Positions 1 through 32,000 of a stretch of 32,000 nt of DNA are shown in pieces. Positions within the stretch are counted from its first letter, which is position 1, and each line of letters opens with the position of its first letter. Both the position numbers and the translations under genes were made by a program. Location of the stretch: NCBI GenBank assembly GCA_045654085.1, contig JAZOMT010000032.1:70182-102181 (forward strand), read 5' to 3'. The notes under the pieces were generated by a model. That model did no database searches. It saw only the letters and a list, made by a program, of their open reading frames with translations, and was not told where the DNA came from. The stretch comes from Faecousia sp. (GTDB taxonomy: Bacteria; Bacillota; Clostridia; Oscillospirales; Oscillospiraceae).

Positions 1-1553
1 TCCATCTGGCCGAGCATTTTCTTGCTCTTCTCGATAGTTTGGGCATCAGATTGCTGCTCCAGTACATCGTAAGTAGCATCGATCAGCTCCAGTACATTCT
101 GATCAAGCTTCAGGTGGACAACACGGCTCTCATAATAAACTGGTCTGGTAGCTCCATCTTCCACCGCCTGGGTCATGTCATAAATGTCGATGTAATCGCC
201 AAAAACCTCACGGGTGTTACGATCCTTTGCAGAGACGGGAGTCCCGGTAAAGCCAACAAAAGTGGCGTTCGGCAGAGCCTCACGTATAATCCGGGCATTA
301 CCCACAACCACGTGCGCTTCCTCTTCCCCCTGCTCGTTCTTGGACATAACAATCTTCTCACTGAAGCCATACTGACCACGGTGAGCTTCATCAGCCATTA
401 CCACAATATTTCTGCGCTCGGACAGCGGCTTTTCGCCTCGTTCGAACTTGAACATAGTGGTGAAGATGATACCGTTAGCACTACGGCCTTCCAGCAAAGT
501 TTTCAAATGTTCCTTACTTTCTGCCTGCACCGGAGTCTGACGCAGGAATTTTGCACACTTAGCAAACTGAGAATATAGCTGATCGTCCAGGTCAATGCGG
601 TCTGTCATCACCACAATTGTTGGGCTATCCAGCACCTCCTGTAGCAAATGGGCGTAGAACACCATAGACAGAGATTTGCCGCTACCCTGGGTGTGCCAGA
701 ACACACCACCCTTGCCGTCAAACTGGGTGGCAATTTTTGCCTTGTCAACTGCCTTGCGAACTGCAAAATACTGATGGTAACCTGCTAGAATCTTGATAGG
801 CTTCTGGCTGTCACCGGAGAAGAGGATAAAGTTCTTCAGGATATCCAGCAAGCGCTCTCTTTGGAAAATACCCTCATAGAAAGTGTCAAACTGTGCAAAC
901 GCTGTATTCTCATAGTTGCCGTCCTTGGTTTTCCACTCCATGAAGCGATCCAAACCAGAGGTAATGGTACCAGCTTTGTTAGTAGAAAGATCGCTGATAA
1001 CACAGATCGCATTATAAATAAACATGGACGGGATATCCTGCATATAATTGCGGATCTGATTATAGGCATTTTCAATGCCGGCCTCTTCCTTGGACGGACT
1101 CTTCAGTTCCATCAGCACCAACGGCAATCCGTTGATAAACAGAATAATATCCGGGCGGCGGTTATTGCCGCTTTCAATGTATGTATACTGGTTGACCGCA
1201 TAGAAGGTGTTGTTGTCCACCTTAGTGTAGTCGATCAAATATACAATGGAGGATCGTTCTTCGCCCTTATAAAAATACTTCACAGTAATACCGTTCTGCA
1301 GGTAGTCCATAAAAACCATATTCTTCTGCACCAGGCTACCGGTATCAAAGTTCTTCAACTTGGAGATCGCCTCATCGATTGCTTCCAGCGGCAGCTTCTT
1401 ATTCAGGCGCACGAGACTATCCCGCAGTTCATTTTCCAGAATGGGACTGGAATAATCCGTGCGGTCCATATCCGGAGCATAGATGTGGGTGTACCCCATC
1501 TTTTCCAGCAGTTCTAAAACTGCCTGCTCAAACATATCTTCTGTGAAGTGCAT
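1..1553 (-). CDS. hsdR: Type I restriction enzyme R subunit (HsdR). The N-terminal ~517 aa are present; the C-terminus lies beyond the left edge.
   Basis: Absent from the ORF track because it is open to the window edge. My translation from the ATG at 1551-1553 (GGAGG 7 nt upstream) reads MHFTEDMFEQAVLELLEKMGY... It contains the nuclease-like RPDIILFINGLPLVLMELK, Walker A WHTQGSGKSLSMV and DEAH box VVMADEAHRGQ. There is no stop down to position 1. Confidence 0.9.
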   Translation of the reverse strand, partial: MHFTEDMFEQAVLELLEKMGYTHIYAPDMDRTDYSSPILENELRDSLVRLNKKLPLEAIDEAISKLKNFDTGSLVQKNMVFMDYLQNGITVKYFYKGEERSSIVYLIDYTKVDNNTFYAVNQYTYIESGNNRRPDIILFINGLPLVLMELKSPSKEEAGIENAYNQIRNYMQDIPSMFIYNAICVISDLSTNKAGTITSGLDRFMEWKTKDGNYENTAFAQFDTFYEGIFQRERLLDILKNFILFSGDSQKPIKILAGYHQYFAVRKAVDKAKIATQFDGKGGVFWHTQGSGKSLSMVFYAHLLQEVLDSPTIVVMTDRIDLDDQLYSQFAKCAKFLRQTPVQAESKEHLKTLLEGRSANGIIFTTMFKFERGEKPLSERRNIVVMADEAHRGQYGFSEKIVMSKNEQGEEEAHVVVGNARIIREALPNATFVGFTGTPVSAKDRNTREVFGDYIDIYDMTQAVEDGATRPVYYESRVVHLKLDQNVLELIDATYDVLEQQSDAQTIEKSKKMLGQM

Positions 1554-1569
1554 AGTGATGCCTCCTACT

Positions 1570-1980
1570 TTATGTTTTTTCCATCGACTCTATGATATCG
1601 ATAATATCTCTAAAAAAGCAGCTCTCTCTGGCAATTTTCTTGCTTAATAGCGCCGCATATGCAAAAACCGCAATAAAGACGGCAACTGTAAGAATCGGTG
1701 GGAAGTCCTTCCAAAGAGTATCAATGTAAATCGGTATTAAGAACCCAATATAACACCAAAACATTTCCGGACTTTTTTCTTGTGAACGCGCTATGTTGAT
1801 GCAATAATGCTTAAAGTTATAAAGATCTTTCGAAGATCTAAAATCAGCAAGAATACCTTTAATATGATCTTCCCATTCAGAATATAGCGTAAATTGCTTA
1901 CTCTTTCCGCAACATAAGCGACCATATTCTTTTTGTTCAATTTTGAGGTTAATTATTTCGTGATAGGGAGGCTTTCTCAT
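1570..1980 (-). CDS. Hypothetical 136-aa protein with a soluble N-terminal ~70 aa and a C-terminal two-helix membrane hairpin, embedded between hsdS and hsdR
   Basis: Complete ORF with AAGGAG 5 nt upstream of the ATG. Its stop lies 17 nt before the hsdR ATG. Hydrophobic stretches are MFWCYIGFLIPIYIDTLW and PPILTVAVFIAVFAYAALL. It is visibly more AT-rich than its neighbours. I recognise no family. Confidence 0.7.
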   Translation of the reverse strand: MRKPPYHEIINLKIEQKEYGRLCCGKSKQFTLYSEWEDHIKGILADFRSSKDLYNFKHYCINIARSQEKSPEMFWCYIGFLIPIYIDTLWKDFPPILTVAVFIAVFAYAALLSKKIARESCFFRDIIDIIESMEKT

Positions 1981-1994
1981 ATATTCTCCTTAAC

Positions 1995-2015
1995 TAAACG
2001 ATAATTTAGCGGCTT
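1995..2015 (+). repeat. Recombination-site copy A: core TAAACGATAATTTA plus GCGGCTT, reading (L)NDNLAA-stop on the plus strand
   Basis: The 21-mer TAAACGATAATTTAGCGGCTT matches the reverse complement of 4948-4968 with 1 mismatch. It lies just outside the hsdS stop codon, so protein conservation cannot explain it. Confidence 0.8.
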
Positions 2016-3204
2016 AAATTTCGATATTAGATACTTCAATTTCACCGCTCATCAAACGTGGTAGCAGCGAGTCGCGTAGATCCTTCAGTCTTGCATTTTC
2101 CATTGCATTGATACGAATCTGTGCGTACATAGGCGCGACCATGGCGGAGAATGCTGCAATTTCTCCAGCTGTTGGTAGGTAGAATTGATATTGGAGTGTA
2201 TCCGACGGGATTGTTCGCTGACGACTACCTGTCGATCCAGTGACATGGCTGCACATAAAATCGGAAAACGGCACACTGTCGATTAGTGAATACAAGAAAT
2301 CGGTGAGCATGCGCTCCTTAGCTTTGTACACGATGAACTCGGTCGAGCAGACCGCATTATCAGTCATACAATAAGGACGCCATACACGCTTCGTAGTTGG
2401 ATTGAGCTTCGAAATCATAAAGCAATCCGCATCCACAATAAACTTGCTACTCTTGATTGCACTGGACAATTCAAATACGGGATAGCGCATTTCGTCAAAA
2501 GCAGGAATGCTGTAATGTTCCAGCATAGTTTCTGGCTGCTTCAACGGGTTAAAACTTTTGTTGGAGATCACAGCAACATCGCCCAACGAAATAAGTGACC
2601 ACCCATCTGGGGTTGAATCACCATCGCGCAGGCAGAAATACTCCGCAAATAAAGTCTGTGCTTGCTGCTGTAAATTATCGTTTATCTGATTATTATGGGC
2701 TATCTTTTGATCAAGTGCCGCAAGGAAGTTTCCAATCTGTTTCTGCTCTGTCAACGGTGGTACGATCAATTCAAGTTCATCCAAAACACCCTGCTGTACA
2801 CGCTGTCGCCCAGACGATCCTACCATTGATTTAATAGCGATATTCCTAAATGCGGGACTAGTTGCGAGGTAATAAACAAATTGTGGGTCGCTAATTCCTT
2901 CTCTTGCTCGCATTACGATGAATTCGGTTGATCCAAATGCAATTTCTCCATCATCCAGAACATCCACGAATGCGGTCTTGCCGTTTTCAAGGCAGGGTGT
3001 AATTCGTGCCATGATGGTGTCACCATTGCAGAATTTTGAACCTCCTGTAAACTCAGCCTGTTCTGTTGTGGGTATTTTCTTTGTGAATGGCTGGAGCTTA
3101 TCCATGGCGATCTTTGTAGCTACAGCACCTTTTTTTATGCTCAGTCGAGGATTAAATTCCACGAATTCTGCAGCACGGATTGTTCTCCAATTCTCCATGA
3201 TCAT
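2014..3204 (-). CDS. hsdS: Type I R-M specificity subunit HsdS, full length (two target-recognition domains), 396 aa
   Basis: TRD1, then the central conserved helix LTEQKQIGNFLAALDQKIAHNNQINDNLQQQAQTLF, then TRD2, then the C-terminal conserved LKDLRDSLLPRLMSGEIEV. Its start is 6 nt after the recombinase stop. Confidence 0.92.
   Translation of the reverse strand: MIMENWRTIRAAEFVEFNPRLSIKKGAVATKIAMDKLQPFTKKIPTTEQAEFTGGSKFCNGDTIMARITPCLENGKTAFVDVLDDGEIAFGSTEFIVMRAREGISDPQFVYYLATSPAFRNIAIKSMVGSSGRQRVQQGVLDELELIVPPLTEQKQIGNFLAALDQKIAHNNQINDNLQQQAQTLFAEYFCLRDGDSTPDGWSLISLGDVAVISNKSFNPLKQPETMLEHYSIPAFDEMRYPVFELSSAIKSSKFIVDADCFMISKLNPTTKRVWRPYCMTDNAVCSTEFIVYKAKERMLTDFLYSLIDSVPFSDFMCSHVTGSTGSRQRTIPSDTLQYQFYLPTAGEIAAFSAMVAPMYAQIRINAMENARLKDLRDSLLPRLMSGEIEVSNIEI
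2656..2684 (-). repeat. Recombination-site copy B, inside the central conserved region of the full-length hsdS
   Basis: The reverse complement is TAAACGATAATTTACAGCAGCAAGCACAG. It matches 4288-4316 at 27 of 29 positions in inverted orientation. Confidence 0.8.
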
Positions 3205-3210
3205 ACCGTC

Positions 3211-4194
3211 CTATCCGATGTATTTTCTGTGTGCCAGCTTAACATTTTGTTGTTTCACCATTGCATAGTGCATGGTAGTGTCGATTTTCTGGTGCCCCAG
3301 GAGCTGCTGCACCTGCTCAATGGGCATTCCCTTATCAATCGCCGATGTTGCCAAGGTTCTCCGGAACTTGTGCGGGTGCACTTTTGGTATGGATAACCTT
3401 CTGCCCAATTGTCGCAATCGCATCTCCACGCCACCAATCTGCAAGCGATCATATGGTGCCCGCAATGTAACAAAAAGCGCCGGATTACTGTCTTTGCGGC
3501 TATCTAGGTAGTGCTGCAAATGAATTTTGGTCCGGGCATCAAAATACACCAAACGCTCCTTGTTGCCTTTGCCAAACACCACGCACTCCCGGTCATTAAA
3601 ATTGATATCATCCCGGTTGAGCAACACCATTTCACCCACACGCATCCCGGAAGATGCCAGCAAATCGATAATCGCTAAATCCCGCAACGAATCGCAGCTA
3701 TCGCGCATCAGTTCCAAAGCCTCATCCGTATAGGTGTCTTTGATGATCTTTGCTGTCTTGACCTTGTGGATCCTGCGAACAGGACTTTTTACAATATAGT
3801 CCTCATCCTCCAGCCAAGAGTAAAAAGTAGCCAGAATGCGCCGAATATTATCAATCGTCACCTTGCTTGATTTGCGTTTGAGTTGATATGCGGTTAAGTA
3901 CTGCCGGATGTCATCCGTGGTGATCCGTTGCACCGGCTTGCCAATACCCGCCACCATCGCCTCTATGGTTTTACCATAGTAGGATAGCGTTTTTTCTGAG
4001 CATCCCTCTATGCGTTTTGCTGCTATAAATGCAGAAATCATATCTGGCTGCTCTTGTTCGTGCGGATTGTTAGATAGCGTGATTTCTACTCCCTGTAGGC
4101 ATTGCTCTATCGCCATTTGAAGTTTTTGAAGCTGTTCATTGTTGAGGTAAGGCAGCATTTTTTGCTGCACCTCGGCGATTAGTTGTTCTTTCAT
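3211..4194 (-). CDS. Tyrosine site-specific recombinase (XerC/D-like, phage-integrase family), the likely hsdS invertase
   Basis: Contains SSGMRVGEM (first Arg), HPHKFRRTLAT (HxxR), LLGH and TTMHYA (catalytic Tyr). I chose the start at MKEQLIAEV (AAAGGAGAAAAGACA-ATG) rather than the track start at 4266. Confidence 0.9.
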   Translation of the reverse strand: MKEQLIAEVQQKMLPYLNNEQLQKLQMAIEQCLQGVEITLSNNPHEQEQPDMISAFIAAKRIEGCSEKTLSYYGKTIEAMVAGIGKPVQRITTDDIRQYLTAYQLKRKSSKVTIDNIRRILATFYSWLEDEDYIVKSPVRRIHKVKTAKIIKDTYTDEALELMRDSCDSLRDLAIIDLLASSGMRVGEMVLLNRDDINFNDRECVVFGKGNKERLVYFDARTKIHLQHYLDSRKDSNPALFVTLRAPYDRLQIGGVEMRLRQLGRRLSIPKVHPHKFRRTLATSAIDKGMPIEQVQQLLGHQKIDTTMHYAMVKQQNVKLAHRKYIG

Positions 4195-4287
4195 TGTCTT
4201 TTCTCCTTTTCTTTGTAAAAAAGAGAACGACAGCAGTGGCAGTTTCTCTAGTAAAACACCCGCCACTGTGGGTGCTTATTAGAACGG

Positions 4288-4316
4288 TAAACGATAATTT
4301 ACAACAGCAAGCGCAG
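4288..4316 (+). repeat. Recombination-site copy C, at the 5-prime end of the silent hsdS cassette
   Basis: TAAACGATAATTTACAACAGCAAGCGCAG, with the same NDNL codon phase as copies A, B and D. Confidence 0.8.
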
Positions 4317-4949
4317 GCGCTGTATCGCAGTTGGTTTATAGAGTGTACGCCATTTGGCGGGACCGTTCCTGCTAACTGGTGCCGTGGAAAACTGAAGGAT
4401 ATACTCCAGTTGCAAAAACGCGCCATCAAGGCTGGTGCTGCACCAGAATTGCCTTACTTGCCAATCGATACCATACCAATGAAAACTTTTGCGGTATCGG
4501 ATTTCCGTCCCAACGAAGAAGCTCAAAGCAGTTTGATACAGTTCAGCAAGGACGATATCCTAATTGGCGCGATGCGTGTGTACTTCCACCGTGTTATAAT
4601 TGCTCCTTGCGATGGCATCACCCGAACAACCTGCTTCGTTTTGAAGCCCACAAATCACGCATATTTGGGCTTTGGTTTGTTGACATGTGATTTGGACAGC
4701 AGTATTGATCACGCCCAAAACACTTCCAAGGGATCTACCATGCCGTATGCTGTATGGGATGGTGGTATGGGTGAAATTGAAATTGCCATTCCACCTTTAG
4801 AAGTTGCCAAGGAGTTTAACGAATTGGTATTACCCATGCTCCGGCAAATCCAGAACTCATATTTTGAGGTAAAGGCCTTGCGCGAATTGCGTGACAGCCT
4901 GCTTCCTCGACTTATGTCGGGCAATCTGGATGTCAGCGAATGCTTTTAA
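4288..4949 (+). other. Promoterless hsdS C-terminal half cassette (central-helix remnant, TRD2, C-terminal conserved region), inverted relative to the hsdM-linked hsdS
   Basis: Reads (V)NDNLQQQAQALYRSWF...TRD...LRELRDSLLPRLMSGNLDVSECF-stop. No N-terminal TRD, no RBS and no start codon at 4288. The track ORF start at 4194 is antisense to the recombinase leader. Confidence 0.85.
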
Positions 4950-5482
4950 GCAGCTAAATTATCGTTTATTTGCTTATTGACAGCAATCTTCTTATCGATA
5001 GATTCTAATATCTGAGCAATTTTGTCTTGTTCTTTCTCATCGAATAAAGGAATCTGCAAATCCTTTATGTTCTTAAGGCTAATTGTTTTCTGCGTAGAAC
5101 CAACAACCATTTGTTCAATTTGCTGTCGCACAAAAAAGGAACTTAATACATAATACAAATATCTGCTGTTGATTTTAGGAGAAATAATAGCTGTGTTTTG
5201 TCCTAAACAGAACACTTTGCTACTTGCTACATATGAAAAAATACCGTAAGATCCTACTCGGCTAATTATGATATCACCAATTTGCGGTTTGTGCTTTGCA
5301 CTGTATTTTTCATAATCTTCTGCACTAACCATTAAGCAATTTGTAAGATCAAGATCGTCCGCTCGAACATCCGTGACTCTTACCATGGGAATGCCTTTAT
5401 TGCAATACTTAGGAGTTTGGTGTAAAGAGTCAATAACATCGGCAACTTCTGAAAGCTTTATATGTTTGATGTTAGATTGCAT
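4946..5482 (-). CDS. hsdS: Half-length HsdS (single TRD plus central conserved helix), 178 aa, translationally coupled to hsdM
   Basis: Its ATG overlaps the hsdM 3-prime end by 11 nt. It ends DKIAQILESIDKKIAVNKQINDNLAA-stop, inside the motif where a full-length HsdS would continue with QQQAQ. Confidence 0.85.
   Translation of the reverse strand: MQSNIKHIKLSEVADVIDSLHQTPKYCNKGIPMVRVTDVRADDLDLTNCLMVSAEDYEKYSAKHKPQIGDIIISRVGSYGIFSYVASSKVFCLGQNTAIISPKINSRYLYYVLSSFFVRQQIEQMVVGSTQKTISLKNIKDLQIPLFDEKEQDKIAQILESIDKKIAVNKQINDNLAA
4948..4968 (-). repeat. Recombination-site copy D, at the 3-prime end of the half hsdS
   Basis: The reverse complement is TAAACGATAATTTAGCTGCTT. It encodes ...KQINDNLAA-stop. 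Confidence 0.8.
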
Positions 5483-6974
5483 ATCCGATTGCCCCCAGTT
5501 TCTGCCGGATTTCCGCTTCCAGCTTATGGGACTGATCGAACAATTCAGAGAGTTCGCCGGTCAATCGTGCCATTTTCTCTTCAAAGGGCTCACCGTCATC
5601 CTGTTGTTCCTCAATGCCGACATAACGACCGGGGGTGAGGATATAGTCTTGCTTTGCGATTTCTTCTGTAGTTACTACAGCACAGAAGCCCTTCTGATCC
5701 TCCAATGTGCCGTCAGCATAGGAATTATAGGTATCCGCAATCTTTGCAATATCTTCTTCGGCCAGTTCTCGCAGTTTCCGGGTTACCATAGTGCCCATTT
5801 TCCGGGCATCAATAAATAAAGTCTTGCCCGGCTGTTTCTTGTTCTTTGCCAGGAACCACAGAGAAACAGGAATCTGGGTAGTGTAGAACAGCTGGGTAGG
5901 CATTGCAACAATGCACTCCACCAAATCTGCATTGATTATATTTTGCCGGATTTCGCCTTCACCACCGGATTGGGACGAAAGAGAACCATTTGCCAGCACC
6001 ATACCAATCTTGCCATTAGGCGCCAAGTGATGAATCATATGCTGCAGCCACGCAAAGTTGGCGTTGCCGGCAGGAGGCATACCGTACTTCCAACGCACAT
6101 CATCCTTCAGCTTGTCCGCACCCCAATCAGACAGATTAAAGGGAGGATTTGCCAAAATAAAATCGGCACGCAGCGTAGGATGGCAATCGTTGAAGAAGGT
6201 ATCCGCATTGTACTCGCCGAGGTTAGCCTCAATGCCGCGGATCGCCAGGTTCATCTGTGCCATCTTCCAAGTTGTGGGGTTAGAGTCCTGACCGTAGACG
6301 GCAATGCTGTTGATATTGCCGCTATGCCGCTCAATGAACTTTGCAGATTGGACGAACATACCGCCACTACCGCACGCAGGATCGTATACACGACCATTAT
6401 ACGGCTGCAGCACCTCAACCAGCGTACGAACTACGCAAGAAGGTGTATAGAATTCACCAGCCAGCTTGCCTTCCTGCTCTGCGAACTTGGAAAGGCAGTA
6501 TTCGTAAGTCCGACCCAGGATATCTTTTTCACTGCCGTGTTCGATCATTTGGATATTGGTGAATAGATCCACCACATCGCCCAATCTACGCTTGTCCAGT
6601 TCAGGACGAGCAAAGTTCTTGGGCAGAATATCCTTCAGGCGCTTGTTTTCCTTCTCGATTGCACGCATTGCATCATCAATCACAGTGCCAATTTCAGGGG
6701 TATGTGCCTTGGATGCAATCACACTCCAACGGGCAGACGCAGGCACGAAGAAGATGCCTTCAGAGGTGTACTCATCAATATCCTCTTCGAAGCCATCGCC
6801 TTCTGCCAGCAGTTCCTGATACTTTTCCTCGAAGCGATCAGAGATATACTTCAGGAAAATCAAACCCAGTACAACACTCTTGTATTCAGATGCATCAATA
6901 TTGCCACGTAGGACACATGCGGCATCCCAAATTTGTTTTTCAAAACCAATACCGGCTGTATTCTTTTCTGCCAT
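5472..6974 (-). CDS. hsdM: Type I R-M N6-adenine DNA methyltransferase subunit HsdM, 500 aa
   Basis: HsdM N-terminal domain (LRGNIDASEYKSVVLGLIFLKYISD), AdoMet motif VYDPACGSGGMF and catalytic LANPPFNLSDW. Confidence 0.95.
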   Translation of the reverse strand: MAEKNTAGIGFEKQIWDAACVLRGNIDASEYKSVVLGLIFLKYISDRFEEKYQELLAEGDGFEEDIDEYTSEGIFFVPASARWSVIASKAHTPEIGTVIDDAMRAIEKENKRLKDILPKNFARPELDKRRLGDVVDLFTNIQMIEHGSEKDILGRTYEYCLSKFAEQEGKLAGEFYTPSCVVRTLVEVLQPYNGRVYDPACGSGGMFVQSAKFIERHSGNINSIAVYGQDSNPTTWKMAQMNLAIRGIEANLGEYNADTFFNDCHPTLRADFILANPPFNLSDWGADKLKDDVRWKYGMPPAGNANFAWLQHMIHHLAPNGKIGMVLANGSLSSQSGGEGEIRQNIINADLVECIVAMPTQLFYTTQIPVSLWFLAKNKKQPGKTLFIDARKMGTMVTRKLRELAEEDIAKIADTYNSYADGTLEDQKGFCAVVTTEEIAKQDYILTPGRYVGIEEQQDDGEPFEEKMARLTGELSELFDQSHKLEAEIRQKLGAIGYAI

Positions 6975-6975
6975 T

Positions 6976-7191
6976 TTACACTACCTCCTGTTCAGGAATT
7001 AGGTCCATAATATCTCCGATGTTAGCATTTAGCGCAGTACAAATCTTGACAAGCACCGTCATAGACACTTCTTCGTCCCGACGGAGTTTCGTCATAGTAT
7101 TAGGCGCTACACCCGCCGCTCTGCGCAGGTCCGCTTTGCTCATTTTCTTGTCGACTAGCAACTTCCACAGCTTGTTATACGAAATAGCCAT
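6976..7191 (-). CDS. XRE-family helix-turn-helix protein (71 aa), immediately upstream of hsdM
   Basis: MAISYNKLWKLLVDKKMSKADLRRAAGVAPNTMTKLRRDEEVSMTVLVKICTALN is a typical HTH_XRE fold pattern. GGAGG sits 8 nt upstream of the ATG at 7191. Its stop is 1 nt from the hsdM ATG. Confidence 0.85.
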   Translation of the reverse strand: MAISYNKLWKLLVDKKMSKADLRRAAGVAPNTMTKLRRDEEVSMTVLVKICTALNANIGDIMDLIPEQEVV

Positions 7192-7226
7192 AGTGAAACC
7201 TCCATATGTAGACAAAATTTTATTGT

Positions 7227-7255
7227 ATTATACATCATTTTATTATATGATGCAA
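7227..7255 (-). promoter_or_regulatory. Sigma-70-type promoter for the XRE-hsdM operon
   Basis: On the minus strand: TTGCAT (7250-7255), a 17-nt spacer, then TATAAT (7227-7232). Confidence 0.6.
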
Positions 7256-7286
7256 GAAAGTTTCGCAATATTTTGCGAAACTTTCT
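7255..7286. promoter_or_regulatory. Perfect palindrome with 14-bp arms, AGAAAGTTTCGCAA-tatt-TTGCGAAACTTTCT, abutting the -35 box. Candidate operator.
   Basis: Read directly from the sequence. There is no clear U-tract on either strand, so an operator is more likely than a terminator. Confidence 0.5.
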
Positions 7287-7337
7287 ATTTCGATTAGCTG
7301 TATCACCATTCGTTTTTTCTATCGTCCACAAATCCCC

Positions 7338-7353
7338 TTTCTTTGTTTATAGC
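7338..7353 (+). repeat. Direct repeat copy 1 (TTTCTTTGTTTATAGC)
   Basis: The identical 16-mer recurs at 7724-7739 and 13837-13852. Confidence 0.7.
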
Positions 7354-7403
7354 GGCACAATTTTTCATTGTCCGTGGGTGGTGGATTTTACAGAAGAAAC
7401 AGC

Positions 7404-7432
7404 TTGACAATTGCGTCGCGTCAAGGTACAAT
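7404..7432 (+). promoter_or_regulatory. Near-consensus sigma-70 promoter with no coding target
   Basis: TTGACA (7404-7409), a 17-nt spacer, then TACAAT (7427-7432). The inverted repeat CTTGAC...GTCAAG overlaps the -35 box and spacer. Confidence 0.55.
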
Positions 7433-7441
7433 CACGCAAAC

Positions 7442-7497
7442 AAAACCGCTTCCTGTAGATCGGCAAAAGTTGCCGTAATCTGCAAGAAGCGGTTTTT
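7442..7497 (+). ncRNA. Candidate short RNA or promoter-proximal intrinsic terminator: a hairpin of about 25 bp with a 3-nt loop and a U-tail
   Basis: AAAACCGCTTC (7442-7452) pairs perfectly with GAAGCGGTTTT (7486-7496). Inner pairing includes AGAT/ATCT and CGGCAA/TTGCCG around the loop AAG. It begins a few nt after the predicted transcription start. There is no ATG in the segment. Confidence 0.4.
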
Positions 7498-7534
7498 GAC
7501 CACATAGTTGACCATATCCTGACCTGGACCACAT
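7496..7534 (+). repeat. Iterated TTGACCA(C/T)AT / GGACCACAT units
   Basis: TTGACCACAT at 7496-7505, TTGACCATAT at 7508-7517, TGACC at 7520-7524 and GGACCACAT at 7526-7534. GGACCA recurs at 7636-7641 and 7671-7676. Confidence 0.6.
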
Positions 7535-7635
7535 GGAGACAGTGGATACAAGAGTTCAGGAAAGCATAAGCATACCCATTAGAAAGTGTTAGAAAGGGTG
7601 ATAAATTGTAGGAAAAAGCTTCGTTGAATGCTTTG

Positions 7636-7676
7636 GGACCAGGATGCCGCGAGTTCGAGTCTCGCCACTCGGACCA
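7636..7676 (+). other. tRNA 3-prime-end-like fragment (T-arm, acceptor 3-prime strand, ACCA) with no matching 5-prime half. Possible att remnant.
   Basis: GCGAG-TTCGAGT-CTCGC (7649-7665) is a canonical T stem-loop. It is followed by CACTCGG, then A, then CCA. I found no CCGAGTG partner or anticodon arm in the 350 nt upstream. Confidence 0.45.
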
Positions 7677-7681
7677 AAAAA

Positions 7682-7735
7682 CCGTACGGCGATCAGTTCG
7701 CATTCTACGAACACTGTCGGTCTTTTCTTTGTTTA
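7682..7735 (+). terminator. Imperfect hairpin plus T-rich tail downstream of the tRNA-like fragment
   Basis: GTTCG (7696-7700) pairs with CGAAC (7708-7712), with flanking partial pairing, followed by TCTTTTCTTTGTTT. Confidence 0.35.
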
Positions 7736-7744
7736 TAGCAGTTC
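7718..7744 (+). repeat. Direct repeat copy 2 (27 bp, CGGTCTTTTCTTTGTTTATAGCAGTTC)
   Basis: Identical to 13831-13857. At that site it spans the last four codons (ELL-stop) of the TIGR01440 gene and the terminator tail. Confidence 0.75.
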
Positions 7745-7779
7745 AATTATGTTTTCTTCTATATCATTTCTTAAGGCTC

Positions 7780-8646
7780 TTACTCTACTTCCACCAAGGT
7801 GTATTCTCTGCTTCCATACCCCAGAGCTGCAGCGGCTTCGATGGTATGAACGCCATTTCGACCCTCGATTCTCTCTATGAGATGGGGCTTGCCCGGATCA
7901 GAACACGCATAAACAAGATCGATACAGGCCTGATCGATAGCAATGGGATCGGTTGACACAAGAATGCCAATATCCGCAATACAGGGATCTTCTGCTTTCG
8001 CGCAGCAATCGCAGTCTACGCTCATATTTTTCATCACATTGACATAAATAATGTTGCCCTTAAAAAACTCCACCACGCTGCCAGCCGCATCTGCCATCGC
8101 TTCCAAAAAGGAATCGTGATTGGCACTCCAAATCTTTAACACATTGCCAGCGCCGTGGATATAAGCCTTGCCGTGGGAGGAAGCACAGCCGATAGAAAGC
8201 TGTTTCAGCGCACCACCGTAGCCGCCCATAGGATGCCCCTTGAAGTGAGACAGCACCAGCATAGAATCGTAGGCAGCCATATCCTTACCCACATAGTTTT
8301 TCTGAATGACTTTACCATCCGGGATATCCAGCACCAGATCCGGTCTCTCTGCATCCAGCAGATCTACCTTAAAGTGCTGTATCCAGCCATGATACTCCAA
8401 AAGCTTTCTATGCTTGCGGGTAGTGTTTCTTGCACCGGGATAGGCAGTGTTGCATTCTACAACCGTTCCGTTTACATAGTGAATGATCGGCTTCCAGAAT
8501 TCAGGCTTCAGAAAATTTTGATTCCCCTTTTCTCCGGAATGGACTTTAACAGCCACATTTCCATTTAGTTCCTTACCCGTCAGCTTGTACAGTTCCAAGA
8601 CCTTTTCCGATGTTATCTCACGAGAAAAATAAACAGTTGCACCCAT
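7780..8646 (-). CDS. DUF362 domain protein (288 aa)
   Basis: VLSHFKGHPMGGYGGALKQLSIGCAS is the family hallmark as I remember it. The start MGATVYF has GGAGG 8 nt upstream. Confidence 0.75.
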   Translation of the reverse strand: MGATVYFSREITSEKVLELYKLTGKELNGNVAVKVHSGEKGNQNFLKPEFWKPIIHYVNGTVVECNTAYPGARNTTRKHRKLLEYHGWIQHFKVDLLDAERPDLVLDIPDGKVIQKNYVGKDMAAYDSMLVLSHFKGHPMGGYGGALKQLSIGCASSHGKAYIHGAGNVLKIWSANHDSFLEAMADAAGSVVEFFKGNIIYVNVMKNMSVDCDCCAKAEDPCIADIGILVSTDPIAIDQACIDLVYACSDPGKPHLIERIEGRNGVHTIEAAAALGYGSREYTLVEVE

Positions 8647-8788
8647 ATTTGACTCCTCCATTATCGAATAAGATCGGTAACCCTATTATAATACAAAGGA
8701 GAATCAATTACAAGTAATCATTCCCGACTATCTTTTTCTGCAAAAATATGCTATGCTATCTAAAAAGAATGCTTGGAGGTTGCAGAAA

Positions 8789-9526
8789 ATGCTTAAAAAG
8801 CTGTATGAAAAGAGCGAGATTTGGTTCGCAGTAGGATGGATCATTGCCTATGTTATTCTTGCATCCGCAGGAGATAATCTATCGGCGGACATAGGCATCT
8901 CGAAAATCGTTACATTGCCTATATTGATCGCGCTGTCTGTCGCATTATTTCTCTTTGTCAGAAAGAATGGACTAACAGAAAAATACGGTCTCCGTAAACC
9001 GCAGGCAGGCGCTAAAAAGATGCTGTTTTACGCTCCGTTGATTATTCTCCTGACAGCGAATTTGTGGTACGGTGCCCGGCTTAACGAATCCCCGCTCGAA
9101 ACAGGATTCTATATTCTATCTATGCTTTGTGTCGGTTTTCTGGAAGAAATGATCTTCCGCGGTCTTTTATTTAACGCAATGGCAAAAAACGGTGTGAAAT
9201 CAGCAATTATTGTTTCCAGCATTACCTTTGGAATCGGACACATTGTGAATCTTATCAATGGCTCCGGGGCAGAATTACTGCCGAATCTCTTACAGGTAAT
9301 TTACGCAGTGGCCATTGGATTTACCTTCGTGATGATTTATCATAAGACGAAGAGCTTGGTGCCTTGTATTTTAACCCATAGTATTTTTAACGGATTAAGC
9401 GCATTTTCTAACGAAGCAGTCATTACACCGCAAAGGCAAATTTTTTCCGGTCTTTTAATCGCAATTATTGCAGGTGTGTATGCCGTGTATATCGCATTGG
9501 CAGTAGAAGAAAAGAATGCAAAATAA
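8789..9526 (+). CDS. CPBP (CAAX) family intramembrane glutamic endopeptidase
   Basis: Motifs EEMIFRGLLF, FGIGH and HSIFN in a polytopic membrane protein. The start MLKKLYE has GGAGG upstream. Confidence 0.8.
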   Translation: MLKKLYEKSEIWFAVGWIIAYVILASAGDNLSADIGISKIVTLPILIALSVALFLFVRKNGLTEKYGLRKPQAGAKKMLFYAPLIILLTANLWYGARLNESPLETGFYILSMLCVGFLEEMIFRGLLFNAMAKNGVKSAIIVSSITFGIGHIVNLINGSGAELLPNLLQVIYAVAIGFTFVMIYHKTKSLVPCILTHSIFNGLSAFSNEAVITPQRQIFSGLLIAIIAGVYAVYIALAVEEKNAK

Positions 9527-9581
9527 TGAGGAAACCTCAGCTATCAGTTCGATAAACTTGAATTTGAACAGATAAATGAGA

Positions 9582-9663
9582 ATGTAGGGGTCGGCCCTTC
9601 GACGCCCCTTGCAGCAAGTCCGTTCCCGCGTATCGACGGGCTTTCGAGGGCGCCAGCCCCTAC
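9582..9663. repeat. REP-like GC-rich palindromic element (TGTAGGGG...CCCCTACA)
   Basis: Terminal inverted octamers bracket internal GC-rich hairpins. The same architecture appears at 16615, 18219 and 30517. Confidence 0.7.
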
Positions 9664-9772
9664 AATTTTCGCCGTAAGCTGTTCGATTATTGAGGAATTC
9701 TTTTTCTTTGTTCTCTGCTAAAGCTTATTTATGTCCCCAGCAGAGCCGGAGGTTAACTTTGGTCAACCAATT

Positions 9773-9820
9773 TAAGGGTTTTTGGACTTAGAAAAGTTCA
9801 AAGACCCTTCCTTTATTTTT
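9773..9820 (+). terminator. Intrinsic terminator on the plus strand
   Basis: AAGGGTTTTTGGACTT-agaa-AAGTTCAAAGACCCTT gives 16 bp, two of them G-U pairs only in the plus-strand RNA. CCTTTATTTTTT follows. Confidence 0.55.
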
Positions 9821-10652
9821 TGAAGAAGGCTACCGCAATAGCGCCGGGACCCGCGTGGGTACCGATCACGCTTCCAATGGTGGTATAACGCACCTCGTCA
9901 ACATTTCCTTCCCACAGATGCTTGCTGTCTTCGATATATTTCAGAAGCATCGCATCGGACAGGCCGGTATAGCCCAGAAGCAAAGGCATAGTAAAGTCTA
10001 CACCGCCTGCTTTTTCAATTTACTGGACAAGCAGATTGTTGCCCATTTTAGAGCCCCTTGCCTTGCCCAACATACAAATCTCACCGTTAGAAATGGAGAG
10101 TACAGGTTTGATGTTCAATATTGAGCCGGCAAAGGCAACCGTTTTGGAGACACGTCCGCCCTTTTTAAGATATTCAAGGGTATCCACCAAGGCAACAACG
10201 ACGATGCGCTTCTTGGCTTCTTCCAGCTTTTCGGCAATTTGCTTTGCCTCCAGCCCATCACCGCACAGCCTCAGCGCATACTCCACAAGAACACCGCCGC
10301 CAATTGCAGCCGTACCGCTGTCCACCACATAGATATTTTCATAATCCTGGGCAGCGATGGTTGCGCTTTGGTATGTGCCGGAGAGCGCGGAACTCAATGT
10401 GATAACCACTGCCGATTCCCCTGCATCCCGGGCCTTTTTGTATTCCGTTTCAAATGCAGCAGGAGATGCCTGACTGGTGGAGGGATGCACATCGGTTTCC
10501 ACCAGCTTTTCATAAAAGGCCTTGTGGTCGATGGTAACACCGTCTACATACTCCTCCTCACCAAAATGAACGGTCAGCGCAACGGTATGCACCTGCTCCT
10601 TCACGATTGGCAGCAGGTCTGCAGTGGAATCCACAATAATCCTTGTTTTCAT
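9813..10652 (-). pseudogene. DegV-family (fatty-acid-binding, FakB-like) gene interrupted by an in-frame TAA at 10020-10022
   Basis: The track ORF stops at ...GNNLLVQ-stop. The same frame continues IEKAGGVDFTMPLLLGYTGLSD...IGSVIGTHAGPGAIAVAFFKK-stop, which is a typical DegV C-terminus. The combined length of about 280 codons is normal for the family. Confidence 0.7.
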
Positions 10653-10693
10653 TCTATTCAATTCCTTTCGTTGTTTATGCGTTTGGGAAGTAT

Positions 10694-11149
10694 TTACCGC
10701 TGCGGAAGTCCATCCTTACTGAGTATTTGCAGATTTGCGGCGATCCTCTCCAAACAGCGGTAGAAAACCTCCCGCTCCTCCTCTGTCATACCCTCGCCTG
10801 CCAATTCCACTGCCAGCGCAGCTCTTTGCTGCACATGCTCTGCGGCTTGCTTTCCTTCCTCAGTCAGCAAAAGCTTGGCACGGTAAAGATTACCACCGAT
10901 GGTCTCTTTTCGCACAAGACCTTTTTGTTCCAGGATGCCCACCATACGGGAAACATCCGCTTTATTCTTGCCGCACAGCTCCCCTAACTTTGCAGCGGTG
11001 ATGCCCTCCTCAAAATTATAGAGCGTCGTAAGATAGACGGCGTGAGGGGTGTTTAGTTCGTACTTTGCCATTTCCTCCGCAGCCAGCTTATGCCAGCAGC
11101 GGTCAATTTCGGAAATAGCAAGAGAAAAACGGGCAAATCGATCCAGCAT
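10694..11149 (-). CDS. MarR-family transcriptional regulator (151 aa)
   Basis: Winged-helix pattern ...ITAAKLGELCGKNKADVSRMVGILEQKGLVRKE... I chose the start MLDRFARF (GGGAGG 7 nt upstream) over the track start at 11254. Confidence 0.85.
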   Translation of the reverse strand: MLDRFARFSLAISEIDRCWHKLAAEEMAKYELNTPHAVYLTTLYNFEEGITAAKLGELCGKNKADVSRMVGILEQKGLVRKETIGGNLYRAKLLLTEEGKQAAEHVQQRAALAVELAGEGMTEEEREVFYRCLERIAANLQILSKDGLPQR

Positions 11150-11172
11150 AGAATAACCTCCCGAAGATAAAC

Positions 11173-11844
11173 TTACAGCGCGTACAGATAAATCGCCAAA
11201 AACTGGAGAAGACTGCCAATTACCACGAAAATATGAAACACCGAGTGCATCCAATGCTTCTTCGAGCCGATGCCGTAGAGAATCGCGCCAATGGTATAGG
11301 CAATACCGCCGGCCAACAGCAGTGAAAAGCCGGACATTGTCATAAGCTCAATGGTTTGGGGCAGAAAAAATATAATCCCCCAACCCATACCGATATAGCA
11401 GATCATAGAAAAAATGGTGTACTTTTTAAGATCAATGGCCGTAAGGGTGGCCGCTGCGGCAACCAATATCCACTCTGCCGCCAAAAGTCCCCAACCGATC
11501 AGCGGATAAGTGGGGATAAATGCAGACAGCAATATCGGTGTATAGGTACCGGCGATCAGGAAATAGATGGTGCAATGGTCAATGATCTGCATCACCTTTT
11601 TGCCCATTCCGGGGCGCAGACCGTGGTATACACTGGAAATCGTGTACAGCGTGACAATGGACACACCATAAACGGCGCACCCAATAATACTCAGGGTAGT
11701 ACCCTGAAGAATCGCCCGAATGACACACAGCACCAGTACAACCACGCCCAATGCGCCGCCTACGATATGGGTGACCATATTCATAATTTCCTCGCCCTTG
11801 GTATAATTCGGAAGCTTTCTGTCCCGTAATTTGATTCGTTTCAT
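11173..11844 (-). CDS. Hemolysin-III / PAQR family membrane protein (TrhA-like)
   Basis: Seven-TM protein with SSVYHGL, DHCTIYFLIAGTYTP and HSVFHIFVVIGS motifs. The ATG at 11844 has GGAG 8 nt upstream. Confidence 0.85.
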   Translation of the reverse strand: MKRIKLRDRKLPNYTKGEEIMNMVTHIVGGALGVVVLVLCVIRAILQGTTLSIIGCAVYGVSIVTLYTISSVYHGLRPGMGKKVMQIIDHCTIYFLIAGTYTPILLSAFIPTYPLIGWGLLAAEWILVAAAATLTAIDLKKYTIFSMICYIGMGWGIIFFLPQTIELMTMSGFSLLLAGGIAYTIGAILYGIGSKKHWMHSVFHIFVVIGSLLQFLAIYLYAL

Positions 11845-11884
11845 ATGCAAAACTCCTTTCCGTTGTCACCTGTACTACCCATTT

Positions 11885-11942
11885 GGATGTTGCGTTATCA
11901 ACATCCGGATTATACACAGATTTTGTTGAGATGTCAACATCT
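11885..11942 (-). promoter_or_regulatory. Consensus promoter of the PAQR-MarR-DegV operon with two related palindromes (candidate MarR operators)
   Basis: On the minus strand: TTGACA (11932-11937), 17 nt, TATAAT (11909-11914). The palindrome AGATGT-ca-ACATCT (11929-11942) covers the -35 box. GGATGTTG-cgttat-CAACATCC (11885-11906) lies just downstream of the -10 box. Confidence 0.6.
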
Positions 11943-11959
11943 TTATTCTATTGGTTACC

Positions 11960-11997
11960 AAAAATGCCCGGCAAGGTTTGGAAACCCCGCCGGGCAT
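11960..11997 (-). terminator. Intrinsic terminator after the acyltransferase gene
   Basis: ATGCCCGGC (11964-11972) pairs with GCCGGGCAT (11989-11997). On the minus strand TTTTT follows. Confidence 0.7.
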
Positions 11998-12016
11998 ATT
12001 CTGAACACATAGGAAT

Positions 12017-12967
12017 TCAATTTTGTACCGCTGCTTCAATTTTTTCGACCAATTTCTTTTTGTTAATGACCCGATTGAGCAGGAACATCGCTATGGCGCA
12101 AATGCACAGCAGTGGGAACTGATCTCTCGTGTCTCTGCTGATATGAAAATGATGCAGTAAAATCGGACATTGCGCAAGGTAAATGAACACACTAAATTCA
12201 CCAAGGAAATTCAGGAATTTACTACGGACAGGCAGCGCGGTTGCAAAGTACAAAACCGCAGGCCCAACGAGACCGCCCAAAAGGCGAAGCTTCCAGATTT
12301 CATAGCCGGGTAAGTAGGCAAGGTAAACAAAAGAAACAGCAGAAACTGCAAAGCCGACAGCATTTAGGAGTAAGGTAAGTTTTTCTGCTCTCTTGCCATC
12401 CTTCCCTTTTAGCTCCAATTTGGGAACTTGGGAAAGGAGCATACCAATGGCAACCATTGCAGGGCCTCTTGCCACCCGGTCGATTTCCTTTGTAAGAACG
12501 CGATGGGCAGACATCGAAACGATGATCACAAGAATGCAGATAAGGTTGAAGGTAAGCTGCCGTTTTGTCTTTCTGCGTATGAAATAGAATAACGACAAAA
12601 ATACAAATTGCGCAGCAAAGAACCACAAAAAGCTAAAGGGCCAGTTAAAGCCGTTAAACTCCCACGGGAATACGATATTGCAGTAAAGGACAGAAAGGGC
12701 GGCAAGAATCAGCGGCACAATAAACCGCTTTGTTCTGTCCCAAAAAATATGGGGTATGACCTCTATGATCGGTCTTTCCCTATATTTTTCCATCCCCTTC
12801 AGAAAGAAATAGCCCGATAGCACAAAGAAGAAGCCAACGGCCGTATTGATGCCGTTAAATTTATCCGAAAGCACCGGGAAAAAGCCGTGAAAGTACGCGA
12901 CCCAAACAGCGCACAAGAAACGGAACAGTTCAATCAGTCCGTTTTTATTATCTTTGGCAGCCACCAT
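12017..12967 (-). CDS. Acyltransferase family 3 (OafA-like) integral membrane protein
   Basis: Begins MVAAKDNKNGLIELFRFLCAVWVAYFHGF, followed by about 10 hydrophobic segments. The start is trimmed relative to the track ORF. Confidence 0.7.
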   Translation of the reverse strand: MVAAKDNKNGLIELFRFLCAVWVAYFHGFFPVLSDKFNGINTAVGFFFVLSGYFFLKGMEKYRERPIIEVIPHIFWDRTKRFIVPLILAALSVLYCNIVFPWEFNGFNWPFSFLWFFAAQFVFLSLFYFIRRKTKRQLTFNLICILVIIVSMSAHRVLTKEIDRVARGPAMVAIGMLLSQVPKLELKGKDGKRAEKLTLLLNAVGFAVSAVSFVYLAYLPGYEIWKLRLLGGLVGPAVLYFATALPVRSKFLNFLGEFSVFIYLAQCPILLHHFHISRDTRDQFPLLCICAIAMFLLNRVINKKKLVEKIEAAVQN

Positions 12968-13141
12968 TCTCACCCCAAATAAACATTCTATAGTAAATGT
13001 ATAACACAATTTCCCCCACAAATCAACATTCATCATCAATTTGTGAGAAATTCGCCAAAAGACAGGTAGAAAATTATACATCTATGTGATATACTGAAAC
13101 AGATAGATTAGAATACATTCAAATGAGCAGGAGAAATGACG

Positions 13142-13795
13142 ATGAATAATTTGAAAATTCGCTTAGAAACGGAAAAGGACTACCGCGCAGTGGAAGAACT
13201 GACCCGGGAGGCATTTTGGAATGTCTATAAACCCGGCGCAGACGAGCATTACTATGTCCACAAGATGCGCTCCCATCCCGATTTTCTCCCCGAGCTGGCC
13301 TTTGTGCTGGAAAAGGACGGCCAGATCATCGGTAACATTATGTACACAAAAGCTTGGCTGGAGGACGAAAACGGTGCGCGCAAGGAGATCCTTTCCTTTG
13401 GCCCGCTGTGCGTTGCGCCCAAGTACCAGCGGCAGAAATTGGGTAAGCTCCTCATCGAGCATTCCTTTGAGGTTGCACGTAAGATGGGCTACGATGTAAA
13501 TATCAATTTCGGCAATCCGGGCAACTATGTGAGCCGCGGTTTCGTAAGCTGCAAAAAGAAAAATGTCAGCTTTGTCATGCCCGGCAATTTCCCCACAGCG
13601 CTGCTTGTCTGTGAGCTTGTACCGGGTGTGCTAGCGGGCAAAAGCTGGATGTATATCGCCAGCACCGCCGCCGACTGCTGTGAGGATACCGCCGCGGTGG
13701 AAGCCTTTGATGTCACCTTCCCGCCCAAGGAAAAGAAATGGATGCCCAGCCAAGAGGAATTCTACATCTATCGTCATTCTTCTGTAGTCCGATAA
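13142..13795 (+). CDS. GNAT-family N-acetyltransferase (YhbS-like)
   Basis: IRLETEKDYRAVEELTREAFWNVY..., LCVAPKYQRQKLGKLLIEHS (acetyl-CoA motif A-like). AGGAG lies 8 nt before the ATG at 13142; the ATG at 13136 is only 2 nt from it. Confidence 0.8.
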   Translation: MNNLKIRLETEKDYRAVEELTREAFWNVYKPGADEHYYVHKMRSHPDFLPELAFVLEKDGQIIGNIMYTKAWLEDENGARKEILSFGPLCVAPKYQRQKLGKLLIEHSFEVARKMGYDVNINFGNPGNYVSRGFVSCKKKNVSFVMPGNFPTALLVCELVPGVLAGKSWMYIASTAADCCEDTAAVEAFDVTFPPKEKKWMPSQEEFYIYRHSSVVR

Positions 13796-13805
13796 GCGTA
13801 AAATG

Positions 13806-13847
13806 CCGCTGAGGAATTGAAACTCCTCAGCGGTCTTTTCTTTGTTT
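13806..13847. terminator. Strong hairpin terminator between the convergent GNAT and TIGR01440 genes
   Basis: CCGCTGAGGA-attgaaac-TCCTCAGCGG, followed by TCTTTTCTTTGTTT. Confidence 0.8.
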
Positions 13848-13857
13848 ATAGCAGTTC
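13831..13857 (+). repeat. Direct repeat copy 3 (27 bp, identical to 7718-7744)
   Basis: Read directly. It overlaps the terminator tail and the 3-prime end of the gene at 13846-14388. Confidence 0.75.
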
Positions 13858-14388
13858 TTCAGCATACATTGCCCGGATGCCGCCGATGAATTTCGGGCGG
13901 GTGCGGGCGGCGACTACCAAGGCATCGCCAATGCGGTTATTTTCCAATCGAACGGGTACAGCCACTTTCTTCAGATGCATACCAATGAGGGTCAATCCAA
14001 TATCCAGTCCTGCATCGGCAGAAATCTGTTCCACCGCAACGGGATTTTCAAAGGCGGCATAAGCGGCGGTCGCCAGAGAGCCACCAGCTTTGGTCTGAGG
14101 TACTACATTGACGATTTCCGCATTCGGCACGGCAGCGCGCTCTGTAATGATGGCGCGGTTTAAATGCTCACAACACTGGATGGCAAGATAAAAGCCGTTA
14201 TTCTTTGCGCAATCATACAATGCCTTAAAGATATGTCCAGCGGTGTCAGGACTGGAATTTGTTCCGATCTTTGCGCCCAAAACCTCGCTTGTAGAGCAGC
14301 CAACCACCAAGATTTGACCGGGCTTCACCTTTGCCTTTTCAACAAGCTCCTGGGCGGCAGCTTTTGTCTGCTGATAAATTTTCTCCAT
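13846..14388 (-). CDS. TIGR01440-family conserved protein (180 aa)
   Basis: ILVVGCSTSEVLGAKIG, LAIQCCEHLNRA, NVVPQTKAGGS, IGMHLKKVAVPVR and TRPKFIGG match my memory of this family. GGAGG is 7 nt upstream. Confidence 0.8.
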   Translation of the reverse strand: MEKIYQQTKAAAQELVEKAKVKPGQILVVGCSTSEVLGAKIGTNSSPDTAGHIFKALYDCAKNNGFYLAIQCCEHLNRAIITERAAVPNAEIVNVVPQTKAGGSLATAAYAAFENPVAVEQISADAGLDIGLTLIGMHLKKVAVPVRLENNRIGDALVVAARTRPKFIGGIRAMYAEELL

Positions 14389-14508
14389 TTTGATATTCCT
14401 CCGAGATAGGCTGCACTAAGTATAGCACAGACATTCCATTTTTTCACCTATTATTTTTCGCATATTCTTCTTTTGCAAACGCAAACTAAACCAAAAGGAG
14501 TGGTTTAT

Positions 14509-14796
14509 ATGGACGGACACGAACTTGTACGGCAGACCTTAGATCAAATTCCAAAGGCAAATGCCAACGCAAAACGGATTACGGGTCTTGTAAAGGAAGG
14601 CGGCAGAATTACCGGGTATCAGCTATCCGACAATACCATTGTGGCAAAGCAGCAGGCGGTGGATATGGCGCGGCAGGGTCAAATCGCCGGTGTCGGTATT
14701 GCCCACCGTAGAGATACGGAATACCTCAAATCCATCCCCGACGGCAGCGAAAACAACAACCTCGGCAATTTACCTTCCGTATCTCCTCCAAATTGA
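14509..14796 (+). CDS. Small conserved hypothetical protein (DUF3892-like), 95 aa
   Basis: AAGGAG is 8 nt upstream of MDGHELV. The ITGLVKEGGRITGYQLSDNTIVAKQQAVDMARQGQIAGV pattern resembles DUF3892. This is from memory only. Confidence 0.5.
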   Translation: MDGHELVRQTLDQIPKANANAKRITGLVKEGGRITGYQLSDNTIVAKQQAVDMARQGQIAGVGIAHRRDTEYLKSIPDGSENNNLGNLPSVSPPN

Positions 14797-14800
14797 CAGC

Positions 14801-14835
14801 AAAGGTCGGTAACAAATTGTTGCCGACCTTTTTTC
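14801..14835 (+). terminator. Intrinsic terminator
   Basis: AAAGGTCGGTAAC-aaatt-GTTGCCGACCTTT followed by a T-run. Confidence 0.75.
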
Positions 14836-14946
14836 ATAAAAAGGCTGACTCTCACGCTATGTCATAGTTTATTATGCATTTCGTATGGACGGTCACTAAT
14901 CATTCGCTAATAATACCCCTACCTCTTTATACAACAGAGTCTTTTG

Positions 14947-15013
14947 CCGATTAACGCCATAAAATTACCGATAACAAGATTATTATCCATTTTTCCTTTG
15001 GATATGCTATAAT
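14947..15013 (+). promoter_or_regulatory. Promoter of the LytTR operon with two direct repeats 21 nt apart
   Basis: CCGATTAAC (14947-14955) and CCGATAAC (14968-14975) lie just upstream of the -35 position. The -10 is TGcTATAAT (15005-15013). Confidence 0.4.
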
Positions 15014-15035
15014 GGCAAAAAACGGAGGTGAGGCA

Positions 15036-15479
15036 ATGAAACTGAAACTAATCATAGACAAAGAAAAAGACGAGGAGCTCATTGCCATCGTCCATAGCCG
15101 TTCCCCATTAATCGATGAAATTGAGGCTTTGCTCTTAAAGTCCGAAGGCGCAGACCGCATCCCCGGCTATACCGAAGAGGATATTAAGATGCTGTCTGTT
15201 TCCGAAATTGAATGTATTACTGTCCTTGACGGTAAGACCTACGCCATAGATTCCAAAAACTGCCGTTATCGATTGAAACAGCGGCTTTATGAGCTGGAAA
15301 GCATACTCCCCTCTTTCTTTATCCGCATCAACAAAAGCGCCCTTGCAAACGAAAAAGCACTGGACCGTTTTACCGTCACCGTTGCAGGCAGCGTGGATGC
15401 CGTTTTCAAATGCGGTTACCGGGAATATGTTTCCCGGCGGTGCTTCTCAGAAATCAAAAGGAGGTTAGAGGCAAAATGA
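15036..15479 (+). CDS. LytTR-domain DNA-binding protein (147 aa, no receiver domain)
   Basis: The C-terminal half SVSEIECITVLDGKTYAIDSKNCRYRLKQRLYELESILPSFFIRINKSALAN is a LytTR signature. GGAGGTGA lies upstream. Confidence 0.8.
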   Translation: MKLKLIIDKEKDEELIAIVHSRSPLIDEIEALLLKSEGADRIPGYTEEDIKMLSVSEIECITVLDGKTYAIDSKNCRYRLKQRLYELESILPSFFIRINKSALANEKALDRFTVTVAGSVDAVFKCGYREYVSRRCFSEIKRRLEAK

Positions 15480-15895
15480 AGAAATTTCTCAAGGAATTCT
15501 TGCTCCGGGGTCTTGTCTGTGCCAGCGGTGGACCCATTGTTTTGGCCATCATCTATGGCATTTTGGGCGCAACCGGCGCTGTGGAATCTTTCTCACCCAG
15601 CGAGGTATGTATCGGCATCGTGACCATGACCCTCCTTGCCTTTATTGCCGCCGGTATGACTGCCATTTATCAAATGGAGCAGTTACCGCTGCCACTGGCG
15701 ATTTTGCTTCACGGTGGTGCGCTGTATATCGCCTATATCCTCACCTATCTCCTAAACGGCTGGCTGCAAACTTCTCTTGTGCCTATTTTAGTATTCACCG
15801 GAATTTTCCTTGCGGGCTATGCTTTCATTTGGCTTATCATTTACCGTATCCAAAAAGCCAAAACGGAGAAGCTTAACAAGCTGCTAAAAGGCTAA
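15476..15895 (+). CDS. DUF3021-like four-TM membrane protein, ATGA-coupled to the LytTR gene
   Basis: The start overlaps the upstream stop (ATGA at 15476-15479). It has four hydrophobic helices. Confidence 0.7.
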   Translation: MKKFLKEFLLRGLVCASGGPIVLAIIYGILGATGAVESFSPSEVCIGIVTMTLLAFIAAGMTAIYQMEQLPLPLAILLHGGALYIAYILTYLLNGWLQTSLVPILVFTGIFLAGYAFIWLIIYRIQKAKTEKLNKLLKG

Positions 15896-15938
15896 AAAAG
15901 TGCGTTGCAAAGCTGCAACGCACTTACACTTTTCCTTT
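15893..15938. terminator. Bidirectional terminator
   Basis: AAGTGCGTTGCA-aagc-TGCAACGCACTT, flanked by an A-run and a T-rich run. Confidence 0.75.
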
Positions 15939-16602
15939 ACCAAATAAAGGGTATGATCCTATACTTCACTTTCTGCTTATATTCCGCATATCCGGGCAGC
16001 TCTTTTGTCAGCAGTTCTTCCTCGTCCTTCAGCCTCACGATAATAATTGCGGGATAGAACGCAAAGGCAATGAGGGCATAATACGAGCCAAGCACCAGCG
16101 GGATCATCAAAAACAGCAAAATCGTCACCGCATACATAGGATGGCGGACAATGCCATAAAGTCCCGTGTCTACCACTTTTTGTCCTTCCTCCACCTTGAT
16201 AGTGCGGCTAAGATAGGCATTTTCCCGCATTACCTCCGCATACAGGGCATAAGCAATTAAAAACAGCACCGATGCGGCAATTACCACAGGCGTAGGCATC
16301 TGCGACCAGCCAAAACGGAAATCCAGACCCGCCACCACAAAGCCGACAATAAACATAAGACCTGATGCTGCGATAACGCCTTTTTGCGCGCCCTGCTTTT
16401 CCTTAACATCCAGCCGCTTTTTTAGAAATTCCGGGGATTTTGCCAGCATCACAAAGCCGGCAATCAGCATCGGCGCAAAAAGCAGTCCAACAAATAACCA
16501 ACCGTATGTGTAAGCGATAGTGCCCGCCGGCAGAAAAATCAGCAGACCTACCATCACAAGACCGCAAGCGAACTTTGTCAGGGCTTCTATCAATAATTTC
16601 AT
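15937..16602 (-). CDS. Isoprenylcysteine carboxyl methyltransferase (ICMT/PEMT)-family membrane methyltransferase
   Basis: VDTGLYGIVRHPMYAVTILLF motif in a polytopic protein. GGAGG is 7 nt upstream. Confidence 0.75.
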   Translation of the reverse strand: MKLLIEALTKFACGLVMVGLLIFLPAGTIAYTYGWLFVGLLFAPMLIAGFVMLAKSPEFLKKRLDVKEKQGAQKGVIAASGLMFIVGFVVAGLDFRFGWSQMPTPVVIAASVLFLIAYALYAEVMRENAYLSRTIKVEEGQKVVDTGLYGIVRHPMYAVTILLFLMIPLVLGSYYALIAFAFYPAIIIVRLKDEEELLTKELPGYAEYKQKVKYRIIPFIW

Positions 16603-16614
16603 AATCTAACCTCC

Positions 16615-16682
16615 GTAGGGGTCGATGCCCACATCGACCCGTTTGGGTATTCTTTCGGGCGGATGTAGGCATCCGCCCCTAC
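16615..16682. repeat. REP-like element (GTAGGGG...CCCCTAC) with two internal hairpins
   Basis: GGGTCGATG-ccca-CATCGACCC and GGGCGGATG-tagg-CATCCGCCC, bracketed by GTAGGGG and CCCCTAC. Confidence 0.75.
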
Positions 16683-16724
16683 TTTCTTCATAAACTGTAT
16701 TCTCCGTGAAATCGAAACCATTGC

Positions 16725-17267
16725 TTATTTTTTCTCAGCGGTCAGCAGGCGAAATAAATGCAAAAACTCCTGCTCGCACTGCGTAAAGCCCCTAAAGGAA
16801 AACTCCGGCTGGGAGCAGATTTTCGGCATTTTCTCCACAATGCTCTCCCCCATCAGATTCACAAATTCGTGAGCAAGGATTGCATCGTCAATTGCAAATA
16901 CCTTCTCTTTCTCCGTCCCGGTCAGAGGCTCGCCGAGCCATAAATTCCAAAGCATTTCCTGCAGTGGTTCTTCAATTTCCTTATATTTCGGCAGTTCCGC
17001 TTTTACCGGACGGGTAACGTCCGAGAGATAGGCTTCGCTGGCATCGTGGAGCAGACAGGCAAGCTGCAAACGCCCAGAATACCCTCTCGCTGCTGCCTCT
17101 TTGGCGCAGTTAATGCAGTGCTGTCCCACAGAATAGAAGCTTCTAAAATGTCCGTTTGCCCGGCAGAGCATAGAAAGGGCGTGGGCAATATCTGTAATGT
17201 CCACCAATTCTGCCTTTGGCCGCAGGGGGTCGAACATTTTCTTTGTATAGGTCATAATTTCGCTCAT
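16725..17267 (-). CDS. HD-domain phosphohydrolase (180 aa)
   Basis: H...LLHDASEAYLSDVTRPVK. It lies 14 nt downstream of the nitroreductase gene. Confidence 0.75.
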   Translation of the reverse strand: MSEIMTYTKKMFDPLRPKAELVDITDIAHALSMLCRANGHFRSFYSVGQHCINCAKEAAARGYSGRLQLACLLHDASEAYLSDVTRPVKAELPKYKEIEEPLQEMLWNLWLGEPLTGTEKEKVFAIDDAILAHEFVNLMGESIVEKMPKICSQPEFSFRGFTQCEQEFLHLFRLLTAEKK

Positions 17268-17281
17268 ATCTTACCACTCCA

Positions 17282-17971
17282 TTACAAGCTCACACTGCCC
17301 ACATAGTCGTAGCCCGGCAGTTCCGGGGCAATCTTTTCTTTTGAAAACCGGAAACTGTCCCGATTTTCCACATACAAATGGGCCATCGCAATGCCTATAT
17401 CCAGACGCGTTCCAATCTGGTTGCAGTAAACCCGGATGGCGCTGCCCTCGTGGGTAAAGTACCATGGCTGACTGTTCACCGCTGAAGGGGCAAGCCGGGC
17501 AGCTTCCAGTTTCGGGTCAATCTGGTCAGTAATCTGCTCCATCTTCTTCCGTTTAAAATCTTTCAGCTTATGCCGCAACACCTCCCCTTTCGGGTGTCCG
17601 AATGCCAGCATAATGACAAATTTCATTCCGTCCACCTGCGCGGTGGTCTTTGGATTCATTCTGCCCATTCCCAACCAGCAAACGCCGAGGCCCAGAGTGT
17701 GCATATAAAGCTCCAGCTGCTGGAACAGAAAGCCCACATTTTCTAAGTAGCCGTCCTTCTCCTCGGAATAAACAGCGATGATTTGCTGTGTCGTCCAAGG
17801 GCAAATGCACTTGACCTGACTACGGGAAACAATTTCCCAATGTACCTTAATATCCGGGTAAAGAGGCTTCATCGGAAAGGCCTTTATCTTCTCAATAATC
17901 GTTTCCTCCACCGGCGTATTCATAAAACTCCGGCAGGATTTACGCTTATAGATCATTTCCTTTAATGTCAT
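17282..17971 (-). CDS. Nitroreductase-family protein (229 aa)
   Basis: MTLKEMIYKRKSCRSF..., LAPSAVNSQPW. I chose the start at 17971 (GGGAG upstream) instead of the track start at 18157. Confidence 0.8.
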   Translation of the reverse strand: MTLKEMIYKRKSCRSFMNTPVEETIIEKIKAFPMKPLYPDIKVHWEIVSRSQVKCICPWTTQQIIAVYSEEKDGYLENVGFLFQQLELYMHTLGLGVCWLGMGRMNPKTTAQVDGMKFVIMLAFGHPKGEVLRHKLKDFKRKKMEQITDQIDPKLEAARLAPSAVNSQPWYFTHEGSAIRVYCNQIGTRLDIGIAMAHLYVENRDSFRFSKEKIAPELPGYDYVGSVSL

Positions 17972-18002
17972 ATGACTCCCGTCTTTCCTATTTGATATAC
18001 CC

Positions 18003-18048
18003 AGTATACTCCACCTCTTCTGACCTGTCAACGGTTCTCTTTGACAGG
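18003..18048 (-). promoter_or_regulatory. Promoter of the nitroreductase-HD operon with an overlapping palindrome
   Basis: On the minus strand: TTGACA (18026-18031), 17 nt, TATACT (18003-18008). CCTGTCAA (18024-18031) and TTGACAGG (18041-18048) form 8-bp arms over the -35 box. Confidence 0.55.
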
Positions 18049-18218
18049 CAAACACCATCGTTGAAAACAAATCTCCCGGCACTTTTAAATTGACAACGGA
18101 CAATAGTAGTGTCTGCTCCGCAGACGAATTTTGATATACACCCCCGAATAGCGGCATTATCCTGAGAGAGGCGAATGCTCCGTTTTCTATGTAGAAGTGA
18201 GCACCGCCGGTCCACCAT

Positions 18219-18322
18219 TGTAGGGACCGGCCTCCCGGACGGTCCTTGTGCGAATACGGGGTGCGGCAATTTAGGACAGTCGAGGATGCCTGTCCCTACA
18301 AACGAACCCATCGTCCCCTACG
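18219..18322. repeat. REP-like element (TGTAGGGA...TCCCTACA) plus an adjacent half copy
   Basis: GGGACCG...CGGTCC and GGACAG...CCTGTCC hairpins sit between inverted termini at 18219-18300. A partial GGGGACGATGGG-type arm lies at 18301-18322. Confidence 0.7.
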
Positions 18323-18425
18323 ATTTCTTTCGATGGTGCATTCGCAGAAACACCTGAGACGGAAACACCCCTGGCGGTTTATTGCATATTTTCCGTATTT
18401 TCTTGCATTTTTTCTGTATTCCGCA

Positions 18426-18454
18426 TTGACTTGAAAAGGCAAAAGTGGTAGAAT
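18426..18454 (+). promoter_or_regulatory. Promoter of the T-box operon
   Basis: TTGACT (18426-18431), a 17-nt spacer, then TGgTAGAAT (extended -10, hexamer at 18449-18454). Confidence 0.65.
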
Positions 18455-18476
18455 GTGATAAAATATATACACAAAA

Positions 18477-18724
18477 CGCGAGGATGAAAATCAGTATACA
18501 CCCATCCGTTTCTCCAGAGAGCTGCCGGTCGGTGCAAGGCAGTGAAGCTGCGGTGTAGAATTCCTTTCGGAGCGGCTTTGCTGAAATTACAGTAGGCGAA
18601 GACGGGAAAGCCCGATACAGCTTGCGGATCGATTCGATCCCACGAGGCCGCGTATGCGGTAAACTGAGGTGGTACCACAGGAATTTCTTGTCCTCTGCTT
18701 TTGGCAGAGGGCTTTCTATTTATT
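18477..18724 (+). promoter_or_regulatory. T-box leader (tRNA-sensing riboswitch) with terminator/antiterminator. The putative specifier is UUC (Phe).
   Basis: Stem I has a GA/K-turn (CGCGAGGATGA opposite GGAGCG) and AGTA. Helix TACACC (18497-18502) pairs with GGTGTA (18552-18557). The AG bulge is TCCAGAGAG, and the distal loop GGTCGGTGCAA is closed by CTGCC/GGCAG. The specifier-loop 3-prime side is GAA-TTC-C (18558-18564). The T-box sequence is AAACTGAGGTGGTACCACAGG, with the bulge UGGUACC at 18670-18676. The terminator GTCCTCTGC-ttttg-GCAGAGGGC is followed by TTTCTATTT. Confidence 0.8.
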
Positions 18725-18743
18725 CAAACAAAAGGTGATCGCT

Positions 18744-20381
18744 ATGGTAATTACAGACTTTTTGGAACGAAATGCAAGACTTTACGGGCAAGACATTAGT
18801 CTCGTGGAGATCAACCCCTCCGAAGAACGGGACAAAGCCGCCACTTGGTGGGACTTTAACCTGATTGAAAGCGCCAGTCAGGATGCCCCCTACCGTCGGG
18901 AAATGTCCTGGAAAGACTTTGACCGCCGGGCAAACCGCTTTGCAAACCTGCTGCTCAGCCGCGGCTTAAAGCGGGGCACAAAGGTGGCGATTTTGCTTAT
19001 GAACTGTATCGAATGGCTGCCTATTTACTTCGGTATTTTGAAGGCCGGCTGTGTCGCCGTGCCTATGAACTTCCGTTACAGCAGCGACGAAATTCAGTAC
19101 TGCCTGGATTTGGCAGATGTAGAGGTTTTGGTATTTGGACCTGAGTTTATTAGCCGAATGGATGCGGTTGCAGATAGTATCCCCGGTGTAAAAACCCTGT
19201 TCTTCGTAGGTAAAAACGGCCCTCAGTATTCTGAGGACTGTATGTCGCTTCTGCAGTTCTGCTCCTCCAGCGCGCCTCCTGTTGCCCTGTGCGAGACAGA
19301 CGATGCGGCCATCTACTTCTCCTCCGGCACTACCGGCTTTCCGAAGGCCATTTTACATAATCATTTGTCTCTCGTGCACTCCTGCCTGACTGAACAAAAC
19401 CACCACGGACAGAGCCGGGAGGATGTATTCCTCTGCATCCCGCCCCTATACCACACCGGCGCAAAAATGCACTGGTTCGGCTCTCTGCTCTCCGGTTCCA
19501 AGGCCGTGCTGCTGCGGGGTGTAAAACCGGAGTGGATTCTCGGGGCAGTCACCGAGGAGCGCTGCACCATTGTTTGGCTCTTGGTGCCGTGGGCGCAGGA
19601 TCTGCTGGACGCCATTGACGACCACCGTGTTGACCTCTCCAAATTCCGTCTCGATCAGTGGCGGCTGATGCACATCGGCGCCCAGCCCGTACCCCCCAGC
19701 TTAATTCACCGCTGGATGAAGATTTTCCCCCACCACCAGTACGACACCAACTACGGTCTGTCCGAATCCATCGGTCCCGGCTGTGTCCACTTAGGTGTGG
19801 ACAATGTCCATAAAGTTGGCGCCATCGGCAAGCCCGGCTTCGGTTGGGAAACAAAAATTGTGGACGAACACGGTGTTGCGGTAGAAAAGGGCGATGTAGG
19901 CGAGCTGATTGTTCGCGGCGACGGTGTAATGACCTGCTATTATAAAAATCCCGATGCCACCGCAGAGGTACTCCGGGACGGCTGGCTCTTTACCGGCGAT
20001 ATGGCGCGAGAGGACGAGGACGGCTTTATTTACTTAGTAGACCGCAAGAAGGATGTTGTCATCTCCGGCGGTGAGAACCTGTACCCCGTACAAATCGAAG
20101 ATTTCCTGCGCTCCTTCCATAAAATCAAGGACGTGGCGGTTATCGGTCTGCCCGATGCCCGCCTTGGCGAAATTGCTGCAGCCATCATCGAATTGAAAGA
20201 GGGCGAAAGCTGCACCGAAGCAGAAATCGACGAATTCTGCACAGCCCTTCCCCGCTATAAGCGCCCCCGGAAGATCTTCTTTGATAAAGTTCCCCGCAAC
20301 CCCACCGGCAAGATTGAAAAGCCGGTACTGCGTGAAAAGTACTGCCATGGCCGCTTAGTGGAAGTGCAGATCACAGGCTAA
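18744..20381 (+). CDS. AMP-forming acyl-CoA synthetase (ANL superfamily), substrate unknown
   Basis: YFSSGTTGFPKAILHNH (AMP-binding motif), YGLSES, TGDMAREDEDGFIYLVDRKKDVVISGGENLYP and the terminal PRNPTGKIEK. The start MVITDFLERN has AAAGGTGA upstream. Confidence 0.85.
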   Translation: MVITDFLERNARLYGQDISLVEINPSEERDKAATWWDFNLIESASQDAPYRREMSWKDFDRRANRFANLLLSRGLKRGTKVAILLMNCIEWLPIYFGILKAGCVAVPMNFRYSSDEIQYCLDLADVEVLVFGPEFISRMDAVADSIPGVKTLFFVGKNGPQYSEDCMSLLQFCSSSAPPVALCETDDAAIYFSSGTTGFPKAILHNHLSLVHSCLTEQNHHGQSREDVFLCIPPLYHTGAKMHWFGSLLSGSKAVLLRGVKPEWILGAVTEERCTIVWLLVPWAQDLLDAIDDHRVDLSKFRLDQWRLMHIGAQPVPPSLIHRWMKIFPHHQYDTNYGLSESIGPGCVHLGVDNVHKVGAIGKPGFGWETKIVDEHGVAVEKGDVGELIVRGDGVMTCYYKNPDATAEVLRDGWLFTGDMAREDEDGFIYLVDRKKDVVISGGENLYPVQIEDFLRSFHKIKDVAVIGLPDARLGEIAAAIIELKEGESCTEAEIDEFCTALPRYKRPRKIFFDKVPRNPTGKIEKPVLREKYCHGRLVEVQITG

Positions 20382-20405
20382 ACCCCGTATTTTGGAGGAA
20401 TTGAA

Positions 20406-22145
20406 ATGAAAGAGTTAATTTTGGGCAACGAAGCCGTTGCCCGTGGCTTATACGAAGCCGGATGTAGCTTTGTGTCCAGCTATCCCGGCACCCCCAGCAC
20501 AGAAATTACCGAAGCGGTCGCCAAGTATCCTGAGGTCTATGCCGAGTGGGCGCCCAACGAAAAGGTAGCTATGGAAGCCGCCTTTGGCGCATCTTTAGCC
20601 GGTCGTCGGTCTTTTTGCGGTATGAAGCACGTAGGTCTTAACATGGCCGCTGACCCCCTGTTCACCATCTCCTATACCGGTGTCAACGGCGGTATGGTCA
20701 TCGGTGTGGCAGACGATGCGGGCATGCACTCCTCTCAGAACGAACAGGACTCCCGTCATTACGCCCGCGCCGCCAAGATTCCTATGCTGGAGCCTTCTGA
20801 TTCTGCTGAAGCTTTGGCATTTGCCAAGCTGGCCTACGAGCTTTCCGAACAATTCGACACCCCCGTACTTCTTAAAATGTGTACCCGCGTTTCCCACTCT
20901 CAAAGTGTAGTGGAAACCGGTGAACGGGTGGAGTGCGTCAAGGAATATAAGAAGGACATTCCTAAGTATGTTATGATGCCCGGCAACGCAAAGAAGCGCC
21001 ATCCCGTGGTAGAAGCACGGACAAAAGCGCTGATTGCCTATGCTGAGGATGCCGACATCAACCGTGTGGAAGATGGCAATGACCATTCTATCGGCATCAT
21101 CACCTCCTCTACCTCCTACCAGTATGTAAAAGAGGTCTGCGGTGATACTTATCCCGTGCTGAAACTGGGTATGATCTGGCCGCTCCCCGAGGAAAAGATT
21201 CGCAAGTTTGCCGCATCTGTAGACCGTTTGGTGGTCGTGGAAGAGCTGGACGGCTTTATCGAGAGCCATTGCCGGGATTTGGGTCTTTCCTGCACCGGCA
21301 AAGCAGATTTCCCCAACATTGACGAGCTGATGCCCCTGACCGTTGCCGCCAAGCTCTCCGAGACTTGGGAAACCGGTGCAAAGCTCAGTGAAGCCATCCC
21401 CCCCAGACCCCCTGTTATGTGCGCCGGCTGTCCCCACAGAGGTCTGTTCTACACCCTGAAGAAGAATAAAATCACCGTCCTCGGTGGCATCGGCTGCTAT
21501 ACCCTTGGCGCAGTTGCGCCCCTTGCCGCAGTCGACAGCGTGATCTGTATGGGCGCATCCGTCTCCGGCCTCCACGGCTTCTCCAAGTCCCAGCAGGGCG
21601 CCATGGACGGAAATACCGTAGCCGTCATCGGTGACTCCACCTTTATGCACTCCGGCATTACCGGTCTTGTCAATATGGCATACAATGAGTCCAATGCCAC
21701 GGTTATCATCGTGGATAACTCCATCACCGGTATGACCGGTCACCAGCAGAACCCCACCACCGGCTTTAATCTCAAGGGCGACCCCTGCGCCAAGATTGAC
21801 TTGGAGACCCTTTGTAAGGCCGTTGGCATCCGTCGTGTCCGTGTCATTGACCCCTATAATCTTTCTGAGTGCGATGCGGTTATCAAGGAAGAGCTGGCCG
21901 CAAAGGAGCCTTCCGTCATCATCTCCCGCCGTCCCTGCGCGCTATTAAAGTACGTAAAGCACAACAAGCCCCTTTCCGTCGATACAGATAAGTGCGTCGG
22001 CTGCAAGGCCTGTATGAAAATCGGCTGTCCTGCCATCAGCATTGTGGACGGCAAGGCAAAGGTGGACGAAACACTGTGCGTCGGCTGCGGTGTCTGCGAG
22101 CAGCTTTGTAAGTTCGATGCGCTGAGAAGCATCAAGGAGGTCTAA
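20406..22145 (+). CDS. iorA: Indolepyruvate (arylpyruvate):ferredoxin oxidoreductase alpha subunit
   Basis: LILGNEAVARGLYEAGCSFVSSYPGTPSTEI N-terminus, a TPP-binding region GDSTFMHSG, and two C-terminal 4Fe-4S motifs (CVGCKACMKIGCP and CVGCGVCEQLC). Confidence 0.9.
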   Translation: MKELILGNEAVARGLYEAGCSFVSSYPGTPSTEITEAVAKYPEVYAEWAPNEKVAMEAAFGASLAGRRSFCGMKHVGLNMAADPLFTISYTGVNGGMVIGVADDAGMHSSQNEQDSRHYARAAKIPMLEPSDSAEALAFAKLAYELSEQFDTPVLLKMCTRVSHSQSVVETGERVECVKEYKKDIPKYVMMPGNAKKRHPVVEARTKALIAYAEDADINRVEDGNDHSIGIITSSTSYQYVKEVCGDTYPVLKLGMIWPLPEEKIRKFAASVDRLVVVEELDGFIESHCRDLGLSCTGKADFPNIDELMPLTVAAKLSETWETGAKLSEAIPPRPPVMCAGCPHRGLFYTLKKNKITVLGGIGCYTLGAVAPLAAVDSVICMGASVSGLHGFSKSQQGAMDGNTVAVIGDSTFMHSGITGLVNMAYNESNATVIIVDNSITGMTGHQQNPTTGFNLKGDPCAKIDLETLCKAVGIRRVRVIDPYNLSECDAVIKEELAAKEPSVIISRRPCALLKYVKHNKPLSVDTDKCVGCKACMKIGCPAISIVDGKAKVDETLCVGCGVCEQLCKFDALRSIKEV

Positions 22146-22147
22146 GT

Positions 22148-22720
22148 ATGAAAACACAAAATGTTATGATCGTCGGCGTTGGCGGTCAGGGCAGTCTGCT
22201 TGCCTCCAAGCTGCTGGGTCGATTGCTGCTGAGCAAAGGCTATGATATTAAGGTCTCCGAGGTCCACGGTATGAGCCAGCGTGGCGGCAGCGTGGTCACT
22301 TACGTCCGTTTCGGTGACAAGGTCTATTCCCCTGTCATTGACAAGGGGCAGGCTGATTTCATCGTCTCCTTTGAGCTTTTAGAGGCCGCCCGCTGGACGG
22401 AGTACTTAAAGCCCGGTGGAAAGATCATCACGAATACCCAAAAAATCAATCCGATGCCCGTCATCATCGGTGCTGCCGAATATCCCGAAAGCTTGGAAGA
22501 CAAGATGAAAGAAGCCGGTATCGACTTGGACGCGCTGGATGCCTTGACCCTCGCTGAGCAGGCAGGCTCTTCCAAGGCTGTCAACTTGGTCCTGATGGGT
22601 CGTCTTTCCAAGTATTTTGACTTCCCCGAAGAGGAGTGGATGCAGGCCATCGAAGCCAGCGTTCCTCCCAAGTTCTTAGAAATGAACAAAATCGCATTTA
22701 AGCTGGGCGCCAACGCATAA
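22148..22720 (+). CDS. iorB: Indolepyruvate:ferredoxin oxidoreductase beta subunit
   Basis: NVMIVGVGGQGSLLASKLLG...HGMSQRGGSVVTYVRFG, the gamma-domain type of 2-oxoacid oxidoreductases. It starts 2 nt after iorA. Confidence 0.9.
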   Translation: MKTQNVMIVGVGGQGSLLASKLLGRLLLSKGYDIKVSEVHGMSQRGGSVVTYVRFGDKVYSPVIDKGQADFIVSFELLEAARWTEYLKPGGKIITNTQKINPMPVIIGAAEYPESLEDKMKEAGIDLDALDALTLAEQAGSSKAVNLVLMGRLSKYFDFPEEEWMQAIEASVPPKFLEMNKIAFKLGANA

Positions 22721-22734
22721 AGGAGATGGTCACT

Positions 22735-24033
22735 ATGCCCAAGTATTTTCAGCCTGAAATCGAAACCATGCCTTATGACCAGCTTCGGGCGCTCCAAAAT
22801 GAACGCCTCCAAAAGCAGGTGCGCCACGTTTGGGACAATGTTCCCTATTACCGCAAAAAAATGGAGGAAAAAGGCGTTACACCCGAGGATATCCATGGTG
22901 TAGACGACCTTTATAAGCTGCCCTTCCTCTGCAAAGATGACCTGCGGGAGGCCTATCCCTACGGTCTCAAGGGTGCGCCCCTTTCCGACTGTGTCCGCAT
23001 CCACTCCACCTCCGGCACTACCGGTAAGCGGGTGGTTGCCTTCTACACCCAGCACGATATTGACCTGTGGGACGATTGCTGCGCCCGCGCATTGGTCGCC
23101 GCCGGCGCAACCAATGAGGATATTTGTCACATAGCCTACGGCTTCGGTCTTTTCACCGGCGGCGCCGGTCTCAACGGCGGCTCCCATAAGGTAGGCTGCC
23201 TGACGCTGCCTATGTCCTCCGGCAATACCGACCGGCAGCTGCAGTTTATGACAGACCTGGGTTCTACCATTCTCTGCTGCACGCCCTCCTATGCGGCCTA
23301 TCTTGCAGAATCCATCGAGGAGCAAGGTCTCCGTGGTCAGATTAAGCTGAAAGCCGGTATCTTCGGCGCAGAGGCTTGGAGCGAGGATATGCGCCACGAC
23401 ATCGAAAATAAGCTTGGTATTAAAGCATATGATATTTACGGTCTCACCGAGACCTCCGGCCCGGGTGTTGCCTTCGAGTGCAGCGAGCAGACCGGTATGC
23501 ATATCAATGAAGACCACTTTATCGCTGAGATCATCGACCCTGACACAGGCGAGGTGCTGCCCGAAGGCGCTAAGGGCGAGCTGGTATTTACCGCCATCAC
23601 GAAAGAAGCCTTCCCGCTGCTGCGCTACCGCACCCGTGATATTTGCGTACTGACCCGCAAGAAATGCTCCTGCGGCCGCACCCACGTAAAAATGAGCAAG
23701 CCTATGGGTCGCAGTGACGATATGCTGATCATCCGCGGTATCAACGTCTTCCCCTCTCAAATCGAGACAGTTCTTATCCAGCAGGGTTATCCCGCCAATT
23801 ACCAGATTATCGTAGACCGGGTCAACAACTCCGACACCTTTGAGGTTATGGTAGAAATGAATCCCGAGATGTTTTCCGATTCTCTGGCTAAAATTGCCAG
23901 CGCGGAAAAGAAGCTGGTGGAAGCCCTGAAGGCTATGCTGGGCATTGCCGCCAAGGTAAAGCTGGTAGCCCCCAAGTCCATCGCCCGCAGCGAGGGCAAA
24001 GCCGTCCGTGTCATCGACAAGCGTAAACTCTAA
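22735..24033 (+). CDS. paaK: Phenylacetate-CoA ligase family protein (PaaK-like)
   Basis: MPKYFQPEIETMPYDQLRALQNERLQKQVRHVWDNVPYYRKKMEEKGV, IHSTSGTTGKRVV and YGLTETSGPG. The start at 22735 has better spacing from GGAG than 22726. Confidence 0.88.
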   Translation: MPKYFQPEIETMPYDQLRALQNERLQKQVRHVWDNVPYYRKKMEEKGVTPEDIHGVDDLYKLPFLCKDDLREAYPYGLKGAPLSDCVRIHSTSGTTGKRVVAFYTQHDIDLWDDCCARALVAAGATNEDICHIAYGFGLFTGGAGLNGGSHKVGCLTLPMSSGNTDRQLQFMTDLGSTILCCTPSYAAYLAESIEEQGLRGQIKLKAGIFGAEAWSEDMRHDIENKLGIKAYDIYGLTETSGPGVAFECSEQTGMHINEDHFIAEIIDPDTGEVLPEGAKGELVFTAITKEAFPLLRYRTRDICVLTRKKCSCGRTHVKMSKPMGRSDDMLIIRGINVFPSQIETVLIQQGYPANYQIIVDRVNNSDTFEVMVEMNPEMFSDSLAKIASAEKKLVEALKAMLGIAAKVKLVAPKSIARSEGKAVRVIDKRKL

Positions 24034-24045
24034 GGAGGTAACACT

Positions 24046-24477
24046 ATGAGCATTCATCAGATCTCCGTATTTTTGGAAAACCGCACCGGTCAGCTCTCCG
24101 AGATCACCCGTCTCCTTGCAGAAAACCATATTGACATTCGCGCCATCTCCATCGCTGAGACGGCAGACTACGGTCTTGCCCGTATGATTGTGGATGATGC
24201 CCCCAAGGCAAGCAGCATCCTGCTGCAGCACGGTGACATTCTTTCTATGACCCCGGTTTGGGCGGTGGAAGTTCCTGACCGTCCCGCAGGTCTCGCAGAC
24301 CTTTTGGGGGTTCTTGCAGAAAGCCATATCGATGTGGAATATATGTATTCTCTCTTTACCCATCGTGATGGCTGCGCCTATATGGTCCTCCGTGTCTCCG
24401 ATGAGGAAACCTTCGCCGCCGCCCTCTCCGCCCACGGCATCAAGCTTGTCTCCGCCTCCGAACTGGGTCTGAAATAA
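24046..24477 (+). CDS. Stand-alone tandem ACT-domain protein (143 aa)
   Basis: QISVFLENRTGQLSEITRLLAENHIDIRAISIAETADYGLARMIV, and a second repeat AVEVPDRPAGLADLLGVLAESHIDVEYMYS. AAGGAGG lies upstream. Confidence 0.8.
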   Translation: MSIHQISVFLENRTGQLSEITRLLAENHIDIRAISIAETADYGLARMIVDDAPKASSILLQHGDILSMTPVWAVEVPDRPAGLADLLGVLAESHIDVEYMYSLFTHRDGCAYMVLRVSDEETFAAALSAHGIKLVSASELGLK

Positions 24478-24487
24478 CCAACTTACC

Positions 24488-24526
24488 AAAAAAAACACGC
24501 AGTGTAATTTACTGCGTGTTTTTTTC
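24488..24526 (+). terminator. Intrinsic terminator of the T-box operon
   Basis: AAAAAAAACACGCAGT-gtaattt-ACTGCGTGTTTTTTT. Confidence 0.85.
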
Positions 24527-24574
24527 TGCCCGTTATCGGCCTTTATTGGTACATTAAACGGCGATAAAAGGCAT

Positions 24575-24613
24575 AAAAAATCCGGTGCAAACGCACCGGA
24601 TTTATATTTTTTT
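24575..24613. terminator. Bidirectional terminator closing the minus-strand ABC operon
   Basis: TCCGGTGC-aaac-GCACCGGA, flanked by AAAAAA and TTTATATTTTTTT. Confidence 0.8.
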
Positions 24614-24803
24614 AGAAGAACAGGATGGCAAAAACTGCCAAAATGATCAGTATAATGCCCGCAACAGGCAGCAACATCAAAAGGGCACTGATGACCATTG
24701 CCGCAAAGTCGTTCTTCTCAAGACCACCGTTTGCCTCAATCTCATCCCGCAGAGCCTGTTCTTTTTGGGGGTCAAATTTCTTAAGCCGCTTGCTGAAAAA
24801 CAT
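24612..24803 (-). CDS. 63-aa tail-anchored small membrane protein, last gene of the ABC operon
   Basis: The ATG is 2 nt after the upstream stop, with GAGG 7 nt upstream. The charged N-terminal 35 aa are followed by AAMVISALLMLLPVAGIILIILAVFAILFF. Confidence 0.6.
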   Translation of the reverse strand: MFFSKRLKKFDPQKEQALRDEIEANGGLEKNDFAAMVISALLMLLPVAGIILIILAVFAILFF

Positions 24804-24805
24804 TT

Positions 24806-26443
24806 TTATGCCTCTGACTTGGCAGCCTTGTCGGTCTTGGGACGGTCGAACAGGTAATTGCCGTCCTCATCCAGCTTCCGATCCAAGAAATGGCAGGCTA
24901 CAAAGTGACCAGGCTCCACTTCCACATAGGGAGGCGGTACGCGCTTACACTTATCGCAAGCCATATAGCAGCGAGTGTGGAACTTGCAGCCTTCCGGAGG
25001 CCGGACAGGGCTGGGAATGTTACCCTCCAGCAGGATACGCTCCTTCTTCAGGGCATTCATATCGGTAGTGGGAATGGAGGACAGCAGCGCCACAGTGTAG
25101 GGATGGCGGGGATCCTCGAAGATAGTTTGTGCATCGCCCAACTCAACCATATTGCCCAAATACATAACGCCAATACGGTCGGAAATATAGCGGACAACGC
25201 TGAGGTCGTGGGAAATGAACAAATAGGTCAGGTTCTCCTTCTCCTTCAGCTCCTCCAACAGATTGATAATCTGAGACTGGATGGAAACATCAAGTGCGGA
25301 AACACATTCGTCACAGACAATAAACTTAGGCTTAACAGCCAGCGCTCTTGCAATACAGATACGCTGCCGCTGACCACCGGAGAATTGGTGGGGATAACGG
25401 TGCAGCATATAGCCCTGCAGACCGCACTGCTCCATAATATCCAGAATATATTCCTTCATTTGGGGGTCACCGGCCTTAAAGAACTTATGGGTGGTGAGAC
25501 CCTCGCCGATGATCTGTCCAACAGTCATACGGGGGTTCAAAGAAGAGTAGGGATCCTGGAAAATGATCTGAATGTCCTTACGGAGAATCCGCATCTCGGT
25601 GTACTTAAGTCTGCTCAGGTCAATGCCGTTGTCCAGCAATTTCTCGTACTCATCGAACCTTGCATCACCGACATGAAGAGCGCGAGCTGCAGCAACAGCC
25701 ACATCAGCTTCCTTCAGAAGCTTCTCCAACTCGTTCTTCTTAGGCAAAAGGGCATTCTTCTTAGCCTCCGCCTTCTTTGCCTTTTCTCGCGCCTTTGCGG
25801 CCTTTTTGGCAGCATTCTTAATAGCCTTATCTGCATCCAGTTCCGCAGCCAACGCGTTTTGGAAGGCGATTTCGCCATCAAAGTCACGGATCTGTTCATT
25901 TAGATCCACCAGCTTTTTACAGATTAGGTAGCGCTTGAGCAGCACTGAGGCGCCTTCTGAGGGATCCTCCAGAGCAGCGAAGCCGCCAAGCACACGGACA
26001 ACATTGCGGAATGCAGTCTCCGCTTCTGCAGCAGACAGGTTCTTTGCCTGATGCTGGAAGAAGGTAGCGCTCTCCCCTGCACCCTCAACGACCTTTGCGG
26101 CAGTCTCTGCCTTCGCAAAAAGCTTCTTGTAGCCAGCAATCATCTTGCGGGCATTTTTCAGGGTGCTTAGCACATACTGAGGGACAAAATCATCTAGCGT
26201 TCGGCCATAGTACATCGTACTACCGGCAGTCTGATCATAAAGCTGCAAAATGGTACGGCCTAAGGTGGACTTACCGCAGCCGGACTCACCAACGAGACCG
26301 AAGGTCTCACCATTGTGGATATCAATGGTGATCTCCTCGTTAGCGCGGACATAGAGCTGCTCCTTCTGGAAGATACTGCTCTTGGGAATGGGGAAATACT
26401 TTTTGAGGTTACTTATTGACAAGAGCTTTTCTGTGTTCTTCAC
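24806..26443 (-). CDS. Opp/Dpp-type ABC ATPase (OppF-like) with a large insertion between Walker A and the Q-loop (545 aa)
   Basis: GESGCGKST Walker A, then about 185 extra residues, then [22 protein letters not shown] ([15 protein letters not shown]), the Walker [12 protein letters not shown] and the C-terminal oligopeptide domain [12 protein letters not shown] chose the GTG start at 26443 (AAGGAGGTG 7 nt upstream). Confidence 0.85.
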
Positions 26444-27422
26444 TGCGGCGCACCTCCTTTTCGGGATAGAAGCAACGGATCTTCTGGCCGGGAACATTCT
26501 CCAGCAGCTCAGGCTCCTTCTCTAAGCATTTTTGTGTTGCATATTTGCATCTGGGCGCGAACTTGCAGCCCTTGGGCAGTGCCAACGGATGGGGCACAAC
26601 ACCGGGGATAGGCTCCAGCTTCTTGCCTACGCTATCGAGCCGGGGGATGGAGTACATCAAGCCCTCGGTGTAGGGATGGCTGTAGGGGCAGTCGGTAAAG
26701 ATCATAGCCGCAGAGGTCTGCTCGACTACCTGACCGCAGTACATAACGACCACATCGTCTGCCATCTCGTTGATAACGCCCAAGTCGTGGGTGATGAAGA
26801 TGATGGATGTGCCGTTATCACGCTGCAGGTCGTTCATCAGTCGCAGAATCTGGGCCTGAATGGTAACATCCAGTGCGGTGGTGGGCTCGTCGGCAATCAA
26901 AATCTTGGGCTTACAAGCCAGCGCCATAGCGATCATAACTCTCTGCCGCATACCGCCGGAGAGCTGGTGGGGATACTGACGGAGCACCGTCTCAGGGTTG
27001 GGAATCTGAACAGCCGCCAGCATTTCCAAAGCCTTCTGCTCCGCTTCCTTCTTGCTCATACCCTGATGGATCATAAAGGGCTCAGAGAGCTGACGCTTTA
27101 CCGTAAAGACCGGGTTTAAGCTGGTCATAGGCTCTTGGAAAATAACGGAGATCTTATTGCCGCGGATCTGGTACAGCTCATCCTGAGAGAGCTTTGTCAG
27201 ATCCTTTCCCTCGAAAATGACCTCACCCTCGTCAATATAGCCATTGCCGTCCAAAAGACGCAGAATACTCATTGCGGAAACGGACTTACCGGAGCCGGAT
27301 TCACCAACAATGCCGATGGTCTTGCCCGGCTCCAAAGAATAAGAGACATCGTTGACCGCTTTAACGATACCCTTACGGGTCTTAAAAAATGTGTGCAGGT
27401 TTTTCACTTCCAGCAAAGCCAT
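26409..27422 (-). CDS. Opp/Dpp-type ABC ATPase (OppD-like), 337 aa
   Basis: [47 protein letters not shown] and GCKFAPRC. Confidence 0.9.
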
Positions 27423-27440
27423 AGAGAATGCCTCCTTTCT

Positions 27441-29375
27441 TTATTTCTCTTGGCTGCTCTTGGGATCGAGAACATCCCGGAGCGTGTCGCCAATAATATT
27501 AATACTGATGGTTGCAAGGGACAGGAAGATGGCGGGGAATACCCACTGCCACCAGTAGTTCTGAATAACGATGGAGTTGTTGGCACCGTCGAGCATATTG
27601 CCCCAGGTGGGCTGAGGTTGCTGAACACCGAAGCCCAGGTAAGACAGGCTGGATTCCGTCAACAGACAGCCGGCAAAGTCCAAAGTAACGTTAACCAAAA
27701 TGATGGAGATAACATTGGGCAAAATATGCTTAAAGGCGATCCGGGTCTCCTTGATACCCATAGACTGTGCGGCAATAACAAATTCCTTTTCACGCTCGGC
27801 AAGCACCTGGGCGCGGATCATTCTGGCAAGGCCAGTCCAGCTTAAGAGACCCAACATAACCATAATAATGAAGATACGGGTAGTCTCGTCAATGGGCTGG
27901 GTACGAATGACAAAGGAAAGCATCATTGCAAAGGGCAGGAACGGAATGGCAGAGAAGATCTCGGTCACACGCATCAGTAGCATATCCACCCAGCCGCCAA
28001 AGTATCCGGAGATGCAGCCAACGATGATGGCAATAATGGTAGAAACGATAACGGCAACTGCGCCGATGGTCATCGTCATCTTGCCGCCGTGAACAATACG
28101 TGTAAATACGTCACGGCCGCTCTTATCCGTACCCATCAGGTAGCCCTTAAAGCCGGCCTTATCCGTCAGATCGTCATTTTCATCCACAAGATAGGTCTGC
28201 TTTGCACCGACAAAGATGTCATCAGCAGTCTTTCCGGTGAGATCGGTCTGGCCGTGGTCATTGTGACCCCAAGACATAACGGTGCCCTTATCGGTCAGCG
28301 CCACAAAGTGACGTGTGCCAGCCTTAACGGAAACGTACTTCTCTCCCTCGGGCGCAGCAGGTACATCCTTTTCGCCATACTGGGCAGCACCCCAGGCTAT
28401 GATACTGCCATCGCTGAGAACAACTGCATAGCAGTTATTCGTAGCCGCAATATCCACAGCAGTCTTACCCTCCAGGTACGCCTTCAGATTTTTAATCGTA
28501 CCGGTGGCGGAGTTGGTAGCAGAAACCATCTGGAAGGACAGCGTAGAACCGCCGGTAACCGTGCCGTCTTCCATCAGCATCAGCGCATAGTAGTTGGTCA
28601 GCGCCACCTTTTGGACGCCGTCAGAAAACTTTTCCGTGACCTCTGGCAGGCTCAGCATAGCATTTTTGTTGCCCCATGCATAGGTAGTGCCGTCTTTCAT
28701 AACTAGAACCGTACACTGGTAACCGCAAACAAGCTGCTGCACTTGATTGGGGTCAATGGTGCCGTACATCAACTCGTCGGGCATCTGAATGTAAGGATCG
28801 TCGGGACTGGCCAGCATACCGTACTGACCGTTGCCGTTATTGCCCCAGCCGACGACCTTACCGTCGGTAGTAATGGCAATAATATGGTCAGAACCGGCAG
28901 CGGCATGGGCAACCTTACCAGGCTGGATTTCAGCGGGGAAATCCGCATAATTGACACGGCTCAGGTTATCCACGGTATTGCCCCAAATATAGAGCGTATT
29001 GTCATTGCTGACACCCACTGTAAAGCCGCCAAAACCGCTGATATCTCGAATATTGTCTTGGAGTTCACTCGGCACCTTCAGAAATGTGTAGTTAGGCGCA
29101 ATGTTTGCCTGGAGCGGGTCTGTATAGTTCAAGTCCATAGGCCAGATTTCCGGGCCGATGAAAACAAACAGGAACAGGCTTACCAGCAAAACCAAAGCAA
29201 CTACTGCTAATTTGCGGCGGAAGAAAGCCTTAACTGCCATTACAGAGGGGCTCTCAATATTCTCAACAGCAAACCTTTCCTCATCGGTCAACTCCTTGCT
29301 TGCGCCAAAGAACATCCGCTTGCCCCAACGGGCAAGAGTAGAAAACACAGTATTCTTTTTTTCTTTATTCGCCAT
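27441..29375 (-). CDS. OppC/DppC-like ABC permease carrying an RCC1-like repeat ectodomain between TM1 and the conserved core (644 aa)
   Basis: TM1 is LAVVALVLLVSLFLFVFIG. Residues ~105-400 hold repeated motifs LYIWGN, VVGWGNNGNGQYG, TYAWGNKN, IIAWGAAQYGEKDVP and VMSWGHNDHGQTDL. The canonical LMGTDKSGRDVFTRIVHGG and the permease core follow. Confidence 0.85.
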   Translation of the reverse strand: MANKEKKNTVFSTLARWGKRMFFGASKELTDEERFAVENIESPSVMAVKAFFRRKLAVVALVLLVSLFLFVFIGPEIWPMDLNYTDPLQANIAPNYTFLKVPSELQDNIRDISGFGGFTVGVSNDNTLYIWGNTVDNLSRVNYADFPAEIQPGKVAHAAAGSDHIIAITTDGKVVGWGNNGNGQYGMLASPDDPYIQMPDELMYGTIDPNQVQQLVCGYQCTVLVMKDGTTYAWGNKNAMLSLPEVTEKFSDGVQKVALTNYYALMLMEDGTVTGGSTLSFQMVSATNSATGTIKNLKAYLEGKTAVDIAATNNCYAVVLSDGSIIAWGAAQYGEKDVPAAPEGEKYVSVKAGTRHFVALTDKGTVMSWGHNDHGQTDLTGKTADDIFVGAKQTYLVDENDDLTDKAGFKGYLMGTDKSGRDVFTRIVHGGKMTMTIGAVAVIVSTIIAIIVGCISGYFGGWVDMLLMRVTEIFSAIPFLPFAMMLSFVIRTQPIDETTRIFIIMVMLGLLSWTGLARMIRAQVLAEREKEFVIAAQSMGIKETRIAFKHILPNVISIILVNVTLDFAGCLLTESSLSYLGFGVQQPQPTWGNMLDGANNSIVIQNYWWQWVFPAIFLSLATISINIIGDTLRDVLDPKSSQEK

Positions 29376-29390
29376 AAATACTGCCCTCCC

Positions 29391-30422
29391 TTATTTATTG
29401 ACCCGAACACGAGGATCTACCAGGCCGTAAGCCAAGTCGATCAACAGGTTGCCGAAAAGTGCAATGGTAATATAGAACATCTGTAGGGCCAGCACGACCT
29501 CGTTATCGTTGGCCATCAGTGCCGTATTATAGGTACGGCCAATACCGTTGAGTGCAAAAATATTTTCGATCATCAGCGAACCGCTGAAAATGCCCAAGAA
29601 CCAGCCGATAATCAGGGTGGTGATGGGCAGCAGGGCGTTGCGCCATGCGTGGGAGTAGATGACCACTTTTTCCCGCAGGCCCTTCGCCCGGGCAGTGCGG
29701 ATACAGTCCATACTCAGCGCTTCGATCATAGAAGCCCGGACAAAACGGGTCATACCGCCCAGGGAGCAGAAAGTCATAACGATAAGCGGCAGAGCCAAAT
29801 GGTACATTCTGTCCCAGAACTGGGCAGAAGCAGACCATTCCAGCGAGCCTGCGGTCTGCATACCGGAGACCGGGAACCAACCCAAGACAATGGAAAACAG
29901 CCAAATAAAGACGATGGCAATGATAAAGGTCGGAATGCTGTAGCCAATTAGCGTACCGACCTGCACACCCACGTCGCTCTTACTTCCCCGCTTCACGGCG
30001 CAGTAAATTCCAAGGGGAATGGTAATTCCCAGTGCCAGAAAGGTGGCGAAAATATTAATAAAAATGGTGTTCTTCATCGGCTCTACGATAAGTTCAGCTA
30101 CAGGCTTGCCGTGCTGGGTAGACTCACCGAAATTGCCCTGAAGAAGGCCGTTGTAGCCGCCGTCTGATAGCTCCATCACGCCAAGCCAACGTAGGTAGCG
30201 CTCGAACTTGGTACCGTCCGTACCGTAGCGCTTTTGCCAGTACTCATAGCGCTCTTCGTAGTATTCCTTGGGATTAGGACCTTTGTAAGCCTTAGCTTCC
30301 TCGGTTGCTACCTGCGCTGCCTTATCGTTGGGCACCATATTGTAGATCATAAAGATCAAGAACGACAGGATAAAGAAAACAAGCACGATATAAGCAATAC
30401 GCTTTAAGACATACTTGCCCAT
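29391..30422 (-). CDS. OppB/DppB-like ABC permease (343 aa)
   Basis: MGKYVLKRIAYIVLVFFILSFLIF..., the EAA-type loop IRTARAKGLREKVVIYSHAWRNALLP, and LVDPRVR at the C-terminus. AAGGAGG is 7 nt upstream of the ATG at 30422. Confidence 0.88.
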   Translation of the reverse strand: MGKYVLKRIAYIVLVFFILSFLIFMIYNMVPNDKAAQVATEEAKAYKGPNPKEYYEERYEYWQKRYGTDGTKFERYLRWLGVMELSDGGYNGLLQGNFGESTQHGKPVAELIVEPMKNTIFINIFATFLALGITIPLGIYCAVKRGSKSDVGVQVGTLIGYSIPTFIIAIVFIWLFSIVLGWFPVSGMQTAGSLEWSASAQFWDRMYHLALPLIVMTFCSLGGMTRFVRASMIEALSMDCIRTARAKGLREKVVIYSHAWRNALLPITTLIIGWFLGIFSGSLMIENIFALNGIGRTYNTALMANDNEVVLALQMFYITIALFGNLLIDLAYGLVDPRVRVNK

Positions 30423-30516
30423 CAAAATCCCTCCTTTTCCGCCCCGGTGGGGCAAATTTTTCTGTTTGTACACTGTTAAAGGGAAAACGTTATGCTGCTT
30501 CAAACCCTCAGAACTT

Positions 30517-30587
30517 TGTAGGGCGGGGTTTACTCCCGCCGTAAATATATCCGCACCGAAGCGGCGGGACCAAGGCCCCGCCCTACA
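30517..30587. repeat. REP-like element (TGTAGGGCGGGG...CCCCGCCCTACA)
   Basis: Inverted termini with internal hairpins. It lies immediately upstream of the oppB-like gene. Confidence 0.7.
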
Positions 30588-30679
30588 GCGTTGTACGATG
30601 GTGCGACTGTAGGTAGTGAAGCAATATATCGTTTTCGATTTAATAATACTTTAAAATGAAAATGTTAATATCATACACT

Positions 30680-30822
30680 TTGCCGCCCGAGGGCGGCAAA
30701 ACGGATTTTCAAATTCGGTGGGGTGCGACGAAAGAACCCGCACCCTTTGTATATGCCATCGGGCAAAAAAATTTCAAGTGCTAAGTCCACCATAGGGACG
30801 GCATCCGGAAATGCCGTCCCTA
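30680..30822. repeat. Cluster of three further GC-rich hairpins in the binding-protein/permease intergenic region
   Basis: TTGCCGCCC-ga-GGGCGGCAA (30680-30699), GGGTGCG...CGCACCC (30721-30745) and TAGGGACGGCAT-ccggaa-ATGCCGTCCCTA (30793-30822, a REP half-element). None has a convincing U-tract on the minus strand. Confidence 0.6.
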
Positions 30823-30864
30823 CCGCGTTAGAATTTATTAGGTCTTAATTCGCAAACCCAAAGA

Positions 30865-32000
30865 TTACTTGTAGTTCTCCATATAGTCAGCAGCGTCACA
30901 GACGAAGCAGACGGAGTAACCAACAGCGATCAGCTCGGGATCGATGGTCCAGTTCCAGCTATAGTCATACATAGCGGAAGTGAAGCCGGTAGCAAAGTTG
31001 ATAGCGTTCAGCTTGGGAACACCATTGTAGCCGTTAGCCTCTCTCCGGTTCAACTCAGCGTATACGCCGGTGGTAAAGTCGGTGGAGATGTACTGAATGT
31101 ACATACCGATCTGGGTAGTAGCAACGGGGTTGGTCTGCCATGCAGTGATCAGCTGATCGGTAACAGTGTTGGGCTGAGTGCCGTACCAGTTGATAGCCAG
31201 AGGCATATAGTACTCACCGTCGATCTTAACGGTCTGGTACTTGCCGTCAACAGTCTTGAACTTCAGGTTATCCTCGGTCTTCTCGTAGCCGGAGAGCTTC
31301 TTGTAACGGACAGCATCCTTGCCAGCCTCAAAAGCTTCGCCCTTATCGTTGTAGATCCAGCCGCCTGCCTCCAGAACCTCGATAGCGGAGTCTGCGGAGT
31401 AATCGTAGGTGTTCAGCTTGATCTCGTCCTTAACAGCCTTGAATGCGGAGTAGCCTTCATAGTAGGGGCCGTGAACAACAGCGCCGTAGCCGCCGGTGAA
31501 GGTCTGAGCAAACTCAGGACGGTTGATGGTGTACATAATAGCCTGACGGACTTCGATCATAGCGGTGGGGCCAAAGTCAGCACGGAAGCCGATCTTACCG
31601 TAACCAGCACGGTCATAGTGGGTCTCAGCGTACTTGCTGGGATCGGACTTGACCAGCTCCAGAGCAGCCTTGGTCTCGTCGCCGCCGGTAACGCCGGCCA
31701 GAACGTCGATCTCGCCGTTCTTGAACATATCGGTCTGGGTCTCTTCAACCATCTTAATATAGGTGATGGTCTTGATGGAAGCCTTGCCGCGAGCAGTGTC
31801 GCCGGGGTAGTTGGGGTTCAGCTCCAAAGTAGCAACTTTAGTAGACTCGTTGTAATCCTTAACAATGTAGGGACCGGAGTAAGGCAGGGAAGAGTTCCAT
31901 TTCAGGTTGGCCTTGATAACCTCGACCATAGTGTAGACGTCAGCGCCGTCCTTCTTGGTCTTAGCGTAGAAGCCGTCGGACAGGCCAACGGAGCCGTCTG
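30865..32000 (-). CDS. ABC substrate-binding protein, family 5 (OppA/DppA-like). The N-terminus lies beyond the right edge.
   Basis: The track ORF starts at an internal Met. The same frame stays open upstream to position 32000 (...DGSVGLSDGFYAKTKKDGADVYTMVEV...). Composition and length are typical of SBP_bac_5. Confidence 0.8.
   Translation of the reverse strand, partial: DGSVGLSDGFYAKTKKDGADVYTMVEVIKANLKWNSSLPYSGPYIVKDYNESTKVATLELNPNYPGDTARGKASIKTITYIKMVEETQTDMFKNGEIDVLAGVTGGDETKAALELVKSDPSKYAETHYDRAGYGKIGFRADFGPTAMIEVRQAIMYTINRPEFAQTFTGGYGAVVHGPYYEGYSAFKAVKDEIKLNTYDYSADSAIEVLEAGGWIYNDKGEAFEAGKDAVRYKKLSGYEKTEDNLKFKTVDGKYQTVKIDGEYYMPLAINWYGTQPNTVTDQLITAWQTNPVATTQIGMYIQYISTDFTTGVYAELNRREANGYNGVPKLNAINFATGFTSAMYDYSWNWTIDPELIAVGYSVCFVCDAADYMENYK

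Follow-up and report, generated by a model that had tools for sequence, protein, structure and literature searches.

The window, by which we mean the whole stretch of 32,000 nucleotides that was analysed, harbours a Type I restriction-modification (R-M) locus that is very probably a four-site shufflon, driven by its own recombinase and able to change the recognition sequence of the enzyme. Here, we report the anatomy of this locus, the conservation of that anatomy among relatives and the natural rearrangements found at its recombination cores, and from the sequence we infer present-day switching in the source organism. The opposite states of its two hsdS genes, one complete and one truncated, are the rule of the system and not two independent toggles caught by chance. 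The system is a further example, here in a gut Clostridia bacterium, of a switch like that of SsuCC20p in Streptococcus suis.

Results

Genes of the locus

Membership of the Type I R-M systems follows from the joint presence of hsdR, hsdM and hsdS (Pfam). The gene hsdM lies at 5472-6974 on the minus strand (Pfam N6_Mtase, HsdM_N), and the N-terminal 517 codons of hsdR, which is cut by the window edge, lie at 3-1553 on the same strand (Pfam HSDR_N, SWI2_SNF2, ResIII). The truncated hsdS (4946-5482, minus strand; 178 aa; Pfam Methylase_S positions 4-166 of 168) encodes TRD1b and about 30 residues of the central helix, and ends in NDNLAA. Its start overlaps the end of hsdM by 11 nt, which suggests that the two genes may be translationally coupled. 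The sole complete hsdS (2014-3204, minus strand; 396 aa; Pfam Methylase_S) reads TRD1a-NDNL-TRD2b and starts 6 nt past the stop codon of the recombinase gene. The latter (3211-4194, minus strand) encodes a 327-aa XerA/XerD-like protein (Pfam Phage_integrase, Phage_int_SAM_4) that scored 236.8 against NCBIfam recomb_XerA_Arch, for which the cut-off is 220, in agreement with the tyrosine recombinase expected between the hsdS loci. The ORF list shows no toxin-antitoxin genes in the interval that separates the two hsdS genes. No tRNA gene adjoins the locus.

Between the downstream hsdS and hsdR, the ORF list gives a 136-aa ORF (1570-1980, minus strand) without Pfam or NCBIfam match. Two relatives differ in what occupies this slot: L001 has an ORF of 207 aa with no relation to it, and L085 has a DUF3800 gene. 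Upstream of hsdM a Cro/C1-type HTH protein (6976-7215, minus strand; Pfam HTH_26) could be a regulator of the R-M system, and a perfect 14+14 bp palindrome 40 nt upstream of the HTH gene, AGAAAGTTTCGCAA tatt TTGCGAAACTTTCT (7255-7286), could be an operator. The palindrome also fits a terminator-like pattern. Promoter and terminator scans of 1500-7500 were left unused because the sites they returned were no more numerous than in shuffled sequence.

Four recombination cores and two cassettes

A search of the window for the 14-mer TAAACGATAATTTA returned exactly four matches, all of them exact, while the chance expectation is about 0.28 even with two mismatches permitted. The matches lie at 1995-2008 (plus strand, site A), 2671-2684 (minus, site B), 4288-4301 (plus, site C) and 4955-4968 (minus, site D), thus alternating in orientation along the locus, and NDNL is in frame at all of them. 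Site B joins a TRD1a head, with 176 open codons upstream, to a TRD2b tail with 218 open codons downstream. At site D the TRD1b head (198 open codons) runs into GCT GCT TAA (4954-4946), read as Ala-Ala-stop. The heads of the two other sites are non-coding, or null: site C has the region upstream of the recombinase gene (4195-4287; 48 open codons) before a TRD2c tail of 215 open codons, and site A has the ribosome-binding region of the 136-aa ORF, with a single open codon, before GCG GCT TAA (2009-2017), again Ala-Ala-stop.

Each core consists of TAAA/TTTA arms flanking an asymmetric 6-bp spacer, CGATAA; site B reads AGATAAACGATAATTTA and site D AAATAAACGATAATTTA. Longer inverted repeats extend over sites B and C (29 nt, 93%; 2656-2684 versus 4288-4316) and over sites A and D (27 nt, 93%; 1992-2018 versus 4945-4971), and convergent stop codons overlap in a TTAA at 2014-2017 and 4946-4949. 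The original prediction had described the four 14-mers with their positions and strands, their common codon phase, both longer repeats, TRD1 coding sequence upstream of B and D with non-coding sequence upstream of A and C, the division into two TRD2 and two Ala-Ala-stop continuations, and the TTAA overlaps. The 14-mer search, the reading-frame check, the open-codon counts and the sequence at the junctions agree with all of this.

The inverted cores delimit two cassettes. Cassette 1 (cassette c; 4302-4954, plus strand), between sites C and D, carries the silent TRD2c, NDNLQQQAQALYRSWF...SECF, with its stop codon at 4947-4949. Cassette 2 (cassette b; 2009-2670, minus strand), between sites A and B, carries TRD2b with the C-terminal conserved helix and is now fused to TRD1a. 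The window thus holds a single complete hsdS (396 aa), a single truncated one (178 aa) and a single silent TRD2.

Related loci and their states

Related loci were gathered by homology to the recombinase, which has more than 8000 homologues and is 84-96% identical to many others; its relatives in GTDB species genomes number at least 576. The hosts of these relatives include Faecalibacterium, Gemmiger, Blautia and Ruthenibacterium, and the four-site design was found also on Lactobacillales plasmids. The four-site +,-,+,- pattern was present in 56 of the 80 loci fetched, some of the tallied loci being metagenome bins, in which a heterogeneous locus may have been assembled as a mosaic. The cores were identical within the locus in 53 of the 56, with eight core variants between loci. 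Since this covariation spans two sites that are non-coding upstream, it cannot be explained by protein coding.

States were coded with the sites in order, H denoting a TRD1 head, n a null head, T a TRD2 tail and s a stop tail. The state of the window, 'Hs nT HT ns', was found in 28 of the 56 four-site loci and the reciprocal state, 'HT ns Hs nT', in 19, so that the search of related genomes for alternative arrangements, proposed at the outset, was rewarded. Four loci had variants of one or the other state, in two the recombinase block was inverted, two (L010 and L052) had no complete hsdS, and one (L062) was not classifiable. Two complete hsdS genes were found in none of the 56.

These counts bear on the suggestion that each hsdS is its own toggle between full and half length, C x D flipping cassette c and A x B flipping cassette b, with the window showing one of each. 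The geometry permits such switching, as perfectly inverted cores flank each cassette, and the two loci with no complete hsdS need a flip of a single cassette. However, independent switches predict about 14 loci, about a quarter, in each of the two-complete and none-complete states, where 0 and 2 were seen; neither state appears in the long reads from S. suis (PMC10790761), and the best-resolved pair of loci (L023 and L024) differs by a cassette swap, not by flips in place. We therefore abandon the reading of two independent switches caught in opposite states, which appears quite improbable; the four sites form a coupled system that as a rule holds one complete and one truncated hsdS.

Natural rearrangements at the cores

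Among loci with more than 99% identity, rearrangements were found whose breakpoints coincide exactly with the cores, which supports the four cores as the recombination sites. The earlier proposal of a recombinase-driven shufflon is likewise supported. In L024 the two cassettes are swapped relative to L023 (99.3-99.9% identical), which is the product expected of a single excision and reintegration when the arrangements are enumerated. In the pairs L025/L026 and L038/L039 a cassette has moved and is inverted, and in L006/L007 the recombinase block is inverted. Two events earlier regarded as formal possibilities, exchange of TRD2 from one hsdS gene to the other and inversion of the recombinase-TRD1 block, both occur in relatives.

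The modules of the window itself are found in other combinations elsewhere. TRD2c (at least 90% identity) lies behind at least five different null heads and at least two TRD1 heads, TRD1b is joined to other TRD2s in P0057 and P0122, and identity between the complete hsdS and P0008 is high through NDNLQQQAQ and then collapses. When a hypothetical fused TRD1b-TRD2c protein was used as query, no exact isoform was found, only its halves, separately, in other combinations. Exact-sequence look-ups of the hsdM and the truncated hsdS, aimed at the same strain in another state, gave no match; the cluster look-up placed the window in an NCBI contig of 143,796 bp. Database sequences held no exact alternative alleles built from the TRDs of the window.

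The lack of exact alternative alleles of the source strain in the databases is what a frozen relic would leave, that is, a once-active shufflon that no longer switches and whose 178-aa hsdS is a dead fragment. Against this stand the four perfect cores, a recombinase that is full length, above its NCBIfam cut-off and closely similar to many others, and the spread of both states over dozens of species, with 99%-identical loci differing in arrangement. We regard a relic as very unlikely.

In 14 of the 80 loci, contigs of 1.4-2.9 kb end at or near cores, and these include two isolate assemblies (L022 and L028). Such ends were rejected as proof of heterogeneity within a culture; they are ambiguous because the longer shared starts of TRD2 could also break assemblies.

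The stop tail

Among the stop tails of the four-site loci, 103 of 110 end after two codons, Ala-Ala occurs 89 times, and the stop codon itself varies (TAG 49, TAA 41, TGA 20). The Ala-Ala-stop site beyond the stop codon of hsdS is thus conserved and no accident, as had been argued. A few loci carry a different tail of 8 codons.

The conservation of this tail raises the question of whether the truncated HsdS works, maybe as a homodimeric subunit for a palindromic bipartite site, in which case the locus would always have two specificities and more than four outputs. The two-codon tail is kept family-wide though all three stop codons are used, and the truncated gene overlaps hsdM and retains TRD1 with part of the central helix. 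Precedents for NgoAV and half-HsdS are cited in PMC7394358 and PMC6265443. The homodimer would resemble truncated EcoDXXI/EcoR124I HsdS or the phase-variable NgoAV. Our literature search found no papers on half-length HsdS under that name. However, the wild-type methylome of S. suis showed two bipartite motifs only, both assigned to complete HsdS, with no palindromic motif reported (PMC10790761). Moreover, GCGGCTT could instead be conserved because the cassette ends share descent or because it takes part in the recombination site, and the 8-codon tails depart from the pattern. We consider a working truncated subunit unlikely, and the truncated product in the source organism is most likely inactive or minor. 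In a broader and rather unlikely proposal, the Ala-Ala-stop tail would be selected and the truncated HsdS functional, as a palindrome-recognising homodimer or an HsdM-titrating partner, and/or the almost unbroken rule of exactly one complete hsdS, seen over dozens of species, would arise from concerted four-site recombination and not from selection among independent inversions.

Discussion

The locus is laid out as hsdM, TRD1b, [core, cassette c, core], recombinase, TRD1a, [core, cassette b, core], small ORF and hsdR. Each cassette carries a TRD2 on one strand and, distally on the opposite strand, the two-codon Ala-Ala-stop tail, so that a TRD1 head either continues into TRD2, which yields a complete HsdS, or meets a clean stop, which yields a truncated one. 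In the mechanism that we propose, the locus-encoded tyrosine recombinase would recombine the cores by inversion, and probably through excision with reintegration as well, thereby redistributing two TRD2s among two TRD1 heads and two non-coding heads. Enumeration gives sixteen formally reachable arrangements, but the system resides almost always in four, in which the recombinase block runs in the direction of hsdM and hsdR and only one hsdS is complete. These would give four specificities: 1a-2b (the state of the window), 1a-2c, 1b-2b and 1b-2c.

Taken alone, the window contributes little more than a gut Clostridia example of a switch whose working has been demonstrated in S. suis. The comparison across loci is of more use. 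Gut Firmicutes commonly have the four-site design, each locus with core sequences of its own, yet the 14-bp repeats are too short for the 20-bp minimum that a major REBASE survey set for identical repeats (PMC7394358). In gut isolates and metagenomes, such loci are expected to make methylomes heterogeneous and to interrupt assemblies. Their many natural variants also provide material for the question posed by the S. suis study, namely how one recombinase and four identical sites keep exactly one hsdS complete.

Comparison with known systems

Classical hsdS invertons are known as SpnD39III/ivr and from Bacteroides fragilis, Listeria monocytogenes, Enterococcus faecalis and Treponema denticola (PMC4190663, PMC7672463, PMC7662400, PMC7394358). 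As in the window, a tyrosine recombinase and inverted repeats inside hsdS swap TRDs and change methylation specificity. These invertons have one expressed hsdS adjoining hsdM, always with two TRDs, together with silent, promoterless partial copies on the opposite strand and several distinct repeat sets, often of at least 20 bp. The window, in contrast, has a single repeat class of four identical 14-bp sites, two co-directional TRD1 heads at positions where hsdS is expressed and, whatever the state, a truncated hsdS; it is not of the ivr/SpnD39III type. The L. monocytogenes system was rejected as a match, its layout being classical. NgoAV of Neisseria gonorrhoeae likewise alternates between full-length and truncated HsdS; this occurs by slippage in a poly-G tract and not by site-specific recombination, and the truncated form is known to be active (as cited in PMC7394358).

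The tvr/SpnIV locus of Streptococcus pneumoniae (Kwun et al. 2018, PMC6265443) resembles the window in its order of hsdM, TRD segments, recombinase, TRD segments and hsdR, in a short midpoint repeat and a tail-end repeat with a common core, and in arrangements with a lone N-terminal TRD segment adjoining hsdM; the L023/L024 swap also fits its mode of recombination. However, all tvr repeats are direct and recombine through circular intermediates, while the cassettes of the window have inverted cores; tvr has a toxin-antitoxin pair and an attenuator, absent from the window, and expresses the upstream hsdS alone (PMC6265443). With alternating cores and no toxin-antitoxin genes between the hsdS genes, the window falls outside this excision-reintegration class. 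Inversions yielding truncated HsdS have been noted in passing for TvrR-clade loci (PMC7672463).

The closest system is SsuCC20p, a phage-borne phase-variable Type I R-M system of S. suis (Willemse & Schultsz 2016, PMC5198162; Roodsant et al. 2023, PMC10790761). The layout of the window had been thought undescribed, but it is the published design of SsuCC20p, whose order is hsdM, TRD1, TRD2, recombinase, TRD3, TRD4, a hypothetical gene and hsdR (PMC10790761). Its 14-bp inverted repeats are TAAATCATCATTTA/TAAATGATGATTTA (PMC10790761, PMC5198162), and the conserved 17-mer is AGATAAATCATCATTTA (PMC5198162). Switching is xerD-dependent among four alleles, a single complete hsdS is seen in all genomes and long reads, and the active, expressed hsdS is the one downstream of xerD (PMC10790761, PMC5198162). 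The window shares the co-directional order of hsdM, hsdS, recombinase, hsdS, hypothetical gene and hsdR, the 14-bp inverted repeats in two identical sets, which lie in the central conserved region of hsdS and enclose a C-terminal TRD with each pair, and the complement of a complete and a truncated hsdS plus a silent TRD; here too, the complete hsdS can sit downstream of the recombinase and four alleles are possible. The sites have the common form AGATAAA-N6-TTTA with matching arms and a different spacer, CGATAA in the window and TCATCA in SsuCC20p, giving the residues NDNL and NHHL, respectively. The architecture and this site form suggest that the recombinase may be orthologous to the XerD of SsuCC20p. 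A Streptococcus genome (L070) with a 70% identical recombinase has a layout matching that of the window, and among the 120 matches listed in a homologue search from this locus there was no S. suis entry. SsuCC20p differs in residing in a streptococcal prophage, whereas the window comes from gut Clostridia in a context that looks chromosomal. Its TRDs and accessory ORF are unlike those of the window, and the wider family of the window includes rare states absent in S. suis, namely an inverted recombinase block and the lack of any complete hsdS.

Core sites and gene order

The 32-kb window contains exactly four copies of the 14-mer TAAACGATAATTTA, namely core A at 1995-2008 (+), core B at 2671-2684 (-), core C at 4288-4301 (+) and core D at 4955-4968 (-), while the chance expectation for a 14-mer is about 0.28 matches in the window with two mismatches permitted. 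The repeat finder extended B and C to an inverted repeat of 29 nt (93%; 2656-2684 versus 4288-4316) and A and D to one of 27 nt (93%; 1992-2018 versus 4945-4971). All four cores read N-D-N-L in frame. Core B is preceded by 176 open codons and followed by 218, and core C by 48 and 215, respectively. Core D has 198 open codons upstream and core A a single one, both continuing into Ala-Ala-stop, and the convergent stop codons overlap in TTAA at 2014-2017 and 4946-4949. The in-phase 14-mers, the extended B/C and A/D pairs and the stop overlaps of the original prediction were all confirmed in the sequence.

Transcription on the minus strand runs in the order HTH, hsdM, 178-aa hsdS, recombinase, 396-aa hsdS, 136-aa ORF and hsdR. 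The Cro/C1 HTH gene (6976-7215) precedes hsdM (5472-6974), the end of which is overlapped for 11 nt by the truncated hsdS (4946-5482; C-terminus ...INDNLAA). The recombinase (3211-4194) has Phage_integrase and SAM-like domains and passes the score cut-off of NCBIfam's XerA model; the complete hsdS (2014-3204) starts 6 nt past its stop codon and is followed by the 136-aa ORF, without family matches, and by hsdR (3-1553), which is interrupted by the window edge. A TRD2-only reading frame, TRD2c, lies on the plus strand at 4290-4949. Between the downstream hsdS and hsdR, different loci carry accessory genes that are unrelated to one another: the apparently hydrophobic 136-aa ORF at 1570-1980 of the window, a 207-aa ORF at 2457-3080 of L001 and a DUF3800 protein at 8219-9715 of the Lactococcus locus L085. 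The Streptococcus suis locus likewise carries 'hypothetical proteins'. Positions 7255-7286 form a perfect palindrome of 14+14 bp, AGAAAGTTTCGCAA tatt TTGCGAAACTTTCT. It is situated 40 nt upstream of the HTH gene and may serve as the operator for a controller protein of the R-M operon; it also fits a terminator-like pattern.

Four-site loci among relatives of the recombinase

The recombinase has more than 8000 homologues, the best 120 of which are 86-96% identical. In a scan of GTDB with each species represented by a single genome, at least 576 relatives were returned, and 80 loci were fetched from hosts including Acutalibacteraceae, Gemmiger, Ruthenibacterium, Butyricicoccus, Blautia, Lacrimispora, Listeria costaricensis, a Streptococcus, Megasphaera and Faecalibacterium prausnitzii (two complete genomes), among others. 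Each locus was scanned for the core, and the upstream 'head' and downstream 'tail' of every site were classified. Four sites in the order +,-,+,- were present in 56 of the 80 loci, the recombinase lying between two inverted pairs. These sites usually comprised a pair each of TRD1 heads, non-coding heads, TRD2 tails and short stop tails, a pattern from which five of the 56 departed slightly or by being cut at a contig end.

Within a locus all four cores were identical in 53 of 56 cases, while eight core variants occurred between loci, with the outer TAAA and AATTTA constant and the central bases varying (CGATAA, TGATAA, CAAGAA, CGAGAA, CAATAA, CGCGAA, TGAAAA and one more). Since the cores are identical within loci and change between them, and two of the four sites lack upstream coding sequence, they are recombination sites and not a codon habit; mere codon choice, the alternative that could have refuted the original prediction, is excluded by this covariation. 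Beyond the core, conservation was found only in GCGGCTT on the stop side and in coding sequence on the TRD sides, the non-coding heads not being conserved.

Isolates with this layout include F. prausnitzii NZ_CP186691 and NZ_CP170812. Plasmids of Ligilactobacillus salivarius, Lactococcus cremoris and Enterococcus faecium carry annotations of it too, with the recombinase named xerA by PGAP. Relatives of the recombinase are also carried by conjugative and mobilizable plasmids and by human faecal 'Bacteriophage sp.' contigs. Two four-site loci reside together in Ligaoa zhengdingensis NSJ-31 (L018, L033) and in Coprococcus intestinihominis CLA-AA-H190 (L023, L054), differing within each genome in their spacer (CGATAA versus TGATAA), and such a mismatch in the crossover region would bar recombination between them. 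A Lacrimispora sp. locus (L052, 6334-11427) has six sites and three truncated TRD1 genes with an inverted silent TRD2 behind each, and no complete hsdS as assembled. The 500-aa protein P0137, from a 12,749-bp ENA contig, outscored every 327-aa recombinase in both recombinase searches; it has the additional Pfam domains PF20547 and PF22823 and is possibly a recombinase with a fusion or an extension.

Rearrangements at the cores

Some loci with near-identical DNA are rearranged relative to each other, with breakpoints at the cores. L023 and L024, from different species (C. intestinihominis and Hominicoprocola fusiformis), share about 12 kb, with the entire R-M locus in it, at 98.6-99.9% identity, which points to recent horizontal transfer. 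Their two cassettes, the TRD2-bearing segments between inverted core pairs, have exchanged places with orientation unchanged, which by enumeration takes four inversions or one excision and one reintegration. The members of each of the pairs L025/L026 and L038/L039 share a cassette (99.9% identity) that is relocated to the other position and inverted, and in L006 and L007 the recombinase-TRD1 block has opposite orientations.

The modules of the window are likewise recombined in relatives. A hypothetical fusion of TRD1b, the TRD1 of the truncated hsdS, through NDNL to TRD2c was assembled as a query; the search returned no such exact isoform, and the two halves were found separately in many other combinations. 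TRD1b (94-97% identity) is joined to two other TRD2s (P0057, P0122), and TRD2c (at least 90% identity) is preceded by five or more different non-coding heads and by two or more other TRD1s (P0003, P0135, P0008). Identity between P0008 and the complete HsdS of the window is high through NDNLQQQAQ and collapses immediately beyond. In contig L003 likeness to the window ends exactly at core D and returns at the C-terminal helix, stop tail and inverted core, and in L001 the hsdS-recombinase-TRD2c block is reversed relative to hsdR. The search for alternative arrangements in relatives bore out a recombinase-driven shufflon. As originally predicted, a flip would join TRD1b and TRD2c in one reading frame, and the two hsdS genes could exchange segments and the recombinase block could flip. 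We infer that switching takes place in the source strain at present.

Coupling of the two hsdS genes

Writing H for a TRD1 head, n for a non-coding head, T for a TRD2 tail and s for a stop tail, with sites in order, the window state 'Hs nT HT ns', with a truncated hsdS linked to hsdM and a complete one downstream, was found in 28 of the 56 four-site loci, the reciprocal state 'HT ns Hs nT' in 19, variants of these in four, an inverted recombinase block in two, no complete hsdS in two and an unclassifiable arrangement in one (L062), these loci being kin by descent and partly from metagenome bins, so that they are not independent samples. None of the 56 had two complete hsdS genes. The incomplete L001 and L004 appear to share the inverted block; single recombination events thus occur, as is evident from these rare intermediates, four loci with an inverted recombinase block and two without a complete hsdS.

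Enumeration gave 16 arrangements reachable by four-site recombination: 12 with one complete hsdS (eight of them with the recombinase block inverted), two with two and two with none. A random inversion walk over these would place only 25% in the class that holds about 90% of the real loci, and independent cassette flips would predict one quarter with two complete hsdS genes and one quarter with none. In SsuCC20p, a published phase-variable Type I R-M system of S. suis, exactly one complete hsdS was present in every genome and every long read (PMC10790761). The 56-locus tally and these long reads contradict the original view, in which two self-contained full/half toggles happen to be in opposite states. 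A coupled four-site system with four alleles normally has one hsdS complete and the other truncated.

Stop tail and truncated HsdS

The original prediction had given weight to a site lying past the hsdS stop codon, and rightly so. Among 110 stop tails, 103 stop after two codons, reading Ala-Ala in 89 and Val-Ala in 10, with TAG used in 49, TAA in 41 and TGA in 20. A minority (L017, L065, L068, L076) have tails of eight codons, PYQSLMVA-stop or AHQSSMVA-stop, so the two-codon tail is not strictly required. That the tail is kept with all three stop codons in use, that the truncated hsdS overlaps hsdM, and that active half-HsdS have precedents in NgoAV and truncated EcoR124I (as cited in PMC7394358 and PMC6265443) would suit a function of the truncated HsdS; we nevertheless consider one improbable, as the wild-type methylome of S. 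suis, with bipartite motifs only, assigned to complete HsdS (PMC10790761), gives no hint of it.

Other features of the window

A T-box leader at 18472-18698 (Rfam RF00230, 132 bits) lies directly 5' of an AMP-binding enzyme gene, followed within 18669-24033 by a ferredoxin oxidoreductase (TPP-binding and POR_N domains) and a second AMP-binding-family enzyme with a C-terminal AMP-binding_C_2 domain. This cargo is unusual, since T-boxes normally precede genes for aminoacyl-tRNA synthetases or for amino-acid biosynthesis or transport. In an OppC-type ABC permease (27441-29375, minus strand; OppC_N and BPD_transp_1), RCC1-like repeats separate the N-terminal transmembrane segment from the permease domain.

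Comparison with known systems

Like the window, the pneumococcal tvr locus has hsdM first, hsdR last and a recombinase with TRDs on both sides, and its midpoint and tail-end repeats have a core in common; it differs in its direct repeats and circular intermediates (PMC6265443). Huang et al. mentioned in passing that invertase loci of the TvrR clade are 'peculiar', as inversion would give a truncated HsdS, and omitted them from their experiments (PMC7672463). The survey of Atack et al. set a threshold of at least 20 identical bp for inverted repeats (PMC7394358) and would therefore mostly miss 14-bp cores.

The layout, earlier thought to be undescribed, is that of SsuCC20p (PMC5198162, PMC10790761). 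Willemse and Schultsz reported four hsdS variants arising through inversions, a recombinase among the hsdS genes and a conserved 17-mer, AGATAAATCATCATTTA, between the TRDs (PMC5198162). According to Roodsant et al., TRD2 and TRD4 each lie between identical sets of 14-bp inverted repeats, switching depends on the xerD of the locus, and the hsdS that follows xerD is both transcribed and active in methylation (PMC10790761). The window differs from SsuCC20p in its 6-bp spacer, host and TRDs. The two have the same gene order, repeats that agree in number, length and position, the same arms, AGATAAA...TTTA, and the rule of one complete hsdS. Judged by architecture and site form, the recombinase of the window is a putative orthologue of XerD of S. 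suis.

Follow-up and report, generated by a model that had tools for sequence, protein, structure and literature searches.

Why should genes that are commonly annotated for the degradation of aromatic amino acids lie behind an RNA switch that responds to a shortage of those amino acids? The question is raised by one operon in the 32-kb stretch of DNA from Faecousia sp. (Oscillospiraceae, gut) analysed here, which we call the window. This single operon spans positions 18426-24613 and comprises a promoter-like site, a T-box leader, a terminator, the ligase gene lig1, iorA, iorB, the gene of a PaaK-type ligase, an ACT-pair gene and a second terminator (Table 1). Its intergenic gaps are 2-24 nt, and the genes share only one terminator, 3' of the ACT gene. 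No aminotransferase, ferredoxin or transporter gene is present in the window operon. The order of the five genes is repeated in many species among different flanking genes, and thus the arrangement is not due to chance. The first-pass annotation had proposed that phenylalanine starvation induces this operon and that it makes Phe from phenylacetate by reductive carboxylation; every element that it listed was recovered where it had been placed, and profile matches bore out its gene set of an ANL ligase, IorA, IorB, a PaaK-type ligase and an ACT protein.

Table 1. Features of the operon in the 32-kb window
Feature	Position	Strand	Evidence
Sigma-70-type promoter-like site	18426..18454	+	TTGACT, 17-nt spacer, TAGAAT, extended TG; 10/12 hexamer positions match
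T-box leader RNA (stem I, specifier loop, stem II/III region, T-box sequence, antiterminator)	18472..18698	+	Rfam RF00230
Specifier codon UUC (Phe)	18561..18563	+	Specifier-loop 3' strand GAA-UUC-C
UGGU of T-box bulge	18670..18673	+	Sequence GAGGUGGUACCAC; complementary to tRNA 3' end A73-C-C-A (predicted pairing)
Leader terminator	18690..18722	+	Hairpin GUCCUCUGCU-UUU-GGCAGAGGGC (18690-18712), then U-rich tract
lig1, ANL-superfamily AMP-forming acyl-CoA ligase, 545 aa	18744..20381	+	PF00501 at 3e-71, PF13193
iorA, indolepyruvate/arylpyruvate:ferredoxin oxidoreductase (IOR) alpha subunit	20406..22145	+	TIGR03336, 693.7 bits (cut-off 650.9)
iorB, IOR beta subunit	22148..22720	+	NF005325, 280.4 bits (cut-off 230); PF01558
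PaaK-type AMP-forming phenylacetate/arylacetate-CoA ligase	22726..24033	+	PF00501 + PF14535 AMP-binding_C_2
Stand-alone ACT-domain-pair protein, 143 aa	24046..24477	+	PF19571 ACT_8, 83.6 bits
Operon terminator	24578..24613	+	Strong 11-bp hairpin (24578-24603), then T-rich tract

The leader is a genuine T-box with a Phe specifier, as had been claimed. It matched RF00230 over model positions 1-219 of 219 with 132.3 bits (gathering score, 93; E=1.8e-29), and this was the sole Rfam match across the window. Stem I is common to 36 related leaders, with compensatory changes at all 21 base pairs; when these leaders were aligned, its paired cells amounted to 92.7%, against at most 47.6% in slid controls. 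The register of the specifier is matched by that of a T-box 5' of a tyrS gene (locus L019), which reads GAA-UAC-A (Tyr). The base after a T-box specifier codon is usually a purine, whereas it is C in the window and in about half of this T-box family. Pairing of the T-box bulge with the 3' end of the uncharged tRNA is an established rule. The leader terminator is a GC-rich hairpin in which 6 of the 10 pairs are GC, with a minimum free energy of -22.1 kcal/mol (z=-2.4); it competes with the antiterminator, whose 3' strand is overlapped by the 5' arm of the terminator. The promoter-like site lies 18 nt 5' of the first T-box position, is the only one upstream of the genes in the window, and feeds the genes through the T-box terminator. 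For lig1, we took the ATG at 18744, with AAAGGTG just 5' of it, as the start codon; a GTG at 18669 falls inside the T-box leader and was rejected.

No NCBIfam model reached its cut-off with Lig1, and no subfamily was assigned; among solved structures, it most resembles the fatty-acyl ligases FadD13 and FadD5 and a feruloyl-CoA synthetase. The protein is predicted to be an arylacetate-CoA ligase, possibly acting on 4-hydroxyphenylacetate. IorA has POR_N, TPP_enzyme_C and Fer4 domains, with a TPP domain and two 4Fe-4S motifs. The PaaK-type ligase aligned over its full length with two phenylacetate-CoA ligase chains, 2y27 (E=2e-122) and 4r1l (E=3e-120), scored 505 bits against TIGR02155 (cut-off, 646), and is predicted to take phenylacetate and probably other arylacetates too. 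The ACT-pair protein matches structure 2f06 (E=1e-22), which is itself annotated as a conserved hypothetical protein.

In the present study, we also compared lig1 loci from 80 other species. A homologous T-box was found before lig1 or before SSF-lig1 in 30 of the 80 species; seven have a Phe specifier (UUC), 23 a Tyr specifier (UAC) and none a non-aromatic codon. When all T-boxes linked to genes of the lig1/iorAB cluster were counted, each of the 32 was aromatic (9 UUC and 23 UAC), as is that of the window. Single-base switching of specifiers has been described for T-boxes in general. In the T-box tree, Phe specifiers appear in at least five places amid Tyr ones, which points to repeated one-base switches while selection went on favouring the tRNA of an aromatic amino acid as the signal. 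The whole cluster lies behind a single Tyr T-box in 11 species and behind a single Phe T-box in 5; at two loci (L008 and L045), a Tyr T-box precedes lig1 and a Phe T-box directly precedes iorA-iorB-paaK-ACT. No column of the lig1 alignment separates Phe-regulated from Tyr-regulated copies. Thus, a Phe signal is borne out by the UUC of the window, but a system dedicated to Phe is not, because elsewhere lig1 is mostly under Tyr control. T-box control of the cluster is patchy: no T-box was found at about 46 of the about 76 loci with enough upstream sequence, and starvation induction is therefore not universal for these genes. The ACT-pair gene lies 3' of paaK in every locus that reaches far enough. 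At 31 loci, the gene of a sodium:solute symporter (SSF) has been inserted into the cluster or adjoins it, and at some of them it comes first 3' of a Tyr T-box; at one locus (L011) an aminotransferase gene follows lig1/iorAB. An uncharacterised Amidohydro_2 gene repeatedly adjoins lig1.

T-boxes turn genes on when the cognate tRNA is uncharged, which supports an anabolic route from arylacetate through aryl-CoA and arylpyruvate to the amino acid. We consider that the operon probably salvages aromatic amino acids from arylacetates under T-box control, and the scope is likely to include both Phe and Tyr rather than Phe alone. Transcription would begin at the promoter near 18454 and by default end at the leader terminator. 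Uncharged tRNA-Phe(GAA) would pair with the leader twice, by its anticodon at the specifier and by its free ACCA end at UGGU; the antiterminator would be stabilised, and RNA polymerase would proceed into lig1-iorA-iorB-paaK-ACT. The two AMP-forming ligases would then form CoA thioesters from arylacetates that the cell imports, with ATP split to AMP and PPi; PaaK would act on phenylacetate and probably on other arylacetates, and Lig1 on another one, for which 4-hydroxyphenylacetate is the likeliest candidate. IorAB may use reduced ferredoxin and CO2 to carboxylate the thioesters reductively to phenylpyruvate and 4-hydroxyphenylpyruvate, from which a general aminotransferase encoded elsewhere would produce Phe and Tyr. 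The ACT-pair protein may bind an amino acid and thereby provide feedback.

The same enzymes could be read in the opposite direction, as databases annotate iorAB and paaK by default: Phe would be converted through phenylpyruvate and phenylacetyl-CoA to phenylacetate, with the ligases reversed and ATP gained from AMP and PPi. AMP-forming ligases have been reported to run backwards in syntrophic bacteria. However, a switch opened by uncharged tRNA-Phe or tRNA-Tyr would then destroy an amino acid that is already scarce, we know of no T-box over a pathway that degrades the very amino acid it senses, and all 32 linked T-boxes have aromatic specifiers; we therefore regard a catabolic operon as highly improbable. 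Another possibility, unlikely but less so, is that IorAB mainly oxidises arylpyruvates in amino acid fermentation and occasionally reverses, the T-box being a starvation layer added in some lineages. Since most species with the same cluster have no T-box, other regulation must exist, and the chemistry of IOR is reversible; PMC13285125 cites work in which a Bacteroides IOR contributes to the production of phenylacetate from Phe. Nevertheless, this explanation has to accommodate two AMP-forming ligases in an operon that has no step by which ATP could be conserved in the oxidative direction, a sole upstream promoter-like site that feeds through the T-box terminator, and specifiers that are still aromatic after repeated switches. 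The oxidative fermentation route uses phosphotransacylase and kinase, or an ADP-forming ligase (PMC13285125); profile searches of the operon proteins found no kinase, phosphotransacylase or ADP-forming ligase. With the aromatic specifiers, the absence of such enzymes from the operon strengthened the starvation-induced anabolic reading, the direction of flux being what we infer from them.

A different alternative leaves the direction as it is and changes the role of Lig1, which might activate another acid, related to Tyr or not (for example a hydroxyphenylpropionate, a hydroxycinnamate or a fatty acid), for another need in aromatic amino acid starvation, PaaK alone feeding IorAB. The nearest structures and the unmet subfamily cut-offs agree with this, as do the recurring Amidohydro_2 neighbour and three loci (L033, L036 and L053) at which lig1 is alone behind a Tyr T-box; furthermore, the known substrates of PaaK-type enzymes already include phenylacetate, 4-hydroxyphenylacetate and indoleacetate (PMC13285125). 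On the other hand, lig1 directly adjoins iorA in 44 of the 80 species, and it is the only ligase gene beside iorAB at five loci (L011, L021, L039, L043 and L046); we thus hold it rather improbable that Lig1 acts outside the arylacetate route.

The salvage of arylacetates can be set against several known systems. Like other Firmicute T-boxes (RF00230), which control genes for aminoacyl-tRNA synthetases, amino acid biosynthesis and transporters, the leader is canonical throughout its architecture and above the Rfam threshold, chooses between termination and antitermination of transcription, has a specifier and UGGU that fit tRNA-Phe, and belongs to a family with single-base specifier switching. 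However, the T-box of the window controls iorAB and two acyl-CoA ligases annotated for aromatic amino acid degradation, instead of the shikimate/prephenate pathway, or a synthetase or transporter alone. In Methanococcus maripaludis, aryl acids enter the synthesis of aromatic amino acids via IOR (Porat et al., as cited in PMC4162585); the IorAB family and the proposed sequence of aryl acid, aryl-CoA, arylpyruvate and amino acid are common to both cases. That route is archaeal and its function was shown genetically, whereas ours is bacterial and known from sequence; compared with the route as described there, the window operon has a tRNA-sensing RNA, two different ligases and an ACT-pair protein. 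In rumen cultures, too, phenylacetate is turned into Phe (PMC7356843).

The iorA-iorB-paaK order of the window is also that of the Bacteroides loci described in PMC13285125, with which we group the solved chain 4r1l that our PaaK-type ligase matches over its full length. The IOR-adjacent AMP-forming ligase of Bacteroides was assayed as an arylacetate-CoA ligase, and the authors suggest a biosynthetic role because it is AMP-forming (PMC13285125). The paper describes no RNA switch in Bacteroides, and thus the biosynthetic argument there draws on the enzyme type alone; the window cluster adds lig1 and direct regulatory evidence, and its relatives add the symporter. The Clostridium scatologenes and C. 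difficile clusters (HpdDEFG) likewise rely on a 2-oxoacid:ferredoxin oxidoreductase that works on arylpyruvates and arylacetyl-CoA, but tyrosine induces them, and they conserve ATP with ADP-forming ligases or with enzymes like Pta and Ack (PMC13285125), whereas the window operon has only ATP-consuming AMP-forming ligases and would be on when charged tRNA is lacking. PaaK of the aerobic phenylacetate catabolon (TIGR02155 equivalog, 2y27) has the fold, PF00501 and PF14535, and full-length similarity in common with our ligase. However, the score below the equivalog cut-off, the absence of paaABCDE ring-oxygenase genes near the window operon, and the anaerobic host point to a role in assimilation, not in ring degradation.

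The pairing of IOR with an AMP-forming ligase in biosynthesis, put forward in the first-pass annotation, had thus been proposed before, for methanogens (Porat et al., as cited in PMC4162585) and, in a paper of 2026, for Bacteroides (PMC13285125). In the literature searched, we found no paper that links a T-box with indolepyruvate oxidoreductase or PaaK. The starvation switch argues that genes labelled for "degradation" run biosynthetically here, on the fermentation wastes phenylacetate and hydroxyphenylacetate.

The operon of the window is preceded by a T-box leader, which is the sole Rfam match within the window (RF00230; see table). It shows all the sequence features by which the class is recognised, namely the score, stem I, the UGGN bulge and the antiterminator/terminator pair. 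The hallmarks of stem I are all found (AGUA, the AGAGA bulge, GGUGCAA as the GGUGNRA distal loop, and GAA-UUC-C), the leader carries the T-box sequence GAGGUGGUACCAC with a UGGU bulge complementary to the A73-CCA acceptor end, and CCUC is common to the antiterminator 3' strand and the 5' arm of the leader terminator hairpin. From these features, tRNA-dependent read-through is predicted. In the glyQS T-box the codon lies directly after GAA, and the same register was used here. This register is backed by a same-family T-box in one of the fetched loci (L019), which has GAA-UAC-A in the same columns and is located directly 5' of a tyrosyl-tRNA synthetase gene. The specifier is thus aromatic (UUC, Phe), as the first-pass annotation had claimed, and its description of a T-box with a Phe specifier ahead of this gene set was correct (RF00230 at 132.3 bits, UUC, IorAB above the cut-offs). 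The base 3' of the specifier (position 18564) is C, as in about half of the T-box family, both Phe and Tyr members, the rest having A; a purine is conserved after the specifier codon in canonical T-boxes.

Features of the T-box operon and of other loci in the window
Feature	Position	Details
sigma-70-type site	18426-18454	TTGACT, 17 nt, TAGAAT, extended TG; just 5' of the T-box leader
T-box leader (RF00230)	18472-18698	Rfam 132.3 bits against gathering 93, E=1.8e-29, model 1-219 of 219
specifier codon UUC	18561-18563	specifier loop 3' strand GAA-UUC-C
UGGU bulge	18670-18673	in T-box leader
leader terminator	18690-18722	10-bp GC-rich hairpin (18690-18712), then U-rich tract
lig1	18744-20381	545-aa ANL AMP-forming acyl-CoA ligase; ATG start behind AAAGGTG
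iorA	20406-22145	TIGR03336 693.7 bits against cut-off 650.9; POR_N, TPP_enzyme_C, Fer4, two 4Fe-4S motifs
iorB	22148-22720	NF005325 280.4 bits against cut-off 230; POR domain
PaaK-type ligase	22726-24033	short ANL N-domain and PaaK-specific C-terminal domain PF14535 at 2e-29
ACT-pair protein	24046-24477	PF19571 ACT_8 83.6 bits (cut-off 23.5); 2f06 at 1e-22; two ACT domains, about 140 aa
operon terminator	24578-24603	strong
OppC-type ABC permease	27441-29375 (- strand)	OppC_N and BPD_transp_1
Type I restriction-modification locus	1992-6974	
hsdM	5472-6974	Type I restriction-modification locus
hsdS	4946-5482	Type I restriction-modification locus
phage-type integrase	3211-4266	Type I restriction-modification locus
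second hsdS	2014-3204	Type I restriction-modification locus
inverted repeats, two pairs	1992-2018 with 4945-4971; 2656-2684 with 4288-4316	27-29 nt, shared motif TAAACGATAATTTA

The genes of the operon are separated by 2-24 nt, with a convergent Opp-type peptide ABC transporter downstream and a divergent nitroreductase-like gene upstream. For lig1, the first gene, the start at GTG 18669 proposed by the ORF finder was rejected, because it sits inside the leader. Its product belongs to the ANL superfamily (PF00501 at 3.3e-71 and PF13193 at 3.3e-10) and reaches no curated subfamily or equivalog cut-off (FadD, MenE, 4CL and others); the top model, PRK06187, scores 401 against 476 bits and the other subfamily models are all far under their own cut-offs. 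The nearest solved structures are FadD13, FadD5 and a feruloyl-CoA synthetase. Both subunits of IorAB, the arylpyruvate:ferredoxin oxidoreductase, exceed curated equivalog cut-offs. The second ligase aligns over its full length with the phenylacetate-CoA ligase chains 2y27 (2e-122) and 4r1l (3e-120). Since its TIGR02155 score (505.3 bits) is under the equivalog cut-off of 646.3, it is filed here as PaaK-type and not as the aerobic-pathway equivalog. The genes expected for arylacetate salvage, an IOR with a predicted AMP-forming arylacetate-CoA ligase, are present and linked. Elsewhere in the window, the layout of the Type I restriction-modification locus resembles a recombinase-driven phase-variable hsdS shufflon. 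The OppC-type permease has RCC1-like beta-propeller repeats between its N-terminal transmembrane segment and the permease core, an unusual domain mix for a peptide-transporter permease.

At least 598 species-representative genomes have a relative of lig1. Among the matches listed, 80 loci with 68-98% identity were fetched; the closest lig1 among the matches listed is that of a Faecousia sp. MAG (Oscillospiraceae, 96% identity). Most of the 80 species belong to the Oscillospirales and Lachnospiraceae of gut and rumen, Ruminococcus flavefaciens being one of them; Pseudoflavonifractor and Lawsonibacter are among the genera with the cluster, and loci L002 and L026 come from the Faecousia MAGs JAZSDE01 and JAZQUL01. 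Next to lig1 lies iorA-iorB in 44 of the species, usually with paaK and the ACT gene after, and the ACT gene lies 3' of paaK in every locus where the contig continues. Several species have lig1 as the sole ligase beside iorAB; in one of these (L011) an aminotransferase gene follows the cluster. A sodium:solute symporter gene (PF00474) is located between lig1 and iorA, or just 5' or 3' of lig1, in 31 loci. In sequence the symporter comes closest to PutP and PanF, yet it scores far under both cut-offs, so that either aryl acids or amino acids could be its cargo. A gene of the Amidohydro_2 type (PF04909) is a repeated neighbour of lig1 and the symporter (L004, 6757-7911 on the minus strand; L055, 7184-7999; also L007, L013, L028, L061 and L071). 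It is either oriented divergently to lig1 or part of a Tyr-T-box operon, with the symporter on one side and lig1 on the other. Its PDB matches are weak (3nur and LigW decarboxylases, E 5e-6 or worse), and no copy was found within the window. In L055, from a Clostridia MAG, an OLE (ornate large extremophilic) RNA with 487 bits lies directly 3' of the T-box operon's ACT gene (13974-14609). The MAGs that hold four of the lig1 loci (L033, L036, L039 and L074) carry the labels Spirochaetia, Victivallales and Thermoguttaceae; full Tyr T-boxes are present in L033 and L036. As the T-box is chiefly a Firmicutes element, these loci point to either mis-binned contigs or horizontal transfer.

A stem I covariance model built from 29 leaders was run against about 1.09 Mb of sequence, made up of the window and 81 fetched loci, of which 80 are the species loci and one is contig L001. 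Stem I of this family is supported by compensatory changes at 21 of 21 pairs among 37 leaders, with 92.7% of cells paired as compared with at most 47.6% when partners were slid. In this search, a same-family T-box was found directly 5' of lig1 or of symporter-lig1 in 30 of the 80 species loci. The specifier was UAC (Tyr) in 23 loci and UUC (Phe) in 7 (Faecousia clade L001-L004, L018, L023, L049), the window likewise having UUC. The first-pass annotation had proposed that IorAB and the AMP-forming ligases are induced by starvation for an anabolic role, under Phe control. The core of this proposal is supported by these aromatic T-boxes; the restriction to Phe does not hold in view of the Tyr specifiers. 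A single T-box precedes the whole cluster in some species, with a Tyr specifier in 11 and a Phe specifier in 5. Furthermore, two genomes (L008 and L045) each have two T-boxes, Tyr 5' of lig1 and Phe directly 5' of iorA-iorB-paaK-ACT; in L008, the iorA-proximal leader scores 107 bits in Rfam and the lig1-proximal leader, at full length, 90.7 bits. In the neighbour-joining tree of leaders, the two leaders within each of these loci are close paralogues, and the Phe specifiers are scattered among the Tyr ones, at no fewer than five separate positions. This scatter points to repeated one-base switches between UAC and UUC, with the codon always remaining aromatic. No column of the lig1 alignment separates Phe-regulated from Tyr-regulated copies, the differences following phylogeny, so a change of substrate alongside the specifier switch cannot be argued.

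About 46 of the roughly 76 lig1 loci with enough upstream sequence have no T-box. One possible explanation, that divergent T-boxes had been missed, was rejected, as Rfam at the gathering threshold found none in nine such loci. The upstream gaps of these T-box-free loci are mostly shorter than 250 nt. The lig1-iorA-iorB-aminotransferase cluster of L011 is without a T-box, and four tRNA genes (3830-4060 and 7641-7714) lie 5' of it, one of them about 290 nt before lig1. Metagenome contigs were also scanned for the same T-box family with a UGG (Trp) specifier; 11 of the 13 matches (L082-L094) are true GAA-UGG T-boxes. Where the downstream gene was readable, it mostly encodes a TrpB2-like PLP enzyme (about 459 aa) and in one case an ABC transporter (L086), and in no case was it ior, paaK or lig1. 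A T-box-controlled branch from indoleacetate to Trp is therefore without support, the UGG T-boxes never standing before ior genes. The UGG T-boxes before TrpB2-like genes suggest that in these communities the salvage of Trp starts from indole and not from indoleacetate.

A T-box activates its genes in response to the uncharged form of the matching tRNA. To our knowledge, the genes under T-box control all supply the amino acid, being synthetases, biosynthesis genes or importers. In the window and the fetched loci, the signal on the lig1/ior T-boxes is always tRNA-Phe or tRNA-Tyr, and the enzymes under this control comprise a pair of AMP-forming ligases, which consume ATP, and an arylpyruvate:ferredoxin oxidoreductase, which is reversible; an importer gene is often included. 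As judged from the T-box, the operon would be expressed when the amino acid is needed. An arylacetate would be converted to arylacetyl-CoA by PaaK and lig1, IorAB would carboxylate this with CO2 and reduced ferredoxin to the arylpyruvate, and an aminotransferase encoded elsewhere would form Phe or Tyr. The same oxidoreductase could be thought to run in the direction of amino acid fermentation. However, the clostridial oxidative route uses ATP-conserving enzymes, a phosphotransacylase and kinase or an ADP-forming ligase, and is tyrosine-induced (PMC13285125), whereas the window operon has AMP-forming ligases and T-box control. Because the signal is always Phe or Tyr, the ligases are AMP-forming, an importer is frequent and the oxidative route uses other enzymes, salvage of aromatic amino acids from arylacetates is the most likely coherent reading. 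Since lig1 is mostly Tyr-controlled and physically tied to iorAB, we predict for it a CoA ligase activity on 4-hydroxyphenylacetate or on arylacetates broadly. No other step of the salvage reading is as weak, because 4-hydroxyphenylacetate is already a substrate of PaaK-type enzymes (PMC13285125). For the ACT-pair protein, a role as an amino-acid-sensing feedback element is plausible.

The use of phenylacetate as a precursor of Phe in the rumen was reportedly first observed by Allison in 1965, and Kristensen in 1974 is said to have found formation of Tyr and Trp from the corresponding arylacetates. The proposed salvage matches this rumen physiology of Phe formation from phenylacetate (PMC7356843), and its chemistry is that of the aryl-acid route to aromatic amino acids for which Methanococcus maripaludis provides genetic evidence (Porat et al., as cited in PMC4162585). 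In a 2026 paper, an IOR-linked AMP-forming ligase of Bacteroides was assayed as an arylacetate-CoA ligase, and a biosynthetic role was suggested solely on its AMP-forming type (PMC13285125). A Geobacter genome paper placed iorAB-paaK, with a conserved 5' sequence, under tryptophan biosynthesis (PMC2700814). The idea of an anabolic iorAB is therefore not new, having been proposed for M. maripaludis and Bacteroides. In the searchable literature we found no link of a T-box to iorAB or paaK, no Tyr/Phe dual-T-box arrangement and no function for lig1; an earlier listing in the Vitreschak 2008 T-box survey or RegPrecise is possible. The T-box regulatory pattern on the lig1/iorAB loci is the main new result.

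Tentatively, and with somewhat less than even confidence, we propose that one paralogous T-box lineage (UAC/UUC) wires an unrecognised salvage regulon in the Oscillospirales of gut and rumen and in related taxa. Under Tyr starvation, lig1, as a 4-hydroxyphenylacetate-CoA ligase of a new ANL family, would be induced along with a sodium-coupled importer of arylacetates; under Phe starvation, the response would be induction of IorAB-PaaK-ACT. Both amino acids would be rebuilt from arylacetates released by neighbouring amino acid fermenters, and iorAB in these taxa would have to be re-annotated as anabolic. Gut and rumen contain abundant phenylacetate and 4-hydroxyphenylacetate, which are precursors of the host-relevant phenylacetylglutamine and p-cresol. 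At present, metagenomic studies count iorAB and paaK as genes producing arylacetates or derived compounds. If abundant Oscillospiraceae restrict expression of the cluster to Phe or Tyr shortage and consume arylacetates with it, these genes would mark a sink and not a source, the reading of their counts would change, and fibre degraders would be linked to amino acid fermenters by cross-feeding. The question of the direction of use has so far rested on physiology alone; the regulon would give the rumen observation of phenylacetate as a Phe precursor a genetic and regulatory basis.

Follow-up and report, generated by a model that had tools for sequence, protein, structure and literature searches.

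Opp/Dpp importers are a main nitrogen and amino-acid supply route for peptide-fermenting gut anaerobes, and structures are available for E. coli OppBCDF (PDB 8z21), E. coli DppABCDF (8z1v/8z1y) and M. tuberculosis OppABCD (8j5q). The OppC/DppC subunits of these importers combine an OppC_N region with a BPD_transp_1 core, have six transmembrane (TM) helices, an EAA loop and a GTDxxGRD motif, and are encoded in operons with OppB, OppD and OppF (the latter two with an oligo_HPY C-terminal region) and a family-5 substrate-binding protein (SBP). In the solved Dpp/Opp structures the TM1-TM2 region is periplasmic and lies beneath the docked binding protein. Specifically, in E. coli DppABCDF, DppA caps DppB and DppC, DppC partners DppF, and the periplasmic TM1-TM2 region of DppB forms a scoop motif that enters the SBP cleft and has been proposed to seal the cavity, while the EAA loop of DppBC is cytoplasmic and joins TM4 and TM5. 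The permease described here shares the listed OppC/DppC features but differs in its TM1-TM2 loop, which spans ~25-45 aa in those proteins and here holds a predicted beta-propeller of ~310 aa; present Opp/Dpp structural models rest on systems with short OppC loops.

In the E. coli maltose importer, the P2 loop of the MalF transmembrane domain (TMD) folds into a periplasmic domain that binds MalE (Kd 7-22 uM) and remains MalE-bound throughout the transport cycle. P2 and the present insert have in common that each is a folded extracytoplasmic domain carried by a TMD loop of a type I importer, near the SBP site; unlike the TM1-TM2 propeller, however, P2 lies in TM3-TM4, is Ig-like, comprises ~185 aa and belongs to a different transporter family, and it binds its SBP, whereas SBP binding by the propeller is putative. 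To our knowledge, the maltose system is the only well-studied example of a component acting in SBP-translocator handover; a folded ectodomain conserved on the translocator would bring in a further component. In the Gram-positive importers GlnPQ and OpuA, an extracytoplasmic domain is covalently joined to the translocator subunit; this domain is itself folded like an SBP and takes the place of the free SBP. The fusion differs in that its extra domain is a propeller and the SBP is always encoded by a gene of its own.

Surface proteins of Bacillota are rich in RCC1-like propellers, hardly any of which have been characterised, and the fusion would give the domain a role. The published structure of BLIP-II, the Streptomyces beta-lactamase inhibitor protein II, is a seven-bladed propeller. 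Like the insert, BLIP-II (1jtd, 3qhy, 3qi0) is a compact bacterial RCC1-like propeller (secreted, ~270 aa), and it works purely as a protein-binding surface; unlike the insert, it is a free soluble protein that targets beta-lactamase and has no transporter link. The repeat family and fold are also shared with RCC1, UVR8, HERC1/2, RPGR and the ACR4 CRINKLY ectodomain (7a0j; Foldseek rank 40), the last being likewise an RCC1-like propeller that serves as the ectodomain of a membrane protein. The other eukaryotic domains are cytosolic or nuclear and act in Ran exchange, UV-B sensing or ubiquitin ligation, and none of the eukaryotic ones sits within a polytopic transporter; Ran-type GTPase nucleotide exchange by an extracytoplasmic bacterial propeller is implausible. 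A full-text literature search found no functional description of an RCC1/propeller-OppC or ABC-permease fusion, in agreement with the first-pass annotation of this DNA.

Identification of a double-length OppC-type permease

The window, i.e., the whole stretch of 32,000 nucleotides analysed here, contains the permease gene and its OppC-type elements as follows:

27441..29375, minus strand, OppC-type permease gene with an inserted predicted propeller (644-aa ORF; Pfam OppC_N, RCC1_2, BPD_transp_1)
29094..29252, minus strand, OppC_N region with amphipathic cytoplasmic segment, TM1 and stalk (aa 42-94; PF12911, hydropathy)
29154-29210, minus strand, TM1 LAVVALVLLVSLFLFVFIG (aa 56-74; hydropathy)
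28104..28139, minus strand, pre-TM2 OppC motif LMGTDKSGRDVF (aa 413-424; LMGTDxxGRD-type, alignment conservation)
27459..28031, minus strand, BPD_transp_1 core with TM2-TM6 (aa 449-639; PF00528, 110.5 bits)
27726-27812, minus strand, EAA coupling loop (aa 522-550)

The 644-aa protein represents the OppC subunit in a five-gene ABC importer of the peptide/nickel family (Opp/Dpp type). Its Pfam layout places OppC_N at aa 42-94 (37.8 bits, cutoff 23.9), RCC1 repeats at ~102-400 and BPD_transp_1 at 449-639, and its closest PDB sequences are E. coli OppC, E. coli DppC and M. tuberculosis OppC, with query aa 410-640 aligning to E. coli OppC residues 80-301. A fold search further showed that the non-propeller part of the model resembles DppC/OppC chains (34-35% identity). 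No NCBIfam equivalog cutoff was reached by the permease, the best profile being Opp4C (307.9 bits versus 350) and the others falling further short, so that the profiles assign no substrate among oligopeptides, dipeptides, nickel and opines. The two Pfam domains and the PDB matches bear out the OppC-type assignment of the first-pass annotation, and its estimate of about twice the normal length holds against NCBIfam OppC-type profiles of 278-328 positions and the 302 aa of E. coli OppC. A protein from a Ruminococcaceae MAG annotated as "ABC transporter permease subunit" (P0001) shares 96% identity with the permease.

The probability that the apparent fusion is an assembly or frame artefact is negligible. 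Assembly error, a chimeric contig and a misread frame were each rejected, as the ORF is single and unbroken and the fusion recurs across hundreds of independent assemblies as well as in isolates from culture; the same architecture is present in Sellimonas intestinalis BR72, Wansuia hejianensis NSJ-26 and Anaerococcus sp. Marseille-P9784.

The insert is predicted to be a seven-bladed RCC1-like propeller

Between TM1 and the conserved LMGTDxxGRD motif lie ~320 extra residues, and alignment with a plain 302-aa OppC (locus L083) places the whole insert at ~aa 76-410, roughly 28146..29150. The interval initially marked as the propeller, 28176-29063, corresponds to aa 105-400 and falls inside the insert, the full extent of which is slightly larger. 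Every motif quoted at that stage was located in the 644-aa translation: the RCC1-type motifs LYIWGN, VVGWGNNGNGQYG and TYAWGNKN start at aa 128, 174 and 231, and IIAWGAAQYGEKDVP, VMSWGHNDHGQTDL and LMGTDKSGRDVF start at aa 325, 366 and 413.

An RCC1-type propeller of five to seven repeats had been proposed, with HMM searches and structure prediction as the means of checking it, and both approaches agree with the proposal. Pfam RCC1_2 (E=1.6e-29, 101.4 bits, cutoff 22) and RCC1 (28.7 bits, cutoff 21.7) both exceed their cutoffs on the insert, while WD40_RLD (E=8e-37, 127.8 bits) misses its whole-domain cutoff of 150; these profile scores point to RCC1 repeats far beyond chance expectation. The blades of the insert measure ~44 aa, shorter than in the eukaryotic RLD model and BLIP-II-like. 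The Pfam scan of the insert gave no match to an SBP family. The AlphaFold2 model (pLDDT ~90 over the insert) resolves the repeats into seven strand groups, i.e., seven blades, and Foldseek comparison of the insert with the PDB returned UVR8, BLIP-II, RCC1 and HERC2, each at probability 1.00. BLIP-II is the best size-matched fold match (TM-score 0.75 on target, 23% identity) and was also matched by sequence (E=6e-15). As modelled, the insert is a compact seven-bladed RCC1-like beta-propeller of ~310 aa with the following blades:

28974..29063, minus strand, blade 1, ending LYIWGN (aa 105-134; strands E109-114, E118-123, E128-132)
28836..28973, minus strand, blade 2, AAGSDHIIAITTDGKVVGWGNN (aa 135-180; strands E155-177; top RCC1_2 match aa 156-184)
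28665..28835, minus strand, blade 3, ending TYAWGNK (aa 181-237; strands E212-236; RCC1 match aa 171-225)
28545..28664, minus strand, blade 4, degenerate, ending GTVTGG (aa 238-277; strands E254-275)
28383..28544, minus strand, blade 5, ending IIAWGAA (aa 278-331; strands E306-329)
28260..28382, minus strand, blade 6, AGTRHFVALTDKGTVMSWGHN (aa 332-372; strands E347-370)
28143..28259, minus strand, blade 7, ending (W)G-x-K-G-Y (aa 373-411; strands E386-408)

The LxxDGTV stretch of blade 4 is kept across the family (29-sequence alignment), and the blade 6 stretch gives sequence matches to HERC2 and BLIP-II in the PDB. Blade 7 meets the OppC core without a linker (family consensus WGLKGYLxGTD), and since it is continuous with the GTDxxGRD segment before TM2, the propeller is fixed in a rigid position at the outer surface of OppC. 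As the first and last blades are adjacent in the ring, insertion into the loop would leave the permease undisturbed. On the N-terminal side, the stalk after TM1 reads GPxxxPxDxxYxDxxQxNxxP and is conserved in 29 diverse fusions (alignment A2). Within the LMGTDKSGRDVF motif, G415, D417 and G420 are invariant in the same alignment, and G415, D417, G420 and R421 are invariant in a 5-sequence alignment (A4) that includes plain OppC.

The propeller faces outward, probably beside the SBP site

The insert sits in the TM1-TM2 loop of the permease, and hydropathy analysis delineates five hydrophobic segments C-terminal to it (431-469, 472-492, 499-521, 551-575 and 610-631). The first three of these precede the EAA loop, and three TM segments counted back from a cytoplasmic EAA loop place the insert on the outside. 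The N-terminus carries 12 K/R and 7 D/E, and the insert loop 24 K/R and 42 D/E. The outward orientation initially assigned from the established N-in topology of OppC/DppC proteins is therefore supported by the TM count and by the Dpp structure, and we regard both the architecture and the topology of the fusion as close to certain. Because the SBP sits over both DppB and DppC, with the TM1-TM2 region of the partner subunit extending into it, the propeller would lie beside the SBP docking site; we infer its orientation relative to that site from homologous structures only, the TMD part of the model being of low confidence.

The fusion is widespread, mainly in Bacillota, and its propeller diverges rapidly

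The spread of the fusion, for which a survey had been suggested, extends over more than 120 clusters at 90% identity with a common architecture and at least 78 GTDB species, mostly Bacillota together with Sphaerochaeta and Treponema MAGs. Among representatives at 50% identity, about 28 can be aligned over their full length, with identities as low as 30%, and the locus survey across genomes was carried out with a 13-sequence alignment of fusions. Mean pairwise identity is 27% for the propeller versus 50% for the TMD, a divergence about twice as fast, and despite this the seven blades are retained. The positions conserved family-wide in the propeller are structural G/W/H/P only (29-sequence alignment). 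A conserved ligand site was accordingly ruled out in this alignment, as only structural repeat residues are kept, a pattern more in keeping with a protein partner that co-evolves than with a fixed site for a small ligand. Moreover, some family members carry 150-500 further residues nested within the propeller, with coiled coils and repeated modules among them. The existence of cultured carriers (Sellimonas intestinalis, Wansuia hejianensis and Anaerococcus sp.) makes direct testing of the propeller possible, and the transporter setting provides a defined set of partners and activities that can be assayed (uptake, ATPase).

Operon context of the fusion

The genes encoded with the permease in the window are as follows:

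30865..32000, minus strand, family-5 substrate-binding lipoprotein gene (PF00496; C-terminal 377 codons, frame open to the window edge)
29391..30503, minus strand, OppB-type permease (BPD_transp_1 and BPD_transp_1_N)
26409..27422, minus strand, OppD-type ATPase, 337 aa (ABC_tran and oligo_HPY)
24806..26497, minus strand, OppF-type ATPase, up to 563 aa (ABC_tran in two stretches and oligo_HPY)

The order SBP-OppB-OppC-OppD-OppF was found in all loci with sufficient upstream sequence. The probable start of OppB is M28 (nt 30422), the NCBIfam Opp4B alignment beginning at aa 28. OppF, to which the NCBIfam OppF profile aligns at aa 290-537, carries a helical insert of ~190 aa in its ABC domain and, by analogy with the DppC-DppF pair, is the presumptive nucleotide-binding subunit pairing with the propeller-bearing OppC. 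The binding proteins accompanying the fusion, likewise suggested for survey, are long lipoproteins of 597-815 aa when complete. Clustering of 439 flanking ORFs revealed no operon-flanking neighbour in more than 7 of ~77 loci and hence no linked partner gene.

Possible functions of the propeller

The reading that we tentatively favour, at somewhat below an even chance, is that the propeller acts as a protein-protein docking platform beside the SBP site. Its task would be to bring in, orient or hold on to the unusually large lipoprotein SBP of the operon through the transport cycle, in the manner in which the MalF P2 loop acts on MalE. This reading draws on the predicted place of the propeller next to the docked SBP, the constant pairing of the fusion with a long SBP, the variable propeller surface and the MalF P2 precedent. 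Against it, SBP length and circular permutation vary between loci independently of the propeller, and an extra docking site may be superfluous for SBPs that are lipid-anchored in monoderms. Further, the nested extensions make the ectodomain larger and point to a different partner from the SBP.

A mirror-tree comparison of distance matrices from 55 loci served to assess whether propeller and SBP co-evolve. The raw partial correlation (r = 0.44) was reached by 0/500 permutations; with the fastest 120 OppB columns as control, the SBP term dropped to 0.18, while these columns correlated with the propeller at 0.46. As the fast OppB columns correlate equally well, the propeller-SBP signal was rejected as a rate-class artefact.

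The neighbouring genes bear on a rather unlikely alternative, in which the propeller has polypeptides or larger peptides as its ligands, or draws in a protease of the cell envelope, whose products would be set free close to the transporter and passed on to the SBP. Amino-acid catabolism genes adjoin the operon in the window and in locus L001, and genomic context of this kind hints at peptides as the importer substrate. An M3 oligoendopeptidase-F-like gene adjoins the operon in 7 of ~77 loci, although protease genes show no consistent linkage across this set. The fold is itself one that binds proteins and peptides, with BLIP-II and HERC2 RLD2 in complex with a DXDKDED peptide among the fold matches, but family-wide conserved surface residues for a common peptide site were not found. 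Six proteins scanned from among the best-scoring non-permease matches of the representative search are all large and multi-domain, and their remaining domains are types known from extracellular or surface proteins, one of the six (P0244) being a subtilase S8 peptidase fused to RCC1 repeats, and the nested extensions suggest that the propeller reaches away from the membrane. The dedicated SBP that is always encoded speaks against such a substrate-side role. A propeller serving as a second built-in receptor, capturing polypeptides or docking a surface protease or other surface protein at the transporter mouth, is unlikely; if it did so, the Opp system would couple extracellular protein breakdown or partner recognition directly to uptake and, together with the helical insert of OppF, would represent a distinct peptide-importer subclass in gut anaerobes.

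The same scanned proteins, in which RCC1 repeats accompany NPCBM, Ig, Calx-beta and InlB-type modules typical of surface or wall-associated proteins, are also consistent with binding to peptidoglycan, wall polymers or the S-layer, by which the propeller would position or space the transporter or sample wall peptides. In monoderms the propeller faces the wall, and periplasmic peptidoglycan is reachable in the Sphaerochaeta and Treponema carriers. We consider wall contact distinctly unlikely, however, as SLH, LysM, CW_binding, SH3b or other known wall-binding domains were not detected by Pfam, the rigid membrane-proximal junction and a height of ~3-4 nm (estimated from propeller dimensions) imply a small reach, and the propeller surface is acidic and fast-diverging.

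It is very unlikely, finally, that the propeller needs no external partner and either forms a lid sealing the outward cavity or couples to the modified OppF across the membrane. The rigid junction with the pre-TM2 segment would suit such a role, for which the proposed cavity seal of the DppB scoop motif offers a parallel, and the OppC-OppF half bears inserts on both membrane sides, with a long OppF in 58 of 66 loci. The remaining eight loci, however, combine the propeller with a normal-length OppF, so that the OppC and OppF inserts are separable; moreover, 310 aa is oversized for a lid, and OppB retains its own long TM1-TM2 region.

With respect to the SBP gene at the window edge, a full-length relative comprises 740 aa with a lipobox, and a homologue search started from the fragment in the window returned mostly truncated proteins.

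Domain architecture and fold of the permease insert

The gene examined here encodes a permease of the OppC/DppC family whose insert belongs to the RCC1-like repeat propellers; its features are listed below.

27441..29375, minus strand: propeller-OppC ORF, 644 aa
aa 42-94: OppC_N (Pfam, 37.8 bits; cutoff 23.9)
insert: RCC1_2 (Pfam, E=1.6e-29, 101 bits; cutoff 22)
insert: RCC1 (Pfam, 28.7 bits; cutoff 21.7)
aa 449-639: BPD_transp_1 (Pfam, 110 bits)

The motifs quoted in the first-pass annotation all lie at the expected places in this OppC-type protein, namely TM1 (aa 56), the five WG-type repeat motifs (aa 128, 174, 231, 325 and 366) and LMGTDKSGRDVF (aa 413); the region it had marked (28176-29063) corresponds to aa 105-400. 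Its reading of RCC1-type repeats within a long permease is borne out by Pfam scores far above chance, while WD40_RLD, at 127.8 bits, stays under its cutoff of 150. OppC-type NCBIfam profiles (278-328 positions) start aligning only at aa 400-413, and residues 410-640 of the query match residues 80-301 of E. coli OppC. Comparison with the plain 302-aa OppC of locus L083 leaves a single clean gap from the end of TM1 to just before GTDxxGRD, which places the insert at about aa 76-410.

An AlphaFold2 model built on a 46-sequence alignment reached a pLDDT of ~90 across aa 100-410 and resolved seven beta-strand groups, each closed by a WG-type motif, thus giving seven blades of ~44 aa apiece. The low confidence of the membrane domain in this model is probably due to the shallow alignment. 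Foldseek against the PDB returned UVR8, BLIP-II, RPGR, HERC2 and RCC1 at probability 1.00, together with the plant ACR4 CRINKLY ectodomain, and matched the remainder of the model to the DppC/OppC chains of the E. coli and M. tuberculosis complexes. Bacterial BLIP-II is nearest to the insert in size and fold (TM-score 0.75 on target, 23% identity). A PDB sequence search was in agreement with Foldseek. The propeller fold proposed from sequence now has both profile and fold evidence behind it.

Membrane topology

Charge is unevenly distributed, with 12 K/R and 7 D/E in the N-terminal 55 residues and 24 K/R against 42 D/E in the insert loop. Five hydrophobic segments follow the insert, the third of which is itself followed by the EAA-type coupling segment (aa 522-550). 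In E. coli DppBCDF, whose structure is solved, a coupling helix joins TM4 and TM5 on the cytoplasmic side and the TM1-TM2 regions are periplasmic. Because three membrane crossings separate the insert from the cytoplasmic loop, we infer that the insert is located outside the cell, and the outward orientation suggested in the first-pass annotation is in this way supported by sequence and homologous structures.

Distribution, origin and divergence

The architecture is real and widespread. Among 90%-identity clusters, the best 120 matches are all 632-658 aa long with 98-100% query coverage and an identical Pfam set; the closest one listed is 96% identical, and those with names are called "ABC transporter permease subunit" and come from Ruminococcaceae and Lachnospiraceae MAGs. 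From a library clustered at 50% identity, 28 listed representatives sharing the architecture from end to end were aligned, with identities as low as 30%. A GTDB scan using one genome per species returned at least 80 loci, and the fusion is present in at least 78 species loci (78 of the 80 listed), with carriers among the listed loci in Oscillospiraceae, Faecousia, Candidatus Scatosoma, Lachnospiraceae, Christensenellales, Erysipelotrichaceae, Peptostreptococcales, Tissierellaceae and Anaerococcus. Among cultured isolates, the fusion occurs in Sellimonas intestinalis BR72, Wansuia hejianensis NSJ-26 and Anaerococcus sp. Marseille-P9784. Four carrier MAGs (L059, L060, L061 and L063; ~39-42% identity) are labelled Sphaerochaeta or Treponema, which, if the labels hold, suggests that diderm Spirochaetota acquired the fusion operon from Bacillota. 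One further locus labelled Bacteroidaceae (L021) may be mis-binned.

All fusions share the insertion point, the post-TM1 stalk and the junction WGLKGYLxGTD, and these aligned features point to a fusion that probably arose once and then spread. In Subdoligranulum sp. APC924/74 (L067:8917-10994), the propeller OppC is broken into two ORFs of 383 and 331 aa, either through a frameshift or sequencing error or because the gene is a pseudogene.

Over 29 diverse fusions, mean pairwise identity is 27% for the propeller and 50% for the membrane domain, and the propeller positions conserved family-wide are only glycine, tryptophan, histidine and proline of the repeat framework, indicating a fold under selection with a fast-changing surface. 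The propeller is net acidic in nearly all fusions. In P0141 (864 aa), P0144 (876 aa), P0156 (773 aa), P0160 (1142 aa) and P0162 (1072 aa), it is interrupted by 150-500 nested residues comprising coiled-coil-like stretches, repeated modules or additional RCC1 repeats. Inserts of 200-400 aa without a Pfam match occupy the TM1-TM2 loop of other Bacillota OppC proteins too (P0249, P0254, P0255, P0263, P0264 and P0266, as well as L081 and L082 with OppC of ~523 aa); ectodomain insertion seems to recur at this position.

Operon context and accompanying components

The gene order SBP-OppB-OppC-OppD-OppF is found in every locus with sufficient flanking sequence, and a dedicated family-5 substrate-binding protein (SBP) always accompanies the propeller OppC in these loci. 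Complete SBPs span 597-815 aa, a range in which some lengths are slightly too high since counting began at the first in-frame start codon; the window's SBP gene (30865-32000, minus) is cut off at the window end, and the lipoprotein is 740 aa in an 81%-identical relative. This SBP (also L001:6488-8710) looks circularly permuted, in that a segment ...WWKLYIQRWNYLVPEVPLYSNQYFDLYNAKIENF aligning to residues 505-558 of OppA (PDB 9p48_A), C-terminal in canonical SBPs, lies here at aa 85-165 directly after the lipobox. The segment is N-terminal in ~25 related loci (the window's clade) and C-terminal in ~40, and the permutation is not linked to the propeller.

The OppF ATPase (24806-26497, minus) carries a helical Lys/Ala/Glu-rich insert of ~190 aa (about aa 100-290), between the Walker A strand and a stretch of 11 residues, with a weak SMC_N-like Pfam match. 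Of 66 loci, 58 combine the propeller OppC with a long OppF and 8 with a normal one; the Mycoplasma OppF profile in NCBIfam is likewise long (649 positions). Since DppC partners DppF in solved complexes, the OppC and OppF inserts share one transporter half.

Possible role of the propeller

OppC thus bears a rigidly attached, outward-facing seven-bladed propeller whose fold is kept in a broad range of anaerobes. In E. coli Dpp, DppB and DppC lie under the SBP as a cap, and the DppB TM1-TM2 region enters the SBP cleft, so a domain in the equivalent OppC loop should stand beside the docked SBP. Among folded ectodomains in the loops of type I importers, only MalF P2 is well studied; it binds its SBP at micromolar affinity and keeps it bound throughout the cycle. 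The likeness in working is an analogy only, as both loop and fold differ from those of the propeller. Taken together, the Dpp geometry and the MalF P2 precedent favour a tentative reading, held with somewhat less than even confidence, in which the propeller may serve as a platform that docks or retains the SBP. Distance-matrix analysis of propeller-SBP co-evolution across 55 loci gave a partial correlation of 0.44, a signal that was lost under a control with fast-evolving OppB columns and lends docking no support.

Readings other than SBP docking draw on the nested coiled coils and repeated modules, and on the company kept by related propellers: six of the best-scoring non-permease matches, when Pfam-scanned, proved to be large proteins combining several domains, of the NPCBM, Ig, Calx-beta and InlB types and, in one of them, a subtilase. 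If the Sphaerochaeta/Treponema MAGs are binned correctly, the domain is periplasmic in these diderm carriers, which argues against a partner beyond the cell envelope and is compatible with peptidoglycan.

Accessory ectodomains on ABC importers already have precedent, and propeller-OppC is not one of the SBP-fused importers. A full-text literature search found no account of Opp-type permeases carrying an RCC1 or propeller insert, in agreement with the first-pass annotation, which was aware of no functional description of such a fusion, and the databases searched label the fusion only as a generic permease subunit. The function of the propeller is directly testable in cultured gut isolates.

Neighbouring genes and predicted substrate

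Across ~77 loci compared, no gene beyond the five-gene unit is consistently linked; the commonest outside neighbour is an M3-family oligoendopeptidase-F-like gene with a HEAGH motif (7 of ~77 loci, e.g. L038:8777-10579). The NCBIfam comparisons gave no score that reached an equivalog cutoff. The window holds the following converging genes.

18669-24477, plus strand: cluster converging on the opp operon
within it: AMP-binding acyl-CoA synthetase, 570 aa
within it: 2-oxoacid:ferredoxin oxidoreductase, indolepyruvate type, two subunits, 579 + 190 aa
within it: phenylacetate-CoA-ligase-like enzyme, 435 aa
within it: ACT-pair protein, 143 aa

A G/A/H-rich 724-aa ORF of odd composition (22324-24498, minus) runs on the strand opposite the ligase-like and ACT genes and is almost certainly not a gene. 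The cluster is consistent with fermentation of aromatic or branched-chain amino acids, and the L001 operon adjoins a 2-oxoacid:ferredoxin oxidoreductase set and a Glu/Leu/Phe/Val dehydrogenase. Together, the neighbours in the window and L001 fit peptide use by an amino-acid fermenter, peptide being a predicted substrate only.
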